Both the position numbers and the translations under genes were made by a program. A stretch of DNA of 64,000 nt. It comes from Vitiosangium sp. GDMCC 1.1324. GTDB lineage: Bacteria; Myxococcota; Myxococcia; Myxococcales; Myxococcaceae. The notes below the pieces were generated by a model that made no database searches, had not been told where the DNA came from, and saw only the letters and a list, made by a program, of their open reading frames with translations. Positions 1-64,000 of the stretch are shown one piece after another. Numbering within the stretch: the first letter of the stretch is position 1; each line of letters starts with the position of its first letter. The stretch lies in NCBI RefSeq assembly GCF_003044305.1, contig NZ_PZOX01000005.1, positions 259,493-323,492 on the forward strand, written 5' to 3'.

Positions 1-135
1 CTCCATCGAGGGACCATGATCGTCGCTCCCGCTCCCGGGACCAAGGGCGAACCGGTGGCCCGCTCGTGCCTCCCTGCTTGCTTCCCCGCCGCGGGTGAGC
101 CCTTGAGTTTCCGGCCCGGGCGGAGCCCGAGCGCG

Positions 136-3100
136 GCCTTCGACGCCTCTCGGCATCACGGCGAGCGGGACGGCCCTGCCGCCCGGTGTCCAGCGGTCCG
201 CCCAGTAGTGCTCAACGCCTCTCGGCATCACGACGAGCGGGACCGCCGCAACTCCGAGCGCTCCGATTCCAGTCATCGCGTGCTCAACGCCTCTCGGCAT
301 CACGGCGAGCGGGACACCACCCCCAGGCGGGCTGGCGGTTCATGCATGACACGTGCTCAACGCCTCTCGGCATCACGGCGAGCGGGACTCACGAAGATGG
401 ATCAGGATGGCGGCGGCACCATGTGCTCAACGCCTCTCGGCATCACGGCGAGCGGAACGCCCCGCCGGGCGTCTCGTACTGCAGCTCCCAGCAGTGCTCA
501 ACGCCTCTCGGCATCACGGCGAGCGGGACCGCGACGGGCAACGTCACCGTCTGGTGGAGGATGTGCTCAACGCCTCTCGGCATCACGGCGAGCGGGACCA
601 ACTGGCTGTTGTCCAAGAACGGGATTCATCTGTGATCAACGCCTCTCGGAATCACGGCGAGCGGGACCGCTCATCACCGGCGAGCCACATCGCCAGCGCC
701 TCATGTGCTCAACGCCTCTCGGCATTACGGCGAGCGGGACCGGGAGCGGCGCCGCCTTGCCCTCGGGGAAACGCAGGTGCTCAACGCCTCTCGGCATCAC
801 GGCGAGCGGGACTTCTCCGCGGACGGCACGACCTTCAGCAGACGCGCGGGTGCTCAACGCCTCTCGGCATCACGGCGAGCGGGACTTGGGCGCGGCCCCG
901 GTCAGGGCCAACCCCAGAGGTGCTCAACGCCTCTCGGCATCACGGCGAGCGGGACTGCGCCGCAACGGGACGGACAAGAAGAAGCACCCGTGCTCAACGC
1001 CTCTCGGCATCACGGCGAGCGGGACATGGGACATGTCATAGGCCCCCTCACGTGCTTGGAGTGCTCAACGCCTCTCGGCATCACGGCGAGCGGGACCATG
1101 GTGACGGGCATTCAGCTTGCCGGAGCCATGTGCTCAACGCCTCTCGGCATCACGGCGAGCGGGACGACACTTCCCACAGCCGGAGCGATGGACAGGTATG
1201 TGTGCTCAACGCCTCTCGGCATCACGGCGAGCGGGACCGCGAATCACCTACCAAGTGCGAAAGCTTCAGCTGGTGCTCAACGCCTCTCGGCATCACGGCG
1301 AGCGGGACGGAGCGTGTGCAGGCACGCGCGCTCGTCCTCCTGTGCTCAACGCCTCTCGGCATCACGGCGAGAGGGACAAACAACGCCCTCCACCCAGTCC
1401 CACCACTCAATCTGTGCTCAACGCCTCTCGGCATCACGGCGAGCGGGACTGGCGGCCGGAAGCGCCGCTACGCCAACGTGTGGTCGTGCTCAACGCCTCT
1501 CGGCATCACGGCGAGCGGGACCGGAGGGGCCCTCGAGCTGGGTCTTCCGAATCTCGCGTGCTCAACGCCTCTCGGCATCACGGCGAGCGGGACAGCAGGT
1601 GGCCAGCGCCTACAACGTGCCACCCTTCCAGTGCTCAACGCCTCTCGGCATCACGGCGAGCGGGACCGCCGAGGGCAAGCAGGTGCTGCAGGCCAATCTC
1701 GTGCTCAACGCCTCTCGGCATCACGGCGAGCGGGACACGCCAAGGCCATTGACCCACTTGGCGCGCACAAAGTGCTCAACGCCTCTCGGCATCACGGCGA
1801 GCGGGACACCACTGGCTCCAGGCAGTCAATACACGCGAGGTATTTGTGCTCAACGCCTCTCGGCATCACGGCGAGCGGGACTTGGACTTCTTCAAGCGCT
1901 TCCTCGCTTCGCCCTTCTGTGCTCAACGCCTCTCGGCATCACGGCGAGCGGGACTGAATCACCTTCCGCTTCTTTGGATTCGTCTCACGGTGCTCAACGC
2001 CTCTCGGCATCACGGCGAGCGGGATCGGGGCGGACCATTTTCATTTAAGGAGCGCCCAGTGCTCAACGCCTCTCGGCATCACGGCGAGCGGGACCATGTC
2101 GACCATTTCCAAGAGGTGTTCCACGAAGTGCTCAACGCCTCTCGGCATCACGGCGAGCGGGACACACGAGGCTCTCTGGCGACGATTTGTCCTATGGGTG
2201 CTCAACGCCTCTCGGCATCACGGCAAGCGGGACCCCAGAAGGTGCAGGACGACGGCATCGAGGTGTAGTGCTCAACGCCTCTCGGCATCACGGCGAGCGG
2301 GACCAGGCCCGCGATCGCTTCGAGGCAGAATTGAAGCGGTGCTCAACGCCTCTCGGCATCACGGCGAGCGGGACCTCATCACCGCGTGGGCACTCGGGTG
2401 GGCACATGAGTGCTCAACGCCTCTCGGCATCACGGCGAGCGGGACGACTCATGAGGGGGTGCTGACATGGCCCGCATCCGCAGGTGCTCAACGCCTCTCG
2501 GCATCACGGCGAGCGGGACCCCCGAGGACTTCAACGCCTACGGCCTGCGCAAGTGCTCAACGCCTCTCGGCATCACGGCGAGCGGGACCGCCATAGGACG
2601 CTGACCGATGCTGCGCGCTGGTAGTGCTCAACGCCTCTCGGCATCACGGCGAGCGGGACCGGCGGGCGAGACCATCAAGGCCGAAATCAGCCTGTGCTCA
2701 ACGCCTCTCGGCATCACGGCGAGCGGGACACCTCAGCCACCAGCTCCTCCAGGGAGCCGTTACGGTGCTCAACGCCTCTCGGCATCACGGCGAGCGGGAC
2801 CTGCCGCCGCACACAGGACCAGGGATCTCGTGGGGTGTGCTCAACGCCTCTCGGCATCACGGCGAGCGGGACACTACGAAGACCTACGCGGGCAGAAGTC
2901 GCACCTCAAGTGCTCAACGCCTCTCGGCATCACGGCGAGCGGGACTTCGGCTTCCGGGTGCATACGAGCCGCAGCCAGTGTGCTCAACGCCTCTCGGCAT
3001 CACGGCGAGCGGGACTACGAGGACCTCCGCGGGCAGAAGAGCCACCTGAAGTGCTCAACGCCTCTCGGCATCACGGCGAGCGGGACCATCCGCCGCGTCC

Positions 3101-6100
3101 CCTTGAAATGGGCGGTTGCAGTGCTCAACGCCTCTCGGCATCACGGCGAGCGGGACGGGCGAGGGGCACGTTTGACTGCTACCGCTGCGAGCTTGTGCTC
3201 AACGCCTCTCGGCATCACGGCGAGCGGGACTGGTGAAGGGCCTGAGTGAGATGGCCGCCAAGCTCAAGTGCTCAACGCCTCTCGGCATCACGGCGAGCGG
3301 GACGAGCTCACGCCTTCACCTCATTGCGTCGCTTGTTGAAGTGCTCAACGCCTCTCGGCATCACGGCGAGCGGGACGAGATGCAGGCCATCAGGGGACGC
3401 ATGCGCATCCTGTGCTCAACGCCTCTCGGCATCACGGCGAGCGGGACCATTACAACCGCGTCAACGATTACAAGCTCAAGTCGTGCTCAACGCCTCTCGG
3501 CATCACGGCGAGCGGGACATGACCGGTCCTCCTCAGAAGACTTCGTTCCCGTCGTGCTCAACGCCTCTCGGCATCACGGCGAGCGGGACCTGGGTGGGTT
3601 CGTCTCCAACCGGTTCAGCAAGAAGTGCTCAACGCCTCTCGGCATCACGGCGAGCGGGACCACGGGGGATGGATACGTCCTTGCGCGCCTTCACGTGCTC
3701 AACGCCTCTCGGCATCACGGCGAGCGGGACGATGCACCACGAGCAGGACGCCATTCCACTTCATGTGCTCAACGCCTCTCGGCATCACGGCGAGCGGGAC
3801 ATGCATGTGCTGGCGCGTGTCCTTTCGGGGAGCCTGTGCTCAACGCCTCTCGGCATCACGGCGAGCGGGACGCGCTCTCCCATGGTGAAGAGCCCCGTTG
3901 AGCCTCCCGTACTCAACGCCTCTCGGCATCACGGCGAGCGGGACTTCATCTCGGAGAAGGCCCTGTGAATCTCGAGGAGAGTGCTCAACGCCTCTCGGCA
4001 TCACGGCGAGCGGGACATGGGGGCGATGGCAACCAACACCGCCATAATCGTGTGCTCAACGCCTCTCGGCATCACGGCGAGCGGGACTGCCGGGCTTCAC
4101 CCTGGTGAACGACATCTGCATGTGCTCAACGCCTCTCGGCATCACGGCGAGCGGGACGGTTCAACTCCACCCTGCTCGCCCTGCCTAACCAGTGCTCAAC
4201 GCATCTCGGCATCACGGCGAGCGGGACTCTCCGCCACTCTCGGCAACAAGGATGCCCTAGAACTTGTGCTCAACGCCTCTCGGCATCACGGCGAGCGGGA
4301 CGCGAAGGCCAAGGGCTACTCCGTCATCGTCTCCACGTGCTCAACGCCTCTCGGCATCACGGCGAGCGGGACCCACATCTCTTCCAGAAGGATGGACAGG
4401 CGTACCTGTGCTCAACGCCTCTCGGCATCACGGCGAGCGGGACCAGGTCGGCGACGCCCGTGGCCTTGAGCCCGCCCCCTTTGTGCTCAACGCCTCTCGG
4501 CATCACGGCGAGCGGGACGGGCCGGGACGAGGAATCCGTCCGAGCGCATCACGAAGTGCTCAACGCCTCTCGGCATCACGGCGAGCGGGACGTACTGCTC
4601 GCGGAACACGTCCGCCTTCTCGAGGTGCTCAACGCCTCTCGGCCTCACGGCGAGCGGGACCAGTGGGCGCCTTCAAGCGGAAGGCGGGGCACGAGTGCTC
4701 AACGCCTCTCGGCATCACGGCGAGCGGGACCAGGTGGTCACCCCCCTCTCGGGCATCTCCTCCGTGTACTCAACGCCTCTCGGCATCACGGCGAGCGGGA
4801 CCCGCGAGGCCCCGGTGCTTCCGCCCGAGCCCGTGGAGTGCTCAACGCCTCTCGGCATCACGGCGAGCGGGACCCGCGAGGCCCCGGTGCTTCCGCCCGA
4901 GCCCGTGGAGTGCTCAACGCCTCTCGGCATCACGGCGAGCGGGACTTGGACCGTGTCCTTGACGCGCTTCCACTCCGGCCAGTGCTCAACGCCTCTCGGC
5001 ATCACGGCGAGCGGGACCGGCCCCACGGGCGCGCCCCTGAACCGCGTCTCGGGGTGCTCAACGCCTCTCGGCATCACGGCGAGCAGGACACGATGGACGT
5101 GCACACGTCCCAACCTGTTCAAGTGCTCAACGCCTCTCGGCATCACGGCGAGCGGGACCGAGGATCTGCGCCTGTCGCACCGCGCACTCATGGTGCTCAA
5201 CGCCTCTCGGCATCACGGCGAGCGGGACTCCGCTGGCCCGGCCTGACTCACGTCCGCTTCACGGTGCTCAACGCCTCTCGGCATCACGGCGAGCGGGACT
5301 GCGATGGCGCCAGATGGCTCGAGCTCGTCCAGGTGTGCTCAACGCCTCTCGGCATCACGGCGAGCGGGACTGGGGAAGACCGGCGCGGATGTGACGACGG
5401 CAACCGCGTGCTCAACGCCTCTCGGCATCACGGCGAGCGGGACCAACCGGCTGGACTTCTTCCTGCCGCCCAATCTGTGCTCAACGCCTCTCGGCATCAC
5501 GGCGAGCGGGACTGACGCCTGCGAACGTGATGAAGGCGCACGGGCAGTGCTCAACGCCTCTCGGCATCACGGCGAGCGGGACAACGCCAAGGTCATCGTC
5601 ACCAACGTCGAGTGCTCAACGCCTCTCGGCATCACGGCGAGCGGGACCGCCGATTCCGTTGAGGTCGGTCGCGGGTTCTTCTCGTGCTCAACGCCTCTCG
5701 GCATCACGGCGAGCGGGACGTCTCGTCGAGAATCGAGGATTCTTCCTCACCTTCGAGTGCTCAACGCCTCTCGGCATCACGGCGAGCGGGACGCCTGATT
5801 CTGATTCGCCCCGGTGCTCCGTTAAGTGCTCAACGCCTCTCGGCATCACGGCGAGCGGGACAATGAGAAGGAGCGCCACGCACAGCGCCTGCGCGACTTG
5901 TGCTCAACGCCTCTCGGCATCACGGCGAGCGGGACGTGACGTGCATAGATGGACGTCGCGACGGGATCGGTGCTCAACGCCTCTCGGCATCACGGCGAGC
6001 GGGACCACTGCTCGCGGCCAGCGACGTCCCACTGGGCGCTGTGCTCAACGCCTCTCGGCATCACGGCGAGCGGGACGCGCGACGTACATGGATGACCCCC

Positions 6101-8294
6101 TCTACAACCCCAAGTGCTCAACGCCTCTCGGCATCACAGCGAGCGGGACATCTGCCGCGCGGCCGCTGCCACCCGGTGCACGTTGTGCTCAACGCCTCTC
6201 GGCATCACGGCGAGCGGGACCCACGCTGCTGAAGAGCGCGCGCGTCGGGTACACGCTGTGCTCAACGCCTCTCGGCATCACGGCGAGCGGGACTGCCGGC
6301 CGCCACTGCCATGTCCACGAGGTACACGTGCTCAACGCCTCTCGGCATCACGGCGAGCGGGACCATGCAGACGCCGCCGGACCGCGACCCCTTCCTGTGC
6401 TCAACGCCTCTCGGCATCACGGCGAGCGGGACGACCGACAGCAAGTTGCCGTCTACGGGCGGGAAGACGTGCTCAACGCCTCTCGGCATCACGGCGAGCG
6501 GGACTTTAATGCGGCTGGGGTCTGGCCACCCAATCAGGGCTGTGCTCAACGCCTCTCGGCATCACGGCGAGCGGGACTGCCGCCGCACACAGGACCAGGG
6601 ATCTCGTGGGGGGGTGCTCAACGCCTCTCGGCATCACGGCGAGCGGGACCCACTGCGGAGAAGTACAGGCCGCAGTGCGGGATTAGTGCTCAACGCCTCT
6701 CGGCATCACGGCGAGCGGGACCATGTACAAGCGATTCTGGGAAGTCCGCAACAGGTGCTCAACGCCTCTCGGCATCACGGCGAGCGGGACGAAGTGATAA
6801 CTCTCTTGATTGCACGTTTCGATAGTGCTCAACGCCTCTCGGCATCACGGCGAGCGGGACCAAACAGGCGGGGGACGTGCACCGTTTTGCCGTCATGTGC
6901 TCAACGCCTCTCGGCATCACGGCGAGCGGGACGGCCCGGAACAAGGGCACGGCGGGCAACGACATCGAGTGCTCAACGCCTCTCGGCATCACGGCGAGCG
7001 GGACGGAGTCTCTTGAAAGAGGGCAAAAGGTTCTCGTCAGCGAGTGCTCAACGCCTCTCGGCATCACGGCGAGCGGGACCCAACACGGAGTGGACCACGC
7101 GGTACGCCCCCCCAGGTGCTCAACGCCTCTCGGCATCACGGCGAGCGGGACACTGCCTCCCCGAGGATTCGCAGCGGCTCCAGGTGGTGCTCAACGCCTC
7201 TCGGCATCACGGCGAGCGGGACGGGCACTCTTGATGGAACCTGCTGCCGAATCGCCCTCGTGCTCAACGCCTCTCGGCATCACGGCGAGCGGGACCGGCG
7301 GGACGATCAGCAACATCGTGACGGCGACATGTGCTCAACGCCTCTCGGCATCACGGCGAGCGGGACTGTATGCTGAAGGCGACAAGCCATCGCGTGATTG
7401 AGTGCTCAACGCCTCTCGGCATCACGGCGAGCGGGACAACAACGGCATCAGCATCAGCGGCAACAAGCTCGTGTGCTCAACGCCTCTCGGCATCACGGCG
7501 AGCGGGACGTGGCCATCAGCGCCAGTCAGGCGGCCAATCTGCTGTGCTCAACGCCTCTCGGCATCACGGCGAGCGGGACTGCTCAGCCATGGAGCGCCAG
7601 CCGCTCTCCACGCTGTGCTCAACGCCTCTCGGCATCACGGCGAGCGGGACTGTCCACGTTCACTGACAACGAAGCAGCCGTGTAGTGCTCAACGCCTCTC
7701 GGCATCACGGCGAGCGGGACCTGAACTTCCGGCTGCCGCCGAACATCGCCAACCAGTTGTGCTCAACGCCTCTCGGCATCACGGCGAGCGGGACTGGACC
7801 AGACTGGGTTGTTCCCCTACATGGAATAGTGCTCAACGCCTCTCGGCATCACGGCGAGCGGGACAGTGGCGGCAGATTCTGCTGATCGTCAAGGCCCGGT
7901 GCTCCACCAGCGCCCGACTGCGCGTCATCGGCGCCATCACGTGGCGGCAGATTCTGCTGATCGTCAAGGCCCGGTGCTCAACGCCTCTCGGCATCACGGC
8001 GAGCGGGACACTCGAGCATCTTCTTCCCGGAGGTATTGGCCATGTGCTCAACGCCTCTCGGCATCACGGCGAGCGGGACCCTTGACGGTCTGGACGCCGA
8101 AGATGAGCGAACGCGTGTGCTCAACGCCTCTCGGCATCACGGCGAGCGGGACTGGGGGTGTACTGCGGGCCCGAGGGGGCTTTCTTGTGCTCAACGCCTC
8201 TCGGCATCACGGCGAGCGGGACCAGCGGGTCGGGCAAGGTGCCGAGCCCCAAGACCGGGTGCTCAACGCCTCTCGGCATCACGGCGAGCGGGAC
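136..8294 (-). CRISPR. CRISPR array, about 112 copies of a 36-bp direct repeat (+ strand reading GTGCTCAACGCCTCTCGGCATCACGGCGAGCGGGAC); spacers 33-38 bp, period 72-73 bp
   Basis: Repeat is directly visible at about 72-bp spacing from 208 to 8294, with a truncated or degenerate terminal copy at 136-171. Point-mutated repeats cluster at the low-coordinate end (208-243 G>A, 640-675, 705-740, 4766-4801), marking that end as leader-distal. The lower-GC stretch 8295-8537 next to cas2 is the likely leader, so the array is probably transcribed on the minus strand. The reverse-complement repeat ends GTTGAGCAC, resembling the common ATTGAAAC-type 3-prime end. Confidence 0.97.
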
Positions 8295-8537
8295 TGCGGG
8301 CACCAATTCCCTCGTAGTTCCGCATACTTACGAGCCAGGTATTCATGCACCTCCTTGCCTCCCCGGAGACGGGCCACCCAAGCTCCCGCCCCGGCCTCCA
8401 ACCTCGCATGATCGCTGGGGAATTTCCAATCATGCACCTATTCAGTTCCCAAAGAGCTTCCAACTCCTTGATTCTACTTGCACATTCCCCACTTTCCACC
8501 CCCGCCCCACTCCGCCACGCCCCGGTGCTTGAATGTC
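8295..8537 (-). promoter_or_regulatory. Putative CRISPR leader (lower GC, pyrimidine-rich) between cas2 and the first repeat
   Basis: Non-coding stretch with GC clearly lower than its surroundings. It sits between the cas2 stop and the best-conserved end of the array. The small ORFs here are implausible. Confidence 0.45.
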
Positions 8538-8831
8538 TCATAGTACACGGAACGGTGCCGGCTCCTCCGGCCACCCCTCCTTCGGATTGATGGCCCTCAC
8601 CCGCTCCACACACCCGCCACACAGGCCAATCACCAGCAAGGTGTCCTCCTGCTCCATCACCTGGGAGAGTTCCCAGCGCAGCTTCTCCCGGTCCCGGTCG
8701 GTCAGCGAGCAGCGGAACACGGAGAGTTGCAGCCGCTCCCCATAGCCCCTCATCAGGTCATACACCTTGCGCCAGCGCTTCGGGCTGCGGATGTCGTAGG
8801 TCATCAGGTACCAGCGTCTCGGCTCGGCCAT
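8538..8831 (-). CDS. cas2: CRISPR-associated endoribonuclease Cas2
   Basis: 97 aa. The sequence [41 protein letters not shown] is typical Cas2. It lies immediately array-proximal and is separated from cas1 by 3 nt. Confidence 0.9.
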
Positions 8832-8834
8832 GGC

Positions 8835-10478
8835 TCACCTCAGTCGGAACTTCGCGAAGAGACCCGGGCTGCCGGTCCACTCCTTCTCCAGCAGCCGCAC
8901 CTCCAACTCCACCATCCGCGCGTAGCTCAGCGAGTAGCCCAGCACGTTGTGCTTCCACGTCTCGCGCTTGCGCCGCTCGTACAGCTCGATGGCCTTGGCC
9001 CTGCCCGCCTTGCTCAGCCACACGTGCTCGGGCGTCAACTCGAAGTCCGCTTCCGGGTCCCACGCCTTGCGGTTGATGGAGGCCACCAGGGGCATGTCCA
9101 CCAGGGGCACCCGGAACTGCTCCATCAGGTCCAGCCCCAGCGGCCCCGCCGAGCTGCGCGGCTGGTGGTAGAAGCCGAACGCCGGGTCCAGCCCCACCGC
9201 GATGATGGCGGCCTCCACCTCCCGGTGCACCAGGTTGTAGAGGAAGCCGAGCACCGCGTTGAAGCGGTCGCGAGGAGGCCGGCGGTTGCGCCCATCGAAG
9301 CGCATCCGCGCGTCCACGTCCTCGCCCAGCAAGGAGGGCAAGGCCCCGAAGTAGCGCGCCGCCGCGGCCCCTTCCACGCCCCGCAGCGAGTCCAGGGAGC
9401 CGGCCTCCAGGCACCTGGGCAGCAGGGCGCGGAGGTCCCTCAAGGCCACCGCCACGTCCGAGCGGGCCTCGGGCTCGCCGCGCGAGGCGCGCAGCAGGAA
9501 GCGCAGCTGCCCATCCACCTTGGCCAGCACCAGCCGGCGCGCCAGCGCGAGGCACACCTGCTCCTGCCGCAGCGCCTCGTACTGCCGCAGCCGCCGCTGG
9601 ACGTTGCCGCCACCGCCGCCCAGCCCTCCCAGGTAACGCCCTCCCGCGGTGAACCAGTGCACGCCAATGGCGTTGTGCACGCACAACCCGAGCGCCTGCG
9701 CGCTCACCTGTACCGCGCCGTGGGCGATGAGCGCGGACACGGTGCGCACCGGAACCCGCACCTCCTCGCCCTCCGGCGGCGCCACCACGAGCTGCTCCGC
9801 CTCGCGGCCCACCCGCGAGCCCGGCACCGTCACGTGCAGCACCTGCCGCGTGTCATCCTCGGGGAAGAGCCGGGGCCGGGGCTCTCCGGCGGGCTTCACC
9901 CGCTCCTCTTCCGGCAGGCACACCGGCGCCAGCGAGCAGCGGGCGCACTTGCGCTCCTCCGCCGTCACCGGGGGCCGCGCCGGGCGGGCCCGCAGCGTCC
10001 GGGCGCGCGCCACCGCCTCGCGCACCTGCTGCCGCAGCGGCTCGTCCAGGGGGAAGCGAACGGTGGTGTCCTGCTGGTGGTAGCGCACCCGGCACTCGAT
10101 GGGGCCTCCAGGGAAGCGCTCCTCGGCCAGCAGCGCGTAGGCGCCCGCCTGGAGCCGATCGCTCGGCCAGGCTTCCGGCCCCTGCTTGCCCTGCGCCGGC
10201 CGGCCCCGCTTGTGCTCGTACACCACCAGCACTCCGTCCCGGCGCCGCACGGCGTCCACCTTGCCGTGCAGCCCCAGGGCCTCGCTGGCCAGCTCCAGCT
10301 CCACCCGCTCGCCGTCCTCCGCCAGCTCCACGTGCAGCCGCCGCCCCGCGTACACCGCCGCGTCCGCCACCCGTATTTCCTCCACCTCCTCCAGGTAGAA
10401 GAGCCGCTCGCAGTACGCCAGCGCGTGCAGCGCATGCACGCGGATGGACTCCGTGCCAGGTTCCGCCCCCATGAACAT
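8835..10478 (-). CDS. cas4/cas1: Cas4-Cas1 fusion protein (N-terminal RecB-like Cas4 nuclease domain with Cys cluster, C-terminal Cas1 integrase)
   Basis: N-terminal LAYCERLFYL, VVYEHKRG (E-x-K nuclease motif) and CARCSLAPVC (Fe-S cysteines). C-terminal GFLYNLVHREVEAAIIAVGLDPAFGFYH matches the Cas1 core. 547 aa. Confidence 0.9.
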   Translation of the reverse strand: MFMGAEPGTESIRVHALHALAYCERLFYLEEVEEIRVADAAVYAGRRLHVELAEDGERVELELASEALGLHGKVDAVRRRDGVLVVYEHKRGRPAQGKQGPEAWPSDRLQAGAYALLAEERFPGGPIECRVRYHQQDTTVRFPLDEPLRQQVREAVARARTLRARPARPPVTAEERKCARCSLAPVCLPEEERVKPAGEPRPRLFPEDDTRQVLHVTVPGSRVGREAEQLVVAPPEGEEVRVPVRTVSALIAHGAVQVSAQALGLCVHNAIGVHWFTAGGRYLGGLGGGGGNVQRRLRQYEALRQEQVCLALARRLVLAKVDGQLRFLLRASRGEPEARSDVAVALRDLRALLPRCLEAGSLDSLRGVEGAAAARYFGALPSLLGEDVDARMRFDGRNRRPPRDRFNAVLGFLYNLVHREVEAAIIAVGLDPAFGFYHQPRSSAGPLGLDLMEQFRVPLVDMPLVASINRKAWDPEADFELTPEHVWLSKAGRAKAIELYERRKRETWKHNVLGYSLSYARMVELEVRLLEKEWTGSPGLFAKFRLR

Positions 10479-10545
10479 GACCTCCGCAGTGAGGCGGCGG
10501 AGGTTACTCGATTCGTCGGGTATGTCGAGCCCCCCCGGCCCGCCG

Positions 10546-11232
10546 TCAGGCCTGGCGGCGGCGGCGAGCCCCCGAGGGCCGCCCCGCCTCCGGGGAGTCC
10601 GCCAGGGGAATGCGGGGCAGTTGCTCGGGGCGCGGGGCTTCGCGCAGCGGCTTCAGCGAGCCCACCGCGTACCGCGACCCCCGCGAGCCCACGTGGTCCA
10701 CCCAGACGGGGAGCGTCACGCCCCCCTCCGGCTCGTGCACGAAGGCGCGGCACTCGGTGGGAGGCCGGCTGTCGGGGAGGAGCCGGACGTCGTTGATGAG
10801 GTGGGTGGACTCGCCGAGACACCAGCCTCCAAACCGCTCCACCGTCCACGGCTCCCGCAGGGCGCGCACCACCCGCTGCTCCAGGCGCTCGCCCCCGCCG
10901 TCCGGCTCCTCGGAGCTGTCGCACCACACCACCAGCCGCGCGTCGAGCACGAGTTGCTGGAAGTCGGGGCCCGCGTTCTCGCCCACGCCCTGCGGCGTCC
11001 GGGCGTCCTTTATCTGCCAGAGCGTGCGCAGCACCACGCTGGTGGCGGGCGCGTTCAGCAGCCCCGCGCTCACGCGGCAGCCGCGGTGGCGCTCCCGGTC
11101 CCGCTCTCCCACGAGCGACAGCAACGCGCCATAGCAGGTAGCCGGAGGGGGCAGCACCTCGCTCTCCAGGAACTCGCGCGCCCGCCCCTTGCGCCAGCAG
11201 GCCACGGGCACGCTCAGCTCGAGCGCAATCAC
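10546..11232 (-). CDS. cas5: Cas5 family RAMP protein (about 228 aa), GTG start overlapping the cas7 stop (GTGA)
   Basis: N-terminus VIALELSVPVACWRKGRAREFLESEVLPPPATCYGALLSLVGERDRE matches the Cas5/CasD pattern (L.L..P.a.W......r.T.P.PS...GLL.a..G). The upstream part of the listed 336-aa ORF overlaps cas7 and is not coding. Confidence 0.75.
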   Translation of the reverse strand: MIALELSVPVACWRKGRAREFLESEVLPPPATCYGALLSLVGERDRERHRGCRVSAGLLNAPATSVVLRTLWQIKDARTPQGVGENAGPDFQQLVLDARLVVWCDSSEEPDGGGERLEQRVVRALREPWTVERFGGWCLGESTHLINDVRLLPDSRPPTECRAFVHEPEGGVTLPVWVDHVGSRGSRYAVGSLKPLREAPRPEQLPRIPLADSPEAGRPSGARRRRQA

Positions 11233-12134
11233 TTCCCCTCCACCTCGAGCCGCTTGCACACCGCCTCGCAGGCCGCGAGGACGCCCGCATGCAGCTCCGC
11301 GCCGGACAGCAGCTCCCGCTCCTCGACGCCCAGGCCCTCCACCACCGCGCCCCCAAGCACCAGTTCCTTCGCCGGGATGTCCCGGCCGCGCACCTTGCGC
11401 AGCAGGTCCGTCAGCGACACCCCACCGCCCTCTCCCACCTGGAAGGCGTGGAGGATGCGCGGGGCGGCCTCGTGGGTGATGCGGAAGACGGCGGACTCGG
11501 GGCTGAAGTCGAAGAGGAAGCGTCCCTGGTTGCCAGCGACGGGGCCGAGGGCGCACAGGGCGCGCAGGGCGGTGGCGGCCCGCGCCGGCACCCGGAGGGC
11601 CGAGGGCGTCAGCGCCATGCCATATTGGTAGCGCGTGGCGTGCATCTCCGTGCCGTAGGGGACGGGGTTGCTTCCCTTCTTCTGGGCGGAGGGAGTGGCC
11701 CCGGGGCTGGCGGCGTTGAAGGTGACATCGCCTGGCCAGGGGGTGAGGCTCACCGCGCGCGTCACCTCCAGCACGGCTCGGCGCACCTTGGCACCGCCCT
11801 TCTCGCCCTCCTGCTTGCCCGCCTCCGCGGCCATGAAGCCCAGCAGGTCGTCGTCGATGAAGGTGTCACCCTTCGCCTTGTCTCCCCAGGCCTTGAATTG
11901 GGGGTCCTTCCACTCGTTGAGGCGCTCAGCGTCGTCGAAGGTGCGGTTGCACGGCTCCTTCTCCGCCAGGAGCCGCCGGAGCGCGAAGCGGATGGCCTCG
12001 GCGGAGACGGTGGTGTGCACCTGGCCGTTCCACACCAGCTTCTGCAGGGTGGTGATGTTGCCCTCGGTGAGGCCCCGGTTGTTGGCGGCCGTCCCGTTGG
12101 CGGTGACGAAGGCAGCGAAGACATGAAGGCTCAT
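11229..12134 (-). CDS. cas7: Cas7 family backbone protein
   Basis: 301 aa. N-terminal NNRGLTEGN...VSAEAIRFALRR resembles the Cas7/CasC signature (NRDD.G.PK...SSQS.KRA.R). Lies between cas8 and cas5. Confidence 0.75.
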   Translation of the reverse strand: MSLHVFAAFVTANGTAANNRGLTEGNITTLQKLVWNGQVHTTVSAEAIRFALRRLLAEKEPCNRTFDDAERLNEWKDPQFKAWGDKAKGDTFIDDDLLGFMAAEAGKQEGEKGGAKVRRAVLEVTRAVSLTPWPGDVTFNAASPGATPSAQKKGSNPVPYGTEMHATRYQYGMALTPSALRVPARAATALRALCALGPVAGNQGRFLFDFSPESAVFRITHEAAPRILHAFQVGEGGGVSLTDLLRKVRGRDIPAKELVLGGAVVEGLGVEERELLSGAELHAGVLAACEAVCKRLEVEGK

Positions 12135-12167
12135 GGTGGGTGTCTCCTCGGAATGGGTACGGGGACT

Positions 12168-13820
12168 TCACTGGGCCTCGGACAGCGGACCCTCTTCGTC
12201 GGCGGCCTCGGGGGCTTCGATGCCCTGGCCCTGGTAGCTGGCCAGGGCCACGAGGGCGAGATCGCGCGCCGCCCGCCAGTGCTCCTGGCGCAGCAGGGGG
12301 AGGACTTGCTTCCAGCGCTCCTGGAGCGCGCGGTTGCCGCCCGCCCGGCTCCACAGGTCCGCCAGCGCGGCGCGCACCTGCTCGAAGGTTTTCGCCCCCG
12401 AGAAGGCCAGCCGCCAGCGGTCCCGCTCCGCGTTCCAACGGTTCTTCCGGGCCACGGGGTTGCCCCTGCTCTCCTCGGCGATGGCCCCGAAGCGCTGCCG
12501 GAGCGCCACGTGCACGCTCTCGACGAGGGTCTGCTCGGCGTCCTCCAGGTGCTTGAGCATGGCGATGAGTCCTTTCCGTTCCTCTGGGAAGAGCGCGCCG
12601 AGGTTGTCCTGGGCGCGGTAGTGGTGGATGAAGCGGCGCTTGTTGTCGAGGGTGACGGCGGCGGTGGCGAAGTCCTTGAACCAGGGCTGCCCGGCCGCGA
12701 GGTTCTCGGTGATGAAGGCGCGCAGCGCGCTGCTGGCCACGAAGAAGCCCGCAGGGCCCTGACTGGCGGAAGCCTTGCCCTTCCCTCCCTTGTCCTTGGG
12801 CAGGAGGACTCGCAGGCGGTTGGGCAGCTCGCGCGCGGCCGTCTCGTAGCGGTCGAGCACCGCCTCGGGAACGGTGCTGGAGTGGAGCACCCCGCTCCGG
12901 CTCTTCTGCTGGGAGGCCCAGGGCAGCGTGCGCAGGGTGAAGGCCTCGGCGGTGTCCAGCACCCGGTGCTGGCGCCGGCGGGATTCCATACGGAGCGCGA
13001 GTTGGACGGCGAGCACCGCGTCCGAGGCACCCGCCACGGAAGCCTCTTCCAGCCGTTGAGGCGTGAGGGAGGGGCGCAGCTCGGCGAAGCGGACCAGGTC
13101 CGACGGAGCGAGCGCCACCAGCGCCCCACCTCGGGCCTGGGGGACCTTGTAGGACAGGCACCCCACGGGCGCGAAGCAGGCACAGAGCGCCTCGGCGGCC
13201 GAGTACTCCATCTTCGTCACCCGGAGCCCGATGTGCCGCTCCGCCGCGCCCGGGTAGGCCCAGCCAGCGAGCGTGACGGTGCCCCGCGTGAGCGCCTCCA
13301 CCACGTCCTTCCACGCCCCCTGGTGGACGAAGCCCGAGTAGCCCTGCACCTCGAGCCGCAGCTCCCGCTCGTCCACCGAGAACGTGAGCACCTTCGGAAC
13401 GCCCTCCTTGGTGGTGGACTTGCCGTGCTGCAGGAAGGTGAGCTTGAGGGCGTCCTGGAGCGCCGCGGCCACTTCAGGGCGAGGCGGGGCTCCAGGCGCA
13501 TAGGCCCCGGGCAGGTCGATGACGCCCGGAGACTCGCGGATGCGGAAGGACTCGCGGAAGAGCACCTCGAGCGTCTCCGCGGGCGGTTTGCCTCCCCAGG
13601 ACAGGCGGATGGACGTGGGCTCCGCGGTCGCCGAGCCAGGCCCCAGCGGTACGGGCGCGGGCCATGTGGCGCCGGGTGTCTCCCGGAGCAGGAGCGAGCG
13701 GAGGGACGAGGCCAGGCCTCCAGCACCCGCACGCAACAGCGGCGTCATCCCCGGCGCATGGAGCCGCACCACCAACTCGGGGACGTCCATGACTGCCGGG
13801 CTCTTCACGGCTTTCGCCAT
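12168..13820 (-). CDS. cas8: Cascade large subunit (Cas8-like; Cas8u/Csb3/Csx17-type candidate)
   Basis: 550-aa protein encoded between cas3 and cas7 in a translationally coupled operon. No separate small-subunit gene follows. The family is assigned by position only. Confidence 0.55.
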   Translation of the reverse strand: MAKAVKSPAVMDVPELVVRLHAPGMTPLLRAGAGGLASSLRSLLLRETPGATWPAPVPLGPGSATAEPTSIRLSWGGKPPAETLEVLFRESFRIRESPGVIDLPGAYAPGAPPRPEVAAALQDALKLTFLQHGKSTTKEGVPKVLTFSVDERELRLEVQGYSGFVHQGAWKDVVEALTRGTVTLAGWAYPGAAERHIGLRVTKMEYSAAEALCACFAPVGCLSYKVPQARGGALVALAPSDLVRFAELRPSLTPQRLEEASVAGASDAVLAVQLALRMESRRRQHRVLDTAEAFTLRTLPWASQQKSRSGVLHSSTVPEAVLDRYETAARELPNRLRVLLPKDKGGKGKASASQGPAGFFVASSALRAFITENLAAGQPWFKDFATAAVTLDNKRRFIHHYRAQDNLGALFPEERKGLIAMLKHLEDAEQTLVESVHVALRQRFGAIAEESRGNPVARKNRWNAERDRWRLAFSGAKTFEQVRAALADLWSRAGGNRALQERWKQVLPLLRQEHWRAARDLALVALASYQGQGIEAPEAADEEGPLSEAQ

Positions 13821-16057
13821 CGCGCACCTCGCAGGGGGTCATAGGTGAGCACGTCACGAGGTGCCACCGGGTAGTGCTGGACGAGCTTCCAGGACTGCCA
13901 CCCACGAAGCCATGAGGGCGGCGGGTTCATGGGCAGGGCGGCCTCCTGGGCCTTCACCCTGCCCTGCTCGACGTCCTCCACGTCCTCCTCCCTCAGCACG
14001 GTGATGCCGGGGCTGGCCTCGCGGCAGGGAGCCGGCTCCGTGCAGAAGCGTTCATCGAGCCAGGTACTGGACGTGCGCGCGGCCCCTGTCGGTCCTGGCA
14101 GGGCCTCCCAGTCGTGGACGAGGTCGCGCTGCGACAGTTCTCTCCCACCGAGCCGCTCCAGCCACCCTTCCGCCTCGCGGAGCGCTGGCTGCTCGTAGGG
14201 CTTTCCCGTGAAGGGCAGCACGACGAAAGGACGGGGAGGAAGGGGGGCCTCGGGAGAGCTGCGGCGATTGAGGCGGCCCAGACGTTGGATGAGCGCCGGA
14301 ACGGGAGCCAGGTCCGTCACCAGCAGGTCCGCGGACAGGTCGAGACTCATCTCCGCCACCTGGGTGGTGCACGCGAGCACCGGTCCGTCCTGTTTGAAGC
14401 CCTTGATGACTTCGCCGTGTCGGTGGACCCGATCCACATAGCGGAACCGGCTGTGGTAGCGCATCGCGGGCAGGCCGCGCCGCTGGGCCTCGTCCGCGAC
14501 GTCGAGACACCGGTCGACGGTGTTGCTCACCCAGAGGACCTTTCCCCCCGAGGCGAGACACGCTTCCACCTCGCTCCAAGGAGTCTCGGGGTACACGCGG
14601 CGGTAGCGGGCCAGCCCTTCCAAATCGGCGGGGCCATCCAACTCCTTCAGTTCCACGCCATGCACGCGCTGGCACAGTGCACGCAACGCCAGCAGCCGGG
14701 GTTGGGGAAGGCTGGCCGTCATCAACAGCACGGGGAGGCCCGGCAGCGCCTCGAGGAAGCGCAGGAGGCTGCCGAAGAGCTCGGCGTCGTACGCGTGGAT
14801 TTCGTCGAAGACGACGCAGGAGTCACATAGCGCAGGCCACGCATACAGCCCCTTGCGCTGGTTCTGCACCAGCCCCAGCACCGTGTCCACGGTACAGGTG
14901 ATGACGTCACAGCCCCAGGCTCGTATAGCATCGAGCCTGTCCTGGTCACGCGAGGGCTCTCCGTCTCGCTGGAGGCCAAGAATATCGAGGTCCACCGCCG
15001 CGCGCCCGTGCTCCAAACGGCCCGAGACGTCGGCTCCGTGGACGTAGTCACGGAAGCCCTCCGTGGCCGTGCCGGTGGTTGGGTAGGTGAGCCAGAGCTG
15101 GCGTCCGGGGTGTTGGCGGGCGGCCCATGCGTATGCGGCCACCGTCTTGCTACTGCCACAACCCGCGCGCGCCAGGGTGAGGGGAGCCCGGCTGTGTGCG
15201 ACGGCCTCCTGGAAGGGGCGGAGCGAGCGGCCACCGAGACGCCGCTCCACGACGGACAGCATCTCCTCCGTGGAAGCCCGCTGCGCGAGCTGGGCGCCAA
15301 TCCAAGCGCGCCTCTCGCCACTCCGGGGCAGTGCGGAGCCCGCGACGTCGGCGGCCAGGACGAGGGCCTTGGCCACCGCGAGGAGCCGCGCGTCCGGAGA
15401 GCCGGCCGGCACCTGCCGCTCGAACGCCTCCTGCCACGCCGAGAATTGCTCACGCGGATGGCTCCGCCAGGAGACCGACAGACGGTGGGCGGAGGAAAAG
15501 GCTGGAGGCGCTGGCAGGCCCAGCTTCGTCGCGATGAGTTCCAACGTACGGTGGAAGTCCTCATGCTGGGTGAGCAGCTCGATGGACGAGCCGGCGCCGG
15601 AGTCTTCCGGTGCCACCGCCGACGCCCAGAATTTGCGGTGATGGGCCGCGGCGCAGACGAGCGCGAGGCAGAGGTCCCGCTCCCCGTTCACGGCTCCGCT
15701 CAGCCAGGAGGCGAGTGGCTGGCCGGGCCAGCATAGCCAGAGAGAGAGCGCCTCATGGCGCAGGAGCTGGGGCGCCTTCCTGACGTTGCGCACCATGGCC
15801 TGGAAGTGGTCGCTGCACTTGCCCAGGTCGTGGACGGCGGCTCCCAGCAGGACGAGCCCGCGCAGCCGCTCCACGGCCCCCCCGTCCAGGCCCGCAGCCC
15901 GGAGTGAGGCAAGCCCCCTGTGCTCGAGCAACTCTTCCGCCGAGGCCAGCACCATGGCGGTATGTCCACGCAAGGTGGCGGCCCCCTCGGGACGCTCGGG
16001 CGTCTGGGTGGCCTTGGCCAGCAGGTGCTTCACCCCCTCAGCGTGCCGGACGTGCAT
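13805..16057 (-). CDS. cas3: Cas3 HD nuclease / SF2 helicase (HD domain N-terminal)
   Basis: The H...HDLGKCSDHFQ HD motif lies near the N-terminus. Helicase motifs AGCGSSKT (Walker A-like) and VVFDEIHAYD (DExH) follow. Probable start is the ATG at 16057 (MHVRHAEGVKHLLAKA). The upstream 62 codons of the ORF are GC-rich read-through. Confidence 0.9.
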   Translation of the reverse strand: MHVRHAEGVKHLLAKATQTPERPEGAATLRGHTAMVLASAEELLEHRGLASLRAAGLDGGAVERLRGLVLLGAAVHDLGKCSDHFQAMVRNVRKAPQLLRHEALSLWLCWPGQPLASWLSGAVNGERDLCLALVCAAAHHRKFWASAVAPEDSGAGSSIELLTQHEDFHRTLELIATKLGLPAPPAFSSAHRLSVSWRSHPREQFSAWQEAFERQVPAGSPDARLLAVAKALVLAADVAGSALPRSGERRAWIGAQLAQRASTEEMLSVVERRLGGRSLRPFQEAVAHSRAPLTLARAGCGSSKTVAAYAWAARQHPGRQLWLTYPTTGTATEGFRDYVHGADVSGRLEHGRAAVDLDILGLQRDGEPSRDQDRLDAIRAWGCDVITCTVDTVLGLVQNQRKGLYAWPALCDSCVVFDEIHAYDAELFGSLLRFLEALPGLPVLLMTASLPQPRLLALRALCQRVHGVELKELDGPADLEGLARYRRVYPETPWSEVEACLASGGKVLWVSNTVDRCLDVADEAQRRGLPAMRYHSRFRYVDRVHRHGEVIKGFKQDGPVLACTTQVAEMSLDLSADLLVTDLAPVPALIQRLGRLNRRSSPEAPLPPRPFVVLPFTGKPYEQPALREAEGWLERLGGRELSQRDLVHDWEALPGPTGAARTSSTWLDERFCTEPAPCREASPGITVLREEDVEDVEQGRVKAQEAALPMNPPPSWLRGWQSWKLVQHYPVAPRDVLTYDPLRGARWRKP

Positions 16058-16667
16058 GGCGTGGCTCTTCCGCGACGTCGGCGCGAGTCGGAAGGAACAG
16101 GCCACACCCCATGTGTCGCCGCCCGCCCAATCCCTTCTCCTGGAGCATGACGGACGCTTCGGGCGACAGGTCCGACAGCTCGAGGCCGAAGCCCACCACC
16201 TTCTTGCCGGCGATGGTGACGATGCGTCGGCGCCCCACCTCAAGGGTGCACGGTGCGCCTGTCAATTCCTCGATGAACCGGAGAGCCGTGGCGCGAAAGC
16301 TCTGCTCGTCCAGCGAGTGCTTGAAGGTCACAAGCCTCGCGCTGAGCCGGGGCACCTGCTCCATGGCACGGACCGTGGGCGCGCCAATCGTCACGCTCCG
16401 GCCCACCAATTCGAGGCGCCCTCCCGCCAAGCCCAGGAAGAGAGGAATCGTCTCCGCCGGGCAGCGGATGCGGAGCGAGCCATGCCCCAGGTGGAGCGAC
16501 TCGCCTGTCGAACCGTCACCCCGCAGGTTGAAGACACCCACGTGCGGGTGCTCATGCAACTCGGGAATCCGAGCCGATAGGGCGGAGAAGAGCAGGTAAC
16601 CGTGGTCGAGCGGCACGGGTCCTCCTCGTGCCGGAAAAACGAGATCAACCGTAGGCATCGTCCCCCC
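16038..16667 (-). CDS. cas6: Cas6 endoribonuclease (Cas6e-like glycine-rich loop)
   Basis: C-terminal GLGGRRHMGCGLFLP matches the Cas6e G-x-G...MGCGL crRNA-binding loop. Start ATG at 16667 (MPTVDLVFPARGG) is preceded by a G-rich RBS; an alternative start lies at 16691. The 3-prime end overlaps the cas3 start. Confidence 0.75.
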   Translation of the reverse strand, partial: GGTMPTVDLVFPARGGPVPLDHGYLLFSALSARIPELHEHPHVGVFNLRGDGSTGESLHLGHGSLRIRCPAETIPLFLGLAGGRLELVGRSVTIGAPTVRAMEQVPRLSARLVTFKHSLDEQSFRATALRFIEELTGAPCTLEVGRRRIVTIAGKKVVGFGLELSDLSPEASVMLQEKGLGGRRHMGCGLFLPTRADVAEEPRHARPAR

Positions 16668-17015
16668 TACTCCAGCAGTTACGAGGCCCATGCTACCCGA
16701 ACGTCTCGCGATGTCGGCGAGAAAAAACGCCATTCCATGGCCCGTGCGCAAGAGGCGTTGAACAACCCGTCACGGGAGCGGCCCACACATGGCGAGGAGA
16801 AACGCACCCGGTGCAGAGAAACCTTCCACAGGCGGAGAAACAGGGCCCGGGCCCGCTCTCACCCGGCCGCGCCGCTTGCCAAGCAAGCAGACGCTGGACG
16901 ACTTGGGGAGGCTGGCGCGGCATGGGTGCTACGGTGCGCCGCGCAACGCCGGGCGTGCCTTCCGGGGGAACACCGCCACAGGCTGATTGAGACTCGAGCC
17001 CACTGAGACGCAACC

Positions 17016-18353
17016 GTGAAGCTGTCCCTCCCGCCCCTCCTGCTGCTCCTCACCCTCCTCAACACCTCCGCCCTGGCGGCCCCGGGCCATGGCGCACCTC
17101 CGGAAAGCCCCTCCCTCTCCGCCCCCTTCGCCTCCGTGGCGGAGCGCCACGGTGGGCGTGAGCTCGCCATGGCCCCCGTGGAACAGTTCGCTGTGGACGG
17201 ACACACGCTCTCTCGCCAGCTCGCGAAACTCACGGGTGTAGCCATCTCGCCCCTGCTGGGTATGGGCCTGTTGGGTGCCAGCGCGTACTTCCAGGCGCCA
17301 GCGGAGACGCGCGCGGGCCTGCCCTGGCACCTCCAGCCGTGGGCATGGGGCCCCGCACTGCTGCTGGTGCTATGCGTGGCGTTGAAGGACTCCCTCCTTG
17401 CCCTCCCCGGCCTGGGCGTCCTCAAGAAGCCGCTGGATGCGGCTGAGGTGGTAGAGAACAAGGTGAGCGGCGCGGTGGCCATGCCGCTCGTCACGAAGGG
17501 CACCGCCGCGGCGCTCACGCTGCCCCTGGCGGGCGCTGTGGCGGGGGTGGCGCAGCTCATCCTCCCCACGGCTCATGCGGCAGGCCCAGCGGGTGCGGCA
17601 CTCGGCGGGATTGTGACGGCGGCCTTCTACGGGGTTGCCCTGGTGCTGGCGGCGGGGGCCTTCGCACTGGTGTGGCTGACAAGCCACGCCGTCAACGTGC
17701 TCGTCCTCCTCAGCCCCTTAGCCTTGGTGGGGACAGCCCTCAAGCTGGCCCGGCTCGTTCTCCTCGGCTTCCCCGTGCTGTGCGCTGCCATCAGCCCCAC
17801 GCTGGGGCTGCTCGTGTGTGCGGCGTACCTCGCCCTGGCGTGGTGGCTCGCGGGCTGGGCCTTCCGGCTGCTGGTGTTCGGGGGGGTGTTCTCCGTGGAC
17901 TTCCTGCTGCTGCGCTGGCGCCGACAAAAGGTAGACGCTCCCACCGTACGCGCCTTCGCGGCGGAGTTGGAGGGCGTGCCGGCGCGCACCTACGGGACTC
18001 TCACGCGCACGGAGGCCGGGGCGGTGGACTTCACCTTCCGCCCCTGGCTTGTGCTGCCCGCGCGCACGGTGCGGGTGGCCGGGAGTGTAGTGGGCCTGGA
18101 GGTAGAGAAGGGGCTCATCAGCCCCATGGTGGTTCTGGTGGAGCCCTCCCGCCAGGTGCGCGCCCTCATCCGGCTACCTCCGCGGTACCGCAAGCTCGAG
18201 TTCGCCGTCGCTGGGGTCTTCGGGGCACTCCCCTTACATGAGGCCGCCCTGGTGCGAGGCCTCGTCGGTGGTTGGCAGTGGCTCAAGTCGCAGTTCAGCC
18301 GCACGCGGCGACGCGGACGCGAGGTGCGGCTCTCGCAGAGCGCGGCGTCATGA
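17016..18353 (+). CDS. Integral membrane protein with signal peptide (hypothetical)
   Basis: N-terminal MKLSLPPLLLLLTLLNTSALAAP signal, then multiple hydrophobic Ala/Leu-rich helices. High-GC codon usage; divergent from the cas operon. Confidence 0.6.
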   Translation: MKLSLPPLLLLLTLLNTSALAAPGHGAPPESPSLSAPFASVAERHGGRELAMAPVEQFAVDGHTLSRQLAKLTGVAISPLLGMGLLGASAYFQAPAETRAGLPWHLQPWAWGPALLLVLCVALKDSLLALPGLGVLKKPLDAAEVVENKVSGAVAMPLVTKGTAAALTLPLAGAVAGVAQLILPTAHAAGPAGAALGGIVTAAFYGVALVLAAGAFALVWLTSHAVNVLVLLSPLALVGTALKLARLVLLGFPVLCAAISPTLGLLVCAAYLALAWWLAGWAFRLLVFGGVFSVDFLLLRWRRQKVDAPTVRAFAAELEGVPARTYGTLTRTEAGAVDFTFRPWLVLPARTVRVAGSVVGLEVEKGLISPMVVLVEPSRQVRALIRLPPRYRKLEFAVAGVFGALPLHEAALVRGLVGGWQWLKSQFSRTRRRGREVRLSQSAAS

Positions 18354-19345
18354 GCGCAAGGTGTGCCGGTGGCACCCCGACCACTCTCAAACGGTGACGG
18401 GTTGCGCCGAACAGGCGACCACGACACGGCCCTTTCATCCCCCCTGAAACGAGGTCGGCATGGCTTCACGACCCTGCCCGGCCCAATGGCGGAGCGGTTG
18501 CGGAGCCACGGCTGGCCACATCGCAGACTGGGGCGAGACGCCTATTTTCCTGCCAGATGGCTACACAGGCTGCCAACAGGGGGGACAGAGAGGGGTTTTG
18601 CAGCCAGCACAGTAGCCATCTGGCAGAGTTGCGAGGGGGATTTCCCGAGCAACTTAACGCGGTTACCGTCCTCAGACGGTTCCGCGGCTTGAGCGCCACC
18701 ACGGAACCGTTCACGGGGCCGCGCAGGGCGCGATGGAAAACCGTGTTTTCCGAAACATGTGCGCGGAGATTCCGTAGGGATTCCGAGCACTTCGGCGCCT
18801 TCGGCGGTTCCTACGCCGATACGTCGCGGGAACAGGCCCGTTCTTAGGGCACTCCCGGGACTAACATGGCGGCACCACGAGCGGCGCGAAGACCACGAAC
18901 AGGGCGCGGCAGGCCCCTGCCGCGGGCTATATGCAATCCATCGACATGAAGGCTGCTGTTCGCGCCACACGACCGCGCCGGAGCAATTCCACGCATCCCA
19001 CTTACGCACACCGAACACCAGAAGCAAACGTCAAGCACTCTCCCCACCCTTGCCGGGCAATCGAGACACCCACCTCCCCGCGTCCCGATCGGCACCGTGA
19101 TGTGTCGCCCTCGCCACCATGTTGGAAATTGTGGCGAGGGGCCCGGCCCTCCCCAAAGCAACCCGAGTCGCTCCGCGCCGCTGTGTTTCGCAGGTCAGCC
19201 TTGACCGCATGAAATACGCAGAAGGCCACCCTTCGCCCCATCCTTCCTCAAGGGTCGCCCCCTCCGACCATCACCTGAGAGCAGGCTGTAACAGACCGCA
19301 CCGCTCCCGCATCAGACCTCGCAGTTTACCGAGGCCCGCTTTCAC

Positions 19346-20440
19346 TCATGCCGTGCCCACATTGAGCACCTCTGTCAGGCCCCGAAGCGCCTCGAGCAGA
19401 GTCCGCCTCTCCTCCGGAGAGAGCTTTGTGATCTTCGTCTTGTCGACGACAAGCTGCTCCTCGTCGTTGTGATAGGCTGAGCCCCGAAGGAGTCTCTGAA
19501 CAGGGCTCTCCGGGGTTCGTGCCTTCACCCCCTCCACCTCCATCCTCTGCTTCTTCTCACCCCCCGCACGAATCCGCCGCACAAGTTCCTTGACCTCGCG
19601 GAAGGTCATTCCTTCCGCAACTACCCTCTCAAAGTGCTGGCGGAAAACCTTGTCCGCCGCCCTGGGCTTCTGCCGCTGGAGAAACTTGTGCAGCTTCACC
19701 AACTCCAGCGCAGCGAACGTGTCCGTCATGCTCTTGGTGACAAGGACAGGCTTGCTGACCTTCCTCTTGCTTCCATCCTCCTGAATCTCCTCCTCCTCGC
19801 GCATTACAGGGTTGTTTTCGGCATCGAGTTTGGGGACTCGCACTCCCTCGGTGAAAGCCCGCTTCACCACGTCCGGGGCCCGTGCCAGGGTGAGGCACCG
19901 CTCAATGTGGTCCTCACTCTCGCCGGTGCTCCGAACAATATCGGCCTTGCTCTCGCCATAGAGTTCAATCAACTCCAGGTACTTCTCTCCCTCCTCCAAC
20001 GCATCGAGATTCTCGCGGTTGTTCTCGGCCAACCCGTCATAGATGCGCTGCTTGACGCTCCGCTCGTCTCCCTCCTCCAGCGTGCCAGGGATCGTGCGGA
20101 AGCGCGCGTCTTCCCGGGCAAGCACCTTGAACACCTCAAGGCGGCGTCCTCCCCACCGAAGAAAGAAACGCTCCGGGTTATCTGGGTTGCGTCGCAAGCC
20201 GACCGCCTGGAGCAACCCATTCGCCTTGATGTTGTCCCGGAGCCGGATGAACGACGGCGCATCCGTGCGAATCGCCCGGCGCGGCTGCTCCGGGCTTGGA
20301 TCAATCAATTCCACCGGAACCCGTAGAATGGCATTGGCGAGGACCTCGACCCCGCCCGGCAGCGGAGCGGCCGCCGTCTTCTGTCCAATGAGCTCCCGAA
20401 TATTGCCACCACTACCACTCCGTGATTCAGCCCTCGACAC
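19346..20440 (-). CDS. parB: ParB/Srx-domain partition protein
   Basis: IDPSPEQPRR...LRDNIKANGLLQAVGLRR...GGRRLEV matches the ParB N-terminal box (GERRxRA). The gene overlaps parA by 14 nt. Confidence 0.8.
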   Translation of the reverse strand: MSRAESRSGSGGNIRELIGQKTAAAPLPGGVEVLANAILRVPVELIDPSPEQPRRAIRTDAPSFIRLRDNIKANGLLQAVGLRRNPDNPERFFLRWGGRRLEVFKVLAREDARFRTIPGTLEEGDERSVKQRIYDGLAENNRENLDALEEGEKYLELIELYGESKADIVRSTGESEDHIERCLTLARAPDVVKRAFTEGVRVPKLDAENNPVMREEEEIQEDGSKRKVSKPVLVTKSMTDTFAALELVKLHKFLQRQKPRAADKVFRQHFERVVAEGMTFREVKELVRRIRAGGEKKQRMEVEGVKARTPESPVQRLLRGSAYHNDEEQLVVDKTKITKLSPEERRTLLEALRGLTEVLNVGTA

Positions 20441-21221
20441 GACGAATTACCTCCTCGGTAAAGCTGCTGTACTCCCTGGCGCCCGGATCCGATGGCGCCG
20501 CCACGATGATAGGTTTGCCGTACCCATGGGCGTCCGCAATGGACTGTCGCCGGGACACCCGGGTGGCGAAGACAGCTTCCTCCCCGAACAACTTTCCCAG
20601 CAGGCCCACCGTCTCATGTGGTGTCTTCGCCCGCGAGTTGAAGAAGGTTGGAAGCACTCCCAGCAGCCGCAGCTCCGGCTGTGTGAGGCGCTGAAGACCC
20701 CGGATGCTGTCATGAAAATCCATGGTCATCGGAACATTCCCAATGTCGGCCTGGACGGGCGCGATGATGTTGGGGGCAGCCAGTAGCGCCATGATGAGGA
20801 GCCGGTTCAGGGTGGGCTGTGTGTCGATGATGACGTAGTCGTACTCCATCTCGACGCGCGCCAGGGACTCCGCGAGGAGCCGCACTCCGCCATCTGCTGC
20901 GCTCAAGTCCTTCTTGGACAAGTCATCAGCGAGGTAGGCCAGCCTCTTGGTGGCGGGTAGGAGGTCCAGGCCAGCTAGAAGATGCTTACGCTGGGGCGCG
21001 AAGGGTTTCCCCAGGAGCAGATCCGTAGTGCTGTAGATTTGCTCCCTCTCCTCGCGCACGGCCACAGCAAGCCCAAAGAAGATGGACGCGCCAGCGGAGG
21101 GGTCCATATCCAGCAGCAGGACCTTCCGGCCCCGCTGCGCGAGGCCCGCGGCCAGATTGATGGAGGTGGTTGATTTGGCAACGCCGCCCTTGTTGTTGGC
21201 GACACAGATTCTATTAGCCAT
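20427..21221 (-). CDS. parA: ParA/MinD-family partition ATPase
   Basis: MANRICVANNKGGVAKSTTSINLAAGLA carries the deviant Walker A. Internal ATG at 21221; the listed 421-aa ORF has a spurious N-terminal extension. Confidence 0.9.
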   Translation of the reverse strand: MANRICVANNKGGVAKSTTSINLAAGLAQRGRKVLLLDMDPSAGASIFFGLAVAVREEREQIYSTTDLLLGKPFAPQRKHLLAGLDLLPATKRLAYLADDLSKKDLSAADGGVRLLAESLARVEMEYDYVIIDTQPTLNRLLIMALLAAPNIIAPVQADIGNVPMTMDFHDSIRGLQRLTQPELRLLGVLPTFFNSRAKTPHETVGLLGKLFGEEAVFATRVSRRQSIADAHGYGKPIIVAAPSDPGAREYSSFTEEVIRRVEG

Positions 21222-22422
21222 TACATGCCTTTCGTTGGTTCCTGGGCGAGGTGGAATGCAAGGCTTATACGGCTGTGCGGATGCGGGGTCAAACGCCGCG
21301 AGAGCATGAAGGCGGAGGCTCTGTCCCGCCTGGACAAGAGGGCCGGCGGCCACCAAAGGGCAAGCCATCCTCCACAACCGCATGCAGTAGCTGTTCCGCG
21401 CCCACGCAAACTCCACAATGCGCGGTGTCCCGTCGAGCTTCTGTCGAGACCGCACCGTGCACGGCCCGAAACCAACGGCGCGCACCTGCCTTCCGCCGGA
21501 AACGAGGCCACGAGCGTTCGCACCGTCGCGGGGTGAAATCGCCAACCACAGCGAGCAAGAGTCAGCTACCCGTCTACCCCAAAGACAGGCAGGCATTCCC
21601 CTGTTCGTCCTTTGAGCGGAGACAAGGAAAGGACTAAATAGATTTGCATGCAGTCGCCCACATGCACGCAAGTTCAACCCATGGACGGGCACGTCCAGGG
21701 CCTCTCCACTCGATACCAGCCGCTCCAGGAAGGCTCGGCGAACGCGTGGCGCCTACGTTCTTTAGCATGTTGTAACATGCTCATGCCTGCAAGATGGCAG
21801 TGCGGCACGAGGCCCCACCCGTTCTTGTCTGCCTGCTCCTCGGTCTTGCACTGCTCGATGGAAAGGGTCCTGAGGCGGACCGCAACGCGACGCCATTCGC
21901 CGGGTGTAGCCGCCCCCCACTTGGGTATCGAAGCGGCACGAGGCGATGATGCCTTGCACTCGCGCTGCAGCTCGCGGTGGAACGGGCAGAACTCGGGAAC
22001 TCGCTCGTCGCGAAAGACAATCCGCCGCGGCGCTCCGACGCACCGAGAATCTAGAGCGCGGCAGCGTGGTCGCCCGCATGAACCGAGGCGGCGCTTATTG
22101 CCCGCGCTCTCGCCCGTCGCCCAGTTCCTGTGGATGTGTCGATTGCTACCGAGGAACCAGGTGCATCGGGATCCATCATCCACGCTGGGGGACAGAGCGG
22201 AGGAGCCGCCGTCATCAGAATGCCGAACTGAGAGAGAGACCGAATCGAGCTGCGGGTTGCACGCAGAGCACTCTGCGTCCCACGAATCGCGGGAGGCTGC
22301 TCAATCGCGTCTCGGCATTCGGCAATCAGCACGATAAGGCCCGGTCACCAACAAGGGCAGTTCGCACACAGTAGAACACATAACCACTACCAAGAGAGGG
22401 GTAGTACCGTGGAGAATTCAAG

Positions 22423-22662
22423 ATGTCCGACTCGAACAATTGCGCAACACCGCCTCCGGGAGGGAGACATCCTCCCGAGGGAAAGCCGTCACAGATGGAT
22501 CTGGACCGCCTCTGGACAGTGAAGGACGTTTCAACCTATCTCCAGGTGAGCACGTCGTGGGTCTACCAACGCGCTGCCTCGGGCGAACTCCCGAGCCTCA
22601 AAGTTGGTGGCCTTCTGCGATTCGATCCAAACGCCATTCGCAACTGGACAGGGATCTCCTGA
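22423..22662 (+). CDS. xis: Excisionase/AlpA-like helix-turn-helix DNA-binding protein
   Basis: LWTVKDVSTYLQVSTSWVYQRAASGELPSLKVGGLLRFDPNAIRNW is the classic HTH_17/Xis fold pattern. The true start may be the internal MDLDRL (22492). Confidence 0.6.
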   Translation: MSDSNNCATPPPGGRHPPEGKPSQMDLDRLWTVKDVSTYLQVSTSWVYQRAASGELPSLKVGGLLRFDPNAIRNWTGIS

Positions 22663-22754
22663 CTCGTTACGAGTGTTGCTGCTGGCGGGACGCTCGGTGA
22701 TGCCCGCAGGGCATTGCCGGCGTTCCGCCCGTTGTTTTGGAGTGAGGAAGACCC

Positions 22755-24185
<1,431 letters not shown>

Positions 24186-24331
24186 AGGCAGCGACAGCGG
24201 GTGGGTAAGTAGCCGACTTCCTCCGCCGACGCAAGCACGCTTTCATGGAACAGCACCCGGCCCGGAGATGCTCCCGAGGGAGGAGGCTCCACTGTTGGAA
24301 ACCCACCTGACCGCCCGCCAGGGGAGCGGGG

Positions 24332-24417
24332 TGCACGAGCCGGGGATCGAACCCGGACGGCCCCTTCGGGCCAGCGGATTTTAAGTCCGCTGCGTCTGCC
24401 AGTTTCGCCACTCGTGC
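24332..24417 (-). tRNA. tRNA-Leu (anticodon TAA), type II with long variable arm
   Basis: Reverse complement is GCACGAGTGGCGAAACTGGCAGACGCAGCGGACTTAAAATCCGCTGGCCCGAAGGGGCCGTCCGGGTTCGATCCCCGGCTCGTGCA. Acceptor and T stems pair; anticodon loop is CTTAAAA. Confidence 0.85.
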
Positions 24418-24506
24418 CGAGGCGTGGACACCTTCCCTCAACTGCGGGACGACTGCAACGCACATGGGCATCCCGCTGAGGCCGCTGCTGTTATATAGCG
24501 ACCGCC

Positions 24507-26153
24507 ATGCTTGAAACCGTCGCCAAGGGCTTCCGCGCCGCCAAGAACCGCCTTGCGGGCAAGAGTGAAATCACCCCTGAGATGGTGGACGAGTCGCTCC
24601 GCGACATCCGCGTCTCCCTGCTCGAGGCCGACGTTGCCTTCGATGTCGTGAAGAAGTTCGTCGCGCGAGTGCGCGAGAAGGCCGTCGGCGAGGTCGTACA
24701 AACAACCATCACGGACAAGGCTGGCCGCAAGCATCGCGTCTCGGCGGGCGACCACTTCGTGAAGATCTGCCACGACGAGCTTGAGGCCCTGATGGGTCCG
24801 GTGGACACGAGCCTCCAGCTCAAGCCCAAGGACCAGGTCAGCGGCATCATGATGGTGGGCCTGCAGGGCTCGGGTAAGACGACGACCACGGGCAAGCTCG
24901 CCAGCAAGCTGCTCAAGGAGGGCCGCAAGCCGCTGCTGGTAGCGGCGGACATCTACCGTCCGGCGGCCGTGGACCAGTTGAAGGTGCTGGGCGAGCGGTT
25001 GAAGGTGCCGGTGTACTTCGAGCCCAACGTGCCGCCGCCGGAGCTGGCGAAGCGTGGGTACGCCGCGGCGCGCGAGCAGAAGTGCGACGTGGTGCTCATC
25101 GACACGGCGGGCCGCCTGGCCATCGACGAAGCGCTGATGACCGAGCTGGAGGCCATCAAGGGCAACGTCCGGCCGGACAACATCCTGCTGGTGTGCGATG
25201 CGATGATTGGCCAGGACGCGGTGCGCACGGCGGCCGAGTTCGACCGGCGCCTGAGCCTGGACGGCTTCATCCTCACGAAGCTGGATGGTGACGCACGTGG
25301 TGGCGCGGCGTTGTCCATCAAGGAGGTGACGGGCAAGCCCATCAAGTTCCTGGGCATGGGCGAGTCGATGGACAAGCTCGAGGAGTTCCGTCCGGACGGC
25401 CTGGCCAGCCGGATTCTGGGCTTCGGCGACATCGTCGGGCTGATGAAGGACTTCGAGGGAGTCGTCGACGAGAAGAAGGCCGCGGAGGACGCGCAGAAGC
25501 TCCTATCGGGCAACTTCTCGATGAAGGACTTCGTCGAGCAGATCCGCATGGTGCGGAGGATGGGGCCGCTGAAGGATCTGCTGGAGAAGTTCCCGCTCTT
25601 CGGGGAGATGACCGAGCAGCTCAATCCGGACGAGAAGGAGCTGACGAAGATCGAGTCGATGTACGACTCGATGACGGAGCAGGAGCGACTGCGGCCGCAC
25701 CTGATCAACGACAGCCGGGTGAAGCGCATCGCGAAGGGAAGCGGCCGCAAGACGGAGGAGGTGCGGGAGCTGCTGCAGAAGTTCGGGATGATGCAGCAGG
25801 TGATGGGGACGATCGGTCAGAACCCGGGGCTGCTGGGTCGCATCCCGGGATTCCGGCAGATGGGCCAGCTGGCGCAGCTGAAGAACATGGACCTGTCGAG
25901 CGTCTTCGGGAAGGACCCGAAGATGATGGAGAAGGCCATGGCGGGGATGGGGATGGGGGGCATGCCGATGCAGCTGCCGCAGATTGCCCCGGGCTACACT
26001 CCGCCGATGGGACAGGCAGCGATGGCGAAGGCGCGAATGATGGGCTACGCCCCGCCCTCGGCTGCGGGTGGCAAGTCCGAGAACAAGGACGCCATCAAGG
26101 AGCGCCGCAAGCGCGAGAAGGAAAACAAGAAGAAGAACCGGAAGAAGAAGTAG
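24507..26153 (+). CDS. ffh: Signal recognition particle protein Ffh (SRP54)
   Basis: N, G and M domains are present: LLEADVAFDVVKKF, GLQGSGKTTTTGKLA, DTAGRL, TKLDGDARGGAALS, and a Met-rich C-terminus. Confidence 0.95.
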   Translation: MLETVAKGFRAAKNRLAGKSEITPEMVDESLRDIRVSLLEADVAFDVVKKFVARVREKAVGEVVQTTITDKAGRKHRVSAGDHFVKICHDELEALMGPVDTSLQLKPKDQVSGIMMVGLQGSGKTTTTGKLASKLLKEGRKPLLVAADIYRPAAVDQLKVLGERLKVPVYFEPNVPPPELAKRGYAAAREQKCDVVLIDTAGRLAIDEALMTELEAIKGNVRPDNILLVCDAMIGQDAVRTAAEFDRRLSLDGFILTKLDGDARGGAALSIKEVTGKPIKFLGMGESMDKLEEFRPDGLASRILGFGDIVGLMKDFEGVVDEKKAAEDAQKLLSGNFSMKDFVEQIRMVRRMGPLKDLLEKFPLFGEMTEQLNPDEKELTKIESMYDSMTEQERLRPHLINDSRVKRIAKGSGRKTEEVRELLQKFGMMQQVMGTIGQNPGLLGRIPGFRQMGQLAQLKNMDLSSVFGKDPKMMEKAMAGMGMGGMPMQLPQIAPGYTPPMGQAAMAKARMMGYAPPSAAGGKSENKDAIKERRKREKENKKKNRKKK

Positions 26154-26417
26154 CCAGCCACCGCTCCAAAGAGGAGCGTCACACACGCGCCGCTCGGGAA
26201 GCCCCAAGGAGGGCCTCCTGGAGCGGCGCTGGTGTTTCCGGGAGAAGTCCGGCGAGGTAGACGGTGCATCCTGGGAACAAGACGAGGACGCCCCACGTAA
26301 CTCCCCGGTTCGCGCTGGACTGAGGCATTCTCCGCGAGTTGTTTCGGGAACTTACACACGCAAGATCCCGAGACTCAGCCACAGGCGCCTGGAACGGAGC
26401 CTGCACTGCGGAGCGGC

Positions 26418-28382
26418 ATGCAAACATTCAAACGCTACATCCCCCTGGTCCTCATTGGGCTGATTTCCGCATGCATTGACGTGCCGAACATCGAACCCAA
26501 CAACCCCCCCACTACGCAATCGGACGCCGGTTCGACGGACACCCCTGACTCGGGTACACAACCGAGTGAGCTGTCTGTCGAGATCACCTCCCCCACGGGC
26601 ACGATCTACACCAGCAGCTCGGTTTCCATCTCTGTCGGTGTGCGAGGAGGAACACCCGAGACGGTACAGCTCTTCAAGGGGTCCGTGGAACTCGCAACGA
26701 TCTCCTCGCCCTACACGTACACATGGAACACAGAAATGGAGCCCGAGGGCAGTTACACGCTCATGGCTCGCGCCACCAGGTCTGGCCGGACTGTCTCCAG
26801 CGAACCCGTGACCGTGATCGTCGACCGTACCAATCTGCAGGTCGCTTCGCGTTCGCCCGCGCCCGGCTCAACCAACGTGGCCTACAGCACGCCCATCCAA
26901 GTGGTCTTCTCGAAGCCCGTAAAGGCGGCGACGGTCAGCGACACCACTGTGAGTTTCGCTGTCTCTGGAGTTCTCGCGGAGAAGACACTCTCGCTTTCGA
27001 GTGACGGGAAGACGCTGACGATCGCCCCAAAGGTAAAGCCTCCGCTGCCGGCAACCTTCTCGATTGGCCTGAGTAGCGGTATCACCGATCCGGCCGGTAA
27101 CGCGCTCGTCGTCCCAAGCACACAGTGGAGCTTCGAGCTGCCACACTGGTACGCCTTCGGCGGGCCACTGAATGCGGTGGGTGGCAACACCCAACTGAAG
27201 GATACCGCGATGGTCCTCGACAGCCAGAACAATCCCGTGGTCGCCTGGAGTGAGGAAGTCACGACCGGAGGCAGGGCGTCCATCTTCGTCTATCGCTGGG
27301 ACGGCAATGCCTTTACGCCTATCGGTAGCGCCCTGAACGGAACTCCGAGCGGCTCCGCTTCCAAACCAGCGCTGGCCCTCGACGGCGGCGGGAATCCCAT
27401 CGTTGCATGGCAGGAATCAGACGGCTTCAATGAGAACATCTACGTGAAACGTTGGACTGGAACGTCCTGGCAGTCCGTGGGCACAGGAGCCCTGTCCGCA
27501 GAGAACGACACTCGCTCCAGCCCAGTTCCGACACCAGCTCGCAACCCCACACTCACAGTGCGCGGAAATGAAATCTACGTCGCATGGGATGAAACCAATA
27601 TCGACCAATTCTCGTCCATCTACGTACGAAAGTCAGTCGGTGGTGGCGCGTTCACCGAAGCAGGCACGGGTGGAGGTTTAGTTAACGCCGTATACAAGCT
27701 GACCAGCGCATCCAAGCCCTCGCTCGTACTGGACAGCAACGGCCAACCCATCGTGGCCTTCCAAGAGCAGACTCTGGAGCAGTATTCCCCCACCAACATC
27801 TATGTGATGCACCTCAAGCCGGACGGCTATTGGGAGTATGCGGTTCCACCATTCTACGGCGACGACACCAATGGCTACGTCTCTGGCGGCCTCAGCGCCT
27901 CTCCCGGGGGGGACTCGTGGGCCCGTGATTGCTCACTGGCCATTGATGCCCAGAACAACTTGTATGTAGCGTGGACAGAAGAGACCTACACCGATGGACC
28001 TCGGGACATACAAGTCTTCCGTTCCATTGGACCACAGTCGTGGGAGCGGGTTGGAAATCCCCTGAGCGCATATGGCGCTATTACGACTGCTGGGCAACCA
28101 CGAATCCAAGCCACCCCCTCCGGCAAGCTCTTCGTTACTTGGAAAGAGTTCGATGGAATGGCAGAGACGGGGTACGAGCACCTTTTCACCAGCTATTGGG
28201 ACAGTAAGTCATGGAGGAGTCTAGCAATTCGCGATGGCATCAACCAGGGCCAGAAGAACAGCAACCGTCCTGTCCTTGCAATTGACTCATTTGAACGGCC
28301 CGTGGTCGCTTGGTACGAGAGCCGCGATGCTGTTGATGACGTCGCTGGAGACTATGCCTATGTCCGCCGGTACAACAATTAA
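26418..28382 (+). CDS. Secreted lipoprotein with N-terminal bacterial Ig-like domains and about 7 C-terminal repeats (predicted beta-propeller); hypothetical
   Basis: Lipobox LIGLISAC. Seven repeats of the form NP[IV]VAW.E....IYV.RW.G.W..VG. GC is markedly lower than the flanking genes. Confidence 0.7.
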   Translation: MQTFKRYIPLVLIGLISACIDVPNIEPNNPPTTQSDAGSTDTPDSGTQPSELSVEITSPTGTIYTSSSVSISVGVRGGTPETVQLFKGSVELATISSPYTYTWNTEMEPEGSYTLMARATRSGRTVSSEPVTVIVDRTNLQVASRSPAPGSTNVAYSTPIQVVFSKPVKAATVSDTTVSFAVSGVLAEKTLSLSSDGKTLTIAPKVKPPLPATFSIGLSSGITDPAGNALVVPSTQWSFELPHWYAFGGPLNAVGGNTQLKDTAMVLDSQNNPVVAWSEEVTTGGRASIFVYRWDGNAFTPIGSALNGTPSGSASKPALALDGGGNPIVAWQESDGFNENIYVKRWTGTSWQSVGTGALSAENDTRSSPVPTPARNPTLTVRGNEIYVAWDETNIDQFSSIYVRKSVGGGAFTEAGTGGGLVNAVYKLTSASKPSLVLDSNGQPIVAFQEQTLEQYSPTNIYVMHLKPDGYWEYAVPPFYGDDTNGYVSGGLSASPGGDSWARDCSLAIDAQNNLYVAWTEETYTDGPRDIQVFRSIGPQSWERVGNPLSAYGAITTAGQPRIQATPSGKLFVTWKEFDGMAETGYEHLFTSYWDSKSWRSLAIRDGINQGQKNSNRPVLAIDSFERPVVAWYESRDAVDDVAGDYAYVRRYNN

Positions 28383-28461
28383 TCCTGTCGCCCCTTGCAA
28401 CAGCGCCAAGGGCCACAGCGTCCCGCAGTAAATGCAATCTTCAAAGCGGCAGGAAGAAACT

Positions 28462-29562
28462 TCAGCCTTGCCGCTTTGGCACCACGAGTCCTCGGGAGAG
28501 GCGGCGCAGAACACGCCGCTTCTGACGACGCTTATAGAGTTTGTGAGCGTTCTCCCCTTCCTCGTTCTGGCGAGCGGTTTCTTCGTCGATGATCTGGAAC
28601 TCCACGAGAGTAAAGATCGTACGGTTCTTGCGCTCGCGTGTGTCCTGCTCCGGCGGCGGCAGGTACGCATCCATCCGCAGAGGCACATCTACGATGAAGT
28701 TCAATGCCCGGTAGGAGCCTCCGGAGAACAGATTGCGCGTACGCTCCTCTCTATCCTCGTAATCGAGGTCCAGGTGGAGGTGCTGCGCGTACTGCTGGAG
28801 GTGGGGATTCTCCTCAAGCACGGCCTTGAAAGAAACGAGTGTGTTCTCGGTCTGACCAGGGACAACGAAGTTGAAGGGGAAGAGGTGCTGCGTCAGGAAA
28901 TAGAGAACTGGGAGGATGTCCGCTTGATTCTGGGTAACGATACGAAATCGCGTCCGGTCGTAAATTTGAGCCGCGACCGTTTCTCTCTTGGCCAGCAGCT
29001 TCGTGATGAGAGACTCGCGTGATTTGATGGAATGGGCGAACTCGACGACAGGCAGCCCCTTATCCCGAAGCAACTGGGCCACCCCCAACACCTTGGCCAT
29101 CACCAACTCGGACAGCTCCGCTTCGGAGACCGCCAAACGGTGGAGCAGATCCCGCCCCTCGATGTGCTGAATGACATGCATCACCTTGAGCACGATACAG
29201 GCGATACGACGGTGCCTCGGGAGCCCCTTTACGCCGGAGGCATAGAGGAAGAGATCGTGGATCTCAGCTGGGTCCGCTACAGCATCCGCTACCCGGTAGT
29301 TGTAAGTCTGCCGCAAGTACTCGACGGCATCCGCGAGCACCAAGCGGGCCCAGACTGCATCTTCAGGACGAGTAGTGTCGATTTGGCAGAGCCGCAGGAA
29401 TCGGTCGACCTCATCCCGAGTCTGGAAGTGCATCCGCCGCCAGTCGATGACCGAACTCCCCCGAAGGATAAGCCGGATGCGCTCAAGCTCGCGGAGGCCC
29501 ATGTCCGCCATGGTGCAAACAGGGATATCGGGCAACTGTGGGATAGTGGGCACGAACTTCAC
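28462..29562 (-). CDS. Divergent RelA/SpoT-domain (RSH / small-alarmone-synthetase-like nucleotidyltransferase) protein, 366 aa
   Basis: HSIKSRESLITKL matches Syn1 (RxKxxxSxxxK). YDRTRFRIV matches Syn2 (DxxGxR, with G replaced by R). EFQIIDEETARQNEEGENAHKLYK matches Syn4 (EVQIRT..H..AE..H..YK). An extra helical domain of about 150 aa precedes these. No signal peptide; low GC. Confidence 0.6.
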   Translation of the reverse strand: MKFVPTIPQLPDIPVCTMADMGLRELERIRLILRGSSVIDWRRMHFQTRDEVDRFLRLCQIDTTRPEDAVWARLVLADAVEYLRQTYNYRVADAVADPAEIHDLFLYASGVKGLPRHRRIACIVLKVMHVIQHIEGRDLLHRLAVSEAELSELVMAKVLGVAQLLRDKGLPVVEFAHSIKSRESLITKLLAKRETVAAQIYDRTRFRIVTQNQADILPVLYFLTQHLFPFNFVVPGQTENTLVSFKAVLEENPHLQQYAQHLHLDLDYEDREERTRNLFSGGSYRALNFIVDVPLRMDAYLPPPEQDTRERKNRTIFTLVEFQIIDEETARQNEEGENAHKLYKRRQKRRVLRRLSRGLVVPKRQG

Positions 29563-29615
29563 ATCTGGGCTTCTAGCCGAGCCCGCCCACGGAGGGAAGG
29601 GCCTCCGGAATCGGC

Positions 29616-31502
29616 ATAGGGGGTAGCAAGGTCGCCTCGCTACTCCCCTGCCACACCACCGGACATGCGGGTCCGCATCCGGCGGTTCAGTAGGTTGAGG
29701 TTAGCTGGAAAGTCTCGGGACTCCCAGCCGGTCGAAGTAGCTCGTGGGCAGGGCGACATGGAGGTACATGCCCGCGTTCTTCCACCAGCGGCGGGCGTTG
29801 GCGGCGACCTTGAGGGCCATATGCTCGGGCATTCCTCGGGCACACAGCTCGCGGTACACCGTCTTCCCCCGCTTCCACTGCTTGAGCTGGAGGGCTCGCA
29901 GGCGATGACGTAGCCACTCGTCTAGTCTCCGAAAGACACCGGGGGTGTCCGCCAGGTGGAAGTATTGCTTCCAGCCCAGCAGGTACCCACGTAGTTCCTC
30001 GGCCACTGCTTTCAGGCTGCGCCCCCCGGACACGGGAGGTCAGCTCCCACACCCGGTCCTTCATTGTCTCAAGGGCCTTGGGCGACACGCGCCGTTTCAC
30101 CTGCCGTCCCTTGGCTATCCAGAAGCTGTAACCCAGAAACCGCCGGCCCCACGGTCGCGCCACCGCGCTCTTCGTCTCGTTGACTCGCAGCCGGAGCTCC
30201 GCGTACAGCCGCCTGAGCGTCTGCATGGCATCCTCCGCCGCACGCCTGGACTTCACGTACACGTTGCAGTCGTCGGCGTAGCGCACGAAGCACAACCCGC
30301 GCTTCTCCAGCACCTTGTCCACCTCGTCGAGGAGCACGTTCGCCAACAGCGGCGAGAGGGGACCTCCTTGCGGTGTCCCCTCGTACCGCTCCATCACCAC
30401 CCCGTTGGCCATGACTCCGGCCTCCAGGTAGCGGCGAATCAGCCTCAGCATCCGCTTGTCCCCGATTCTCTTCTCCAACCTTCCAATCAGCACATCGTGG
30501 TTGACACGGTCGAAGAATTTCTCCAGGTCCACGTCCACCACCCACCTGCGTCCTTCCTGGATGTAACGCTGCGCCTCGCACACCGCGTCGTGTGCGCTGC
30601 GTCCAGGCCGGAAGCCATGGCTGTGCTCCGAGAAGGTGGGGTCGAACATCGGTTGCAGCACTTGCAGGATGCTCTGCTGGATGAGCCGGTCGAGCACCGT
30701 CGGAATCCCCAGCTTGCGGACTCCTCCTCCGCTCTTGGGTATCTCCTGCTCCCGTACTGGTTGGGGCTGGTAGCTGCCGTCCAGCAGTTGAGCCCGGACA
30801 GCCTCCCAGTTGTCCACCAGCCAGGGGCCCAGCTCTTCCACGTGCATCCCGTCGATGCCGGGGCTGCCCTTGTTCTGCCTCACTCGCTTCAGCGCCGCCT
30901 TGACGTTGCCGCGCTCGACCACCCGTTGCATCAGGTGGTCGTCTCCCGGGTGTCCGTTTCCGCTCTCCGCCGTCAGTGCTTCACCGCTCCGCTGGCCCTT
31001 CGGGGCTTCATCCCTATGCTCCAGCGGGAGCTCCCTTTGCAGGGACTTCTGGCGCCTGGCACTTCCGAGATTCACGTTCGTGACTCCCTCCCTACCATTT
31101 GGCCCTTCGCGGCTCGTCGTCTCTCCAGCTCCGGTGAGGCTTCCGCGCCATCCCTGCCGGTCCGCTCCCCGCTACTACGGCCTCTGCTGACTGCTCGCTC
31201 CGCCTCTCGGCGTCGCCCTTTCAGGCGCGAGGCGAGCTCTCCCCGGGTAAGAACATCGACCTTCACCACGCGAGCGCCGGCTTTACGTCACCTCGCCTTG
31301 GCCACCGAGGCTTCGCGGCTCTTTGCCCGCTCGCCCCGCTCGGTGCCGCCTCACAGCCGGTTCCTGTTCGTCGCCCCGCCGCTTCGTTCCCCGCTTCCTT
31401 CACGTCGGCCTCGCGGGCCGGCGCTCTGCGGTTCCCTTCGTTCGCGGTGGCCTGCTCTCGGGAGGACTTCCACCTCCCTGTCGATGCCCATGCCGGGCGC
31501 AC
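29616..31502 (-). mobile_element. Bacterial group II intron (compact, class C-like), about 1.9 kb, 5-prime GUGCG at 31502, domain V at about 29651-29688
   Basis: Minus-strand 5-prime end is GTGCGCCCGG, immediately after a GC hairpin plus TTCGCTTTG. The IEP ORF lies in domain IV. Domain V hairpin is CCGCCGGATGCGG-ACC-CGCATGTCCGGTGG with a 2-nt bulge. A domain VI-like hairpin is GGGGAGTAGC...GCTACCCCC. The 3-prime boundary is approximate (+/-10 nt). Confidence 0.8.
29701..31075 (-). pseudogene. Group II intron-encoded reverse transcriptase/maturase (IEP), split by a frameshift near 30035 between the RT and X/maturase domains
   Basis: RT motifs present: GSPGIDGM, FRPGRSAHDAV, VVDVDLEKFFDRVNHD, TPQGGPLSPLLANV, FVRYADD. 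The X domain GYLLGWKQYF...LDEWLRHRLR continues in another frame (ORF 29701-30033). The tail of the 462-aa ORF is out-of-frame read-through. This is either a true frameshift or a sequencing error. Confidence 0.75.
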
Positions 31503-31514
31503 CAAAGCGAAGGG

Positions 31515-31549
31515 CCCTCTCCCGCTCGGGGAGGGCCCTCTGGGTGTCA
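31515..31549 (-). terminator. GC-rich hairpin (GGGCCCTCCCC-GAGC-GGGAGAGGGCCC) plus T-rich tail downstream of the MORN gene; insertion target of the intron
   Basis: Imperfect inverted repeat visible in the sequence. On the minus strand it is followed by TTCGCTTTG, then the intron 5-prime GTGCG. Confidence 0.4.
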
Positions 31550-31565
31550 CTGCGAGGCAGTTCGA

Positions 31566-32066
31566 CTACTTCGCGGCGACCTGCTGGTCGTCGCGGTACT
31601 GGGCTTGGCGGATGAGTTTCCCGTCCTCGGAGAACTCCTGCACGAGTCCGTTGCGCTTGCCATTCGCGTACTCCTCCACGATGCGCGGCTTGCCGTTCGC
31701 GAAGTAGAGAACACGCTTGCCATGGTAGTTCTCACGCTGGAATTCAGTACGGCCGGTCACCTGACCAGCCTCGTTGTAGAAGGTCCACTGGCCGGAACGA
31801 AAACCATCGACGTACTGCCCCTCGGAACGCTTCTGGCCGTTGGGATAGTACGACATATACGGGCCATGAGGGGTGTGCATGCCGTCCGTAGCCTCGGCCT
31901 TACGACAGAAGAGTCCATCATCCGCGTTGCCGAATTGCTTGGTACCTGCAGGGCAGTTCAGTTTGTAGGTCGCCGCGCTCTTGGTCGCCTGCCCCTCGGC
32001 AAAAGCCATCGGCGCAGCAAGCACCACTCCAAGAGTGAGGGTCTTCATCATCTTCGAAGGCAACAT
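31566..32066 (-). CDS. Secreted MORN-repeat protein (YwqK-like antitoxin/immunity family)
   Basis: Start ATG at 32066 follows an AAGGAG RBS. Signal peptide MLPSKMMKTLTLGVVLAAPMAFA. Repeated G.Y..YYPNGQK..EG.YV.G...G.W.FY motifs (MORN-like). Confidence 0.7.
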   Translation of the reverse strand: MLPSKMMKTLTLGVVLAAPMAFAEGQATKSAATYKLNCPAGTKQFGNADDGLFCRKAEATDGMHTPHGPYMSYYPNGQKRSEGQYVDGFRSGQWTFYNEAGQVTGRTEFQRENYHGKRVLYFANGKPRIVEEYANGKRNGLVQEFSEDGKLIRQAQYRDDQQVAAK

Positions 32067-32297
32067 GGACTCTCCTTGTGAGAACGTCGGCATCGCCGTA
32101 CGCACACTCTAGAGGACGCCCCACCTCGGGAGAAATTCAGCGCTTTTCCCACCGGATTTCGAGCCGAATACGCCTAGAGCGGGCACGACTCAGTATGGAA
32201 CTCTCAAATGCAAGGGCCCCGCTCAGCGAAGTGCCAAGCAGGGCCTGGAAGGCAACAACTGTTGCTGCTGAATCAAGACCGATACGAGATCAAAGCG

Positions 32298-33218
32298 TTA
32301 ATAGTTGGCTTGATAGCAGAAGAAATTGCCGTTGGCGAAGTAGAACGCCGTCGAGAGCGTCTTGCTGGTGTCCGCAACGCAGAAGCTCAGGGTGATGTCC
32401 GCGCGCTCACGGTTCGTACCAGTCACCGTGTAATTGCCTGGCGAGCTGCTAATGATTGCAGGGGCAGACTTCTTGGTACCATCCACCTGAACCCAGAACA
32501 TGCCATTCAGTTCGTCCTTCGTCTGCGGGAAGGGGCTGCCAGAATACGCAGAAATAGTCACCTTGACGCGCTTGGGCGTCGCAGAACCAGAACCGCAGAA
32601 GCTATCGGTCGCGGCACTTGTGGTCACGGCTTTGAAGGTGATGGGGCCAGTCGTCCCCAATTCATTGCGTGCGGTGAAGTTCTGGTAGTTCTCGCACGTG
32701 GGAGCAGGCACTGCCGCACACTTGCTGCTGCTGCAGAATTCGCCATAGGCGCAGGTGGTCTGACCCTCGCCAGAGCAGGTGGCGCCCGTGGTCGGCGCCT
32801 TGCACACGCCCGCCTGGCAGGTCTGGCCCGAGGCGCAATCCGCGTCCTTCGTGCACGTGGCCGGAGCGGTCCCGGTCGGCGCACACACCTTGTAAGCGCT
32901 CGAGCACTCCAGACCCGAAGCATCAGACAACCGCTCGTCCTGCTTGCAGAACTCCGACGTGCTGCACTTGCAGATCTTCGTGGTGTCCGTGCTGCTCAGC
33001 GCCTCGCAAACCTTCGCCGAGGCGGGGCAATCCGAAGCATTGCCACTGGCACAGGTCTGCACGCACACCTTCGCGCCAGGATGGCAGATCTCATTATCGA
33101 GGCAGTCCGCGGTCGTCGAACACGTCAGGCTCTCACGACCATTGCCGCCACAGCCCATCAGCGCCAGACCCACCGCGCTCAGCGCGGTCAGCATCAACGT
33201 CATCTTCCGAATCTGCAT
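32298..33218 (-). CDS. Cys-rich secreted lipoprotein (hypothetical)
   Basis: Lipobox ALMGCGG. About 40 Cys in repeated C-x-C and EGF/knottin-like spacing. Lower GC. Confidence 0.55.
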   Translation of the reverse strand: MQIRKMTLMLTALSAVGLALMGCGGNGRESLTCSTTADCLDNEICHPGAKVCVQTCASGNASDCPASAKVCEALSSTDTTKICKCSTSEFCKQDERLSDASGLECSSAYKVCAPTGTAPATCTKDADCASGQTCQAGVCKAPTTGATCSGEGQTTCAYGEFCSSSKCAAVPAPTCENYQNFTARNELGTTGPITFKAVTTSAATDSFCGSGSATPKRVKVTISAYSGSPFPQTKDELNGMFWVQVDGTKKSAPAIISSSPGNYTVTGTNRERADITLSFCVADTSKTLSTAFYFANGNFFCYQANY

Positions 33219-33444
33219 TCTCGACTTCCTCCTCAATGGGTACGTCGCTCGGGGTGGGCCTCCGGCCACTCAGTCAGGCTCCCCTTCCGTCCTGCAGCGC
33301 GCGGCTTTAGTCCCGGCGCTCCAGAAGTGTCAACGAATGTCGACACTTCCTCCGACGTATGGCCTCAGGGGAAATTCAGCAGGCGTGAAGCGGACAGTCG
33401 TACGAGTCGGTTGACTCAAATGTAACTGTCCGCTTCCCGAACTT

Positions 33445-35532
33445 TTAGAAGGTGAACGGGAAATCGATGGAGTCGCCCTGCACCTTGTGCTTCGGGAAGT
33501 TCCAGCCCTTGATGAGCCCAGAGATGCAGCTCGCCATGTAGGTCGAGCGGTACTCCGCCGTCTGGCACGACACGTTCTTCGTCTTGCCGTTCGTCTGGAT
33601 CGTCCAGCGCATCACCAGCTTGCCGCTCAATCCCGGATCCTTCTTCTTCTGCTCGTTCACGCACTTGACGATCGCCGGCTTGTTCGCCACCACCACCTGC
33701 ATGATGTCCGACTGGCCGAGCCGCTCGAGCGTCGCTCCACCACCGCCAGGCTCCGGCGGAATGTAGGCCGTACGGCCGTTCGCCGATGCATTGTCGTTCT
33801 TGGGACTCGACTTCTTCGTCCCGAAGAGCTCGTCGAACTCGTCATCCGCGTTCCCGCTGCTCTTGGGCTGCGTCTTGCTCGGGCGCGCGACCACCTCTTC
33901 TTCGTCGTTGCTCGGGGTATTACGCGTCGGCGGAGGACGGCTCGCCGCGGAGGTCCGCTTGGTTCCATTGCGATCCGGCACCTCGGCGCGAGCGATCTGC
34001 TGCGGCTCCGTCTTCGGAGGCTCGGCGGGCTTCACCGTCTCGGCGGGCGGAGGCGTCGTCGGATTCGCCGCTGGCGCAGTCCCAGGGGTCCCCGCGGCCG
34101 CAACGGCCGGAGCGGTCGCAGGAGCCGTCGTCGGTGCAGTGGCCTGCTGGGCCGAGGTCCCCGCCGGTGGCGTGCCCTGGGGATTCTGCGCCGCACCCGC
34201 CGGAGGTGGCGGCATGGGCGGCAGCTCCGCCGGCTTCGCCGGGGCTGTCGTCGGTGCCTGAGCCATCTGCTGCTGCGTCGCCGCGGGCGGCGTTACGGGC
34301 CCTCCATGATCGGAAGACCGGGTCGCGAAAAAGATCCCCACTCCACCGACCAGCAGCACCACGCCCGCCGCCACGCCGATGATCATCCCCATCTTGCCGC
34401 CCTGCTTCGGAGCAGGCGCCGCATGCGCATAGCCGGGGTAACCCTGAGGCGGCGCGTAGTGCTGGGGAGGCGGATACGGCTGGGCCATCGGCTGCGCATA
34501 CGCCTGCGGGGGCGGCTGCGCGTAGGCCGGCGCCGGAGCAGGCTGCATGTACGGCGCGGGAGCGGAGGGCTCTGCCCGCAGGGGGCTCGGGGCCGCCACG
34601 GGCGCAGGCTCCGGCGGAGGTACGTCGAGCAACCCCGACGCCGCGGGCTTCGCCCGCTCCTCCACCGGCGAGGCCTTGGGCGCCGACTTCGACAGCGCCT
34701 CGTTCTCCTCCTTCACCAGCGACGCGAGCACGCTCGCAGCCGAGGGCTTCCAGCCCGAATCCTGCGCGGACGGTGCCACGGGTGCTGGCGTCTCGGCCTT
34801 CGCCGACTTCGACAGGCCACCCGCGCTGAAGGCGGACTCCACCGGCCCGGATGCCACCGGCGCGGGCGACGCCACCGGTGCGGGCTCCACGATGACCGGC
34901 CGGGTCGGGCGCGGCGCCAGCACCGACGCCAGCTCCGAAGCCTCCGAGAGCGGAATCCAGTCGCTGAAGCCCGCACGCCAGCACAGGCTGTCCGGACCGA
35001 CCTCGCCCCGCTCCCAGTAGTCCTTCACCTTCTCGAGCGACAGCGGGCCCACCTGCTTCTCGTCGATGGCGACGAACCACTCGTGCGCGGCCGCGGGCTT
35101 GGCGCTCCCCGCCTCGGCCTCCGCGAGCTTGCGCACCGTCTCGCCAGCGTCCGACACGGCCGCTGCATCCAGCTGCGCCGGGCCGCTACCGGCCGCCTCG
35201 CCCGCGGGAATCCTGTGCGACCCGGAGTTGAGCACCTGGTCGAACACAGCGCCGAGCTCGTCCTCCTCGACACCGCTGAAGATGCCCCCCTCGGGAGGCG
35301 TCCCCAGCGACGCGGGCAGACCGAAGCCGGTGTTGTCCGATTGATCTTGGGACGCGGCCGCACCGCCAGCGGCCTCACCACTCGTCCCCTCCTCCTTCGC
35401 CGGCGCGGAGCCGGCGGGGCGGACCACGATGTTGTAGCCGCACTTCTTGCAACGAACCTTGACGCCCTTCGCGCCAACCTTGTCGTCGCTGATCATGTAC
35501 TGCGCGCGGCAGCTATCGCAGACGAAACGCAT
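33445..35532 (-). CDS. gltJ: GltJ/AgmX-like gliding motility protein: N-terminal MJ0042-type zinc ribbon and GYF-like domain, Pro/Ala-rich linker, one TM helix, TonB-C-like periplasmic domain
   Basis: MRFVCDSCRAQYMISDDKVGAKGVKVRCKKCGY (Zn ribbon) and HEWFVAIDEKQVGPLSLEKVKDYWERGEV (GYF-like). TM segment MGMIIGVAAGVVLLVGGVGIFFA. It sits next to a giant TPR gene in the G1 cluster order. Confidence 0.7.
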   Translation of the reverse strand: MRFVCDSCRAQYMISDDKVGAKGVKVRCKKCGYNIVVRPAGSAPAKEEGTSGEAAGGAAASQDQSDNTGFGLPASLGTPPEGGIFSGVEEDELGAVFDQVLNSGSHRIPAGEAAGSGPAQLDAAAVSDAGETVRKLAEAEAGSAKPAAAHEWFVAIDEKQVGPLSLEKVKDYWERGEVGPDSLCWRAGFSDWIPLSEASELASVLAPRPTRPVIVEPAPVASPAPVASGPVESAFSAGGLSKSAKAETPAPVAPSAQDSGWKPSAASVLASLVKEENEALSKSAPKASPVEERAKPAASGLLDVPPPEPAPVAAPSPLRAEPSAPAPYMQPAPAPAYAQPPPQAYAQPMAQPYPPPQHYAPPQGYPGYAHAAPAPKQGGKMGMIIGVAAGVVLLVGGVGIFFATRSSDHGGPVTPPAATQQQMAQAPTTAPAKPAELPPMPPPPAGAAQNPQGTPPAGTSAQQATAPTTAPATAPAVAAAGTPGTAPAANPTTPPPAETVKPAEPPKTEPQQIARAEVPDRNGTKRTSAASRPPPTRNTPSNDEEEVVARPSKTQPKSSGNADDEFDELFGTKKSSPKNDNASANGRTAYIPPEPGGGGATLERLGQSDIMQVVVANKPAIVKCVNEQKKKDPGLSGKLVMRWTIQTNGKTKNVSCQTAEYRSTYMASCISGLIKGWNFPKHKVQGDSIDFPFTF

Positions 35533-35686
35533 CGTTCCCCGCAACTCTCAGTAATGACGGGAGAAAACCCGCCGGAATCGTAGAGGTGGCACCCGGGGGG
35601 GTCAAGGATGCCGACTTCGCCCGCCCGGTTGCCATTTCAACGTGTGAGCACCCCATTCGGGTCTCACGGATATTCGAGCCGCTCAT

Positions 35687-38600
35687 CTACTTCCTTACCT
35701 GTACCTCCACGTCCGTACCCACCGCGACACGCAGCTCGCGGAGCTCGTCGGACGTGGCGAACAGCAGCAGCTCCTTCTGCTTCACCTTCGGGGAGACCCG
35801 GAAGGACGAACCGGTCTCCTCCAACACCATGCGCTTGACGGGCTCGCATTCGCCCGCGGCGAAGAGGCCGGCGCGCGCCGCCGTCAGCTCCACCCCCTCG
35901 AGGTACTGGCGGACATCCGCCGGCGTCGCCGTGGGCAGGTAGACGCGCGCCACCTTGGCCAGCGCCGCGCGGGCCGGATCGCTGAAGCTCTTCTCCAGCA
36001 CCCGGCGCTCGGCGTCCACCAGCCGCGGGTCCACCGAGAAGCGCAGGTTGGGAACCACCAGGCCGAGCGCCGCCTGAACCACGGCCTCGAGCCGCTCCGG
36101 AGCCAGCCGCTGACTGAAGGCCAGCTCCGGGCGCACCAGCGCGAACGTCCGCCCCAGCAGGTAGTACGCCTCCTTCTGTCCCTGCTCCGCGAAGAAGCGC
36201 CCACCCGCGCGTACGCAGGCCGGGTGCGTCTGCAGCACCTCCACGTTGAGGCGCGGATCCGGCGTCGGCTCGTTGGAGCGCTTCGCCAGGTTGTCGCGGC
36301 GGACCACCAGATGCGGCGAGTACAGCTCCACCGCGTCCATCCCGAAGAGGCGCGCCACGTACCGGTAGTGCTGCACGTGGTACTCCTGCGCGCTCGCCAG
36401 GTCGATGCGGTGCTTCTTCGGAACGATCTGGTAGTTCTGGAAGGGCACCGCGTACAGGTGGCCCACCTGCTCGAAGAGCAGCCCCATCAGCTCGGTGAAC
36501 GGCCCGCGCAGCTTCGGGTGCAGCAGGTGCGTCTGCCACATCCGATCCGGAAGCGGCCGCTGGGCTACCTCCTTGCGCTTCGCGTAGGGCCCCAGCTTGG
36601 TGAGGATCTCCTTCTCGTCTTCTCCCGCCTCACCGAGCAGCCCCGACACGGCCTGCGCCGCCATCCACGCGCCGTCGTAGTCCTTGCGCAGCGCAGACAA
36701 GCGCACCAGCTGAGAGACGACCTTGCGCGGATCGCCGGTATTCGGCAGGGCGCGGCGGAGCGCGGCGACGGCCTCGTCCTCCTTGCCCGGAGAAGCCGCG
36801 GCCAGCTCGGCGTAGATCTCCTGCGCTTGCGCGTCCTCGGGCAGGCCCTTGGCGACGACACCGTAGGCCGCCAGCGCGCCCTCCTGGCTCTTCAGCACCT
36901 GACGGTAGAGGTCACCCAGCGCCCGCCACAGCGCCATGCGCGCCCCGTGCGTGTCGGGCGTCTTCGGCATGCGCCCGATCATCTTCGCGTAGTTCTCCTC
37001 GAGCGACTTCCACTGGCCCGCGCCGCCCAGCATCGCCTCGAGCGAGCTGAAGGCTTCGACGAAGCGGTGGTCCAGGTCCAGCGCCGTGTTGAAGGCCACG
37101 GCCGAGCCCTCCACGTCGCGCAGTTCGTCCCGGCGCAGCTCGCCGAGCGCGAACCACACCCGCTTGGCCTTGTTCGGCTCGGAGGTCAGCGCGGGCAGCC
37201 GGAGCATCCGCTCCAGCATGTCCGCGGCCTTCTGGCCCTGACGCGTCTCGCGCAGCAGCACGTAGAGCGCGTCCAGCACCTCGAGCGACTCTGGCTGGAT
37301 CTTGAGTGCGCCCGAGTACGCGTCGATGGCCTGGTACGGGTCCTTCAGCTTCTCGCGCGCGAGCTCGCCCAGCTCCAGGAAGACCTGTGCCTTCGCCTCC
37401 CCTTCCAGCACGTTGGCGAGCTGCTGGCGGAGATCGGCGGCCCGCTCCCACTTGCCCGACTGGTCCATCAGCGCCACCAGGGCGCGCAGGGACGCCTCGT
37501 GGCTGGGGTCGACGGCGAGCGCCTTCTCGAAGTGGTTCTGCGCGCGATCCAGTTGGTTCAGCTTCGCGTGGATGTCGCCGAGCTGCCAGTAGACCTCCAC
37601 CACCTCCATGTCGGTGAGCTCTTCCCGGTGGTGGATGAGGATCGTCTGGAAGATGCGCAGCGCGTCCTCGTACCGCTTCGCGTGCTGCACGAGCAGATGG
37701 CCGTAGCCCTCGAGCACCGGCAGATAGGTGGCGTCGAGATCGTAGGCCTTCTTGTACGACTCGAGCGCCTTGTCGCGCCTGCCCAGCTTGTCGGCCACGT
37801 AGCCCAGCCGGTACAGCTGCCGGCAGAGGTCCGCCGCAAGCGCGGAGTCCTTCTCCGCGATGGCCTTCTCCGCCATCTTGCGCACGACGATGTCGAGCAT
37901 CCGCTCGGCGGCCACCCAGTCCTCACGCGCGCTGTAGACGTCCGACAGCGGGCGCGCCGCCTCCAGGCAGTCCGGAGCGTACTTGAGGGTCTCCTCGTAG
38001 TAGGCCGTGGCCGTGTCCGGATCGCCCTTCGTCTCGGCGTTGTAGCGCGCCACCTCGAGCAGCGCGCGAGCCTTGGCCTCCGCGTCCTCGGTCTGCTGCG
38101 CCTCCTGGAGCAGCGTCTGCTCGTAGCCGCCCCAGTCCTTCTCCTGCTCCTGGATGCCCTTGAGGGCGCGGATGCTGGGCAGGTGGCCCGGGTCGATCGC
38201 AAGGGCCTGCTGATAGGCACTCCGGGCGCTGCCCGTGTCCATCAGCATGTCCTCCTGCATCTTGCCCATGCGGTAGTACAGCTCCACCGCCTCGGGCACC
38301 GGGCCCGCCAGCTGCGCCTCCTGCTGCAGCATCTCCAGAGCGTAGGGCCAGTTGCCGCTGCGCTCGTACAGCTTGCCGAGCGCATGCAGCGCGGGCCGGC
38401 TCGTCGGGTCCACCGCTTGCGCCTGGTGGTAGGTGTTCACCGCCCGATCCACCTGCTTGAGCTGCTGGTGGTAGACGTTGCCGATCTCCACGTACAGGTC
38501 GGCCTGCTCCTGCGGCGACGTGGCCAGCTGGAGCTGCCGCTCGTACGCGACGATCAGGTCCTCCCACCGGCCCTGCATGCGCCGCAGGCGAATCAGCGTC

Positions 38601-41600
38601 TTGATGGCCTGCAGGTTCTGCGGATCGATCGCCAGCACGCCCTCGATGAAGACGTCCGCGTTGGCAGGGTTCTGGTACTTGTCCTCCCAGATGCTCGCGC
38701 AGCGGAACATCACCCGCACCCGCTCGCGGTAGTCGGAGACGACCTCGAGCATGCGCTCATAGATGGCGAGCAGGTCCGCCGGCTGGTCCAGCTTCGTGTG
38801 CAGCCGCTCCAGCGACTCCAGCGCCTGGAGGTTGTACGGCTCGAACTCGAGCGCCTGCCGGAACGCCGCCACCGCGGCCTCATCGTCACCGATGTCACGC
38901 TCGTAGACGTCCGCGACCTCGACCTGGATGCGGGCCCGCTCCTCGACCGTGGCCGCCAGATCGCGCGCCCTCAGCAGCGTGGAGGCAACCTCCCGCCAGG
39001 CCTTCTGACGCCGGTAGAGCGCGACGAGCACGCCCAGCGTCTCCGCGTCCGGCTCCAGGTCCAACGCACGCAGCAGCGCGCTCGCGGCCTCATCCGGATC
39101 ACCCTGCTCGTCCCGGACTCGGGCGATCTCCCGGAGGATGCTCTTGCGCGCCTCGATGGAGCCAGCGGCCTCGATCTTCTGCTCCAGGGCCACCACGTAC
39201 TCGCGCTCGCGGCCCCGCCGCTGGAACATCCCCGCGAGCCCATCGAGCGCCGTGACGTTCGTCGGGTCGAACTCGAGGATCTTCCGCAGCGCCGCCTCCG
39301 CGGCCTGCGCGTCATCCAGCTTCAGGTCGTGGACGCGCGCCAGCGTGGCGTACATCCGCTCGGCGAGCGGCCCTCGCGGCAGCGCGTCGGCCACCTCCTC
39401 GTAGACGGCGGCGAGCTCCTCGTGAGAACCCGTCTCGTCGGCGAGCCGCTCCACCTCCTCGCGCAGGAGGTCGTCCGAGGCATCGATCTGCAGCGCGCGG
39501 CAGAGCGCCAGGAAGGCCACGTCCTTCTGGCCGAGCCGCTCCTCCTGCACCCTCGCCAGCTCCTTGAGGGTGGCCAGCTTCTCCTCGTCGGTGACGAGGT
39601 GCGGCAGGTAGCGATCCACCACCTGCGCATAGGCCCGCCAATCGTTGCTCGCGCGGTAGATCTCGCTGGCGCGCTCGTAGGCCGTGCGGTTGGCCGGATC
39701 GAGCTCCAGCACCTTCTCCAGCGCACCCGCGGACAGCTCGGGCTTGCCACCCACGCCCGCCCACAGGTCCGCCACCGCGAACCACGTGGCCACCGCCTGC
39801 TCACGCTCCTCGGCCTGCTGGTGCACCTGCACCTTCAGCTCGAGCGCGCGCACCGCGTCGTTGTAGGCCCTCAGTGAGACGAAGAGCGCGTGGACGCGAT
39901 CCAGCTCCACCACCGAGTGCGGCTCCACCTCGAGCGCGCGGCGGGCCGCGTCCAGCGCCTCCTCGCGCCGGCTCATCCCCGCGAGCACCTCGGCCAGCCG
40001 CAGGCGCAGCACCTTCACGCCCTCGGCCGACTCCTGCAACGGAACCAGCCGCCGCAGGATGCCCACCAGTTCCTCCGCCTGCTCCGTCTCCTCGTACAGC
40101 TCGCGCAGCGTGTCCAGCACGCCCCGGTGCCGTGCATCGCGGTCCAGCGCCGCCTTGAGGTAGCTCACCGCCGCCGCGGGCTGCTTCAGCAGCCGGTACA
40201 GCACCCGGCCCAACCGCTCGTTGAGCCGCACCACCTCGCGCGGATCCAACGTCTGCGCCAGACGATCCGCCAACAGCGTACGCAGCTCCTCGTACCGGCC
40301 CGCCCGCTCGTAGAGGGCCTCCAGCGCGGTGAAGGCCTGCTCGTTGCGCGCATTCTTCGCCAGCAGCTCCCGGTACAGCTCGATGGAGCGGTCCAGGTCG
40401 TCCAGACCCTCGGCGGACACCTGCGCCATCCGCGTGAGGACGCGCTCGCGCTCGGGGCCGGTGACGCGCTCGGACTGCAGCTTCAGGATGGCGTACAGCT
40501 TGTCGTGCGCACCGGCCGAGTCGTAGATGTTCTCCAGCAACCGCGCCGAGGCGAGGTGACCGGGCTCCAGCGCCAGCACCTGCTCGAACGCAGAGGCCGC
40601 ACGGTCCATGCCGTCCAGCTTCTCCTGGATGAGCTGGCCCAGCCGGAAGAGGAAGCCCACCTTGTCCGCCGTCTCCTCCGCCGTGGAGGCCAACGCCTCC
40701 AGCACGTTGGCCAGCTCCGGCCACGCCTCCAGCGTGATGTAGAGACGATCCAGCGCAGCCAGCGACTTCTGCTGATCCGACGGGTTCAGCGTGCGCGCGC
40801 GCTCGTAGTAGATGACGGCGCGCTCGGGCTCCTGCAGACGCGACTCGAAGATCTGGCCCAGCTTGAGGCACATCTCCGCCGCGTCACGGGCCTCGGCCAC
40901 ACGCGGCAGCGACTCCTCGTAGGCCACCACCAGCTCGTCGTACGAGCCCGCCGCGTCCGTGGCGTTCTCCAGCCGCTGGCGCAGCTCGCCGTCGTTCGGG
41001 TCCTCCTTGAAGGACCGGAACAGCGCCAGGAAGGTGAGCTCCGGCTCACCCTGGGCCTCGCGCAACGTGGCCAGCTCGCTCAACAGCGTCTTGCGCTCGT
41101 GCGCGTCCGGCGACACGCCCACCCGCGTCTCGATGAGCGACGCGAGCCGCGCCACGTCTCCGCTCGCCCGGAAGGCGCGCAGCAGCGTCTCCACCGCGAG
41201 CAGGTTCTGCGGCTCGCGGGCCACCAGCGCCTCCAACCGGCCCACCGCACCCGCGTGGTTGGGCTGCAGCGAGAGCACCTCGCCGTAGAGCGCCAGCGCC
41301 CCCGCCTTGTCCAGCAGCTTCGTCTCGCGCAGCACCGCGAGGCGGAACTTCAGCTCCAGCCCCTCCTCGGGCGACACGAGCGCGATGCGCCGCGCCAGCA
41401 CGTCCGCCATCTCCGGCCAGCGCTCCAGCTTCTGGCACAGGCCGTCCATCCGCGTGAGCGCGGCGGCGTCGTCCGGCTTCACGTCCAGCAGGCGCCGCAG
41501 GGTGGCCAGTGCGCCCAACCCATCCTTCAGCTTCTCCTCCTGGAGCACGGCGATCTGCAGCAGCACCGAGGCCCGGCGCGCCGGCTCCTCCGCGCTCGCG

Positions 41601-44600
41601 AGCTGGCGGCGCAACACCTCCAGCAACTCCTGCGGCGTGCCCGAATCCGCCACCAGCCGTGCCACGCTGTCGAGCGCGTCGGTGTCCGTGGGCCGCAGCG
41701 TCAGCACCCTGCGCCACGAGGCCAGCGCCTCGTCATCCTCGCCCAGGCGCGCCTGCAGCCGGGCCAGTGCACGGTACAGCTCGGCACGGGCGGTATCTCC
41801 CGCTCTCGGGGCGATCTCGGAGAGGACGGCCGCGAACTCCTCGGCGGCCCCCGCCTTGTCCACCAGCGAGAGGCACAGCTCGAGCGTGCGCGGGTCGTCC
41901 GGCATGTCGCGCAGCGCGCGGGTGGCGGAGAGGAAGGCCATCTCCACGTTGTCCAGCGGACCCGCATACGTCTCGGCGATCCGGCGCAGCAGCGCCGCGC
42001 GCTCCTGGGGCACCGGCTCGGCGGAGACGCGCGACTCCAACATCTGCACCTGCTTGAGGTGGTCGCCCACCGCCGTGAACACCGGCTCGAGCGCCAGCGC
42101 CGCCTGGCCACGCAGCGGGCTGTCCGAGCGCGCCATCTCCTCCAGCGCGCCCACGGCACCGGCGTGTCCGGCCCGGCGACGGAGCACGTCCTGGTAGAGA
42201 TCCAGCGCCCCACGCGGATCATCCAGGCGGCTGAACTTCAGGCGGCCCAGGCGCACGCGCAGATCGCTCCCCTCCTCCTGGGCGTTGCGGGCGTCGGTGA
42301 GCTGGATCTCCCGCTCGATGTGCTGCGCCAGCTCCGGCCAGCGCTCCATCTGCGTGAGCACGCGGCCCAGCAGCTTGAGCGCGTTGGCGTCCTCCGGCCG
42401 GCGCTCGAGAATCTCGCGATACGTCTGCGCCGCGAGCGCCTTGTCGGCGAGCGTCTCCTCGGCGAGGTGGGCCAGCTCGAAGAGCAGGTTCACCTGCGCG
42501 GCAACGGACGGCTCGGCCGACACCTGCCGGCGCATCACCAGTCCCAGCTCGCGGTGCGCGCCGGTGCGGCGGTGCACGCGGGCGATGGACTCCAGCACCT
42601 GCTTGTTCTGCGGATCCCTCCGGCTGACTTCCTCCAGCGCGCGCACCGCCAGGTCGTAGCGCTTGAGGCGTCCGTCGTAGATGCCCGCGAGCCGCCGCCA
42701 CAGGTCTCCCGCCAGGGGCTCGGTGGCGCCGCGCTCGAGCTCGTCCTCGTACGCCGCGGCAACCTCCTCGAAGGAGCCGGAGTCGGCCGCGAGCCGCTCC
42801 AGGTCGTCGCGCACATTGGCGTCCTGCGGGGCTTCATTGAAGGCGCGCAGGCGCGCGACGAAGGCGAGCGACGTCTGGCCGAGCGCCTCGCGCAGCGTGG
42901 CGATCTCCTGGATGCGCTCCAGCCGCTGCACGGGCTGCGTGCCCGGCAGGAGGATCTCCAGCACCTCCACCAGCTTCCGGGTGTCGTTGAGGCCGCGATA
43001 GACGGGATCCAGGAGCCGTGCCGCTTCCGCGCGCTGCGCCTCGAGCTGGAGCATGCGCTCCAGGCCCGCGACGGCCTGCGGATCCGCCGGGGCCAACGCC
43101 ATCAGGTCGCGGTACGCGCTCAGCGCCTCGGCGTGGCTGTTCTCCTTCTCCAACAGTTGTGCCCGGCGCAGGATGAAGCCGCGGCGGGATTCGTTGTCCG
43201 TGGACAGCTCGGCGAGCTGATCCAGCACGTCCGCCTGCTCCACGAAGCGCCGCGTCTTGGCGAACAGCTTGTCCAACGCGAGCAGACCGTCAGACGCCTT
43301 GCGGATGGCCAGTGCCGAGCGCCACGTCTCGATGGCCTTCGCGTCATCACCCGCGGCGGCATGGGCCTCGCCGGCCTTCACCAGCAGGGCGCGCCGGGCC
43401 TCGGGGTCCTTGGCCAGCGCCGACTGCGCGGCGTAGACCTCGGAGAGGCTCTTGGCGTTCTGCCCCCGCTCGTACAGGCGCGAGAGGGCCTCGAGCGCCT
43501 GCCGATCCTGCGGCGCGTCCTCGAGGATCTTCTTCCAGACGCTGGCGGCCTCCTCCGTCTGTCCGAGCTGCTCGCGCAACTCCGCGGACCGGCGCAGCAG
43601 GCCGAGGCCCGAGGGATCTCCCGCGGGCAGGTCCGAGGCAGCCTCCTCGTACAGCTCGGCCAGCATCTCGTGCGAGCCCGTCTCACGCGCGAGCCGCTCC
43701 AGTTCCACCTGCAGGCCCTGGCGATCCACGCCCTGAGAGAAGGCCTTCACCGCCGCCATGAAGGCGAGCGACGGCTGGTGCATGTCCTGCTCGTAGATGC
43801 GGCGGATGTCCGCGGCGAGCTGCGCCTTTTCCACGCTGAGCGCGGACTCCATGCGGGCCTCGCGCAGCGACACGCGCCGCGCGTGGTCTCCGAGCCGCGC
43901 GAGCACTGGATCGAGCACGTCCAGCGCGCCCGCGCTCATCGGCACGGCGGCCTTCACCCACTCCTCGAGCGCCGAACGGGCGCCAGGGTGGCCGGGGTCC
44001 TCGGAGAGGATGCCCTGGTAGAGCTGGAGCGCGGCGTTGGGGTCATCGAGCCGGGTGCGCAGCAGCTCCGCGAGGCGGAAGGAGACCTCGCGGCCCTGCG
44101 GGCTCTGTCCCTCCTGCGTGCGCCGCAGGCCGAGCGCCCATGCCAGCTCCTTCGGGCGGTTCAGTTCCCCGTAGAGCCGATCCAGTGCGACAGCGGCCTC
44201 GCGCTGGAGCGGATCCCTCTCGGCGATGGCACGCCACGCGGCGGCGGCGCTCTCCAGATCTTCCAGCTTCGACTCGTGCAGCAGAGCGGCCTCGCGCAGA
44301 TACGCGAGCTGCTCGGCCAACTCGGGCGCGGCGGCGGCGAGCTTCTCCAGGACCTCGGCGAGCGCGGCCCATTCCTCGCCCGCACGGTGCAGGCGCTGCA
44401 GTGCACGCAGGCAGTCGAGGTTGCCCGGCTCCAGCTCCAGCAGGGACCGGAGCGCCTTCACCGCGGCGCCACGGTCGTCGAGCTTCTTCTCCTGGACCTC
44501 GGCCAGCTCGCGCAGCAGACCCGCTCGGGCGGGATGCGAGCCACCCTCCTCCGTCAGCTCGATGAGGATCTCCGCGTAGGCGTCCAGCGAATCCGCGTCC

Positions 44601-47600
44601 TCGGCGGCCTGGCGCGCGGCGGAACGGAGGGCGGCATCGCCCGGGGCCAGGCGCAGGGCCCGGGCGAGCGAGGCGAAGGCCAGCTCCGGCTGCCGCAGCT
44701 GCGTCAGGTGCACCTGCGCGGCCTGACGAAGCGCCAGCACCCGGGCGGAGTCGTCACGCGCCACCTCGGCGAGCACGTCCAGCGCCGCCACCAGCTTGCG
44801 GTGATCCTTGGTGGCCTCGTAGGCGGGGATGAGCGCTCGGGCGGCCTCCTCGCGTGCGGTGCCAGAGGAGAGCATGCCCTCGAGCGCGGTACGGGCGTTC
44901 GTGTCGGAGGGGCGCTGGCGGAGGATGTCCGCGAAGCTGCGCACCACGTCGGTGCGGTCCCCGGACGAGTCCTGCAGCACCTGCGCGCGCTTGAGCGTCA
45001 GGCGCGCCACCCGGTCCAGGTCACCCGCGTCCTCCGCGAGCGCGATCTGCCGCGCGAGCACCTCGCCCAGCTCAGTCTTGCGGCCGGCCTTCTCGTACAA
45101 CTCGGCCAGACGAGGCAGGTGACGCACCTCGTCCGCGCCAGAGTTGATGGCGGCCTGGAGCGCCTCGGCGGCCTGCAGGGGCCGGCCCAGTCCGGCGTTG
45201 AGCTCCACGAGCTGCATCTGCAGCTCCACCTTCTCCGCCTTCGTGGCCGTCAGGATGCGCTTGCGCAACAGCGCGTCCGCATCCGCCGCCCGCCCCGCCT
45301 TGCCGTAGAGCTGGATGAGCCGGCCGAGCACCTCGGGCGACTCGGGCAGCCGCTGCAGCGCTGCCTCCAGCGAGCCGATGGCCTCCGGAAGCGCCCCGGA
45401 CTCCTCGGCCAGCTTCGCCGCCTCGGAGAGCAGTTGCACCGCGAGCTCCGGCGCCTCGGCCTCGGTGGCCAGAGCCCGCAGCACGCGCACCAGCTCGGCG
45501 TGAGCGGACAGGTCGTGTGCCAGACGCGCCGCCTCGGCGCGGTTCTCTTCGTCCGTGGGGGCCTCGCGCAAGGCCTTCACGCGCAGGTCGAAGGCGGCCC
45601 GGCCATCGGCGAGCTGCTTCTCGTGGGTGTCGGCGATCTGGCCGTACAGGCGCTGGCGCGCCGCCGCGTCCTTCGTGGCCTCGAGCTGCTGCAGCATCGC
45701 GGACACCTGGCGCTGGTGGTCACCATTGCGTCCGTAATGGCTGGCGAGCGCCTCGGTGATCTCCGCCGTGCGCACACCGGCCGCCGCGAGCCGCTCGAGC
45801 CCGCCCAGCACCACGCCCGTGGCGACGTTCTCCGCGAGCAGTTGCAGGAACAGGCCCGCCGCCTCCTGCGGACGGTTGAGGCGCTCGGCGAACAAACGGG
45901 CCTGACGCGCCGCCCAGTCGCTGCGCTCCACCTGCGTCTCGGCCAGCTTCGCCAGCTTCCCGGCCAGCGCCGCGGCCTCCTCGAACTTGGACAGCGCCAC
46001 GCACAGCGCCTGCAGGCGCCGCACGGGAGAGGGATCCTCGGGAGCCAGCTTCACCAGCTCGCGCACCATCGGCTCCAGCTCGGCCGGAGTCGCACCGGAG
46101 GCCTCGCGCCGGACGATCTCTCCCTCCAGGCGCACCTTCGGATCATCCGCGAGCGCGGCGGCGGACCGGAGCGACTTCACCGCCTCCTGCGCGGCGCCGT
46201 CACCCGGAGCACGGGCGAGCACTTCCTTCCAGGCCGCCTCGGCGCCCGCGGGGTCCGCCAGCGTCCCCTGGAGGAGTTGCGCGAGGTGCCGCCAGAGCGG
46301 GAGGGCCGCCTCGGGAGGAGCGACCGTGGCCGCGCGACGCAGCGCCACCGCGAGCGCCGGCTCCGCGTGGGCCTTGCTCGCGTGCTCCACCACCGAGTCG
46401 AGCAGCATGGGCCGGCCGGGCTCCAGCACCAGGGCGCGCGCGAGGACCTCGAAGGCCCCTCGGGCGTTGTCCGCCTCCTCGTAGAGGAGCGCGAGCCCCT
46501 CGCAGAAGGCCACGCGCTCGGCGCGCGGGCGCGGGGCGAGCAGCGCCAGATCCAGCAGTGGCTCCAGCGCCTCGAAGTTCTCCTCCTCCACCAGGAGGCG
46601 GGCGAGCTGGAAGGCCGCGAGTGCATTGGCCGGGTCCAGCTTGAGCGCGGCTTCGAGGTGCCCGCGCGCCGCGCCTCCATCGTTCTGCTGCAGGCAGAGG
46701 TCCGCCAGCCGCAGCCGCAGGGCCACCTGGGTCACGCGGTCCTTCACCGTGCCGAGGTAGCGCTCCAGCATCGCGAGGGCGTCCGCCGGGCGGCCCTGCT
46801 CCAACAGCAACTCGGCGCCGAGCGTCGCCACGTCCGCGCGCGCGGCATCCACGGAGGTGGCCTTCTCGAAGGCGGCGAGCGCCCCGGCCGCGTCGTTGAG
46901 CCGGGTGAGGCGCAGGGTGCCCAACCGCAGCCACAGGTCCACCTGGGCATTGCGCTCGCGCGCCTCGCCCGCCAGCGCCTCGTACCAGGCCTGCGCCGGA
47001 GCGAAGTCACCGTTGCGCTCGGCAACGCGCTCGATGAGGTTGAGGGCCTCGGGCATGCCGGGCCACAGCAGGAAGCAGCGGTCCAGCGCCTCCTTCACCT
47101 TGTCCGTGGCGGTCGGCTCGTACCAGGCATGCAGCTTGGCCACCAGGAGGGACAGCCGCGCCGCGCTCTTGCGGTCACGCTCCTCCAGGGACATGCCGCG
47201 CAGCATGCGGGCGCGCTCGCGCCACGACTGCTCGAAGCGCTGCATCGTCTGCGTGGCCTTCTCCACCCGGGCGTTCTTCGGATCCAACTCCCGCGCCACG
47301 TCCAGCGCCTGCTGGGCGAGCACGTGCTCGGTGGGATCCTCCACGAGCCGCTCGGCGAAGACGACGTACTCCTCCACCATGCCCTCGCCGCCGAGCGCGG
47401 CACGCTCGCGCTCCAGCGACTCGAAGACGGGCTGGAAGCGCTCCTCGGCCATGAGGAGCTGGCGCGCGCGCTTGAAGGTGGCGCGCTCGGGCTTCGCACG
47501 CGCGGCCCGCTGCAGGCACAGCACCGCGCGGTCGCGCCGGAACAGCTTCTGCTCGTGGAGGTTCGCCGCCTTCATGAAGCAGGACGCGGCCTCGTCCCCC

Positions 47601-47953
47601 TTGCTCAGGGCGCCGAGCCGCTCCAGCACGTCGACGAGCGCGGCCATGTCCTGGCGCGCCTCGTAGACGATCCTCAGTCCGCGAAGGACGGGCCGCGGGT
47701 CCTCGGCGATCAGCAGCGCGCGCCGCAGAAGCTCTTCCGAACGAGCCGGATTGCGCAGCCGCTCGTAGGCGAGCTGCCCCGCGCGCACCAGCACCCGCAC
47801 CGCCTCGGCGGTGGGAGTCTCGCGCGCGCGTCCCTCGTACAGGCGGATGAGTTCCTCGACGCGCCCTGCCTTCTCGAGCGCGGCCTCGACCTCAGCGAAA
47901 GGCCGGTCGGACACGACACGCTCGGCGGGTCGACGGAGGTTCGGCTGGTCCAT
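35687..47953 (-). CDS. gltI: Giant TPR-repeat protein, GltI/AgmK-like (about 4088 aa)
   Basis: Continuous 12.3-kb ORF made entirely of TPR-like helical repeats, lying between gltJ-like and gltH-like genes as in the Myxococcus G1 cluster. Exact start not certain. Confidence 0.75.
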
Positions 47954-48053
47954 GTAAGGCGGGCCTCGCGAAAAGGAAGGGGGCGGGAGAGCGGGACTCT
48001 ATCGCCCGCTCACCGCCCCCAGCAATCCCGCAAATCCCGCCAACTGTCGAGAT

Positions 48054-50084
48054 TTATTGGCTTTCTCGCTCGTTTGCAGCGGGAGCGGACGAGCCTCCCT
48101 CAGAGCCCTTCTGGTCCTCGGAGCCAATCTCTTCGGCCTCTTCCGCGGCCGCAGCGGCATCCGCGGGCTTCTTGGGCGGAGGGGTGGCGGGCAGGGTCTG
48201 GGCCCGCTGCACGCCCGCGTTGTCGCCCAGCTTCGTGTACAGGTCGATGGCCCTGTCACGCAGCTGAAGCTCCTCGGCCAGGGCCGCGGCCTTCGGCAGG
48301 TGGCCGATCTGCTCATACAGCCCCAGGGCCTTCTCCTTGCGGCCGATCTCCTCGTAGAGCGCCGCCGCGGTGGCGGACTCCCCGAGCAGCTCCAGCCACC
48401 GGGCGCGGCCGGCGGGCTTGTTCTCCGCCTCGGCGCGGGCGAGCTCCTTCTGCGCGAGCGTCTTGGCCTCCTCCTCCAGCTTCAGCCGCTGGAGGAAGTG
48501 GAAGGCCTTGGGCGGCGGCAGGGTGCCGAGCACGTCCACCGCCTCCTGGCGGCGGCCGGCGTTCACCAGCAGGGTGGCCGCACCGAGCCGATCTCCACGC
48601 TCCACCAGGGCCTTCACTTCCAGGTCCCGGATGCGGTTGGCCGCCGCGAAGTCGCGGGTGCGCTCGTACGCCTTGCGCGCGAGGGACAGCTTCCCGGCGC
48701 GCTCGTAGGCGAGTGCCGCCTGGTCGAACTGACGGGCGCGCTCGTACAGCCGGGCGACGTTCTCGAAGTCGCCCTTGCCGATGTAGAGCTCCATCAGCAG
48801 CTCATAGGCACCGGCCTTCTCGAGCACCTGGGCGAGCTGCTCGGGGGGCACCGTGGCCATGAGGCGGCGGGCGATGTCGTTCTCCTTGCCCTCCAGCGCG
48901 GCGCGCAGCGCGCTCCGCACATCCCCACCGGCCTCGAAGAGCCGGGCGGCCTCGGCGAAGGACTTGTTGCGCTCGTGCATGCGCGCCGCGTCACGCGTAC
49001 GGCCCATGCCCTCGAGCTGCTTCGCCTGCTCCTTCCAGTCCCCCGTCAGCTCGGGCAGGGGCTGCCGGCGCTCGCGCTCGCCCCGCTCACGGCCCTCGCG
49101 GCGCTCACCCTCGGGAGCACGCTCCCGACGCTCGCCACGCTCACGGCGCTCTCCCCGCTCACCCTCGCGGCCTTCACGACGCTCGCCACGCTCACGACCC
49201 TCGCGGCGCTCTCCCCGCTCACGACCCTCGCGGCGCTCTCCCTCACGGCGCTCACCCGCGGGACGGGCGGCGGGCTCCTCGCGCTCGGCCTGCGGCTCGC
49301 GTCCGCTCAGCGAGAAGGCGGCCGTGGCACGCTCTGGATCGCCAGCGGCGCGCCAGGCGCGGCCCACCAGGTACATGACGTCCACGTAGGCGACGATCTT
49401 CTCCTTCGCCGGATCCGCCGCCGGAGCCTCGACCGGAGCACCGGTGGACACGTCTTCCCCCGTGGCGACACCGGACGCCGCCTCACGGTCGGCGAGCGGA
49501 GCCGTCTCGGCGATCTCCTTCGTGACGGCGGGCGAGCCCTCGCTGATGCCCACGTCCGTCTCCCCGGGCACGTTGCCCGGAGTCCCCGGAGGCGTCAGCG
49601 TGGACACGGCCACCACGCCGGTGGCGCCCACGGCCGAACCGGCCTCACCCGCGGCAGAAGGAGCCGCGGGGGCCAGGGGCCACGTCGAGCCCTCGGGCAG
49701 GGGCGGACGGGTCTGGCGCTGCACGCGCAGCAGCGTGGTGATGAGCCGGCCCCTCACGTTGAGATCCAGCTCCTCGAGCGACTTCACCCGCATGGACCGC
49801 AGCGAGCGGACGATCGCCTCGAGCGGCTGCTTCTCGGCGCCGAGGTCGGACTTGCCCAGCGCCTTCTCCAAGGTGCTCAGCTCGGCGATGACGCGCTGGC
49901 CGGGACCGACAGGCCCTTCCGCACGATCACGACCCCGGCCTCGCCCGGGACCATCACCCCGGCCACGACCCCCGTCGCGACCACCAAAACCACCCGGACC
50001 GTCACGGCGCGGACCCTGGCCGGGCGCACCGCCCTCCCGGCCCCGCCCACCGCGCGGCCCACCGCTTCCATTCTCCTGAGGCAC
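48054..50084 (-). CDS. TPR-like repeat protein with Gly/Arg-rich N-terminus and an internal (G)ERREGRERG tandem repeat; hypothetical G1-cluster member
   Basis: 676 aa. C-terminal half has TPR-like AxxYxxxG repeats. Sits between gltI and gltH. Confidence 0.55.
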   Translation of the reverse strand: MPQENGSGGPRGGRGREGGAPGQGPRRDGPGGFGGRDGGRGRGDGPGRGRGRDRAEGPVGPGQRVIAELSTLEKALGKSDLGAEKQPLEAIVRSLRSMRVKSLEELDLNVRGRLITTLLRVQRQTRPPLPEGSTWPLAPAAPSAAGEAGSAVGATGVVAVSTLTPPGTPGNVPGETDVGISEGSPAVTKEIAETAPLADREAASGVATGEDVSTGAPVEAPAADPAKEKIVAYVDVMYLVGRAWRAAGDPERATAAFSLSGREPQAEREEPAARPAGERREGERREGRERGERREGRERGERREGREGERGERRERGERRERAPEGERREGRERGERERRQPLPELTGDWKEQAKQLEGMGRTRDAARMHERNKSFAEAARLFEAGGDVRSALRAALEGKENDIARRLMATVPPEQLAQVLEKAGAYELLMELYIGKGDFENVARLYERARQFDQAALAYERAGKLSLARKAYERTRDFAAANRIRDLEVKALVERGDRLGAATLLVNAGRRQEAVDVLGTLPPPKAFHFLQRLKLEEEAKTLAQKELARAEAENKPAGRARWLELLGESATAAALYEEIGRKEKALGLYEQIGHLPKAAALAEELQLRDRAIDLYTKLGDNAGVQRAQTLPATPPPKKPADAAAAAEEAEEIGSEDQKGSEGGSSAPAANERESQ
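49080..49265. repeat. Imperfect 15-18-nt tandem DNA repeat (CTCGCGGCGCTCTCCCCGCTCACG-like) encoding the ERREGRERG peptide repeat
   Basis: Directly visible periodicity in the sequence and in the translated ORF. Confidence 0.5.
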
Positions 50085-50096
50085 GTGTTTCTCCCG

Positions 50097-50711
50097 CTAG
50101 AACGCGTAGCGAAGGTTCGGCGTCACCGCGAACCCGAATGACTGAGACTTGACGAAGAGGCTCCCCGTCACCTCGACACCCACCGAGAAGTGGCGAAGGC
50201 GTGTGTAGTACTCCAGTCCCGGTCCGGCGAATACCAGAATGTCGGAGTCAGGCAGGAGCTGCTTCGGCCTGAAGATGGCGTAGCCGGCCCCGCCGCGGAC
50301 ATAGAGCCACGTCCGCTTGACGTCCTGGGAATCGGCGAAGCCCACGAGGTGGACACGGGCCAGCGCGCCGGGCACCAGCGTGGAGAAGTCTCCAGAGGCC
50401 GCGCCTCCCGAGTTCCCCACGTAGTCCGAACCGGCCCGGTTGGAGGCCCCCATCAGGAAGGCGCCAATGGACAGGCGCTCGCCAATGTCCACGCCCACCT
50501 CCACCTGGGCCATCTGTCCAGGAGAGAAGGGCCGCGGACCCGAGGAGGCCGGGGGGTTCACGATGAAGAAGGGGCCACCGAGCACAGAGAAGTAGAGGCC
50601 GCGCTCGATCTCCTCGAAGGTCTCGGCCGGCCTGTCACCGGCGGCCTGCGCGTTGGCGAGCGCGGGGAGAGCCAGTGCGGCGCAAAAGACAAATGGGCGG
50701 AGGGCTTTCAT
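50097..50711 (-). CDS. gltH: Outer-membrane beta-barrel (OmpA/porin-like) protein, GltH/AgmO-like
   Basis: Signal peptide MKALRPFVFCAALALPALANAQA (start ATG 50711). Alternating amphipathic beta strands; C-terminal NLRYAF ends in an aromatic residue. Confidence 0.6.
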   Translation of the reverse strand: MKALRPFVFCAALALPALANAQAAGDRPAETFEEIERGLYFSVLGGPFFIVNPPASSGPRPFSPGQMAQVEVGVDIGERLSIGAFLMGASNRAGSDYVGNSGGAASGDFSTLVPGALARVHLVGFADSQDVKRTWLYVRGGAGYAIFRPKQLLPDSDILVFAGPGLEYYTRLRHFSVGVEVTGSLFVKSQSFGFAVTPNLRYAF

Positions 50712-50823
50712 GCGGGGGCGGACGTTAGCCCAGGAGCACGGAGACGCCAGCGCCAAAAAGCAAGATGGGCGGCCCCGCCGAAGCGGAACCGCCCACCTGA
50801 ACGTTTTCACTCAGCGGGAGCGA

Positions 50824-52743
<1,920 letters not shown>

Positions 52744-52812
52744 GGAAATTCCCCAGTTGGGTTTCGGCGATCTCTAGGACAACGCGGGCGTCGGTGGGTT
52801 CCCAACGATTTT

Positions 52813-53091
52813 TCAGAGCTCTCCCACCGACTGCATCACCTTGTCCTCGAAGTCCTCGCGGACGCGGATCAGGTTGGAGTGCTGGACCTTCTTGCGCGCC
52901 TCGACGTACTCGCCGTCCGGCTTGGTGAGGTCGCCCTCGATGGTGTCGTCCTCGAAGTCGATGGTCTGCGGGCCCTTCTGGCCCTTGCCACCACCACCCG
53001 ACTCCTTGCGCACGGGCGCGCTCTCACCCTCATCCTGGGCAAGCGCCGGGCCCACGGCGAACACCACGCACAACATCAGGAGCTTCCGCAT
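52813..53091 (-). CDS. gltF: Small secreted protein (GltF-like position)
   Basis: Signal peptide MRKLLMLCVVFAVGPALAQ. About 92 aa; its position between gltE and gltG matches the G1 cluster. Confidence 0.45.
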   Translation of the reverse strand: MRKLLMLCVVFAVGPALAQDEGESAPVRKESGGGGKGQKGPQTIDFEDDTIEGDLTKPDGEYVEARKKVQHSNLIRVREDFEDKVMQSVGEL

Positions 53092-53208
53092 GACTGCCTC
53101 CGAGCGGTTCCCCCCACCGGGGTTCCGCATTACGTCCGCCATCGCCGGATTCCGGCGCCAGCGGACGAAGGTTCGCATCAATCCCCCCACCCTCGCCACT
53201 GCCACCTG

Positions 53209-54696
53209 CTAGAAGAGCTCGTCCGACGGCTCGTTGGAATCCGTCTTGGCTGGATTCTTCTGCTGGGGCGCGTTGGCCGGCTGCTTCGGCTGAGCCGGAG
53301 CGGGCGGCGGGTTGGCGGCGGGCTGCTGAGTGGCACCCGCGGGCTGAGTGGCACCTGCGGGCTGGGTGGCGCCGGCAGGCTGAGCCGGAGCCGGGGCGTT
53401 GGTGCCCGTGGCGGGTACCGCGCCCTGCTTGCCCTCCTCGGCCTTCATCAGCTCCTGCTGCTGCTTCTGGAGCTCCTCGAGCTTCTTGGCCTGCTCCTCC
53501 TGGAGCTGGGCTTCCTTCTGGGCCTGGACGATGGACTCCGCCTCGCGCAGCAGCCCGAAGATGGGGTGCTCGGCGTTGAGGGCCACCTCGCCACCAGAGA
53601 GGGCGATGTACTTGCGGTACAGCTCGATGGCCCGGTCCGGAGCGCCCTTGTTGCGGTGCAGGAGGACGCCACGGTTGAAGTAGATGGCGGCCATCTTCGG
53701 ATCGAGCTTCTCCGCCTCGTCGTACTCCTGCATGGCCTTGTCGAACTGGCCCTGGCCCTTGTAGGCGATGCCGAGATCGAGGTGCGCGGCGGCGTTCTTG
53801 CTGTCGGCCTGGAGGATGCGGCGCAGGTGCGCCTCGGCCGTGGGGTAGTTCTCCACCTCGAGCGCCAGCTGCGCCAGCATCACGTGCGAGGGCACGTAGT
53901 CGGCGCGGGCCTCGACGGCGCGCTTGAACTCGGCACGGGCCTCGTCCTTCTTCTCCTCCTGCTGGAGGATGAGGCCGATAGTGTGGTGCAGCTCGGGATC
54001 GTTCTGGTCGATCTTGAGCGCGCGCAGCGCCACCAGCTTGGCCATGGCAAGCTGCTTGCGCTCCAGGTAGCTGCGCATCATCACCTTGTAGGCGGTGACG
54101 GACTGGGGCTCGCGCATGAGGGCGGCGCGAGCGAACTCCATCGCCTTGTCGTGGTCGCCGGTCTGCCGGTAGATCTCCGCCAGACGGGCGCGGCTGCTGG
54201 CGTCGTCCGGGTAGATCTTCAGCACGCCCTGGTAGATGGAGACCGCGCCGGCGACGTCGCCCGAGTTCTGGGCGATCACTGCCAAGTTCTCCGAGGCCTG
54301 GCGCAGCGTGGGCTTCTTCTTGAGGGCGGCCTGGTAGCGGGCGACCGCCTCCTGCTGGTTGCCCTGGCGCTCGGCGATGACACCCAGGTTGTACTCGGCC
54401 TCGGCGACGTTCGGATCCGCGTCCAGCGCGGCCTTGAACTTGCGCTCGAGCGACGGGTAGTCGAAGGCGCCGGCCTTCTTCTGGGCATCGAACGCACCGA
54501 GCGCGTCCTCGAAGAGGAGCTTGGCGCGGTTGGAGATGGACACCGGCTCATTGGGCTTGCTGGTCGAGCCCGTCTTGCCACCCGGGGTGTTGGTACCGGT
54601 GCCGGGACCGGCAGCTGTGGTGCTGGTGCAGCCCGCGGCGAACAGCGCCGCGAGCGCGGCCACGAGGAGTGAGCGCGTCATGGGGGTGCGATTCAT
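53209..54696 (-). CDS. gltE: TPR-repeat lipoprotein, GltE/AglT-like
   Basis: Lipobox LFAAGC. Multiple TPR repeats (AEYNLGVI..., AYKVMMRSY...). Its start ATG overlaps the gltD stop (TAATG). Confidence 0.65.
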   Translation of the reverse strand: MNRTPMTRSLLVAALAALFAAGCTSTTAAGPGTGTNTPGGKTGSTSKPNEPVSISNRAKLLFEDALGAFDAQKKAGAFDYPSLERKFKAALDADPNVAEAEYNLGVIAERQGNQQEAVARYQAALKKKPTLRQASENLAVIAQNSGDVAGAVSIYQGVLKIYPDDASSRARLAEIYRQTGDHDKAMEFARAALMREPQSVTAYKVMMRSYLERKQLAMAKLVALRALKIDQNDPELHHTIGLILQQEEKKDEARAEFKRAVEARADYVPSHVMLAQLALEVENYPTAEAHLRRILQADSKNAAAHLDLGIAYKGQGQFDKAMQEYDEAEKLDPKMAAIYFNRGVLLHRNKGAPDRAIELYRKYIALSGGEVALNAEHPIFGLLREAESIVQAQKEAQLQEEQAKKLEELQKQQQELMKAEEGKQGAVPATGTNAPAPAQPAGATQPAGATQPAGATQQPAANPPPAPAQPKQPANAPQQKNPAKTDSNEPSDELF

Positions 54697-57600
54697 TAGA
54701 GGAAGTCCTCCGGCTCCTGCTCATCCGTCCCGGCCTTCTTCGGCGTGCCTTCCTTGGTGGGAGCGGACGGGCCATCGACCTGGGTGGCCGTCTGCTGCTG
54801 GAGCCGCTTGGCCAGATCCGAGACATCCTCGGCCGCTTCCTGGGTCTTGCCCTGATCGGCCGTGGCCGTCTCGACGACGGGCGGCGGCACGTCCTGGATG
54901 GCGGCGAGCACGTCCCCGCCGATGGCCAGATCCCGACCCTTGGAGAGGGCGACCTTCTCCTCGAACATCGTCGGGAACTGCTCCGGGCGGTAGGTGTCAC
55001 GCAGCATCTTCAGACTCTCGGCCGCGCAGTTGTTGAACACGTCCAGCTCCCGGCTCTTGGCCACGGCGTTGGAGAAGGCCTCCGTGGCGCTGTCCTTGAG
55101 GGGCTGGGCCTGGTTGCTGAACTCGTCGCGCAGCGCGTTCTCGGTCTCCTCGTCGATGCCCGGGGGCATGGGCGCGTTGGAGATCTTGTCCGCGAAGTTG
55201 TCGTAGATCTGCCCGATGCGGTTGAGGGCGCAGATGGCGGGCTCGGCCGCGCCGATCTGCACCGTCTGCACGTACTTCTTCTCCACCACGGCGCGCGAGT
55301 CGTTCTTCTCCTTGATGGAGCCCTTGAGCTTGTCCGGGCTGGGCGGACGGCCCCAGGTGAGCTTGAGGCGGGAGTAGAACTGGAAGTCCGGCTCCACGCT
55401 GCGGTACTGGGCACGGCCCACGGCCTCCAGCGCCGGCTTCTCGAGCGACTGCTGGATGCGGCGCGGCAGCTTCTCGTAGTAGTCGAGGATGCGGTTGTAG
55501 AGGCGCTCGGTGTCCTTGGGCTTGCGGACCTTGTTCTCGTAGATGTCGACGATGCGGCCCTCGGCCATGAGGAACTTGCTCGGGCTGCGCATGTACTGGC
55601 GCTCGTACTCCTCGAGCTGGGCGATGGCCTTGTAGAAGTTCCCCATCTTGTCGTGCAGGGTGATGATGGACAGGAGGATGTCCTCGGCGTCCTTGGCCTT
55701 GGGCCACAGCGTCAGGTAGCGCTCGCGCAGAGCCAGTGCCTGCTTGTACTGGGCGAGCCCCTCGCGGTAGGTGGCCGCGTTGAAGAGCGCCACCTGCGCC
55801 TTGGACTCCTCCCACTTCTGAGGCTGACCGGGCTTGTCGGACACCACCACGGCGGCGGCCTTGCCCTTGCCACCCTTGCCCGCCTTGCCCTTCTTGGCGG
55901 CGTGAGCGGGAGCCGCACGGACCACCGCCTTGCCACCACCGGCCAGGCTGGCCTCGTAGCCGCGCACGTACTGCTCGTACACGTCTGCGGACTCCTGGAA
56001 GTCACCAATGGCCTCCAGCGCCTCCGCGTTGTTGTAGATGCACTCGGGCACGAAGCGCGAGGACGGGTACTGCTCGATGATGCGCTGGCGGACCTGGATG
56101 GCCTTATCCAGCATCTTCGCCTTGTAGTAGTCCACCGAGGCGTTGAAGAGCGCCACGTCGGCGATCTCCGTCTGCGGGAAGTCCGCCACGAAGGACAGGT
56201 AGGCCTCGGCCGCCTTGCCGAACTGGTTCTTCGCCTCGAGCTGGCTCACCAGCTTGAAGGCCGACTGCTCGATGACCTTGGAGAGCTCCTCGCGGAACTT
56301 GCCGCTGGCGAGCTTGTCGTTGTTGTAGAAGCGCCGCGCCCACTCGTTCACCTTGGACCAGTCCTCGACCAGGTTGTACGAGTCGAGCACCAGGTTGGCG
56401 GCCACCTCGCCCGCGCGCTCGCCGGTCTCGAACTTGTAGTCCGGGTAGCCCAGCGCGATCTCGCTGAAGCGCAGCACCGCCTCGTCGAAGTGGTTGTGGC
56501 GGTAGTAGATGTTGGCCGCCTTGAAGGCGATCTCCACCCGCTTGTCGCCCTTGGTCACGTACTTGAGGTAGCGCTCGCAGGCCTCCAGCAGGTCCTTCTT
56601 GGCCTGCGGGATGGTGGCCTTCTTGCGGACGTCCTTGGCCTCCTCGGTCTTGAAGAGCCCCTTGGCCTCGGCGTCCTTCACCATCTCGTCATAGGCGAGC
56701 ACGGCGTTGTACGCGGCGTTGTTGAGCCACTTGCCCGGCTTGCCCGGCTTGGGGTTGCCCTTCTCGTCCTTGGCCTCCAGGATCTTCACGTCCTGCAACG
56801 TCACCAGCGTGTAGTTGGCGGCGGCCTTGTCGTACTTCTGCAGGTTGTCGTTGAGCAGTTCCGCCCAGAAGAAGCGCAGGTCGTACGCCTTGGGGTTGTC
56901 CGGGAAGAGCGTGAGGTAGTCCTGGTAGATCATGTCGGCGTAGCCGAACGTGGCCTCCTCGCGCGTCTTCTTCGCCTCGTTGTGCCAGGTGACGGCCAGG
57001 TTGGACAGGGTGCGCTCGGCCAGATCCTTGGCCTCCGCGAGCGCCTTCTTGTCCTTCTCCTCCTTGATGACGCCGGAGCCCTCGACGTCCTTCATGATCT
57101 TCACGAGCCGGCGCACCTGGGTGACGGTGCGATCCTTGTTGCCCATGCGAAGGACGATGTCGACGATGCGGCCCTGGAAGCCCGGAGCCTCGGGCGACAG
57201 GGGCTTCTCCTTGATGAGGGAGTTGTAGGTGATGGCCGCCTCGCGGTCCTTACCATCGCCGTAGTACATGTTCGCCAGGGTCCGCATCATCGCGAACCGG
57301 TCATCCGGATTGGTGGCGACCTTGGAGAAGTCCTCGCGGGCGAGCATCACGTCGCCCTCGCGCGCATAGGCGCGGACGTAGTCGGTGCGAGCCTCGCGAA
57401 CCAGCGAGCTGCCCTTCTTGCCCTTGCCGTCCTTCTCCACGTTCTTCTCGCCGGCCAGCTCGCCGTAGAGCACCACCGCCTTCCACTTGTCCTTGGCGTT
57501 CGGATAGTCGGCGAGGTTGAAGTAGCACCAGCCCTGCTTGTAGAGCGCGAAGGCGTACACCTGGCTCTCGGGGAACTCGGCGGCCTTCTTGTAGGCGGCG

Positions 57601-58313
57601 AGCGCCTTCTCCAGCTCCGGCCGCTTCCCCTTCGAGTTGTTGAAGTAGTACTCGCCGAAGGCCAGGTAGGCGTCGGGGATGTACTTGGACTTCGGGTGCT
57701 TCTCCACCAGGCGCTTGAAGGCCACCAGCGCCTTGCGGTCCTGGCCGTCCTCCATCAGGTACGTGCCGAGGAAGAAGAGCACCTCGTCCGAGCGCTCGAA
57801 GTCCGGGTACTCCTGGACGATCTTCGTGTACTGCTCGAGCGCGAGCTTGCCGTACTGCTTCTGCCGGGTGAGCAGCTCGGCCTTGCCCGCCTTCGCGCGG
57901 CTCTGGCCCGCGGAGTCACCGCGGTTCATCGCCTCGATGAGCTCGTCATCCTTCCGGTTCGCCTCGAAGAAGTAGAACTTCGACTCCTCCCAGTACAGCT
58001 CACCCAGGCGGAAGAGCAGCGAGGGCTGCTCCTTGGGGTCCGCCGACAGGGAGATGATCTTCTTGAGCGATTCGATCTGCTCGCGGCGCTTGGAGGCAAC
58101 CTGCGTCTCCACGCCGAGGCGGAACTGGTCGTACTGGAGAGCGGGAGCGTTGTCCTGCTTCTCCTTCTTGCGGCTGATGTCGCCAGCGAGCGACTTGTCC
58201 ACCACGGCAGTGGAGCTCTTCTTGCCGAGGTTGGCGTCGCGCGGCGCTTTCTTGTCCTGCGCTTGGGCAACCGAGGCCAGGAGCAGGAGGCTGAGGAGGA
58301 GCGTGCGGCGCAT
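54696..58313 (-). CDS. gltD: Large TPR-repeat periplasmic protein, GltD/AgmU-like (about 1205 aa)
   Basis: Signal peptide MRRTLLLSLLLLASVAQAQ (start about 58313). TPR repeats throughout. First gene of the cluster. Confidence 0.7.
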   Translation of the reverse strand: MRRTLLLSLLLLASVAQAQDKKAPRDANLGKKSSTAVVDKSLAGDISRKKEKQDNAPALQYDQFRLGVETQVASKRREQIESLKKIISLSADPKEQPSLLFRLGELYWEESKFYFFEANRKDDELIEAMNRGDSAGQSRAKAGKAELLTRQKQYGKLALEQYTKIVQEYPDFERSDEVLFFLGTYLMEDGQDRKALVAFKRLVEKHPKSKYIPDAYLAFGEYYFNNSKGKRPELEKALAAYKKAAEFPESQVYAFALYKQGWCYFNLADYPNAKDKWKAVVLYGELAGEKNVEKDGKGKKGSSLVREARTDYVRAYAREGDVMLAREDFSKVATNPDDRFAMMRTLANMYYGDGKDREAAITYNSLIKEKPLSPEAPGFQGRIVDIVLRMGNKDRTVTQVRRLVKIMKDVEGSGVIKEEKDKKALAEAKDLAERTLSNLAVTWHNEAKKTREEATFGYADMIYQDYLTLFPDNPKAYDLRFFWAELLNDNLQKYDKAAANYTLVTLQDVKILEAKDEKGNPKPGKPGKWLNNAAYNAVLAYDEMVKDAEAKGLFKTEEAKDVRKKATIPQAKKDLLEACERYLKYVTKGDKRVEIAFKAANIYYRHNHFDEAVLRFSEIALGYPDYKFETGERAGEVAANLVLDSYNLVEDWSKVNEWARRFYNNDKLASGKFREELSKVIEQSAFKLVSQLEAKNQFGKAAEAYLSFVADFPQTEIADVALFNASVDYYKAKMLDKAIQVRQRIIEQYPSSRFVPECIYNNAEALEAIGDFQESADVYEQYVRGYEASLAGGGKAVVRAAPAHAAKKGKAGKGGKGKAAAVVVSDKPGQPQKWEESKAQVALFNAATYREGLAQYKQALALRERYLTLWPKAKDAEDILLSIITLHDKMGNFYKAIAQLEEYERQYMRSPSKFLMAEGRIVDIYENKVRKPKDTERLYNRILDYYEKLPRRIQQSLEKPALEAVGRAQYRSVEPDFQFYSRLKLTWGRPPSPDKLKGSIKEKNDSRAVVEKKYVQTVQIGAAEPAICALNRIGQIYDNFADKISNAPMPPGIDEETENALRDEFSNQAQPLKDSATEAFSNAVAKSRELDVFNNCAAESLKMLRDTYRPEQFPTMFEEKVALSKGRDLAIGGDVLAAIQDVPPPVVETATADQGKTQEAAEDVSDLAKRLQQQTATQVDGPSAPTKEGTPKKAGTDEQEPEDFL

Positions 58314-58592
58314 GGGTTTCCTCTGCTGGGGTCTTCCGGCCGGGCCCCTTGCCTGCTCGGCAAGTGTCCGGGACTCTTCGGGAATTTCCATGTGGAAGGC
58401 TGCGCACTATGCGCGGTGCGTTGGGGCCGGTCAACAGCCCCTTGGGGGTATGCCAGCTCGGCAGGTCCGAAGCGGGAAGATTTCAGGAATGCTGTGCGAA
58501 AAGCATCGCGCCCGTTGCGCTGTCAGCCCCGGCTGGTAAGGGGGAGCCTTGCGCCCGGCCGTCCGGCTGGCCACCTGGAGATGTAGCACCAC

Positions 58593-59243
58593 ATGAGCCT
58601 CCTGCCCGAGAGCGCCAGCTTCGAAGAGCTGGTGCAGGACTACTTCCTCGCGATGCGCGGCAGCGGATTGATGCTGTCCGCGCTGGACGCGGAGCTTTTG
58701 ACGTCCTGGGCCGAGCAGGGGGTTCCCTTCGAGGTGGTGGCGCGGGGGATTGCCCGCTCGGCGGAGAAGGCGCTGTGGGACGCCCGGCCCGGAGAGCCCG
58801 TGCTGCGCAGCCTCCGGGCCTGCCGCAAGCAGGTGGAGGCGGAGATCAAGAAGCACCGGGAGCGCTCGGCGGGCGCGGGCAGCGAGGGGAGCCGGCGCAC
58901 GGCCCGGACCCGCTCCTGGGAGGAGCTGCGGCACGCGCAACTCCAGGCCTCGCTGGAGCGGCTCGCCGAGAGGGAGCCGGGGCTGGCACCGCAGATCCAC
59001 CGGCTGATGGAGGCGGTGCTGCACGAGGTGCCTACCGAGTTCGCGCGAATGGAGGCCCAGGAGTCCCTCGTGGGGCTGGTGCTGCTGCGCGCCCTGCCCT
59101 TCTCCGAGCGGCGGGGGCTGTGGCGCTCGGCGCGGGGGGAGGCCGTGGATCAGCAGTACATGTCCTTCCGTGCCCGGCGGCTGGCCCGGCGCTTCCGGCT
59201 GCTGGCGGTGGTGCGCCGGCGGCTGGGGCTGATGGACGCGTAG
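58593..59243 (+). CDS. Hypothetical protein (216 aa, Arg/Leu-rich helical)
   Basis: ORF with good codon bias. Immediately upstream of, and probably co-transcribed with, the ATPase gene. Confidence 0.5.
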   Translation: MSLLPESASFEELVQDYFLAMRGSGLMLSALDAELLTSWAEQGVPFEVVARGIARSAEKALWDARPGEPVLRSLRACRKQVEAEIKKHRERSAGAGSEGSRRTARTRSWEELRHAQLQASLERLAEREPGLAPQIHRLMEAVLHEVPTEFARMEAQESLVGLVLLRALPFSERRGLWRSARGEAVDQQYMSFRARRLARRFRLLAVVRRRLGLMDA

Positions 59244-59311
59244 AGAGAAGGTGGGTGTACGCCCGTGTAGCCGCTGACGAGCGTCAGGGGGCTCTGCTAT
59301 GGCCTCGCGAC

Positions 59312-60259
59312 ATGGTCACGAAGGCGATCGGCGAGGTGTGTGGCGAGTGTGGGGGACGGACGTACGTCATCGAGCGGCGCGGAGACCGGGCGCACGCGCG
59401 GGTGTGCACGTGCTCGGTCCGGTGCAGCATCTGTGACGGGCGCGGGTTCTCCTATGACGTGCGCGAGGAGACCTTCAGCGCCAAGGTGGGCCCCAAGCGC
59501 TACGAGGTGCTGGTGCCCTGCGTATGCCAGCACCGCGCGAAGAAGGTGGCGCAGTTCAACGAAGTGGGGCTTCCCGGAGTGATGTCGCACGCGGGCTTCG
59601 AGAACTACCAGCCCGCCGTCCCGGCACAGGGCCTGGCGCTCAACGTCGCGCGGGACTTCGCCTATAGGTTCAACAAGGCGGGGGTGAACAAGGGGTTCAT
59701 CCTCGGCGGCCCCGTGGGCACGGGGAAGACCCACCTGCTGGTGGCCTCGCTCAAGCACCTGGTGCTCGAGGTGGGACTGGAGGCCCGGTACGTGGAGATC
59801 TCCCTGCTCTACGCCACCATCCGGCGCGGCTTCCAGGAGGGCAAGAGCGGCGGGGAGATCATCGGCCCGCTGTCGGACGTGGAGGTGCTCGCCATCGACG
59901 AGCTGGGCAAGGGGCGCGGCAGCCCCTTCGAGATGGAGACGCTCGATGAGCTGATCGCCCGGCGCTACAATGCGGGGCGCACCACGCTCTTCGCGACGAA
60001 CTACTCGCTGGAGCCGGAGCGCAAGAGCACCCGGACCGCGGCTCCGAGCGGCTACCGCGCCACCGAGGATGCGAAGACCGCGGTGCGCGAGATGGAGCTG
60101 CTGCGCGAGCGCGTGGGCGAGCGCATCTACAGCCGCCTGTGCGAGATGTGCAGCTTCGTGGAGCTACCGAAGGAGACGCCGGATCAGCGCCGCATGCGGC
60201 AGGAGCTCGACATCCGGCCGGGCCCGGCACCGGGTGGGATGCGCGGCCCGGGGCGCTGA
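59312..60259 (+). CDS. DnaC/IstB-like AAA+ ATPase with N-terminal double Cys4 zinc ribbon
   Basis: CGECGG..CTCSVRCSICDGRG...CVCQHR Cys clusters. GPVGTGKTHL (Walker A), LAIDELG (Walker B), RTTLFATN (sensor). The upstream part of the listed 636-aa ORF is not coding. Confidence 0.7.
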   Translation: MVTKAIGEVCGECGGRTYVIERRGDRAHARVCTCSVRCSICDGRGFSYDVREETFSAKVGPKRYEVLVPCVCQHRAKKVAQFNEVGLPGVMSHAGFENYQPAVPAQGLALNVARDFAYRFNKAGVNKGFILGGPVGTGKTHLLVASLKHLVLEVGLEARYVEISLLYATIRRGFQEGKSGGEIIGPLSDVEVLAIDELGKGRGSPFEMETLDELIARRYNAGRTTLFATNYSLEPERKSTRTAAPSGYRATEDAKTAVREMELLRERVGERIYSRLCEMCSFVELPKETPDQRRMRQELDIRPGPAPGGMRGPGR

Positions 60260-60267
60260 GAGCCACA

Positions 60268-60831
60268 TCAGGGCTGCTTGGGTTCGAGCAGTCCTTCTCG
60301 AGCGGCGTACTGCCGCGTCGTCATCACCTCCTCGATGATCTCAGGGGAGTCCGGAAACATCCTCTCCGCCAGCTCCCCCAGCTTGAGCGCCTTCTCCAGG
60401 GTTTCTTTCGTCCGCTCGGCATTCCAGTACCGGAGCAGCCCCCACCACGCATCCTTGAGCGTCTCCGAGGCCTTGGTGGCACCTTCCTCGTAGAGCTTCG
60501 CCGCCTCGTGAGGAGAGTCGCGATAGGTGTCCAGGAAGAAGCCAAGTTCGACCAACGCGGACGCGCTCCGATACGAGCCCAGGACGGCCTGCTCCAACAG
60601 GTGCTGGATCTCCTTGAAGGGCCCCTCGGGCGCCTTGCCATCATCCTCCGCGGTCCAGAGCCGTCGTTGCATCAACCATGCGAGGAAGAGGGTGTTCTGC
60701 GTAAACGCGGGACAGGCCTCGAACAGCTCACGATGCAACTGGATCTGCTCTTCGCTCGGCCTCGCGATGTCACCTGAATGCCGGGCAGCTTGAAACTTCG
60801 CGACCAACTCCTCGAGCCCAGGGTGCGCCAT
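60268..60831 (-). CDS. Hypothetical protein (187 aa), lower GC
   Basis: ORF with reasonable codon usage. No recognisable motif. Confidence 0.45.
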   Translation of the reverse strand: MAHPGLEELVAKFQAARHSGDIARPSEEQIQLHRELFEACPAFTQNTLFLAWLMQRRLWTAEDDGKAPEGPFKEIQHLLEQAVLGSYRSASALVELGFFLDTYRDSPHEAAKLYEEGATKASETLKDAWWGLLRYWNAERTKETLEKALKLGELAERMFPDSPEIIEEVMTTRQYAAREGLLEPKQP

Positions 60832-61055
60832 GAGTCACCTCACCGTCTGGACGGCTCCCCCGCCATGGCGACAGCCCCCGGCGAAGAACAGCACGAACGC
60901 ACACAGAGGCCACTTCCTGCCGGGCATGCCTCCCTCCGCGAATCACCGGGGCCTCGCCCGTGATTGTACTCCAGCAGAGGAATGGCCCCGGTGAATCCGC
61001 AGCGAGTGTGTGGCTCAGGTCACAGCCCTCATCCCTGCCCGCCCCCTGGGGCGGC

Positions 61056-62252
61056 TCAGGTCCCCAGGAACTCCCGGTGCAACCGCGCCGTCAGTGGCTT
61101 CAGGTGCTGTTTGTCCACCAGCAACGTCAATTGCAGGGGCGAGGTGTGCACTGCATGCACCCGCGCCCCCAGCTCCTCCGCCACCCCCAGGGCCCTGCGC
61201 AGGTAGCTCCAGTCCGCGTTCAGCCCCGCCCCCACCGCCGTCACCGTCCCCACCTCCTCCCGCAACGTCACCGCCTCCCCGAAGCGCGCTCCCACGTCCC
61301 GCTTCAGCGCCTCCAGCCCGTGCACGTCCTGCAACGGCACCGCGATGAACGCCCTCCCCTCGCGCCCCAACATCCCGTCGAACGTCAGCGCCCTGCCGCG
61401 CACCCCTCGCGCGTCCAGGAACTCCAGCAGCTCCGGCACCCGCACCGACTCCACCGCCGCCGACAACACCGCCATCTCCGCCTCCGCCGTCACCCCCTTC
61501 ACCCGCGTATCCGTCGGCGCCACCAGCTCCTGCACCGCCGTCCCACTCCCCGCCGCATGCGCCGTGCGCGCCAGGATGACGATGCCCTTCGCCTTCGCGA
61601 ACTCCACCGCCTGCGCGTTGAGCACCTTCGCCCCCGCGCTCGCCAGTTCCTGCATCTCGTCGTACGACAGCGACTCCAGCTTGCGCGCGTCCGGCACCAC
61701 CCGTGGATCCGCGCTGAACACCCCGTCCACATCCGAGTAGATCTCACACGACTCCGCGCTCAACGCCGCCGCCAGCGCCACCGCCGTCGTGTCCGAGCCC
61801 CCTCGTCCCAGCGTCGTCACCTCCCGCTTGTACGAGACCCCCTGGTAGCCCGCGACGATGACCACCTTGCCCTGCGCCAGCTCGTCCTGGATGCGGTAGG
61901 GCCGCACCTCCACGATGCGCGCCTGTGAGTGCGCGTCATTCGTGATGATGCCGCTCTGGCTTCCCGTGAAGCTGATGGCCGGCACCCCCATCTCCTGCAG
62001 CGCCATGGACACCAACGCCATGGAGATGCGCTCCCCGCACGTGAGCAACATGTCCAGCTCGCGCCGGGGCGGATCCGGCGACACCTGCTTGGCCAGCGCC
62101 AGCAGTTCGTCCGTGGTGTCCCCCATGGCCGACACCACCACCACCACCTGGTAGCCTCGATCGCGCGTATCCTTCACCCGGCGTGCGACCTTGCGGATCT
62201 TCTCCACATCGGCGACTGATGAGCCGCCGTACTTCTGCACCACGATCGGCAT
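61056..62252 (-). CDS. lysC: Aspartate kinase
   Basis: [13 protein letters not shown]...[16 protein letters not shown]-terminal kinase signature, with C-terminal ACT-like region. Confidence 0.9.
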
Positions 62253-62459
62253 AAAGCACCCGCTGCGTTGTTCCTAGGGGCCGACGAAGGTCACAGGTAA
62301 CCTGTCGGCCGTGTCCGCCAAGACACACTGGAAGCACCTCATGCACAAGGCTCGCCAGCATCCCCCGAAGTGTCCCCGATGCCCGCCTGCCTGCCTTGAC
62401 AGGCCAGAGCCAGCTTTTATATCGGCCGCCGGTCGAGCGCTTCTGAACGGAGCCTTCCC

Positions 62460-63191
62460 ATGCCCATGATCGAGGTGCAGAACCTCACCAAGCGATACCG
62501 GGAACGGGTCGCGGTGGATCACCTGAACTTCTCGGTCGCCGAGGGGCAGATCCTCGGGTTCCTCGGCCCCAACGGTGCGGGCAAATCCACCACGATGAAG
62601 ATCCTCACCGGGTTCCTGCCTCCCTCCGAGGGGATGGCCCTCGTGGCGGGTTTCGATGTCTTCGAGCAGCCCTTGGAGGTCAAACGGCGGATCGGCTACC
62701 TGCCGGAGACGCCGCCGCTGTACCCGGAGATGACGGTGGTGGGGTACCTGAAGTTCGTGGCCGAGCTCAAGGGACTGCCCGGCCGGGGCCTGCGCGCCGA
62801 GGTGGAGCGGGTGGGCGGCCTGACGGGCGTCTCCGACGTCATGGGCCGCGTCATCCAGAACCTGTCCAAGGGCTACAAGCAGCGCGTGGGCATTGCCCAG
62901 GCCTTGCTCGGCTCCCCGCCGGTACTCATTCTCGACGAGCCCACCGAGGGGTTGGATCCCGCCCAGCGCGCCGAGGTGCGCGGCCTCATCAAGGGGCTGG
63001 CGGGCAAGCACACGGTCATCCTCTCCACCCACATCCTCCCCGAGGTGACGATGACCTGTGAGAAGGTCCTCATCATCAACCAGGGCCGGGTGGTGGCGTA
63101 CGACGACATCCGCAAGCTGGCGCGCGTGCACGGCGGCCAGGCGGAGAACGTGTCGCTCGAGGAGATCTTCATCAAGCTGACCGCGGCCTGA
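62460..63191 (+). CDS. ABC transporter ATP-binding protein (ABC-2 type)
   Basis: GPNGAGKSTT (Walker A), LSKGYKQRVGIAQAL (signature), ILDEPTEGLD (Walker B). Confidence 0.9.
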   Translation: MPMIEVQNLTKRYRERVAVDHLNFSVAEGQILGFLGPNGAGKSTTMKILTGFLPPSEGMALVAGFDVFEQPLEVKRRIGYLPETPPLYPEMTVVGYLKFVAELKGLPGRGLRAEVERVGGLTGVSDVMGRVIQNLSKGYKQRVGIAQALLGSPPVLILDEPTEGLDPAQRAEVRGLIKGLAGKHTVILSTHILPEVTMTCEKVLIINQGRVVAYDDIRKLARVHGGQAENVSLEEIFIKLTAA

Positions 63192-63230
63192 GGCCCGCGC
63201 GTCCCCACGCACACGGTTTTCGGAGGACCC

Positions 63231-64000
63231 ATGCGCACCGCGCTGGCGATCGCCCGCAAGGAACTGTCCATCTACTTCACCACGCCGTGGGCCTACGCGG
63301 TCTTCACGGCGATGCTGGGTATCGCGTCGTTCTTCTTCATCAGCTACCTCTACGAGTTCCAGCGTGCCCAGGAGATGGCGCGCACGCTCGGCTGGGATCG
63401 CGTCCCCCAGGAGTTCCGCAACCTCACCGACGGGGTGATGGTGCCCTTCTGGTCCACGGTGATGATGATCACGCTCTTCGTGGTGCCCTTCCTGTCCATG
63501 CGGCTGTTCGCCGAGGAGAAGCGCAACAAGACGTTCGAGCTGCTGATGACGGCGCCGGTGCGGCCCGTGGAGATCGTCCTGGGCAAGTACCTGGGCGGCC
63601 TGGGCATCATCACCACCACCCTGGGGCTCACCATCTTCTTCCCGGTGATGCTGTCGCTCTTCGGAAAGAGTGACTCCGGCACCGTGCTGGAGTGGGGCAC
63701 GGTACTCCTGGCCTACGGCGGGCTGCTCCTGTGGGGCGCCACGTGTATGGCCGTCGGCATGTTCATCTCCACGCTGACGGAGAGCCAGATGGTGGCCGCC
63801 CTGGTGACCTTCGCGGTGTTGCTGCCGTGGATGATGCTGCGAGGGCTCGCGCAGGCCACCGAGGAGCCCGTGCGCTCCTTCATCAGCTACCTGTCCTTCG
63901 ACGCGCAGCTGCAGGGGATGATGCGCGGCGTGTTGGATCTCAAGACGCCCGTCTTCTTCGTGTCCGTCATCTTCTTCTCCCTGCTGCTCAGCCACCGCAC
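63231..64000 (+). CDS. ABC-2 family transporter permease (3-prime end truncated by the window edge)
   Basis: ATG at 63231 after a GGAGGA RBS. Multi-TM hydrophobic protein (MRTALAIARKELSIYFTTPWAYAVF...). No stop within the window, so it is absent from the ORF track. Confidence 0.7.
   Translation, partial: MRTALAIARKELSIYFTTPWAYAVFTAMLGIASFFFISYLYEFQRAQEMARTLGWDRVPQEFRNLTDGVMVPFWSTVMMITLFVVPFLSMRLFAEEKRNKTFELLMTAPVRPVEIVLGKYLGGLGIITTTLGLTIFFPVMLSLFGKSDSGTVLEWGTVLLAYGGLLLWGATCMAVGMFISTLTESQMVAALVTFAVLLPWMMLRGLAQATEEPVRSFISYLSFDAQLQGMMRGVLDLKTPVFFVSVIFFSLLLSHR

Follow-up and report, generated by a model that had tools for sequence, protein, structure and literature searches.

The Myxococcus xanthus dev operon (cas6-cas3-devT-devR-devS-cas4/1-cas2) is the archetype of the 'MYXAN' family of CRISPR-Cas systems, and the NCBIfam term 'type I-MYXAN' denotes type I-B with Cas8b (formerly Cas8a1/Cmx1/Csx13). 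The locus described below lies in a stretch of 64,000 nucleotides from Vitiosangium sp. GDMCC 1.1324 (the whole stretch analysed, hereafter the window). The best match to its Cas8, by sequence and by structure, is found in the type I-B CAST of the Peltigera membranacea cyanobiont (PDB 8FCJ), the Cas8 of which is deposited as 'Type I-MYXAN Cas8a1/Cmx1', along with a Cas11 chain. This CAST is transposon-borne, has neither Cas3 nor adaptation genes and recruits TniQ/TnsC, whereas the window has Cas3 and Cas4/1-Cas2. As in the window, cas2 follows a Cas4/Cas1 fusion and a separate cas11 is lacking in the type I-G (formerly I-U) system of Geobacter sulfurreducens, whose adaptation module ranks second in match, behind the MYXAN model; however, its Cas8u2/Csx17, Cas5-Cas6 fusion (Csb1), Csb2-type Cas7 and Cas3 with a C-terminal HD domain are all absent from the window.

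The subunit set of the window is shared with the type I-B ('Myxan') Cascade of Synechocystis sp. PCC 6714 (PDB 8H67), which comprises Cas8b, Cas7b, Cas5b, Cas6b and Cas11b in the stoichiometry Cas8b1-Cas7b7-Cas5b1-Cas6b1-Cas11b3, Cas11b being produced from an internal ribosome-binding site within cas8b (PMC11096372). Internal translation of Cas11 is reported to be widespread in types I-B, I-C and I-D (bioRxiv 10.1101/2020.04.18.045682) and has also been shown for the Haloferax I-B system (PMC11899642). Relatives of the present locus are thus already known to make Cas11 from a second start codon in the large-subunit gene.

Organization of the locus

Seven cas ORFs are present and intact on the minus strand within positions 8538-16667, as found by ORF calls and profile search. 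They are arranged in the order cas6, cas3, cas8, cas7, cas5, cas4/cas1 fusion and cas2, followed by the leader and the array (Table 1). Each protein shows a strong Cas family match with the profile covered over its full length, and the genes have the GC3 (0.83-0.94) usual for expressed genes of the host. Gene content and order thus agree with those given in an earlier note on this DNA, and so do the single ORF of the Cas4/Cas1 fusion, the N-terminal HD domain of Cas3 and the presence of Cas6 and the 228-aa Cas5 as separate genes. Its statement that a small-subunit gene is missing also holds, as no separate cas11 was found among the ORFs of the locus. The leader and the 114-repeat array, which that note did not include, complete the locus.

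Table 1. Positions of the locus features in the window.
Feature	Position	Strand	Description
cas6 (Cas6/Cmx6)	16038..16658	-	206 aa from ATG 16658; crRNA-processing endoribonuclease
cas3	13805..16057	-	750 aa; N-terminal HD nuclease and SF2 helicase
cas8 (Cas8b = Cas8a1/Cmx1/Csx13, DevT homologue)	12168..13820	-	550 aa; Cascade large subunit
SD-like motif of predicted cas11	12577-12570	-	GGAAAGGA; 9 nt upstream of the Met421 ATG
predicted internal cas11	12168..12560	-	130 aa, in frame in cas8; ATG 12560-12558 = Cas8 Met421
cas7 (Cas7b, DevR/Cst2 homologue)	11229..12134	-	301 aa; Cascade backbone
cas5 (Cas5/Cmx5, DevS homologue)	10546..11232	-	228 aa; GTG start overlaps cas7 stop as GTGA
cas4/cas1 fusion	8835..10478	-	single 547-aa ORF; Cas4 nuclease ~10-193, Cas1 203-547
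cas2	8538..8831	-	97 aa
CRISPR leader	8295..8537	-	between cas2 stop and first repeat
CRISPR array	136..8294	-	114 recognisable 36-nt repeats (TRF and regex scan)

Cas6 matches TIGR02807 cas6_cmx6 with 212 bits (cut-off 98.9) over the whole profile (1-197), whose first position falls on Met32 of the maximal ORF; further matches are to Pfam PF09559 and to the PADLOC models Cas6 'subtype MYXAN' and Cas6b. The cas3 gene shares 20 nt with cas6 and 16 nt with cas8, and the same 750-aa call with the same overlaps is obtained in a 91%-identical relative (L038). Cas3 exceeds the cut-offs of both TIGR01596 cas3_HD and TIGR01587 cas3_core, and the PADLOC Cas3b model PDLC02080 is matched with 696 bits (coverage 2-709/709). 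The HD profile covers residues 29-242 and the helicase residues 297-600, and the HD, GSSKT, DEIH and QRLGRLNR motifs are present.

For Cas8, both profiles of the cas_csx13_N/_C pair are matched, TIGR03485 with 293 bits (cut-off 80.9) and TIGR03486 with 144.9 bits (cut-off 47.4), as well as PADLOC Cas8b 'CAS-I-B effector_LS' (266.6 and 136.9 bits). Cas7 scores 149 bits against TIGR02585 (cut-off 72.8) and 148 bits against TIGR01875 (cut-off 67.3), and is named Cas7b by PADLOC. The Cas5 match to TIGR02586 cas5_cmx5_devS (209 bits, cut-off 111.5) runs from residue 110 of the maximal ORF, and PADLOC Cas5b 'CAS-I-B' gives 213.8 bits. The Cas4/Cas1 fusion is matched by TIGR03983 cas1_MYXAN (548.9 bits, cut-off 358), by TIGR00372 cas4 (71.5 bits, cut-off 65) and by the 533-position fusion model Cas1b of PADLOC (PDLC02067, 752.6 bits, coverage 2-533/533); it contains the four Cys and EHK motifs and, in the Cas1 part, VEG, YH and DLME. 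Cas2 matches TIGR01573 (49.2 bits, cut-off 24.5) and PADLOC Cas2b (132.9 bits, the entire profile being covered).

CRISPR array and leader

The array repeat, read as transcribed, is GTCCCGCTCGCCGTGATGCCGAGAGGCGTTGAGCAC, and the spacers are mostly 33-39 nt long. In the regex scan the consensus is reproduced exactly by 100 of the 114 repeats; the degenerate ones are found at the far, leader-distal end, where the most divergent of them (4 mismatches) occupies position 136. The Rfam family RF01336 (CRISPR-DR23) gives 113 matches above the gathering score in the array. The 3' end of the repeat, GATGCC-N4-GGCGTTGAGCAC, is kept in 27 loci, and the related loci likewise have their array after cas2, on the strand that carries the cas genes. 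The leader, aligned with those of 7 myxobacterial loci, shows a mean column identity of 81%. It holds the sole sigma-70-like site of the locus (TGGAAA-16-TAGAAT, 8498-8471), which is a consensus match only. No spacer matched the phage records searched, therefore neither a target nor a PAM can be derived from them. The array also contains one corrupted repeat unit and a few duplicate spacers.

Subtype assignment

The locus can be described as a complete and apparently functional CRISPR-Cas immune locus of a known form, the 'MYXAN' (dev-operon) variant of type I-B, with a probability of about 0.93. It is a standard member of a long-described, curated subtype. Every subtype-specific NCBIfam 'type I-MYXAN' profile is matched above its curated cut-off, and the PADLOC names are Cas3b, Cas8b, Cas7b, Cas5b, Cas1b, Cas2b and Cas6b. 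The features of type I-B MYXAN found here comprise the csx13 large subunit, the Cmx6, Cmx5/DevS, DevR/Cst2 and cas1_MYXAN profiles, a collinear operon with leader and array, and a single-polypeptide Cas3 of the Cas3b type with an N-terminal HD domain.

Exactly this gene order recurs in 30 of the 37 related loci, which come from Myxococcota (Myxococcus included), Binatia, Nitrospirales, Acidobacteriota, Planctomycetota and Latescibacterota; in 5 further loci the contigs end early and are collinear up to their ends. An in-frame Cas4-Cas1 fusion occurs in all 31 related loci compared, and in its architecture the locus matches a curated family that hundreds of genomes contain. The closest relatives of the window (~91%) are Vitiosangium and Archangium, and the host chromosome is myxobacterial, probably of the Archangiaceae. 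The central reading of the earlier note, according to which the operon fits no canonical subtype and may be an undescribed variant, is refuted, because all the proteins match the profiles of one established subtype and the architecture is collinear with that of its members.

Other type I subtypes were compared as well. Type I-E is marked by Cse1, Cse2 and Cas6e and by the lack of Cas4; here no Cse1/Cse2 match was found, Cas4 is present, Cas6 is of the Cmx6 type and cas1_ECOLI scores 43 bits vs 215.6. Type I-A has a separate cas11 (csa5) and usually a split cas3'/cas3'', the name 'Cas8a1' being historical; the locus has no csa5 gene and its Cas3 is one HD-helicase polypeptide. A type I-B CAST would have lost Cas3 and the adaptation genes and be linked to tnsABC/tniQ; the locus has both Cas3 and Cas4/1-Cas2, and the flanking ORFs scanned include no Tn7-like genes. 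Type I-C is characterized by Cas8c/Csd1, by Cas5d as the crRNA endonuclease and by the lack of Cas6; the locus shows no Csd1 match, has Cas6, and scores 243 bits vs 385 with cas1_DVULG. PMC8616872 labels dev 'I-C', which the profiles found here do not support. In respect to type I-G, Cas5 (228 aa) and Cas6 (206 aa) are encoded by separate genes, Cas3 carries its HD domain at the N-terminus and not at the C-terminus, and at E<=0.01 no Csx17/Csb3, Csb2-type or Csb1 model of NCBIfam or PADLOC matches Cas8, Cas7 or Cas5.

The subtype label varies among sources (I-A in PMC6061681, I-C in PMC8616872, I-B in PMC11096372, I-MYXAN at NCBI), and as the same system appears under differing names it looks unclassifiable by gene content alone. 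Cas4/1 fusions have been recorded in I-B, I-U and V-B (PMC6547450). With solved relatives at hand and the system widespread across phyla, the value of the locus as a discovery is small; its practical use is to illustrate how nomenclature can mislead (I-A Cas8a1, I-B Cas8b, I-C Cas8c, I-MYXAN).

Alternative readings

The operon might instead be an undescribed type I variant nearest to the I-G/I-U lineage with Csb1/Csb2/Csb3 (Cas8u), as had been suggested from the sequence. The Cas4/Cas1 fusion does match NF049935 cas4g_cas1g (414.8 bits) and PADLOC Cas1g (377 bits), and Cas3 partly matches cas3_GSU0051 (115.7 bits), but the NF049935 and cas3_GSU0051 scores lie below the respective cut-offs of 560 and 400, and the MYXAN/I-B models (cas1_MYXAN, Cas1b and Cas3b) score higher. 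In the profile search no Csb, Csx17, Cse or Csd1 match was obtained, and neither Csx17 nor GSU0053 or GSU0054 matches Cas8, Cas7 or Cas5 at E<=0.01. Together with the separate Cas6 and Cas5, the N-terminal HD domain and the architecture of a curated family, this makes such a variant extremely improbable. A decaying or inactive remnant, to which the lack of spacer matches, the corrupted repeat unit and the few duplicated spacers could point, is also very improbable: the seven ORFs are full-length, cover their profiles completely and keep their catalytic motifs, 100/114 repeats equal the consensus, and the GC3 values are high (0.83-0.94).

Somewhat less improbable, but still to be given little weight, is the reading of the locus as mainly a developmental regulator, in the manner of the sporulation-timing autoregulation by M. 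xanthus DevTRS, and not as an immune system. Cas8, Cas7 and Cas5 are homologues of DevT, DevR and DevS, the autoregulation by DevTRS has been described (PMC6061681, PMC8616872), and the host is a myxobacterium which carries an Agl-Glt gliding cluster. Against this stand the 114 near-perfect repeats with diverse spacers and a conserved leader, the intact adaptation genes and Cas3, and the occurrence of the same system in non-developing phyla (Binatia, Nitrospirales). The tie to development seems to be recent and specific to M. xanthus, via devI (PMC6061681). In the 91%-identical relative, homology ends ~70 nt upstream of cas6, thus there is no conserved dev-like region upstream of that gene. 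Type I-B MYXAN immunity is the reading retained below, although it may not be all that the locus does, given that autoregulation during development is what the M. xanthus orthologue is mainly known for.

Cas8 structure and the predicted Cas11

In the AlphaFold2 model of the 550-aa Cas8 (pLDDT 85.3), residues 412-528 form an all-helical bundle; a C-terminal bundle of this kind, with an internal start, was what the earlier note proposed to look for. In Foldseek the model matches chain 8fcj_I (E 4.9e-21, TM 0.73/0.81) and, more weakly, the Synechocystis chain 8h67_L (E 3.8e-7); for the latter the identity in the structural alignment is 14% with a TM of ~0.5, and no match was found at the sequence level. 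The predicted bundle superposes on the Cas11 chain 8fcj_J with a TM of 0.73 and an rmsd of 2.5 Å. The Cas8 family profile matches 8fcj_I (the Cas8 of the I-B CAST) with E 8.2e-37 and its Cas11 chain with E 8.9e-9.

The production of Cas11 from an internal in-frame start within cas8, also put forward in the earlier note, is strongly supported by sequence comparison. Met421 of Cas8 is invariant in 41/41 homologues. The aligned codon is ATG in all 38 loci, each with a purine-rich SD ~9 nt upstream, and the SD energy is <= -4.1 in 38/38 loci but at only 29% of control positions. The codons of the SD-like motif (GAA, AAA, GGA) are rare in the operon, with a joint probability of 0.0014, and the codon of Gly417 is GGA or GGG in 35/38 loci, compared to 50% for all Gly codons of these genes. 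Met421 aligns with Met397 of the PmcCAST Cas8, the residue at which the Cas11 chain 8fcj_J begins (its residue 1).

Before 2020 it was assumed for type I-B that the helical domain of Cas8 substitutes for the small subunit. It is unlikely that this applies here, that is, that no separate Cas11 is made and the C-terminal domain of the full-length Cas8 takes its place. The residues before Met421 (E-R/K-x-G-L) are conserved as amino acids and could mimic an SD, and the E-R/K-K/G-G-L constraint could account for some of what is conserved ahead of Met421, though the codon bias speaks against its accounting for everything. The ATG in 38/38 loci, the fixed SD spacing of ~9 nt, the rare codons, the start of the PmcCAST Cas11 chain exactly at the aligned Met, and the internal translation shown for the I-B systems of Synechocystis (PMC11096372) and Haloferax (PMC11899642) all favor an internal Cas11.

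Proposed mechanism

The steps that follow are modeled on homologous I-B systems, solved and tested. Transcription of the array would start in the leader and run along the minus strand, and Cas6 would cut the repeats after the conserved GCC-N4-GGC hairpin, leaving an 8-nt 5' handle (TTGAGCAC). The crRNA would assemble with Cas5, the Cas7 filament, Cas6, Cas8b and several copies of the 130-aa Cas11, the latter probably supplied from the internal in-frame ATG (Met421) of cas8. PAM recognition and R-loop formation would recruit the HD-helicase Cas3, with degradation of the target DNA, while Cas4/Cas1-Cas2 would take up PAM-compatible spacers beside the leader. For this locus, we infer expression, Cas11 translation, the cleavage site, the stoichiometry and the PAM by analogy.

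Relation to the dev operon

Cas8 is 61% identical to DevT of M. xanthus DK1622 (UniProt P38586) over the full length, the internal Met included, so the system is of the dev-operon type. The same family profiles match every Cas protein of the window and of the dev operon (CRISPR2-3-Cas) of DK1622, and six Myxococcus loci (L002-L006 and L010) resemble the window in the gene order, the fused cas4/1, the leader placed directly after cas2 and a near-identical repeat. The window differs from the M. xanthus dev locus in belonging to another genus and in its much larger array; it shows no sign of devI or of a developmental promoter, and even its closest relative does not share the upstream sequence.

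A literature search found no paper tying DevT to Cas11, the two terms co-occurring only in a general review. The strictly conserved internal ATG and SD suggest that devT-type genes encode Cas11, and it is probable that all cas8 genes of the dev/MYXAN type, M. xanthus devT included, are two-product genes which also yield Cas11 from the codon equivalent to Met421. If so, the classical devT mutants affected in fruiting-body development would have removed or kept a second, unrecognised protein, and the proposed 'DevTRS' autoregulatory complex could depend on Cas11, with possible consequences for the interpretation of dev mutants.

Gene content of the cas operon

The double-checked gene content is that of the earlier note, whose description is accurate, since seven ORFs in succession, all on the minus strand, were recovered with refined coordinates between 8538 and 16667 (see table). 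The starts of the cas genes were set by profile coverage and by comparison with the genes called in the 91%-identical relative L038, where the overlaps of cas3 with cas6 (20 nt) and cas8 (16 nt) are exactly the same. GC3 ranges from 0.83 to 0.94 across the seven ORFs, and their GC by codon position is what genuine genes show in this genome of ~69% GC. The catalytic motifs of Cas3, Cas4 and Cas1 are all present: the HD (VHDLGK), motif I (GSSKT), motif II (DEIH) and motif VI (QRLGRLNR) sequences of Cas3; the N-terminal Cys23, the C-terminal CxxCx5C cluster and the EHK motif of the Cas4 domain; and VEGAAA, FYH and LDLME in the Cas1 domain.

Coordinates of the CRISPR-Cas locus and of neighboring features in the window
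Feature	Position	Strand	Size and remarks
CRISPR array	8294 down to 136	minus	114 recognisable 36-nt repeats; most spacers 33-39 nt
leader	8295-8537		243 nt; directly after cas2
cas2	8831-8538	minus	97 aa
cas4/cas1	10478-8835	minus	547 aa; one ORF
cas5	11232-10546	minus	228 aa; GTG start overlaps the cas7 stop
cas7	12134-11229	minus	301 aa
cas11 (predicted)	12560-12168	minus	130 aa; inside cas8
cas8	13820-12168	minus	550 aa
cas3	16057-13805	minus	750 aa
cas6	16658-16038	minus	206 aa
445-aa ORF	17016-18353	plus	divergent from cas6
ParB-HTH-like gene	19346-20440	minus	
ParA-type ATPase	20427-21692	minus	
tyrosine integrase	22755-24179	plus	3' end overlaps tRNA-Arg
tRNA-Arg(CCG)	24111-24185	minus	
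group II intron	29687-31420	minus	
intron reverse-transcriptase ORF	29687-31075	minus	RVT_1, E 6e-42
Rfam group-II-D1D4-3	31252-31420		85.8 bits
adventurous gliding motility (Agl-Glt) cluster	33445-58406	minus	

Subtype assignment

The cas proteins were searched with NCBIfam profiles at their curated cut-offs, and with PADLOC-DB for modern labels. Every subtype-specific protein scores above the cut-off in one NCBIfam set, "type I-MYXAN": Cas6/Cmx6 (TIGR02807, 212 bits vs a cut-off of 98.9), the N-terminal (TIGR03485, 293 vs 80.9) and C-terminal (TIGR03486, 144.9 vs 47.4) parts of Cas8a1/Cmx1, Cas5/Cmx5/DevS (TIGR02586, 209 vs 111.5), Cas7 Cst2/DevR (TIGR02585, 149 vs 72.8), and the MYXAN Cas1 (TIGR03983, 548.9 vs 358). 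The affinity to the Csb1/Csb2/Csb3 I-U variant proposed earlier was not borne out, as none of the Csx17, Csb, Cse and Csd1 models matched Cas8, Cas7 or Cas5 at E<=0.01, and the type I-G models cas3_GSU0051 (115.7 bits vs 400) and cas4g_cas1g (414.8 vs 560) stayed below their cut-offs. In PADLOC-DB, Cas3b is matched at 696 bits over profile positions 2-709 of 709, Cas8b carries the label "CAS-I-B effector_LS", and Cas7b, Cas5b, Cas2b and Cas6b are matched too. The 533-position Cas1b model spans residues 16-547 (752.6 bits), so PADLOC-DB models the whole Cas4/Cas1 fusion as a I-B protein. The newer Pfam families PF27372 DevT_N and PF27281 DevT_C were found as precomputed annotations.

The profile tests support the assignment to I-B/MYXAN and reject membership in I-A, I-C, I-E, I-G or CAST. 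The CAST affiliation was considered because the best PDB match of Cas8 is a CAST Cas8; it is ruled out since the locus has both Cas3 and Cas4/1-Cas2 and the flanking ORFs scanned include no Tn7-like gene. The literature agrees with I-B/MYXAN: the Myxan large subunit (Cmx8) has been renamed Cas8b (PMC11096372), and Cas4/1 fusions are recorded in I-B, I-U and V-B (PMC6547450). The atypical look of the locus comes from two sources. One and the same MYXAN/dev system bears four labels in the sources cited here, namely type I-A (Cas8a1; PMC6061681), I-C (Cas8c; PMC8616872), I-B (Cas8b; PMC11096372, likewise PADLOC) and I-MYXAN (NCBI). In addition, the HMARI-type I-B Cas1 model matches the adaptation module at only 124.5 bits, less well than the I-G and I-C Cas1 models do.

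Relatives and conservation of gene order

With Cas8 as the query, 202 homologues were retrieved at E<=1e-5, and many bear the name "type I-MYXAN CRISPR-associated Cas8a1/Cmx1". The nearest cluster (91% identity) includes an Archangium MAG and Vitiosangium sp. GDMCC 1.1324. When the exact Cas8 of the window was looked up in public assemblies, no record came back. DevT of Myxococcus xanthus DK1622 (UniProt P38586), from the dev operon, falls in a cluster at 61% identity to the Cas8 of the window, which makes the locus the same kind of system as that operon.

Related loci were collected by an alignment-driven scan with one genome per species, which gave 37, followed by tblastn with the proteins of the window. 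They come from Myxococcota, Binatia, Nitrospirales, Acidobacteriota, Planctomycetota, Latescibacterota and others. The order cas6-cas3-cas8-cas7-cas5-cas4-cas1-cas2 is identical in 30 of the 37; five are truncated contigs, collinear as far as they reach, one locus (L015) has cas6 relocated to after cas5, and another (L022) is without cas3 and cas4 nearby. Cas4 and Cas1 share one frame with no stop between them in 31/31 loci. With MYXAN profiles above cut-off and identical gene order in 30 relatives, other myxobacteria among them, the suggestion of an atypical or undescribed variant proved wrong, and the locus is one already known.

In several relatives (loci L001, L021, L023, L024, L026, L030, L031, L034, L035 and L037) an additional 0.4-2.7 kb separates cas5 from cas4/1, vs 67 nt in the window. 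In L001 the insert (9669-12357) has two ORFs on the minus strand (273 and 397 aa), and in L024 it encodes a 185-aa protein, also on the minus strand, that contains tandem 'DLQRLKADFQELRTATQA' repeats.

Predicted internal Cas11 start within cas8

Met421 of Cas8 is invariant in a 41-sequence alignment with members down to 47% identity, and each of the 38 loci, the window among them, has ATG at this position. Every one of these loci has a purine-rich SD motif ~9 nt before this ATG (GGAAAGGA in the window, GAGGAGGA in Binatia and Nitrospirales). The anti-SD duplex energy is <= -4.1 kcal/mol at 38/38 Met421 sites (mean -7.3); within these genes no more than 29% of all codon positions, and 25% of the remaining in-frame ATGs, get that low. 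The codons of the window motif are also unusual: GAA, AAA and GGA make up 14%, 8% and 13% of the operon's Glu, Lys and Gly codons, respectively, with a joint probability of 0.0014. The codon of the invariant Gly417 is GGA or GGG in 35 of the 38 loci, vs 50% for all Gly codons of these genes.

In phmmer, Met421 aligns to Met397 of the I-B CAST Cas8 (8fcj_I), the residue with which 8fcj_J, the Cas11 chain modelled separately (138 aa), begins. Single-sequence phmmer gave only weak matches in the PDB (E 9e-11); profile and fold searches were needed for a firm match. The Cas8 family profile matches both chains, 8fcj_I (E 8.2e-37) and 8fcj_J (E 8.9e-9), the latter with its residue 1 at the corresponding profile position. 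The AlphaFold2 model of Cas8 (pLDDT 85.3, pTM 0.84) has an all-helical C-terminal bundle at residues 412-528. In Foldseek it matches 8fcj_I (E 4.9e-21, TM 0.73/0.81), the Synechocystis I-B Cas8b 8h67_L (E 3.8e-7), and the Cas11 chain 8fcj_J (target TM 0.73, rmsd 2.5 Å).

The proposal of the earlier note that Cas11 may arise by initiation inside cas8, with a helical bundle and an internal RBS/ATG as its expected signs, thus stands, on the invariant ATG, the SD motif and the match to the start of 8fcj_J, and we infer that Cas11 is translated internally in this organism. The predicted product would be of ~14.8 kDa and start with MLKHLEDAEQ, its DevT counterpart with MHPYL. The suggestion is well supported and not new, as internal Cas11 is already established for MYXAN-type I-B: translation from within cas8b has been demonstrated experimentally in I-B (bioRxiv 10.1101/2020.04.18.045682, PMC11899642), and also in the Myxan-type Synechocystis system (PMC11096372).

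CRISPR array, leader and proposed mechanism

The earlier description was correct for the cas genes and left unmentioned the leader and array that follow cas2. In the array, which has 112 spacers, 100 of the 114 repeats are identical to the consensus. Of the 14 variants, 8 are found below position 2300, and the one that departs most from the consensus, with 4 mismatches, is the outermost repeat of all (position 136). This degeneracy at the far end indicates that the leader-proximal end adjoins cas2 and that the array is read on the minus strand like the cas genes. The repeat is a member of Rfam CRISPR-DR23 and is identical to those of two related loci (L005 and L006). An array lies ~250-350 nt 3' of cas2 on the same strand in 27 loci, across which the 3' half of the repeat, GATGCC-N4-GGCGTTGAGCAC, is kept and the 5' half varies. 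Aligned with seven myxobacterial leaders, the leader shows 81% mean column identity; it contains the sole sigma-70-like site within 8200-17200 (8498-8471), a consensus match only.

By analogy with homologous systems, transcription of the pre-crRNA would start from the leader, and Cas6 would cut at the base of the conserved GCC-N4-GGC hairpin, leaving an 8-nt TTGAGCAC 5' handle. Cascade would then comprise Cas8b, Cas7, Cas5, Cas6 and several copies of Cas11, with the PAM read by Cas8b and Cas5 and Cas3 recruited for degradation of the target, while PAM-selected spacers would be put in at the leader end by Cas4/1-Cas2. The stoichiometry predicted from 8H67 is Cas8(1) Cas7(7) Cas5(1) Cas6(1) Cas11(about 3).

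The whole array had no megablast match among 50,697 phage records, hence no protospacer or PAM could be derived, and the spacers gave only short chance matches to the rest of the window and the 37 related loci. The best self-match, of spacer 5862-5899 to 45983-46020 inside the 4103-aa gltI-like giant TPR gene (21 contiguous nt, 23/38 overall; blastn-short E 3.6e-6 in a small local database), was judged to be due to chance or non-functional.

The array is irregular at 7865-7973, where the 33-nt spacer GTGGCGGCAGATTCTGCTGATCGTCAAGGCCCG occurs twice around a 42-nt stretch, GTGCTCCACCAGCGCCCGACTGCGCGTCATCGGCGCCATCAC, that retains only the first 6 nt and the CATCAC block of the repeat; this unit is probably a recombination or deletion scar. 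The adjacent spacers 4802-4837 and 4874-4909 are identical over 36 nt. Spacers 2801-2836 and 6578-6613 lie 3.8 kb apart and are identical over 34 nt, pointing either to repeated uptake of a single protospacer or to an internal duplication.

Genomic surroundings

Homology to the contig of the closest relative, L038 (90.7%), covers 16726-11391 and ends ~70 nt upstream of cas6; the upstream flanks (beyond 16726 in the window, 1-1487 in L038) are unrelated, so the CRISPR-Cas locus lies in different genomic neighborhoods in close relatives. The 445-aa ORF next to cas6 is coding-like (GC3 0.86), has no Pfam match, and is hydrophobic and membrane-protein-like.

Further on, ParA- and ParB-like genes lie upstream of the tyrosine integrase, and GC drops to 0.62-0.65 over 19346-24185, which looks like an integrated element. 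The overlap of the integrase with tRNA-Arg is reminiscent of Mx8-type integrases. No attL/attR direct repeat of the tRNA-Arg 3' end, which would mark island limits around the CRISPR locus, was found within the window.

Outside the CRISPR-Cas locus, the window is ordinary myxobacterial chromosome throughout. The integrase and tRNA-Arg are followed by ffh, the group II intron, within a lower-GC stretch (0.59-0.65) at 26-34 kb, and the adventurous-gliding cluster. The latter has the order gltE-cglF-gltG-cglE-...-gltI-like (4103 aa)-gltJ, with matches to GltJ (930 bits), GltG (1053 bits) and GltE (776 bits), as well as CglE and CglF; the 4103-aa TPR protein occupies the gltI/agmK position, and a 1236-aa TPR protein is also encoded. 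The cluster confirms a myxobacterial host.

Follow-up and report, generated by a model that had tools for sequence, protein, structure and literature searches.

RSH enzymes make the alarmones (p)ppGpp and (pp)pApp, and some of them are toxins that pyrophosphorylate tRNA. The stretch of DNA analyzed here, 64,000 nt from Vitiosangium sp. GDMCC 1.1324 (referred to below as the window), carries a gene for a RelA/SpoT-like protein downstream of a gene for a MORN-repeat protein. The question is whether the two form a toxin-immunity pair, as an earlier note on this DNA had suggested, or whether the RelA/SpoT-like protein has a different role. The target gene and its upstream neighbors are as follows.

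28462..29562, minus strand: target ORF, 366 aa, GTG start; TIGR04552-family protein, orthologue of M. xanthus MXAN_4858
29616..31502, minus strand (co-oriented with the genes): group II intron in the spacer between the MORN and TIGR04552 genes
31510..31541, minus strand: terminator-like GC-rich hairpin directly after the MORN gene, followed by UUCGCUUUG
31566..32105, minus strand: MORN_2-repeat protein (Pfam MORN_2, E=1.6e-16) with an N-terminal Sec-type signal peptide
32298..33269, minus strand: Cys-rich protein with a lipobox-like N-terminus (LMGC) and a weak Myxo_Cys_RPT match
33445..35544, minus strand: gltJ (agmX; NCBIfam gliding_GltJ, 930 bits), the last recognized gene of the G1 gliding cluster

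The gene, its family and its inheritance

Translation of the window confirmed that the target ORF is real. The protein matched the NCBIfam model TIGR04552 from end to end (profile positions 3-352 of 352, target aa 24-357), with 400.5 bits against a curated cut-off of 125 (E=7e-120). All signatures of the family (GGSVIDW, LKVMH, K..S...K, DxxRFR, PFNYVVPG, VEFQ..D, and GEN.H..YK.RQ) were found in the target, the sole deviation being G36S (GSSVIDW instead of GGSVIDW). Score, coverage, and signature motifs all assign the protein to TIGR04552. The earlier note had considered an RSH protein with such an N-terminal extension unplaceable, but judged by this match the target clearly belongs to a catalogued, uncharacterized family, which has a sister model, TIGR04562. 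The literature searched contained no paper characterizing TIGR04552. The family comprises 764 clusters at 50% identity with a preserved full-length architecture of 340-400 aa, and the distant relatives that we took for comparison likewise scored above the cut-off. Homologues of the target are 70-95% identical to it (M. xanthus MXAN_4858, 72%), and the target is the Archangium-type orthologue of MXAN_4858. The target sequence shows neither a signal peptide nor a transmembrane segment, and the protein is predicted to be cytoplasmic. The choice of the start codon is uncertain, as the annotations of the orthologues are split between the 366 aa form and a 346 aa form starting at M21 (position 29502). 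However, tblastn alignments begin at residue 4-8 in genomes that are only 62-70% identical, which favors the longer form.

The genomic context was assessed in the best 80 loci returned with an 11-sequence alignment, all of which are from Myxococcaceae or Archangiaceae. Syntenic orthologues with 62-95% identity were present in all 80 sampled genomes, with dN/dS values of 0.04-0.12, and in these loci the target protein was better conserved than the neighboring GltJ, MORN, and Cys-rich proteins, being exceeded only by Ffh. The order of the genes in M. xanthus is the same (gltI-gltJ-Cys-rich-MORN-TIGR04552, with ffh convergent). By all these measures, the target belongs to the core genes: it sits at a single locus, is passed on vertically, and is subject to strong purifying selection. 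Horizontal acquisition, considered in view of the low GC content of the region, was rejected for the target because of the conserved synteny and the low dN/dS. A CRISPR-Cas locus and an integrase are also present in the window, beyond ffh and two tRNA genes; in the other genomes of the best 80 loci, neither is linked to the target.

Outside the Myxococcaceae and Archangiaceae, the context was sampled individually in six loci on metagenomic contigs. There, the gene lies beside enolase, after rpoA-rplQ, or near ABC1-kinase and Lhr genes. No glt genes were seen near the family members in the sampled distant loci, which represent other Myxococcota and lower-GC genomes, and no conserved small partner gene was common to the six.

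Position beside the gliding cluster

The earlier note had described the MORN gene as lying upstream with an intron in between, and this arrangement proved to be correct. The intron is supported by an Rfam RF02001 match (positions 31252-31420, 85.8 bits) and by an RVT_1 ORF at 29687-31075, while its limits were inferred from the 5' GTGCG, the 3' end ...CTAT, and the break in homology relative to intron-less loci. It begins immediately past the tract that follows the hairpin, the last G of the tract being the first base of the intron. None of the best 80 related loci has a reverse transcriptase match at this site; the intron is strain-specific and does not belong to the enzyme.

The hairpin after the MORN gene has a fold energy of -34.3 kcal/mol (z -2.5). 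It was detected by folding and was not flagged by a simple terminator scan; likewise, a simple promoter scan found no sigma-70 promoter. Hairpins with differing sequences occur at the equivalent position in M. xanthus, A. gephyra, and Corallococcus. The MORN protein itself has a signal peptide that can be read from the sequence as MKTLTLGVVLAAPMAFA/EG, and it would therefore be exported, away from the cytoplasmic enzyme. Its gene is directly upstream of the target in 43 of the best 80 loci, being a neighbor in one clade only, in which the Cys-rich gene sits between gltJ and the MORN gene. It is missing where gltJ abuts the target, and in three loci (L054, L064, and L066) it is several kb distant. 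Across the best 80 loci, the identity of the MORN proteins is 32-71%, versus 62-95% for the target enzyme.

In the window, gltE, cglF, gltG, cglE, gltI, and gltJ are found upstream of the target. In 71 of the best 80 loci, gltJ precedes the target on one and the same strand, and in at least 15 it ends 31-150 nt before the start of the TIGR04552 gene, the MORN gene being absent from the gap. In the Myxococcaceae and Archangiaceae, the target typically lies between the gliding cluster, ending with gltJ, and ffh, and in the part of these families in which gltJ directly abuts the target, the two may be co-transcribed. This arrangement raises the possibility that the protein is a dedicated accessory factor or regulator of the Agl-Glt machinery, encoded by the terminal gene of the G1 operon, a role that would be compatible with an enzymatic function. 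In a pooled developmental fitness assay (BarSeq), transposon insertions in M. xanthus MXAN_4858 were viable, caused a mild developmental phenotype, and resembled glt mutants (bioRxiv 10.64898/2026.08.28.747804), which speaks in favor of a gliding role. However, TIGR04552 members from other Myxococcota and from lower-GC genomes are found apart from glt genes, and a terminator-like hairpin precedes the target in the MORN-carrying clade. Furthermore, the other neighbor, downstream of the target, is ffh in 62 of the best 80 loci, so that the gene may owe its place at the edge of the cluster to inherited synteny. In addition, an earlier study reportedly saw no overt motility defect (Pathak & Wall 2012). 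Taken together, we regard the link of the target to gliding as weak and a dedicated gliding function as unlikely.

The synthetase domain and its conserved substitutions

The protein consists of two domains, and the motifs discussed below are located as follows.

29053..29562, minus strand: N-terminal all-helical domain (aa 1-170), TIGR04552-specific
28462..29052, minus strand: RelA/SpoT-type SYNTH domain with a nucleotidyltransferase fold (aa 171-366)
28999..29031, minus strand: Syn1-like motif SIKSRESLITK (aa 178-188); K180, S184, and K188 kept
28942..28959, minus strand: Syn2-like motif DRTRFR (aa 202-207); D202, a predicted Mg2+ ligand, and R207 kept
28699..28878 (span including Syn3), minus strand: family-specific insert between Syn2 and Syn3, with PFNFVVPGQTENTL at aa 229-242
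within 28699..28878, minus strand: Syn3-like motif YRALN (aa 284-288); Y284 kept, canonical His replaced by Asn288
28522..28602, minus strand: Syn4-like EFQIID (aa 321-326) and Syn5-like GENAHKLYKRRQ (aa 336-347), aligned to RelSeq EIQIRT...GVAAHWAYK

The description of the target as a stand-alone RelA/SpoT-domain protein with non-canonical motifs and without a hydrolase was borne out by its fold, its motifs, and the domain searches, in which no HD hydrolase domain was found. The profile search that the earlier note had proposed detected the RelA_SpoT domain (Pfam PF04607) with 24.2 bits and E=4.3e-5, though below the gathering score of 27. The same holds throughout the family: the score was just short of the gathering threshold in every TIGR04552 member tested, and 31 of 67 members matched PF04607 independently at E<=0.01, none of them better than E=1e-5. 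A search of the PDB sequences with the target alone gave no match; with the TIGR04552 profile, RelP and RelSeq were recovered (E 0.007-0.009). The resemblance to RelA/SpoT proteins is thus judged to exceed chance. In the three-dimensional model, the synthetase domain of the target has the fold that defines RSH SYNTH domains, and Rel, RelP, and RelQ resemble it more closely than CapRel or Tas1 do.

A motif-by-motif alignment of the target to RelP and RelSeq located the catalytic residues D202 and E321 as well as K180/S184/K188 and H340/Y343/K344. D202 and E321 correspond to D264 and E323 (RelSeq numbering), the two residues that mutagenesis of RelSeq established as essential for catalysis in RSH synthetases. 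Residue conservation was determined over 67 sequences of the TIGR04552 family, down to 29% identity, and twelve positions (K180, S184, K188, D202, R205, R207, E321, Q323, D326, H340, Y343, and K344) were conserved in at least 90% of them. The target does not match the canonical set RxKxxxSxxxK, DxxGxR, YxxxH, and ExQxRT, and the deviations are family-wide. The claim that Syn1 is conserved stood for K180, S184, and K188, but not for the first Arg of RxK, which is Ser178 in the target and Ser also in the TIGR04552 consensus; in RelQ, this Arg stacks on the adenine. Direct translation reproduced exactly the previously given readings of Syn2, in which the canonical Gly is replaced by the near-invariant R205, and of Syn4, which retains E321 and Q323 and has ID in place of the canonical RT. 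In Syn5, H340, Y343, and K344 are kept. Together with the Syn2, Syn3, and Syn4 replacements, an insert of 40-60 aa before Syn3, bearing a PFNYVVPGxSxNxL motif with a nearly invariant N240, is a conserved feature of TIGR04552. In known RSH enzymes, the stretch between Syn2 and Syn3 contributes to the site of the acceptor nucleotide.

A helical N-terminal domain ahead of the Syn motifs, also claimed previously, was confirmed. It has seven helices between about aa 20 and aa 167 and packs tightly against the catalytic domain. Its conserved motifs are L-x-L-x-G-G-S-V-I-D-W (aa 31-41) and A-C-x-x-L-K-V-M-H-x-I-x-H (aa 121-133), and it contains K126, the only invariant Lys. No known relative of this helical region of ~110-170 aa was found.

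The retained residues (Syn1 K180/S184/K188, Syn2 D202/R207, Syn4 E321/Q323, and Syn5 H340/Y343/K344) correspond to those with which Rel, RelP, and RelQ bind ATP-Mg2+ and transfer the pyrophosphoryl group, and they suggest that the target is an active ATP-dependent pyrophosphokinase, which would transfer the beta,gamma-pyrophosphate of ATP to a 3'-OH. In (p)ppGpp synthetases, the acceptor is held by regions that are remodeled throughout TIGR04552 (R205, N288, I-D326, and the PFNYVVPGxSxNxL insert), so that the acceptor may differ from GDP and GTP. A product of the ppApp type or another non-canonical product is conceivable. The N-terminal domain probably gates or regulates the active site. Altogether, we consider it probable that the target is a cytoplasmic, active pyrophosphokinase with a remodeled acceptor site and a regulatory N-terminal domain, encoded by a core gene and not a toxin.

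To judge from the sequence, the changed canonical positions could also mean that the protein binds nucleotides instead of converting them, or that it uses a different donor. The former possibility amounts to a catalytically dead pseudo-synthetase that has kept the RSH fold as a sensor of nucleotides or alarmones or as a scaffold, as other degenerate enzyme domains have. The loss of canonical positions in four of the five Syn motifs, the sub-threshold Pfam scores, and the extra domain packed on the catalytic domain would fit such a protein. However, pseudo-enzymes usually lose precisely the catalytic residues, whereas in TIGR04552 D202 and E321 are among the positions retained down to 29% identity, along with the phosphate-binding K/S/K and HxxYK residues. 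Moreover, the substitutions themselves are nearly invariant (R205, D326, and N240), which suggests a different specificity rather than decay, and we therefore find a dead enzyme quite improbable. An even smaller probability is assigned to a different chemistry on the same nucleotidyltransferase fold, for example, transfer of AMP or GMP to a small molecule, an RNA, or a protein.

The toxin reading and comparison with known RSH systems

The weakest reading, which we regard as highly improbable, is that of a toxSAS-type toxin that pyrophosphorylates the 3' end of tRNA or synthesizes (pp)pApp and is neutralized by the MORN/YwqK-like protein in a toxin-antitoxin or defense module: the MORN gene is directly upstream in just 43 of the best 80 loci, its far less conserved product has a signal peptide, terminator-like hairpins follow it in three genera, the six distant loci share no small partner, the target gave no significant match to a PADLOC defense model, its fold is not closest to that of CapRel or Tas1, and M. 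xanthus tolerates insertions in MXAN_4858 (bioRxiv 10.64898/2026.08.28.747804). The toxin with MORN immunity proposed earlier is therefore unsupported; strict synteny, vertical inheritance, and the low dN/dS also argue against it, and a clear orthologue was found in every sampled Myxococcaceae and Archangiaceae genome, which agrees with one part of the refuting evidence that the earlier note had named, an orthologue of a housekeeping small alarmone synthetase conserved across myxobacteria. The sequence data point away from a toxin and from a toxin-antitoxin or defense module, and the target represents neither a new toxin nor a new defense gene but a member of a family already catalogued.

To our knowledge, every newly characterized RSH branch has so far yielded a new product or target. 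The TIGR04552 branch combines intact catalytic residues with a systematically altered acceptor site and is present also in other Myxococcota; if active, it would provide myxobacteria with a second, non-Rel nucleotide-signaling enzyme. The development of myxobacteria is a textbook case of (p)ppGpp-triggered multicellularity, and, with the gene adjoining the gliding genes, there is a phenotype that can be tested. As a speculation with only a modest chance of being right, TIGR04552 might be a phylum-wide, RSH-derived class of enzymes of Myxococcota and related predatory bacteria, in which the remodeled acceptor pocket and the private N-terminal domain serve the synthesis of some nucleotide that is not (p)ppGpp or the pyrophosphorylation of a macromolecule, and which in Myxococcaceae feeds into gliding motility and development. 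Such signaling would account for the linkage to gltJ and for the resemblance of MXAN_4858 insertions to glt mutants in BarSeq.

The closest counterpart of the probable pyrophosphokinase described here is MXAN_4858, from which it differs in nothing substantial; a group II intron is present in the upstream spacer of the target. The RSH census of Atkinson et al. (2011; PMC3153485) lists unclassified 'SYNTH[S]' entries in M. xanthus DK 1622 and in Sorangium cellulosum. Besides Rel and pbcSpo, the M. xanthus entries include one synthetase-only RSH, YP_633016.1, with no subfamily assignment (PMC3153485), which is the same type of protein as the target and only a candidate for being MXAN_4858. No such SYNTH-only member was detected in Bdellovibrio bacteriovorus in the 2011 census (PMC3153485), and the genome of a Bdellovibrio sp. 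carries an annotated TIGR04552 protein (PMC9888234).

Unlike CapRel, FaRel/FaRel2, PhRel, and Tas1, the target has no conserved adjacent, co-transcribed antitoxin or immunity gene, no pseudo-ZFD, no fused antitoxin domain, and no secretion-system context. Its distribution is not patchy, it is not linked to mobile elements or defense islands, and it is inherited vertically under purifying selection. RelQ (YjbM/SAS1), RelP (YwaC/SAS2), and the SYNTH domains of long Rel/SpoT proteins lack the helical N-terminal domain of the target. Compared with them, the target has Ser for Arg in Syn1, Arg for Gly in Syn2, Asn for His in Syn3, and ID for RT in Syn4, its Pfam score is below the threshold, and it carries the additional 40-60 aa insert before Syn3.

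The open reading frame and its family

The open reading frame at 28462..29562 on the minus strand was confirmed (GTG start, 366 aa), with a third-position GC and a codon pattern typical of coding sequence. Translation of the codons reproduced exactly the Syn2 (DRTRFR, aa 202-207) and Syn4 (EFQIID, aa 321-326) motifs of the earlier note, and also gave a Syn3-like YRALN (aa 284-288) and a Syn5-like GENAHKLYKRRQ (aa 336-347). Syn1, previously described as conserved, reads SIKSRESLITK (aa 178-188); K180, S184 and K188 are present, but the Arg of the canonical RxK is Ser178, so that this motif is only partly canonical. The proposed RelA_SpoT domain (PF04607) was matched at aa 179-346 (E=4.3e-5), but with 24.2 bits compared to a gathering score of 27. 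Single-sequence searches with the target matched no further Pfam domain, no defense model and no solved structure.

A RelA/SpoT homologue (RSH) with this N-terminal extension had not been placed in a family by the earlier note. The protein belongs, in fact, to the catalogued NCBIfam family TIGR04552, which it matches end to end with 400.5 bits (cut-off 125); the sister model TIGR04562 scored 339.8 bits. Over 2,000 relatives are present in public databases; the best 120 of these are 67-95% identical to the target, come from Archangium, Melittangium, Hyalangium, Stigmatella, Corallococcus, Pyxidicoccus and Myxococcus, and in many cases already carry the name 'TIGR04552 family protein'. An exhaustive HMMER search of 1.84 billion cluster representatives (clusters at 50% identity) retrieved 764 family clusters at E<=1e-3, of which 155 reached E<=1e-30. 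Full-length members almost always have 340-400 aa; therefore, the two-domain architecture defines the family. TIGR04552 is already known and the copy in the window is an ordinary orthologue, and thus represents neither a new gene family nor a new toxin.

The literature search on TIGR04552 did not find a functional characterization of the protein. Transposon insertions in the M. xanthus orthologue MXAN_4858 showed a developmental fitness pattern resembling that of glt mutants (bioRxiv 10.64898/2026.08.28.747804), and an earlier insertion is reported to have had no overt effect on motility (Pathak & Wall 2012). A TIGR04552 gene is among the mutated loci in a Bdellovibrio evolution study (PMC9888234). 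The 2011 RSH census (PMC3153485) includes one unclassified 'SYNTH' protein each for M. xanthus and Sorangium, which probably belong to TIGR04552.

The locus and its conservation

The window is part of a myxobacterial chromosome and is nearest to Archangium minus, where the orthologue is 95% identical. Upstream of the target, on the same strand, are gltE, cglF, gltG, cglE, a gene for a 4,088-aa TPR giant in the gltI position, and gltJ; except for gltI, the glt/cgl genes of this gliding-motility cluster (G1) were confirmed by NCBIfam equivalog models. After gltJ follow a Cys-rich protein, a MORN_2 protein, a group II intron and the target, and on the other side a secreted protein and ffh are convergent with it:

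26418..28382, plus strand: Big_5/Big_7/BNR-like secreted protein, 654 aa
29616..31502, minus strand: group II intron, 1,887 nt, starting GTGCG
31566..32105, minus strand: MORN_2 protein
32298..33269, minus strand: Cys-rich protein with a lipobox-like N-terminus
48054..50084, minus strand: ORF of 676 aa between cglE and the TPR giant

The last of these has only weak clathrin/TPR-like Pfam matches and no NCBIfam match, and its call is uncertain because an ORF of similar length overlaps on the opposite strand.

Directly past the MORN stop codon the RNA can fold into a strong GC hairpin, after which comes UUCGCUUUG (-34.3 kcal/mol, z -2.5). A. gephyra, Corallococcus and M. xanthus have hairpins of differing sequence at the same position, the one in M. 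xanthus with a UUUGUGUUUG tail; a simple terminator scan did not flag the MORN hairpin. The MORN gene and the target thus seem to be separated by a conserved intrinsic terminator or attenuator. The MORN gene had been placed just upstream, separated only by the intron; the order holds, and the spacer also contains this hairpin. Homology to intron-less Archangium loci breaks just past the hairpin and returns about 50 nt before the target start, and the insert contains an Rfam group-II D1-D4 element and a reverse transcriptase (RT) ORF. Insertion directly behind a terminator-like hairpin is a habit of bacterial class C introns. None of 80 related loci has an RT match at the site; therefore, the intron entered this strain recently, behind a terminator, and is uninformative on enzyme function. 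The intron-encoded protein is spread over two frames (RT domain, ORF 29687-31075; maturase-like C-terminus, ORF 29701-30033), which suggests a frameshift or sequencing error.

Conservation was analyzed in the best 80 loci with relatives (all Myxococcaceae/Archangiaceae, 62-95% identity), on which the window neighbors were placed by tblastn. In 71 of them gltJ precedes the gene on the same strand, and in 62 ffh is downstream; no more than 43 have the MORN gene as the immediate upstream neighbor. In at least 15 of the 80, gltJ ends 31-150 nt from the TIGR04552 start with no gene between, and in three loci (L054, L064, L066) several kb separate it from the MORN gene. Gene order in M. xanthus is identical except for the missing intron, with a MORN-target spacing of 100 bp. 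The dN/dS of the enzyme is 0.04-0.12 (versus the Archangium and Hyalangium orthologues), and its neighbors are much less conserved (MORN 32-71%, Cys-rich 25-67%, Big_5/BNR about 30% between genera). The fast-evolving Big_5/Big_7/BNR-like protein gene is absent from many related loci. From a probable internal start, the MORN protein begins with MKTLTLGVVLAAPMAFA/EGQ, read as a Sec-type signal peptide, and is therefore predicted to be exported; the enzyme sequence has no export signal.

The earlier note had proposed a toxSAS-like or ppApp-type toxin with the MORN protein as an immunity-like neighbor. The toxSAS/immunity reading was rejected. All tested context-based expectations for a toxin-antitoxin or defense toxin failed, namely an obligate adjoining partner, co-transcription, a distribution that is patchy or linked to mobile elements, rapid evolution, and likeness to known defense models.

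Cultured genera (Myxococcus, Corallococcus, Archangium, Hyalangium and relatives) have both the exported MORN protein and the Cys-rich putative lipoprotein, as do some Myxococcaceae MAGs (e.g., L056, L057, L067). Both are missing from a large group of Myxococcaceae MAGs, in which gltJ often directly abuts the TIGR04552 gene (loci entered for this distribution: L036-L046, L049-L052, L055, L059-L063). The two proteins may have been added to the gliding cluster as periplasmic components in particular lineages.

GC content is 55-63% in the region 26000..33500, where the target lies, versus 67.5% for the window; GC3 is 0.73 for the target, 0.85-0.95 for the glt genes, and 0.92-0.93 for the orthologues in L074 and L079. 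As the target synteny is conserved, the low GC was ruled out as evidence of recent transfer.

Within Myxococcaceae/Archangiaceae the gliding association is real as synteny, and it is echoed by one pooled-fitness result; elsewhere in the family the linkage is absent. In Myxococcaceae MAGs with 62-64% identity the gene follows rpsM-rpsK-rpsD-rpoA-rplQ, enolase is its divergent neighbor in two 49%-GC contigs, and in a 43%-GC contig it is followed by a small ORF and HPPK. All these distant-context proteins, those of three Polyangia/Haliangiales-like contigs included, are above the TIGR04552 cut-off, and no recurring partner gene was seen across the distant contexts sampled. The gltJ linkage may simply reflect the junction of the G1 cluster with an older TIGR04552-ffh neighborhood. 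An Lhr-type helicase gene is near the TIGR04552 gene in all three of the Polyangia/Haliangiales-like contigs (L084, L085, L086), and an ABC1/UbiB-type kinase gene in L084 and L086; this proximity may reflect lineage synteny or a second recurring neighborhood.

Also in the window are an integrase gene and a very large CRISPR array, in which the 36-nt repeat GTGCTCAACGCCTCTCGGCATCACGGCGAGCGGGAC recurs about 100 times with a period of about 71:

~143..7796 and 8538..16243: CRISPR array and adjoining cas region, cas genes on the minus strand
8835-10478, minus strand: Cas4-Cas1 fusion
11229-12134, minus strand: DevR/Cas7-like gene
13805-16243, minus strand: Cas3
22755-24179, plus strand: tyrosine-integrase gene

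The integrase 3' end overlaps an opposite-strand tRNA gene (24112-24185), and a second tRNA (24332-24417) is located just before ffh. The region 22755..24417 thus resembles the boundary of an integrated element, which may include the CRISPR-Cas region.

Predicted fold and active site

An alignment of 67 family sequences, reaching 29% identity, was the input for an AlphaFold2 model, which is a confident single body (pLDDT 91.6, pTM 0.89). The postulated N-terminal helical domain was recovered as seven helices (aa 23-167), followed by a beta-alpha-beta core. All top 50 Foldseek matches of the model in the PDB were RSH synthetases, the best being RelP and RelQ (E about 2e-6).

Fold comparison of the target model with known structures
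B. subtilis Rel: 13.1 (128 residues, 2.4 A)
RelP: 12.6
RelQ: 11.8
SpoT: 10.5
tRNA pyrophosphokinase CapRel: 8.9
exported SAS (SaSAS): 8.3
Tas1: 6.8
unrelated nucleotidyltransferases: 7.6 or less

The family profile also detected RelP (E 0.0067) and RelSeq (E 0.0094) among PDB sequences, and in these alignments Syn1 to Syn5 map one to one. Residues conserved in at least 90% of the 67 sequences are K180, S184, K188, D202, R205 and R207 in Syn1/Syn2, and E321, Q323, D326, N333, G336, H340, Y343, K344, R346 and Q347 from Syn4 to Syn5. D202 and E321 occupy the positions of RelSeq Asp264 and Glu323, both of which are required for synthesis, as established by mutagenesis. That these two residues are retained, as are the phosphate-binding K/S/K and HxxYK, speaks in favor of an active enzyme.

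In the best-supported reading, we infer from sequence and model a vertically inherited cytoplasmic RSH-type pyrophosphokinase, including its activity, acceptor and biological role. Its catalytic core would be intact, its acceptor site remodeled, and its N-domain private to the family and probably regulatory. This RSH branch is strongly constrained and occurs throughout Myxococcaceae/Archangiaceae and also elsewhere in Myxococcota, and the putatively altered, family-wide acceptor site makes TIGR04552 a worthwhile biochemical target.

Compared to the canonical RSH motifs, TIGR04552 proteins near-invariantly have R205 in place of G, N288 in place of H, and I-D326 in place of RT, as well as an insert of 40-60 aa between Syn2 and Syn3 that carries PFNYVVPGxSxNxL. 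Such near-invariant deviations look like changed specificity, not decay. Judged against the characterized systems, TIGR04552 appears to be a variant on the small alarmone synthetase theme.
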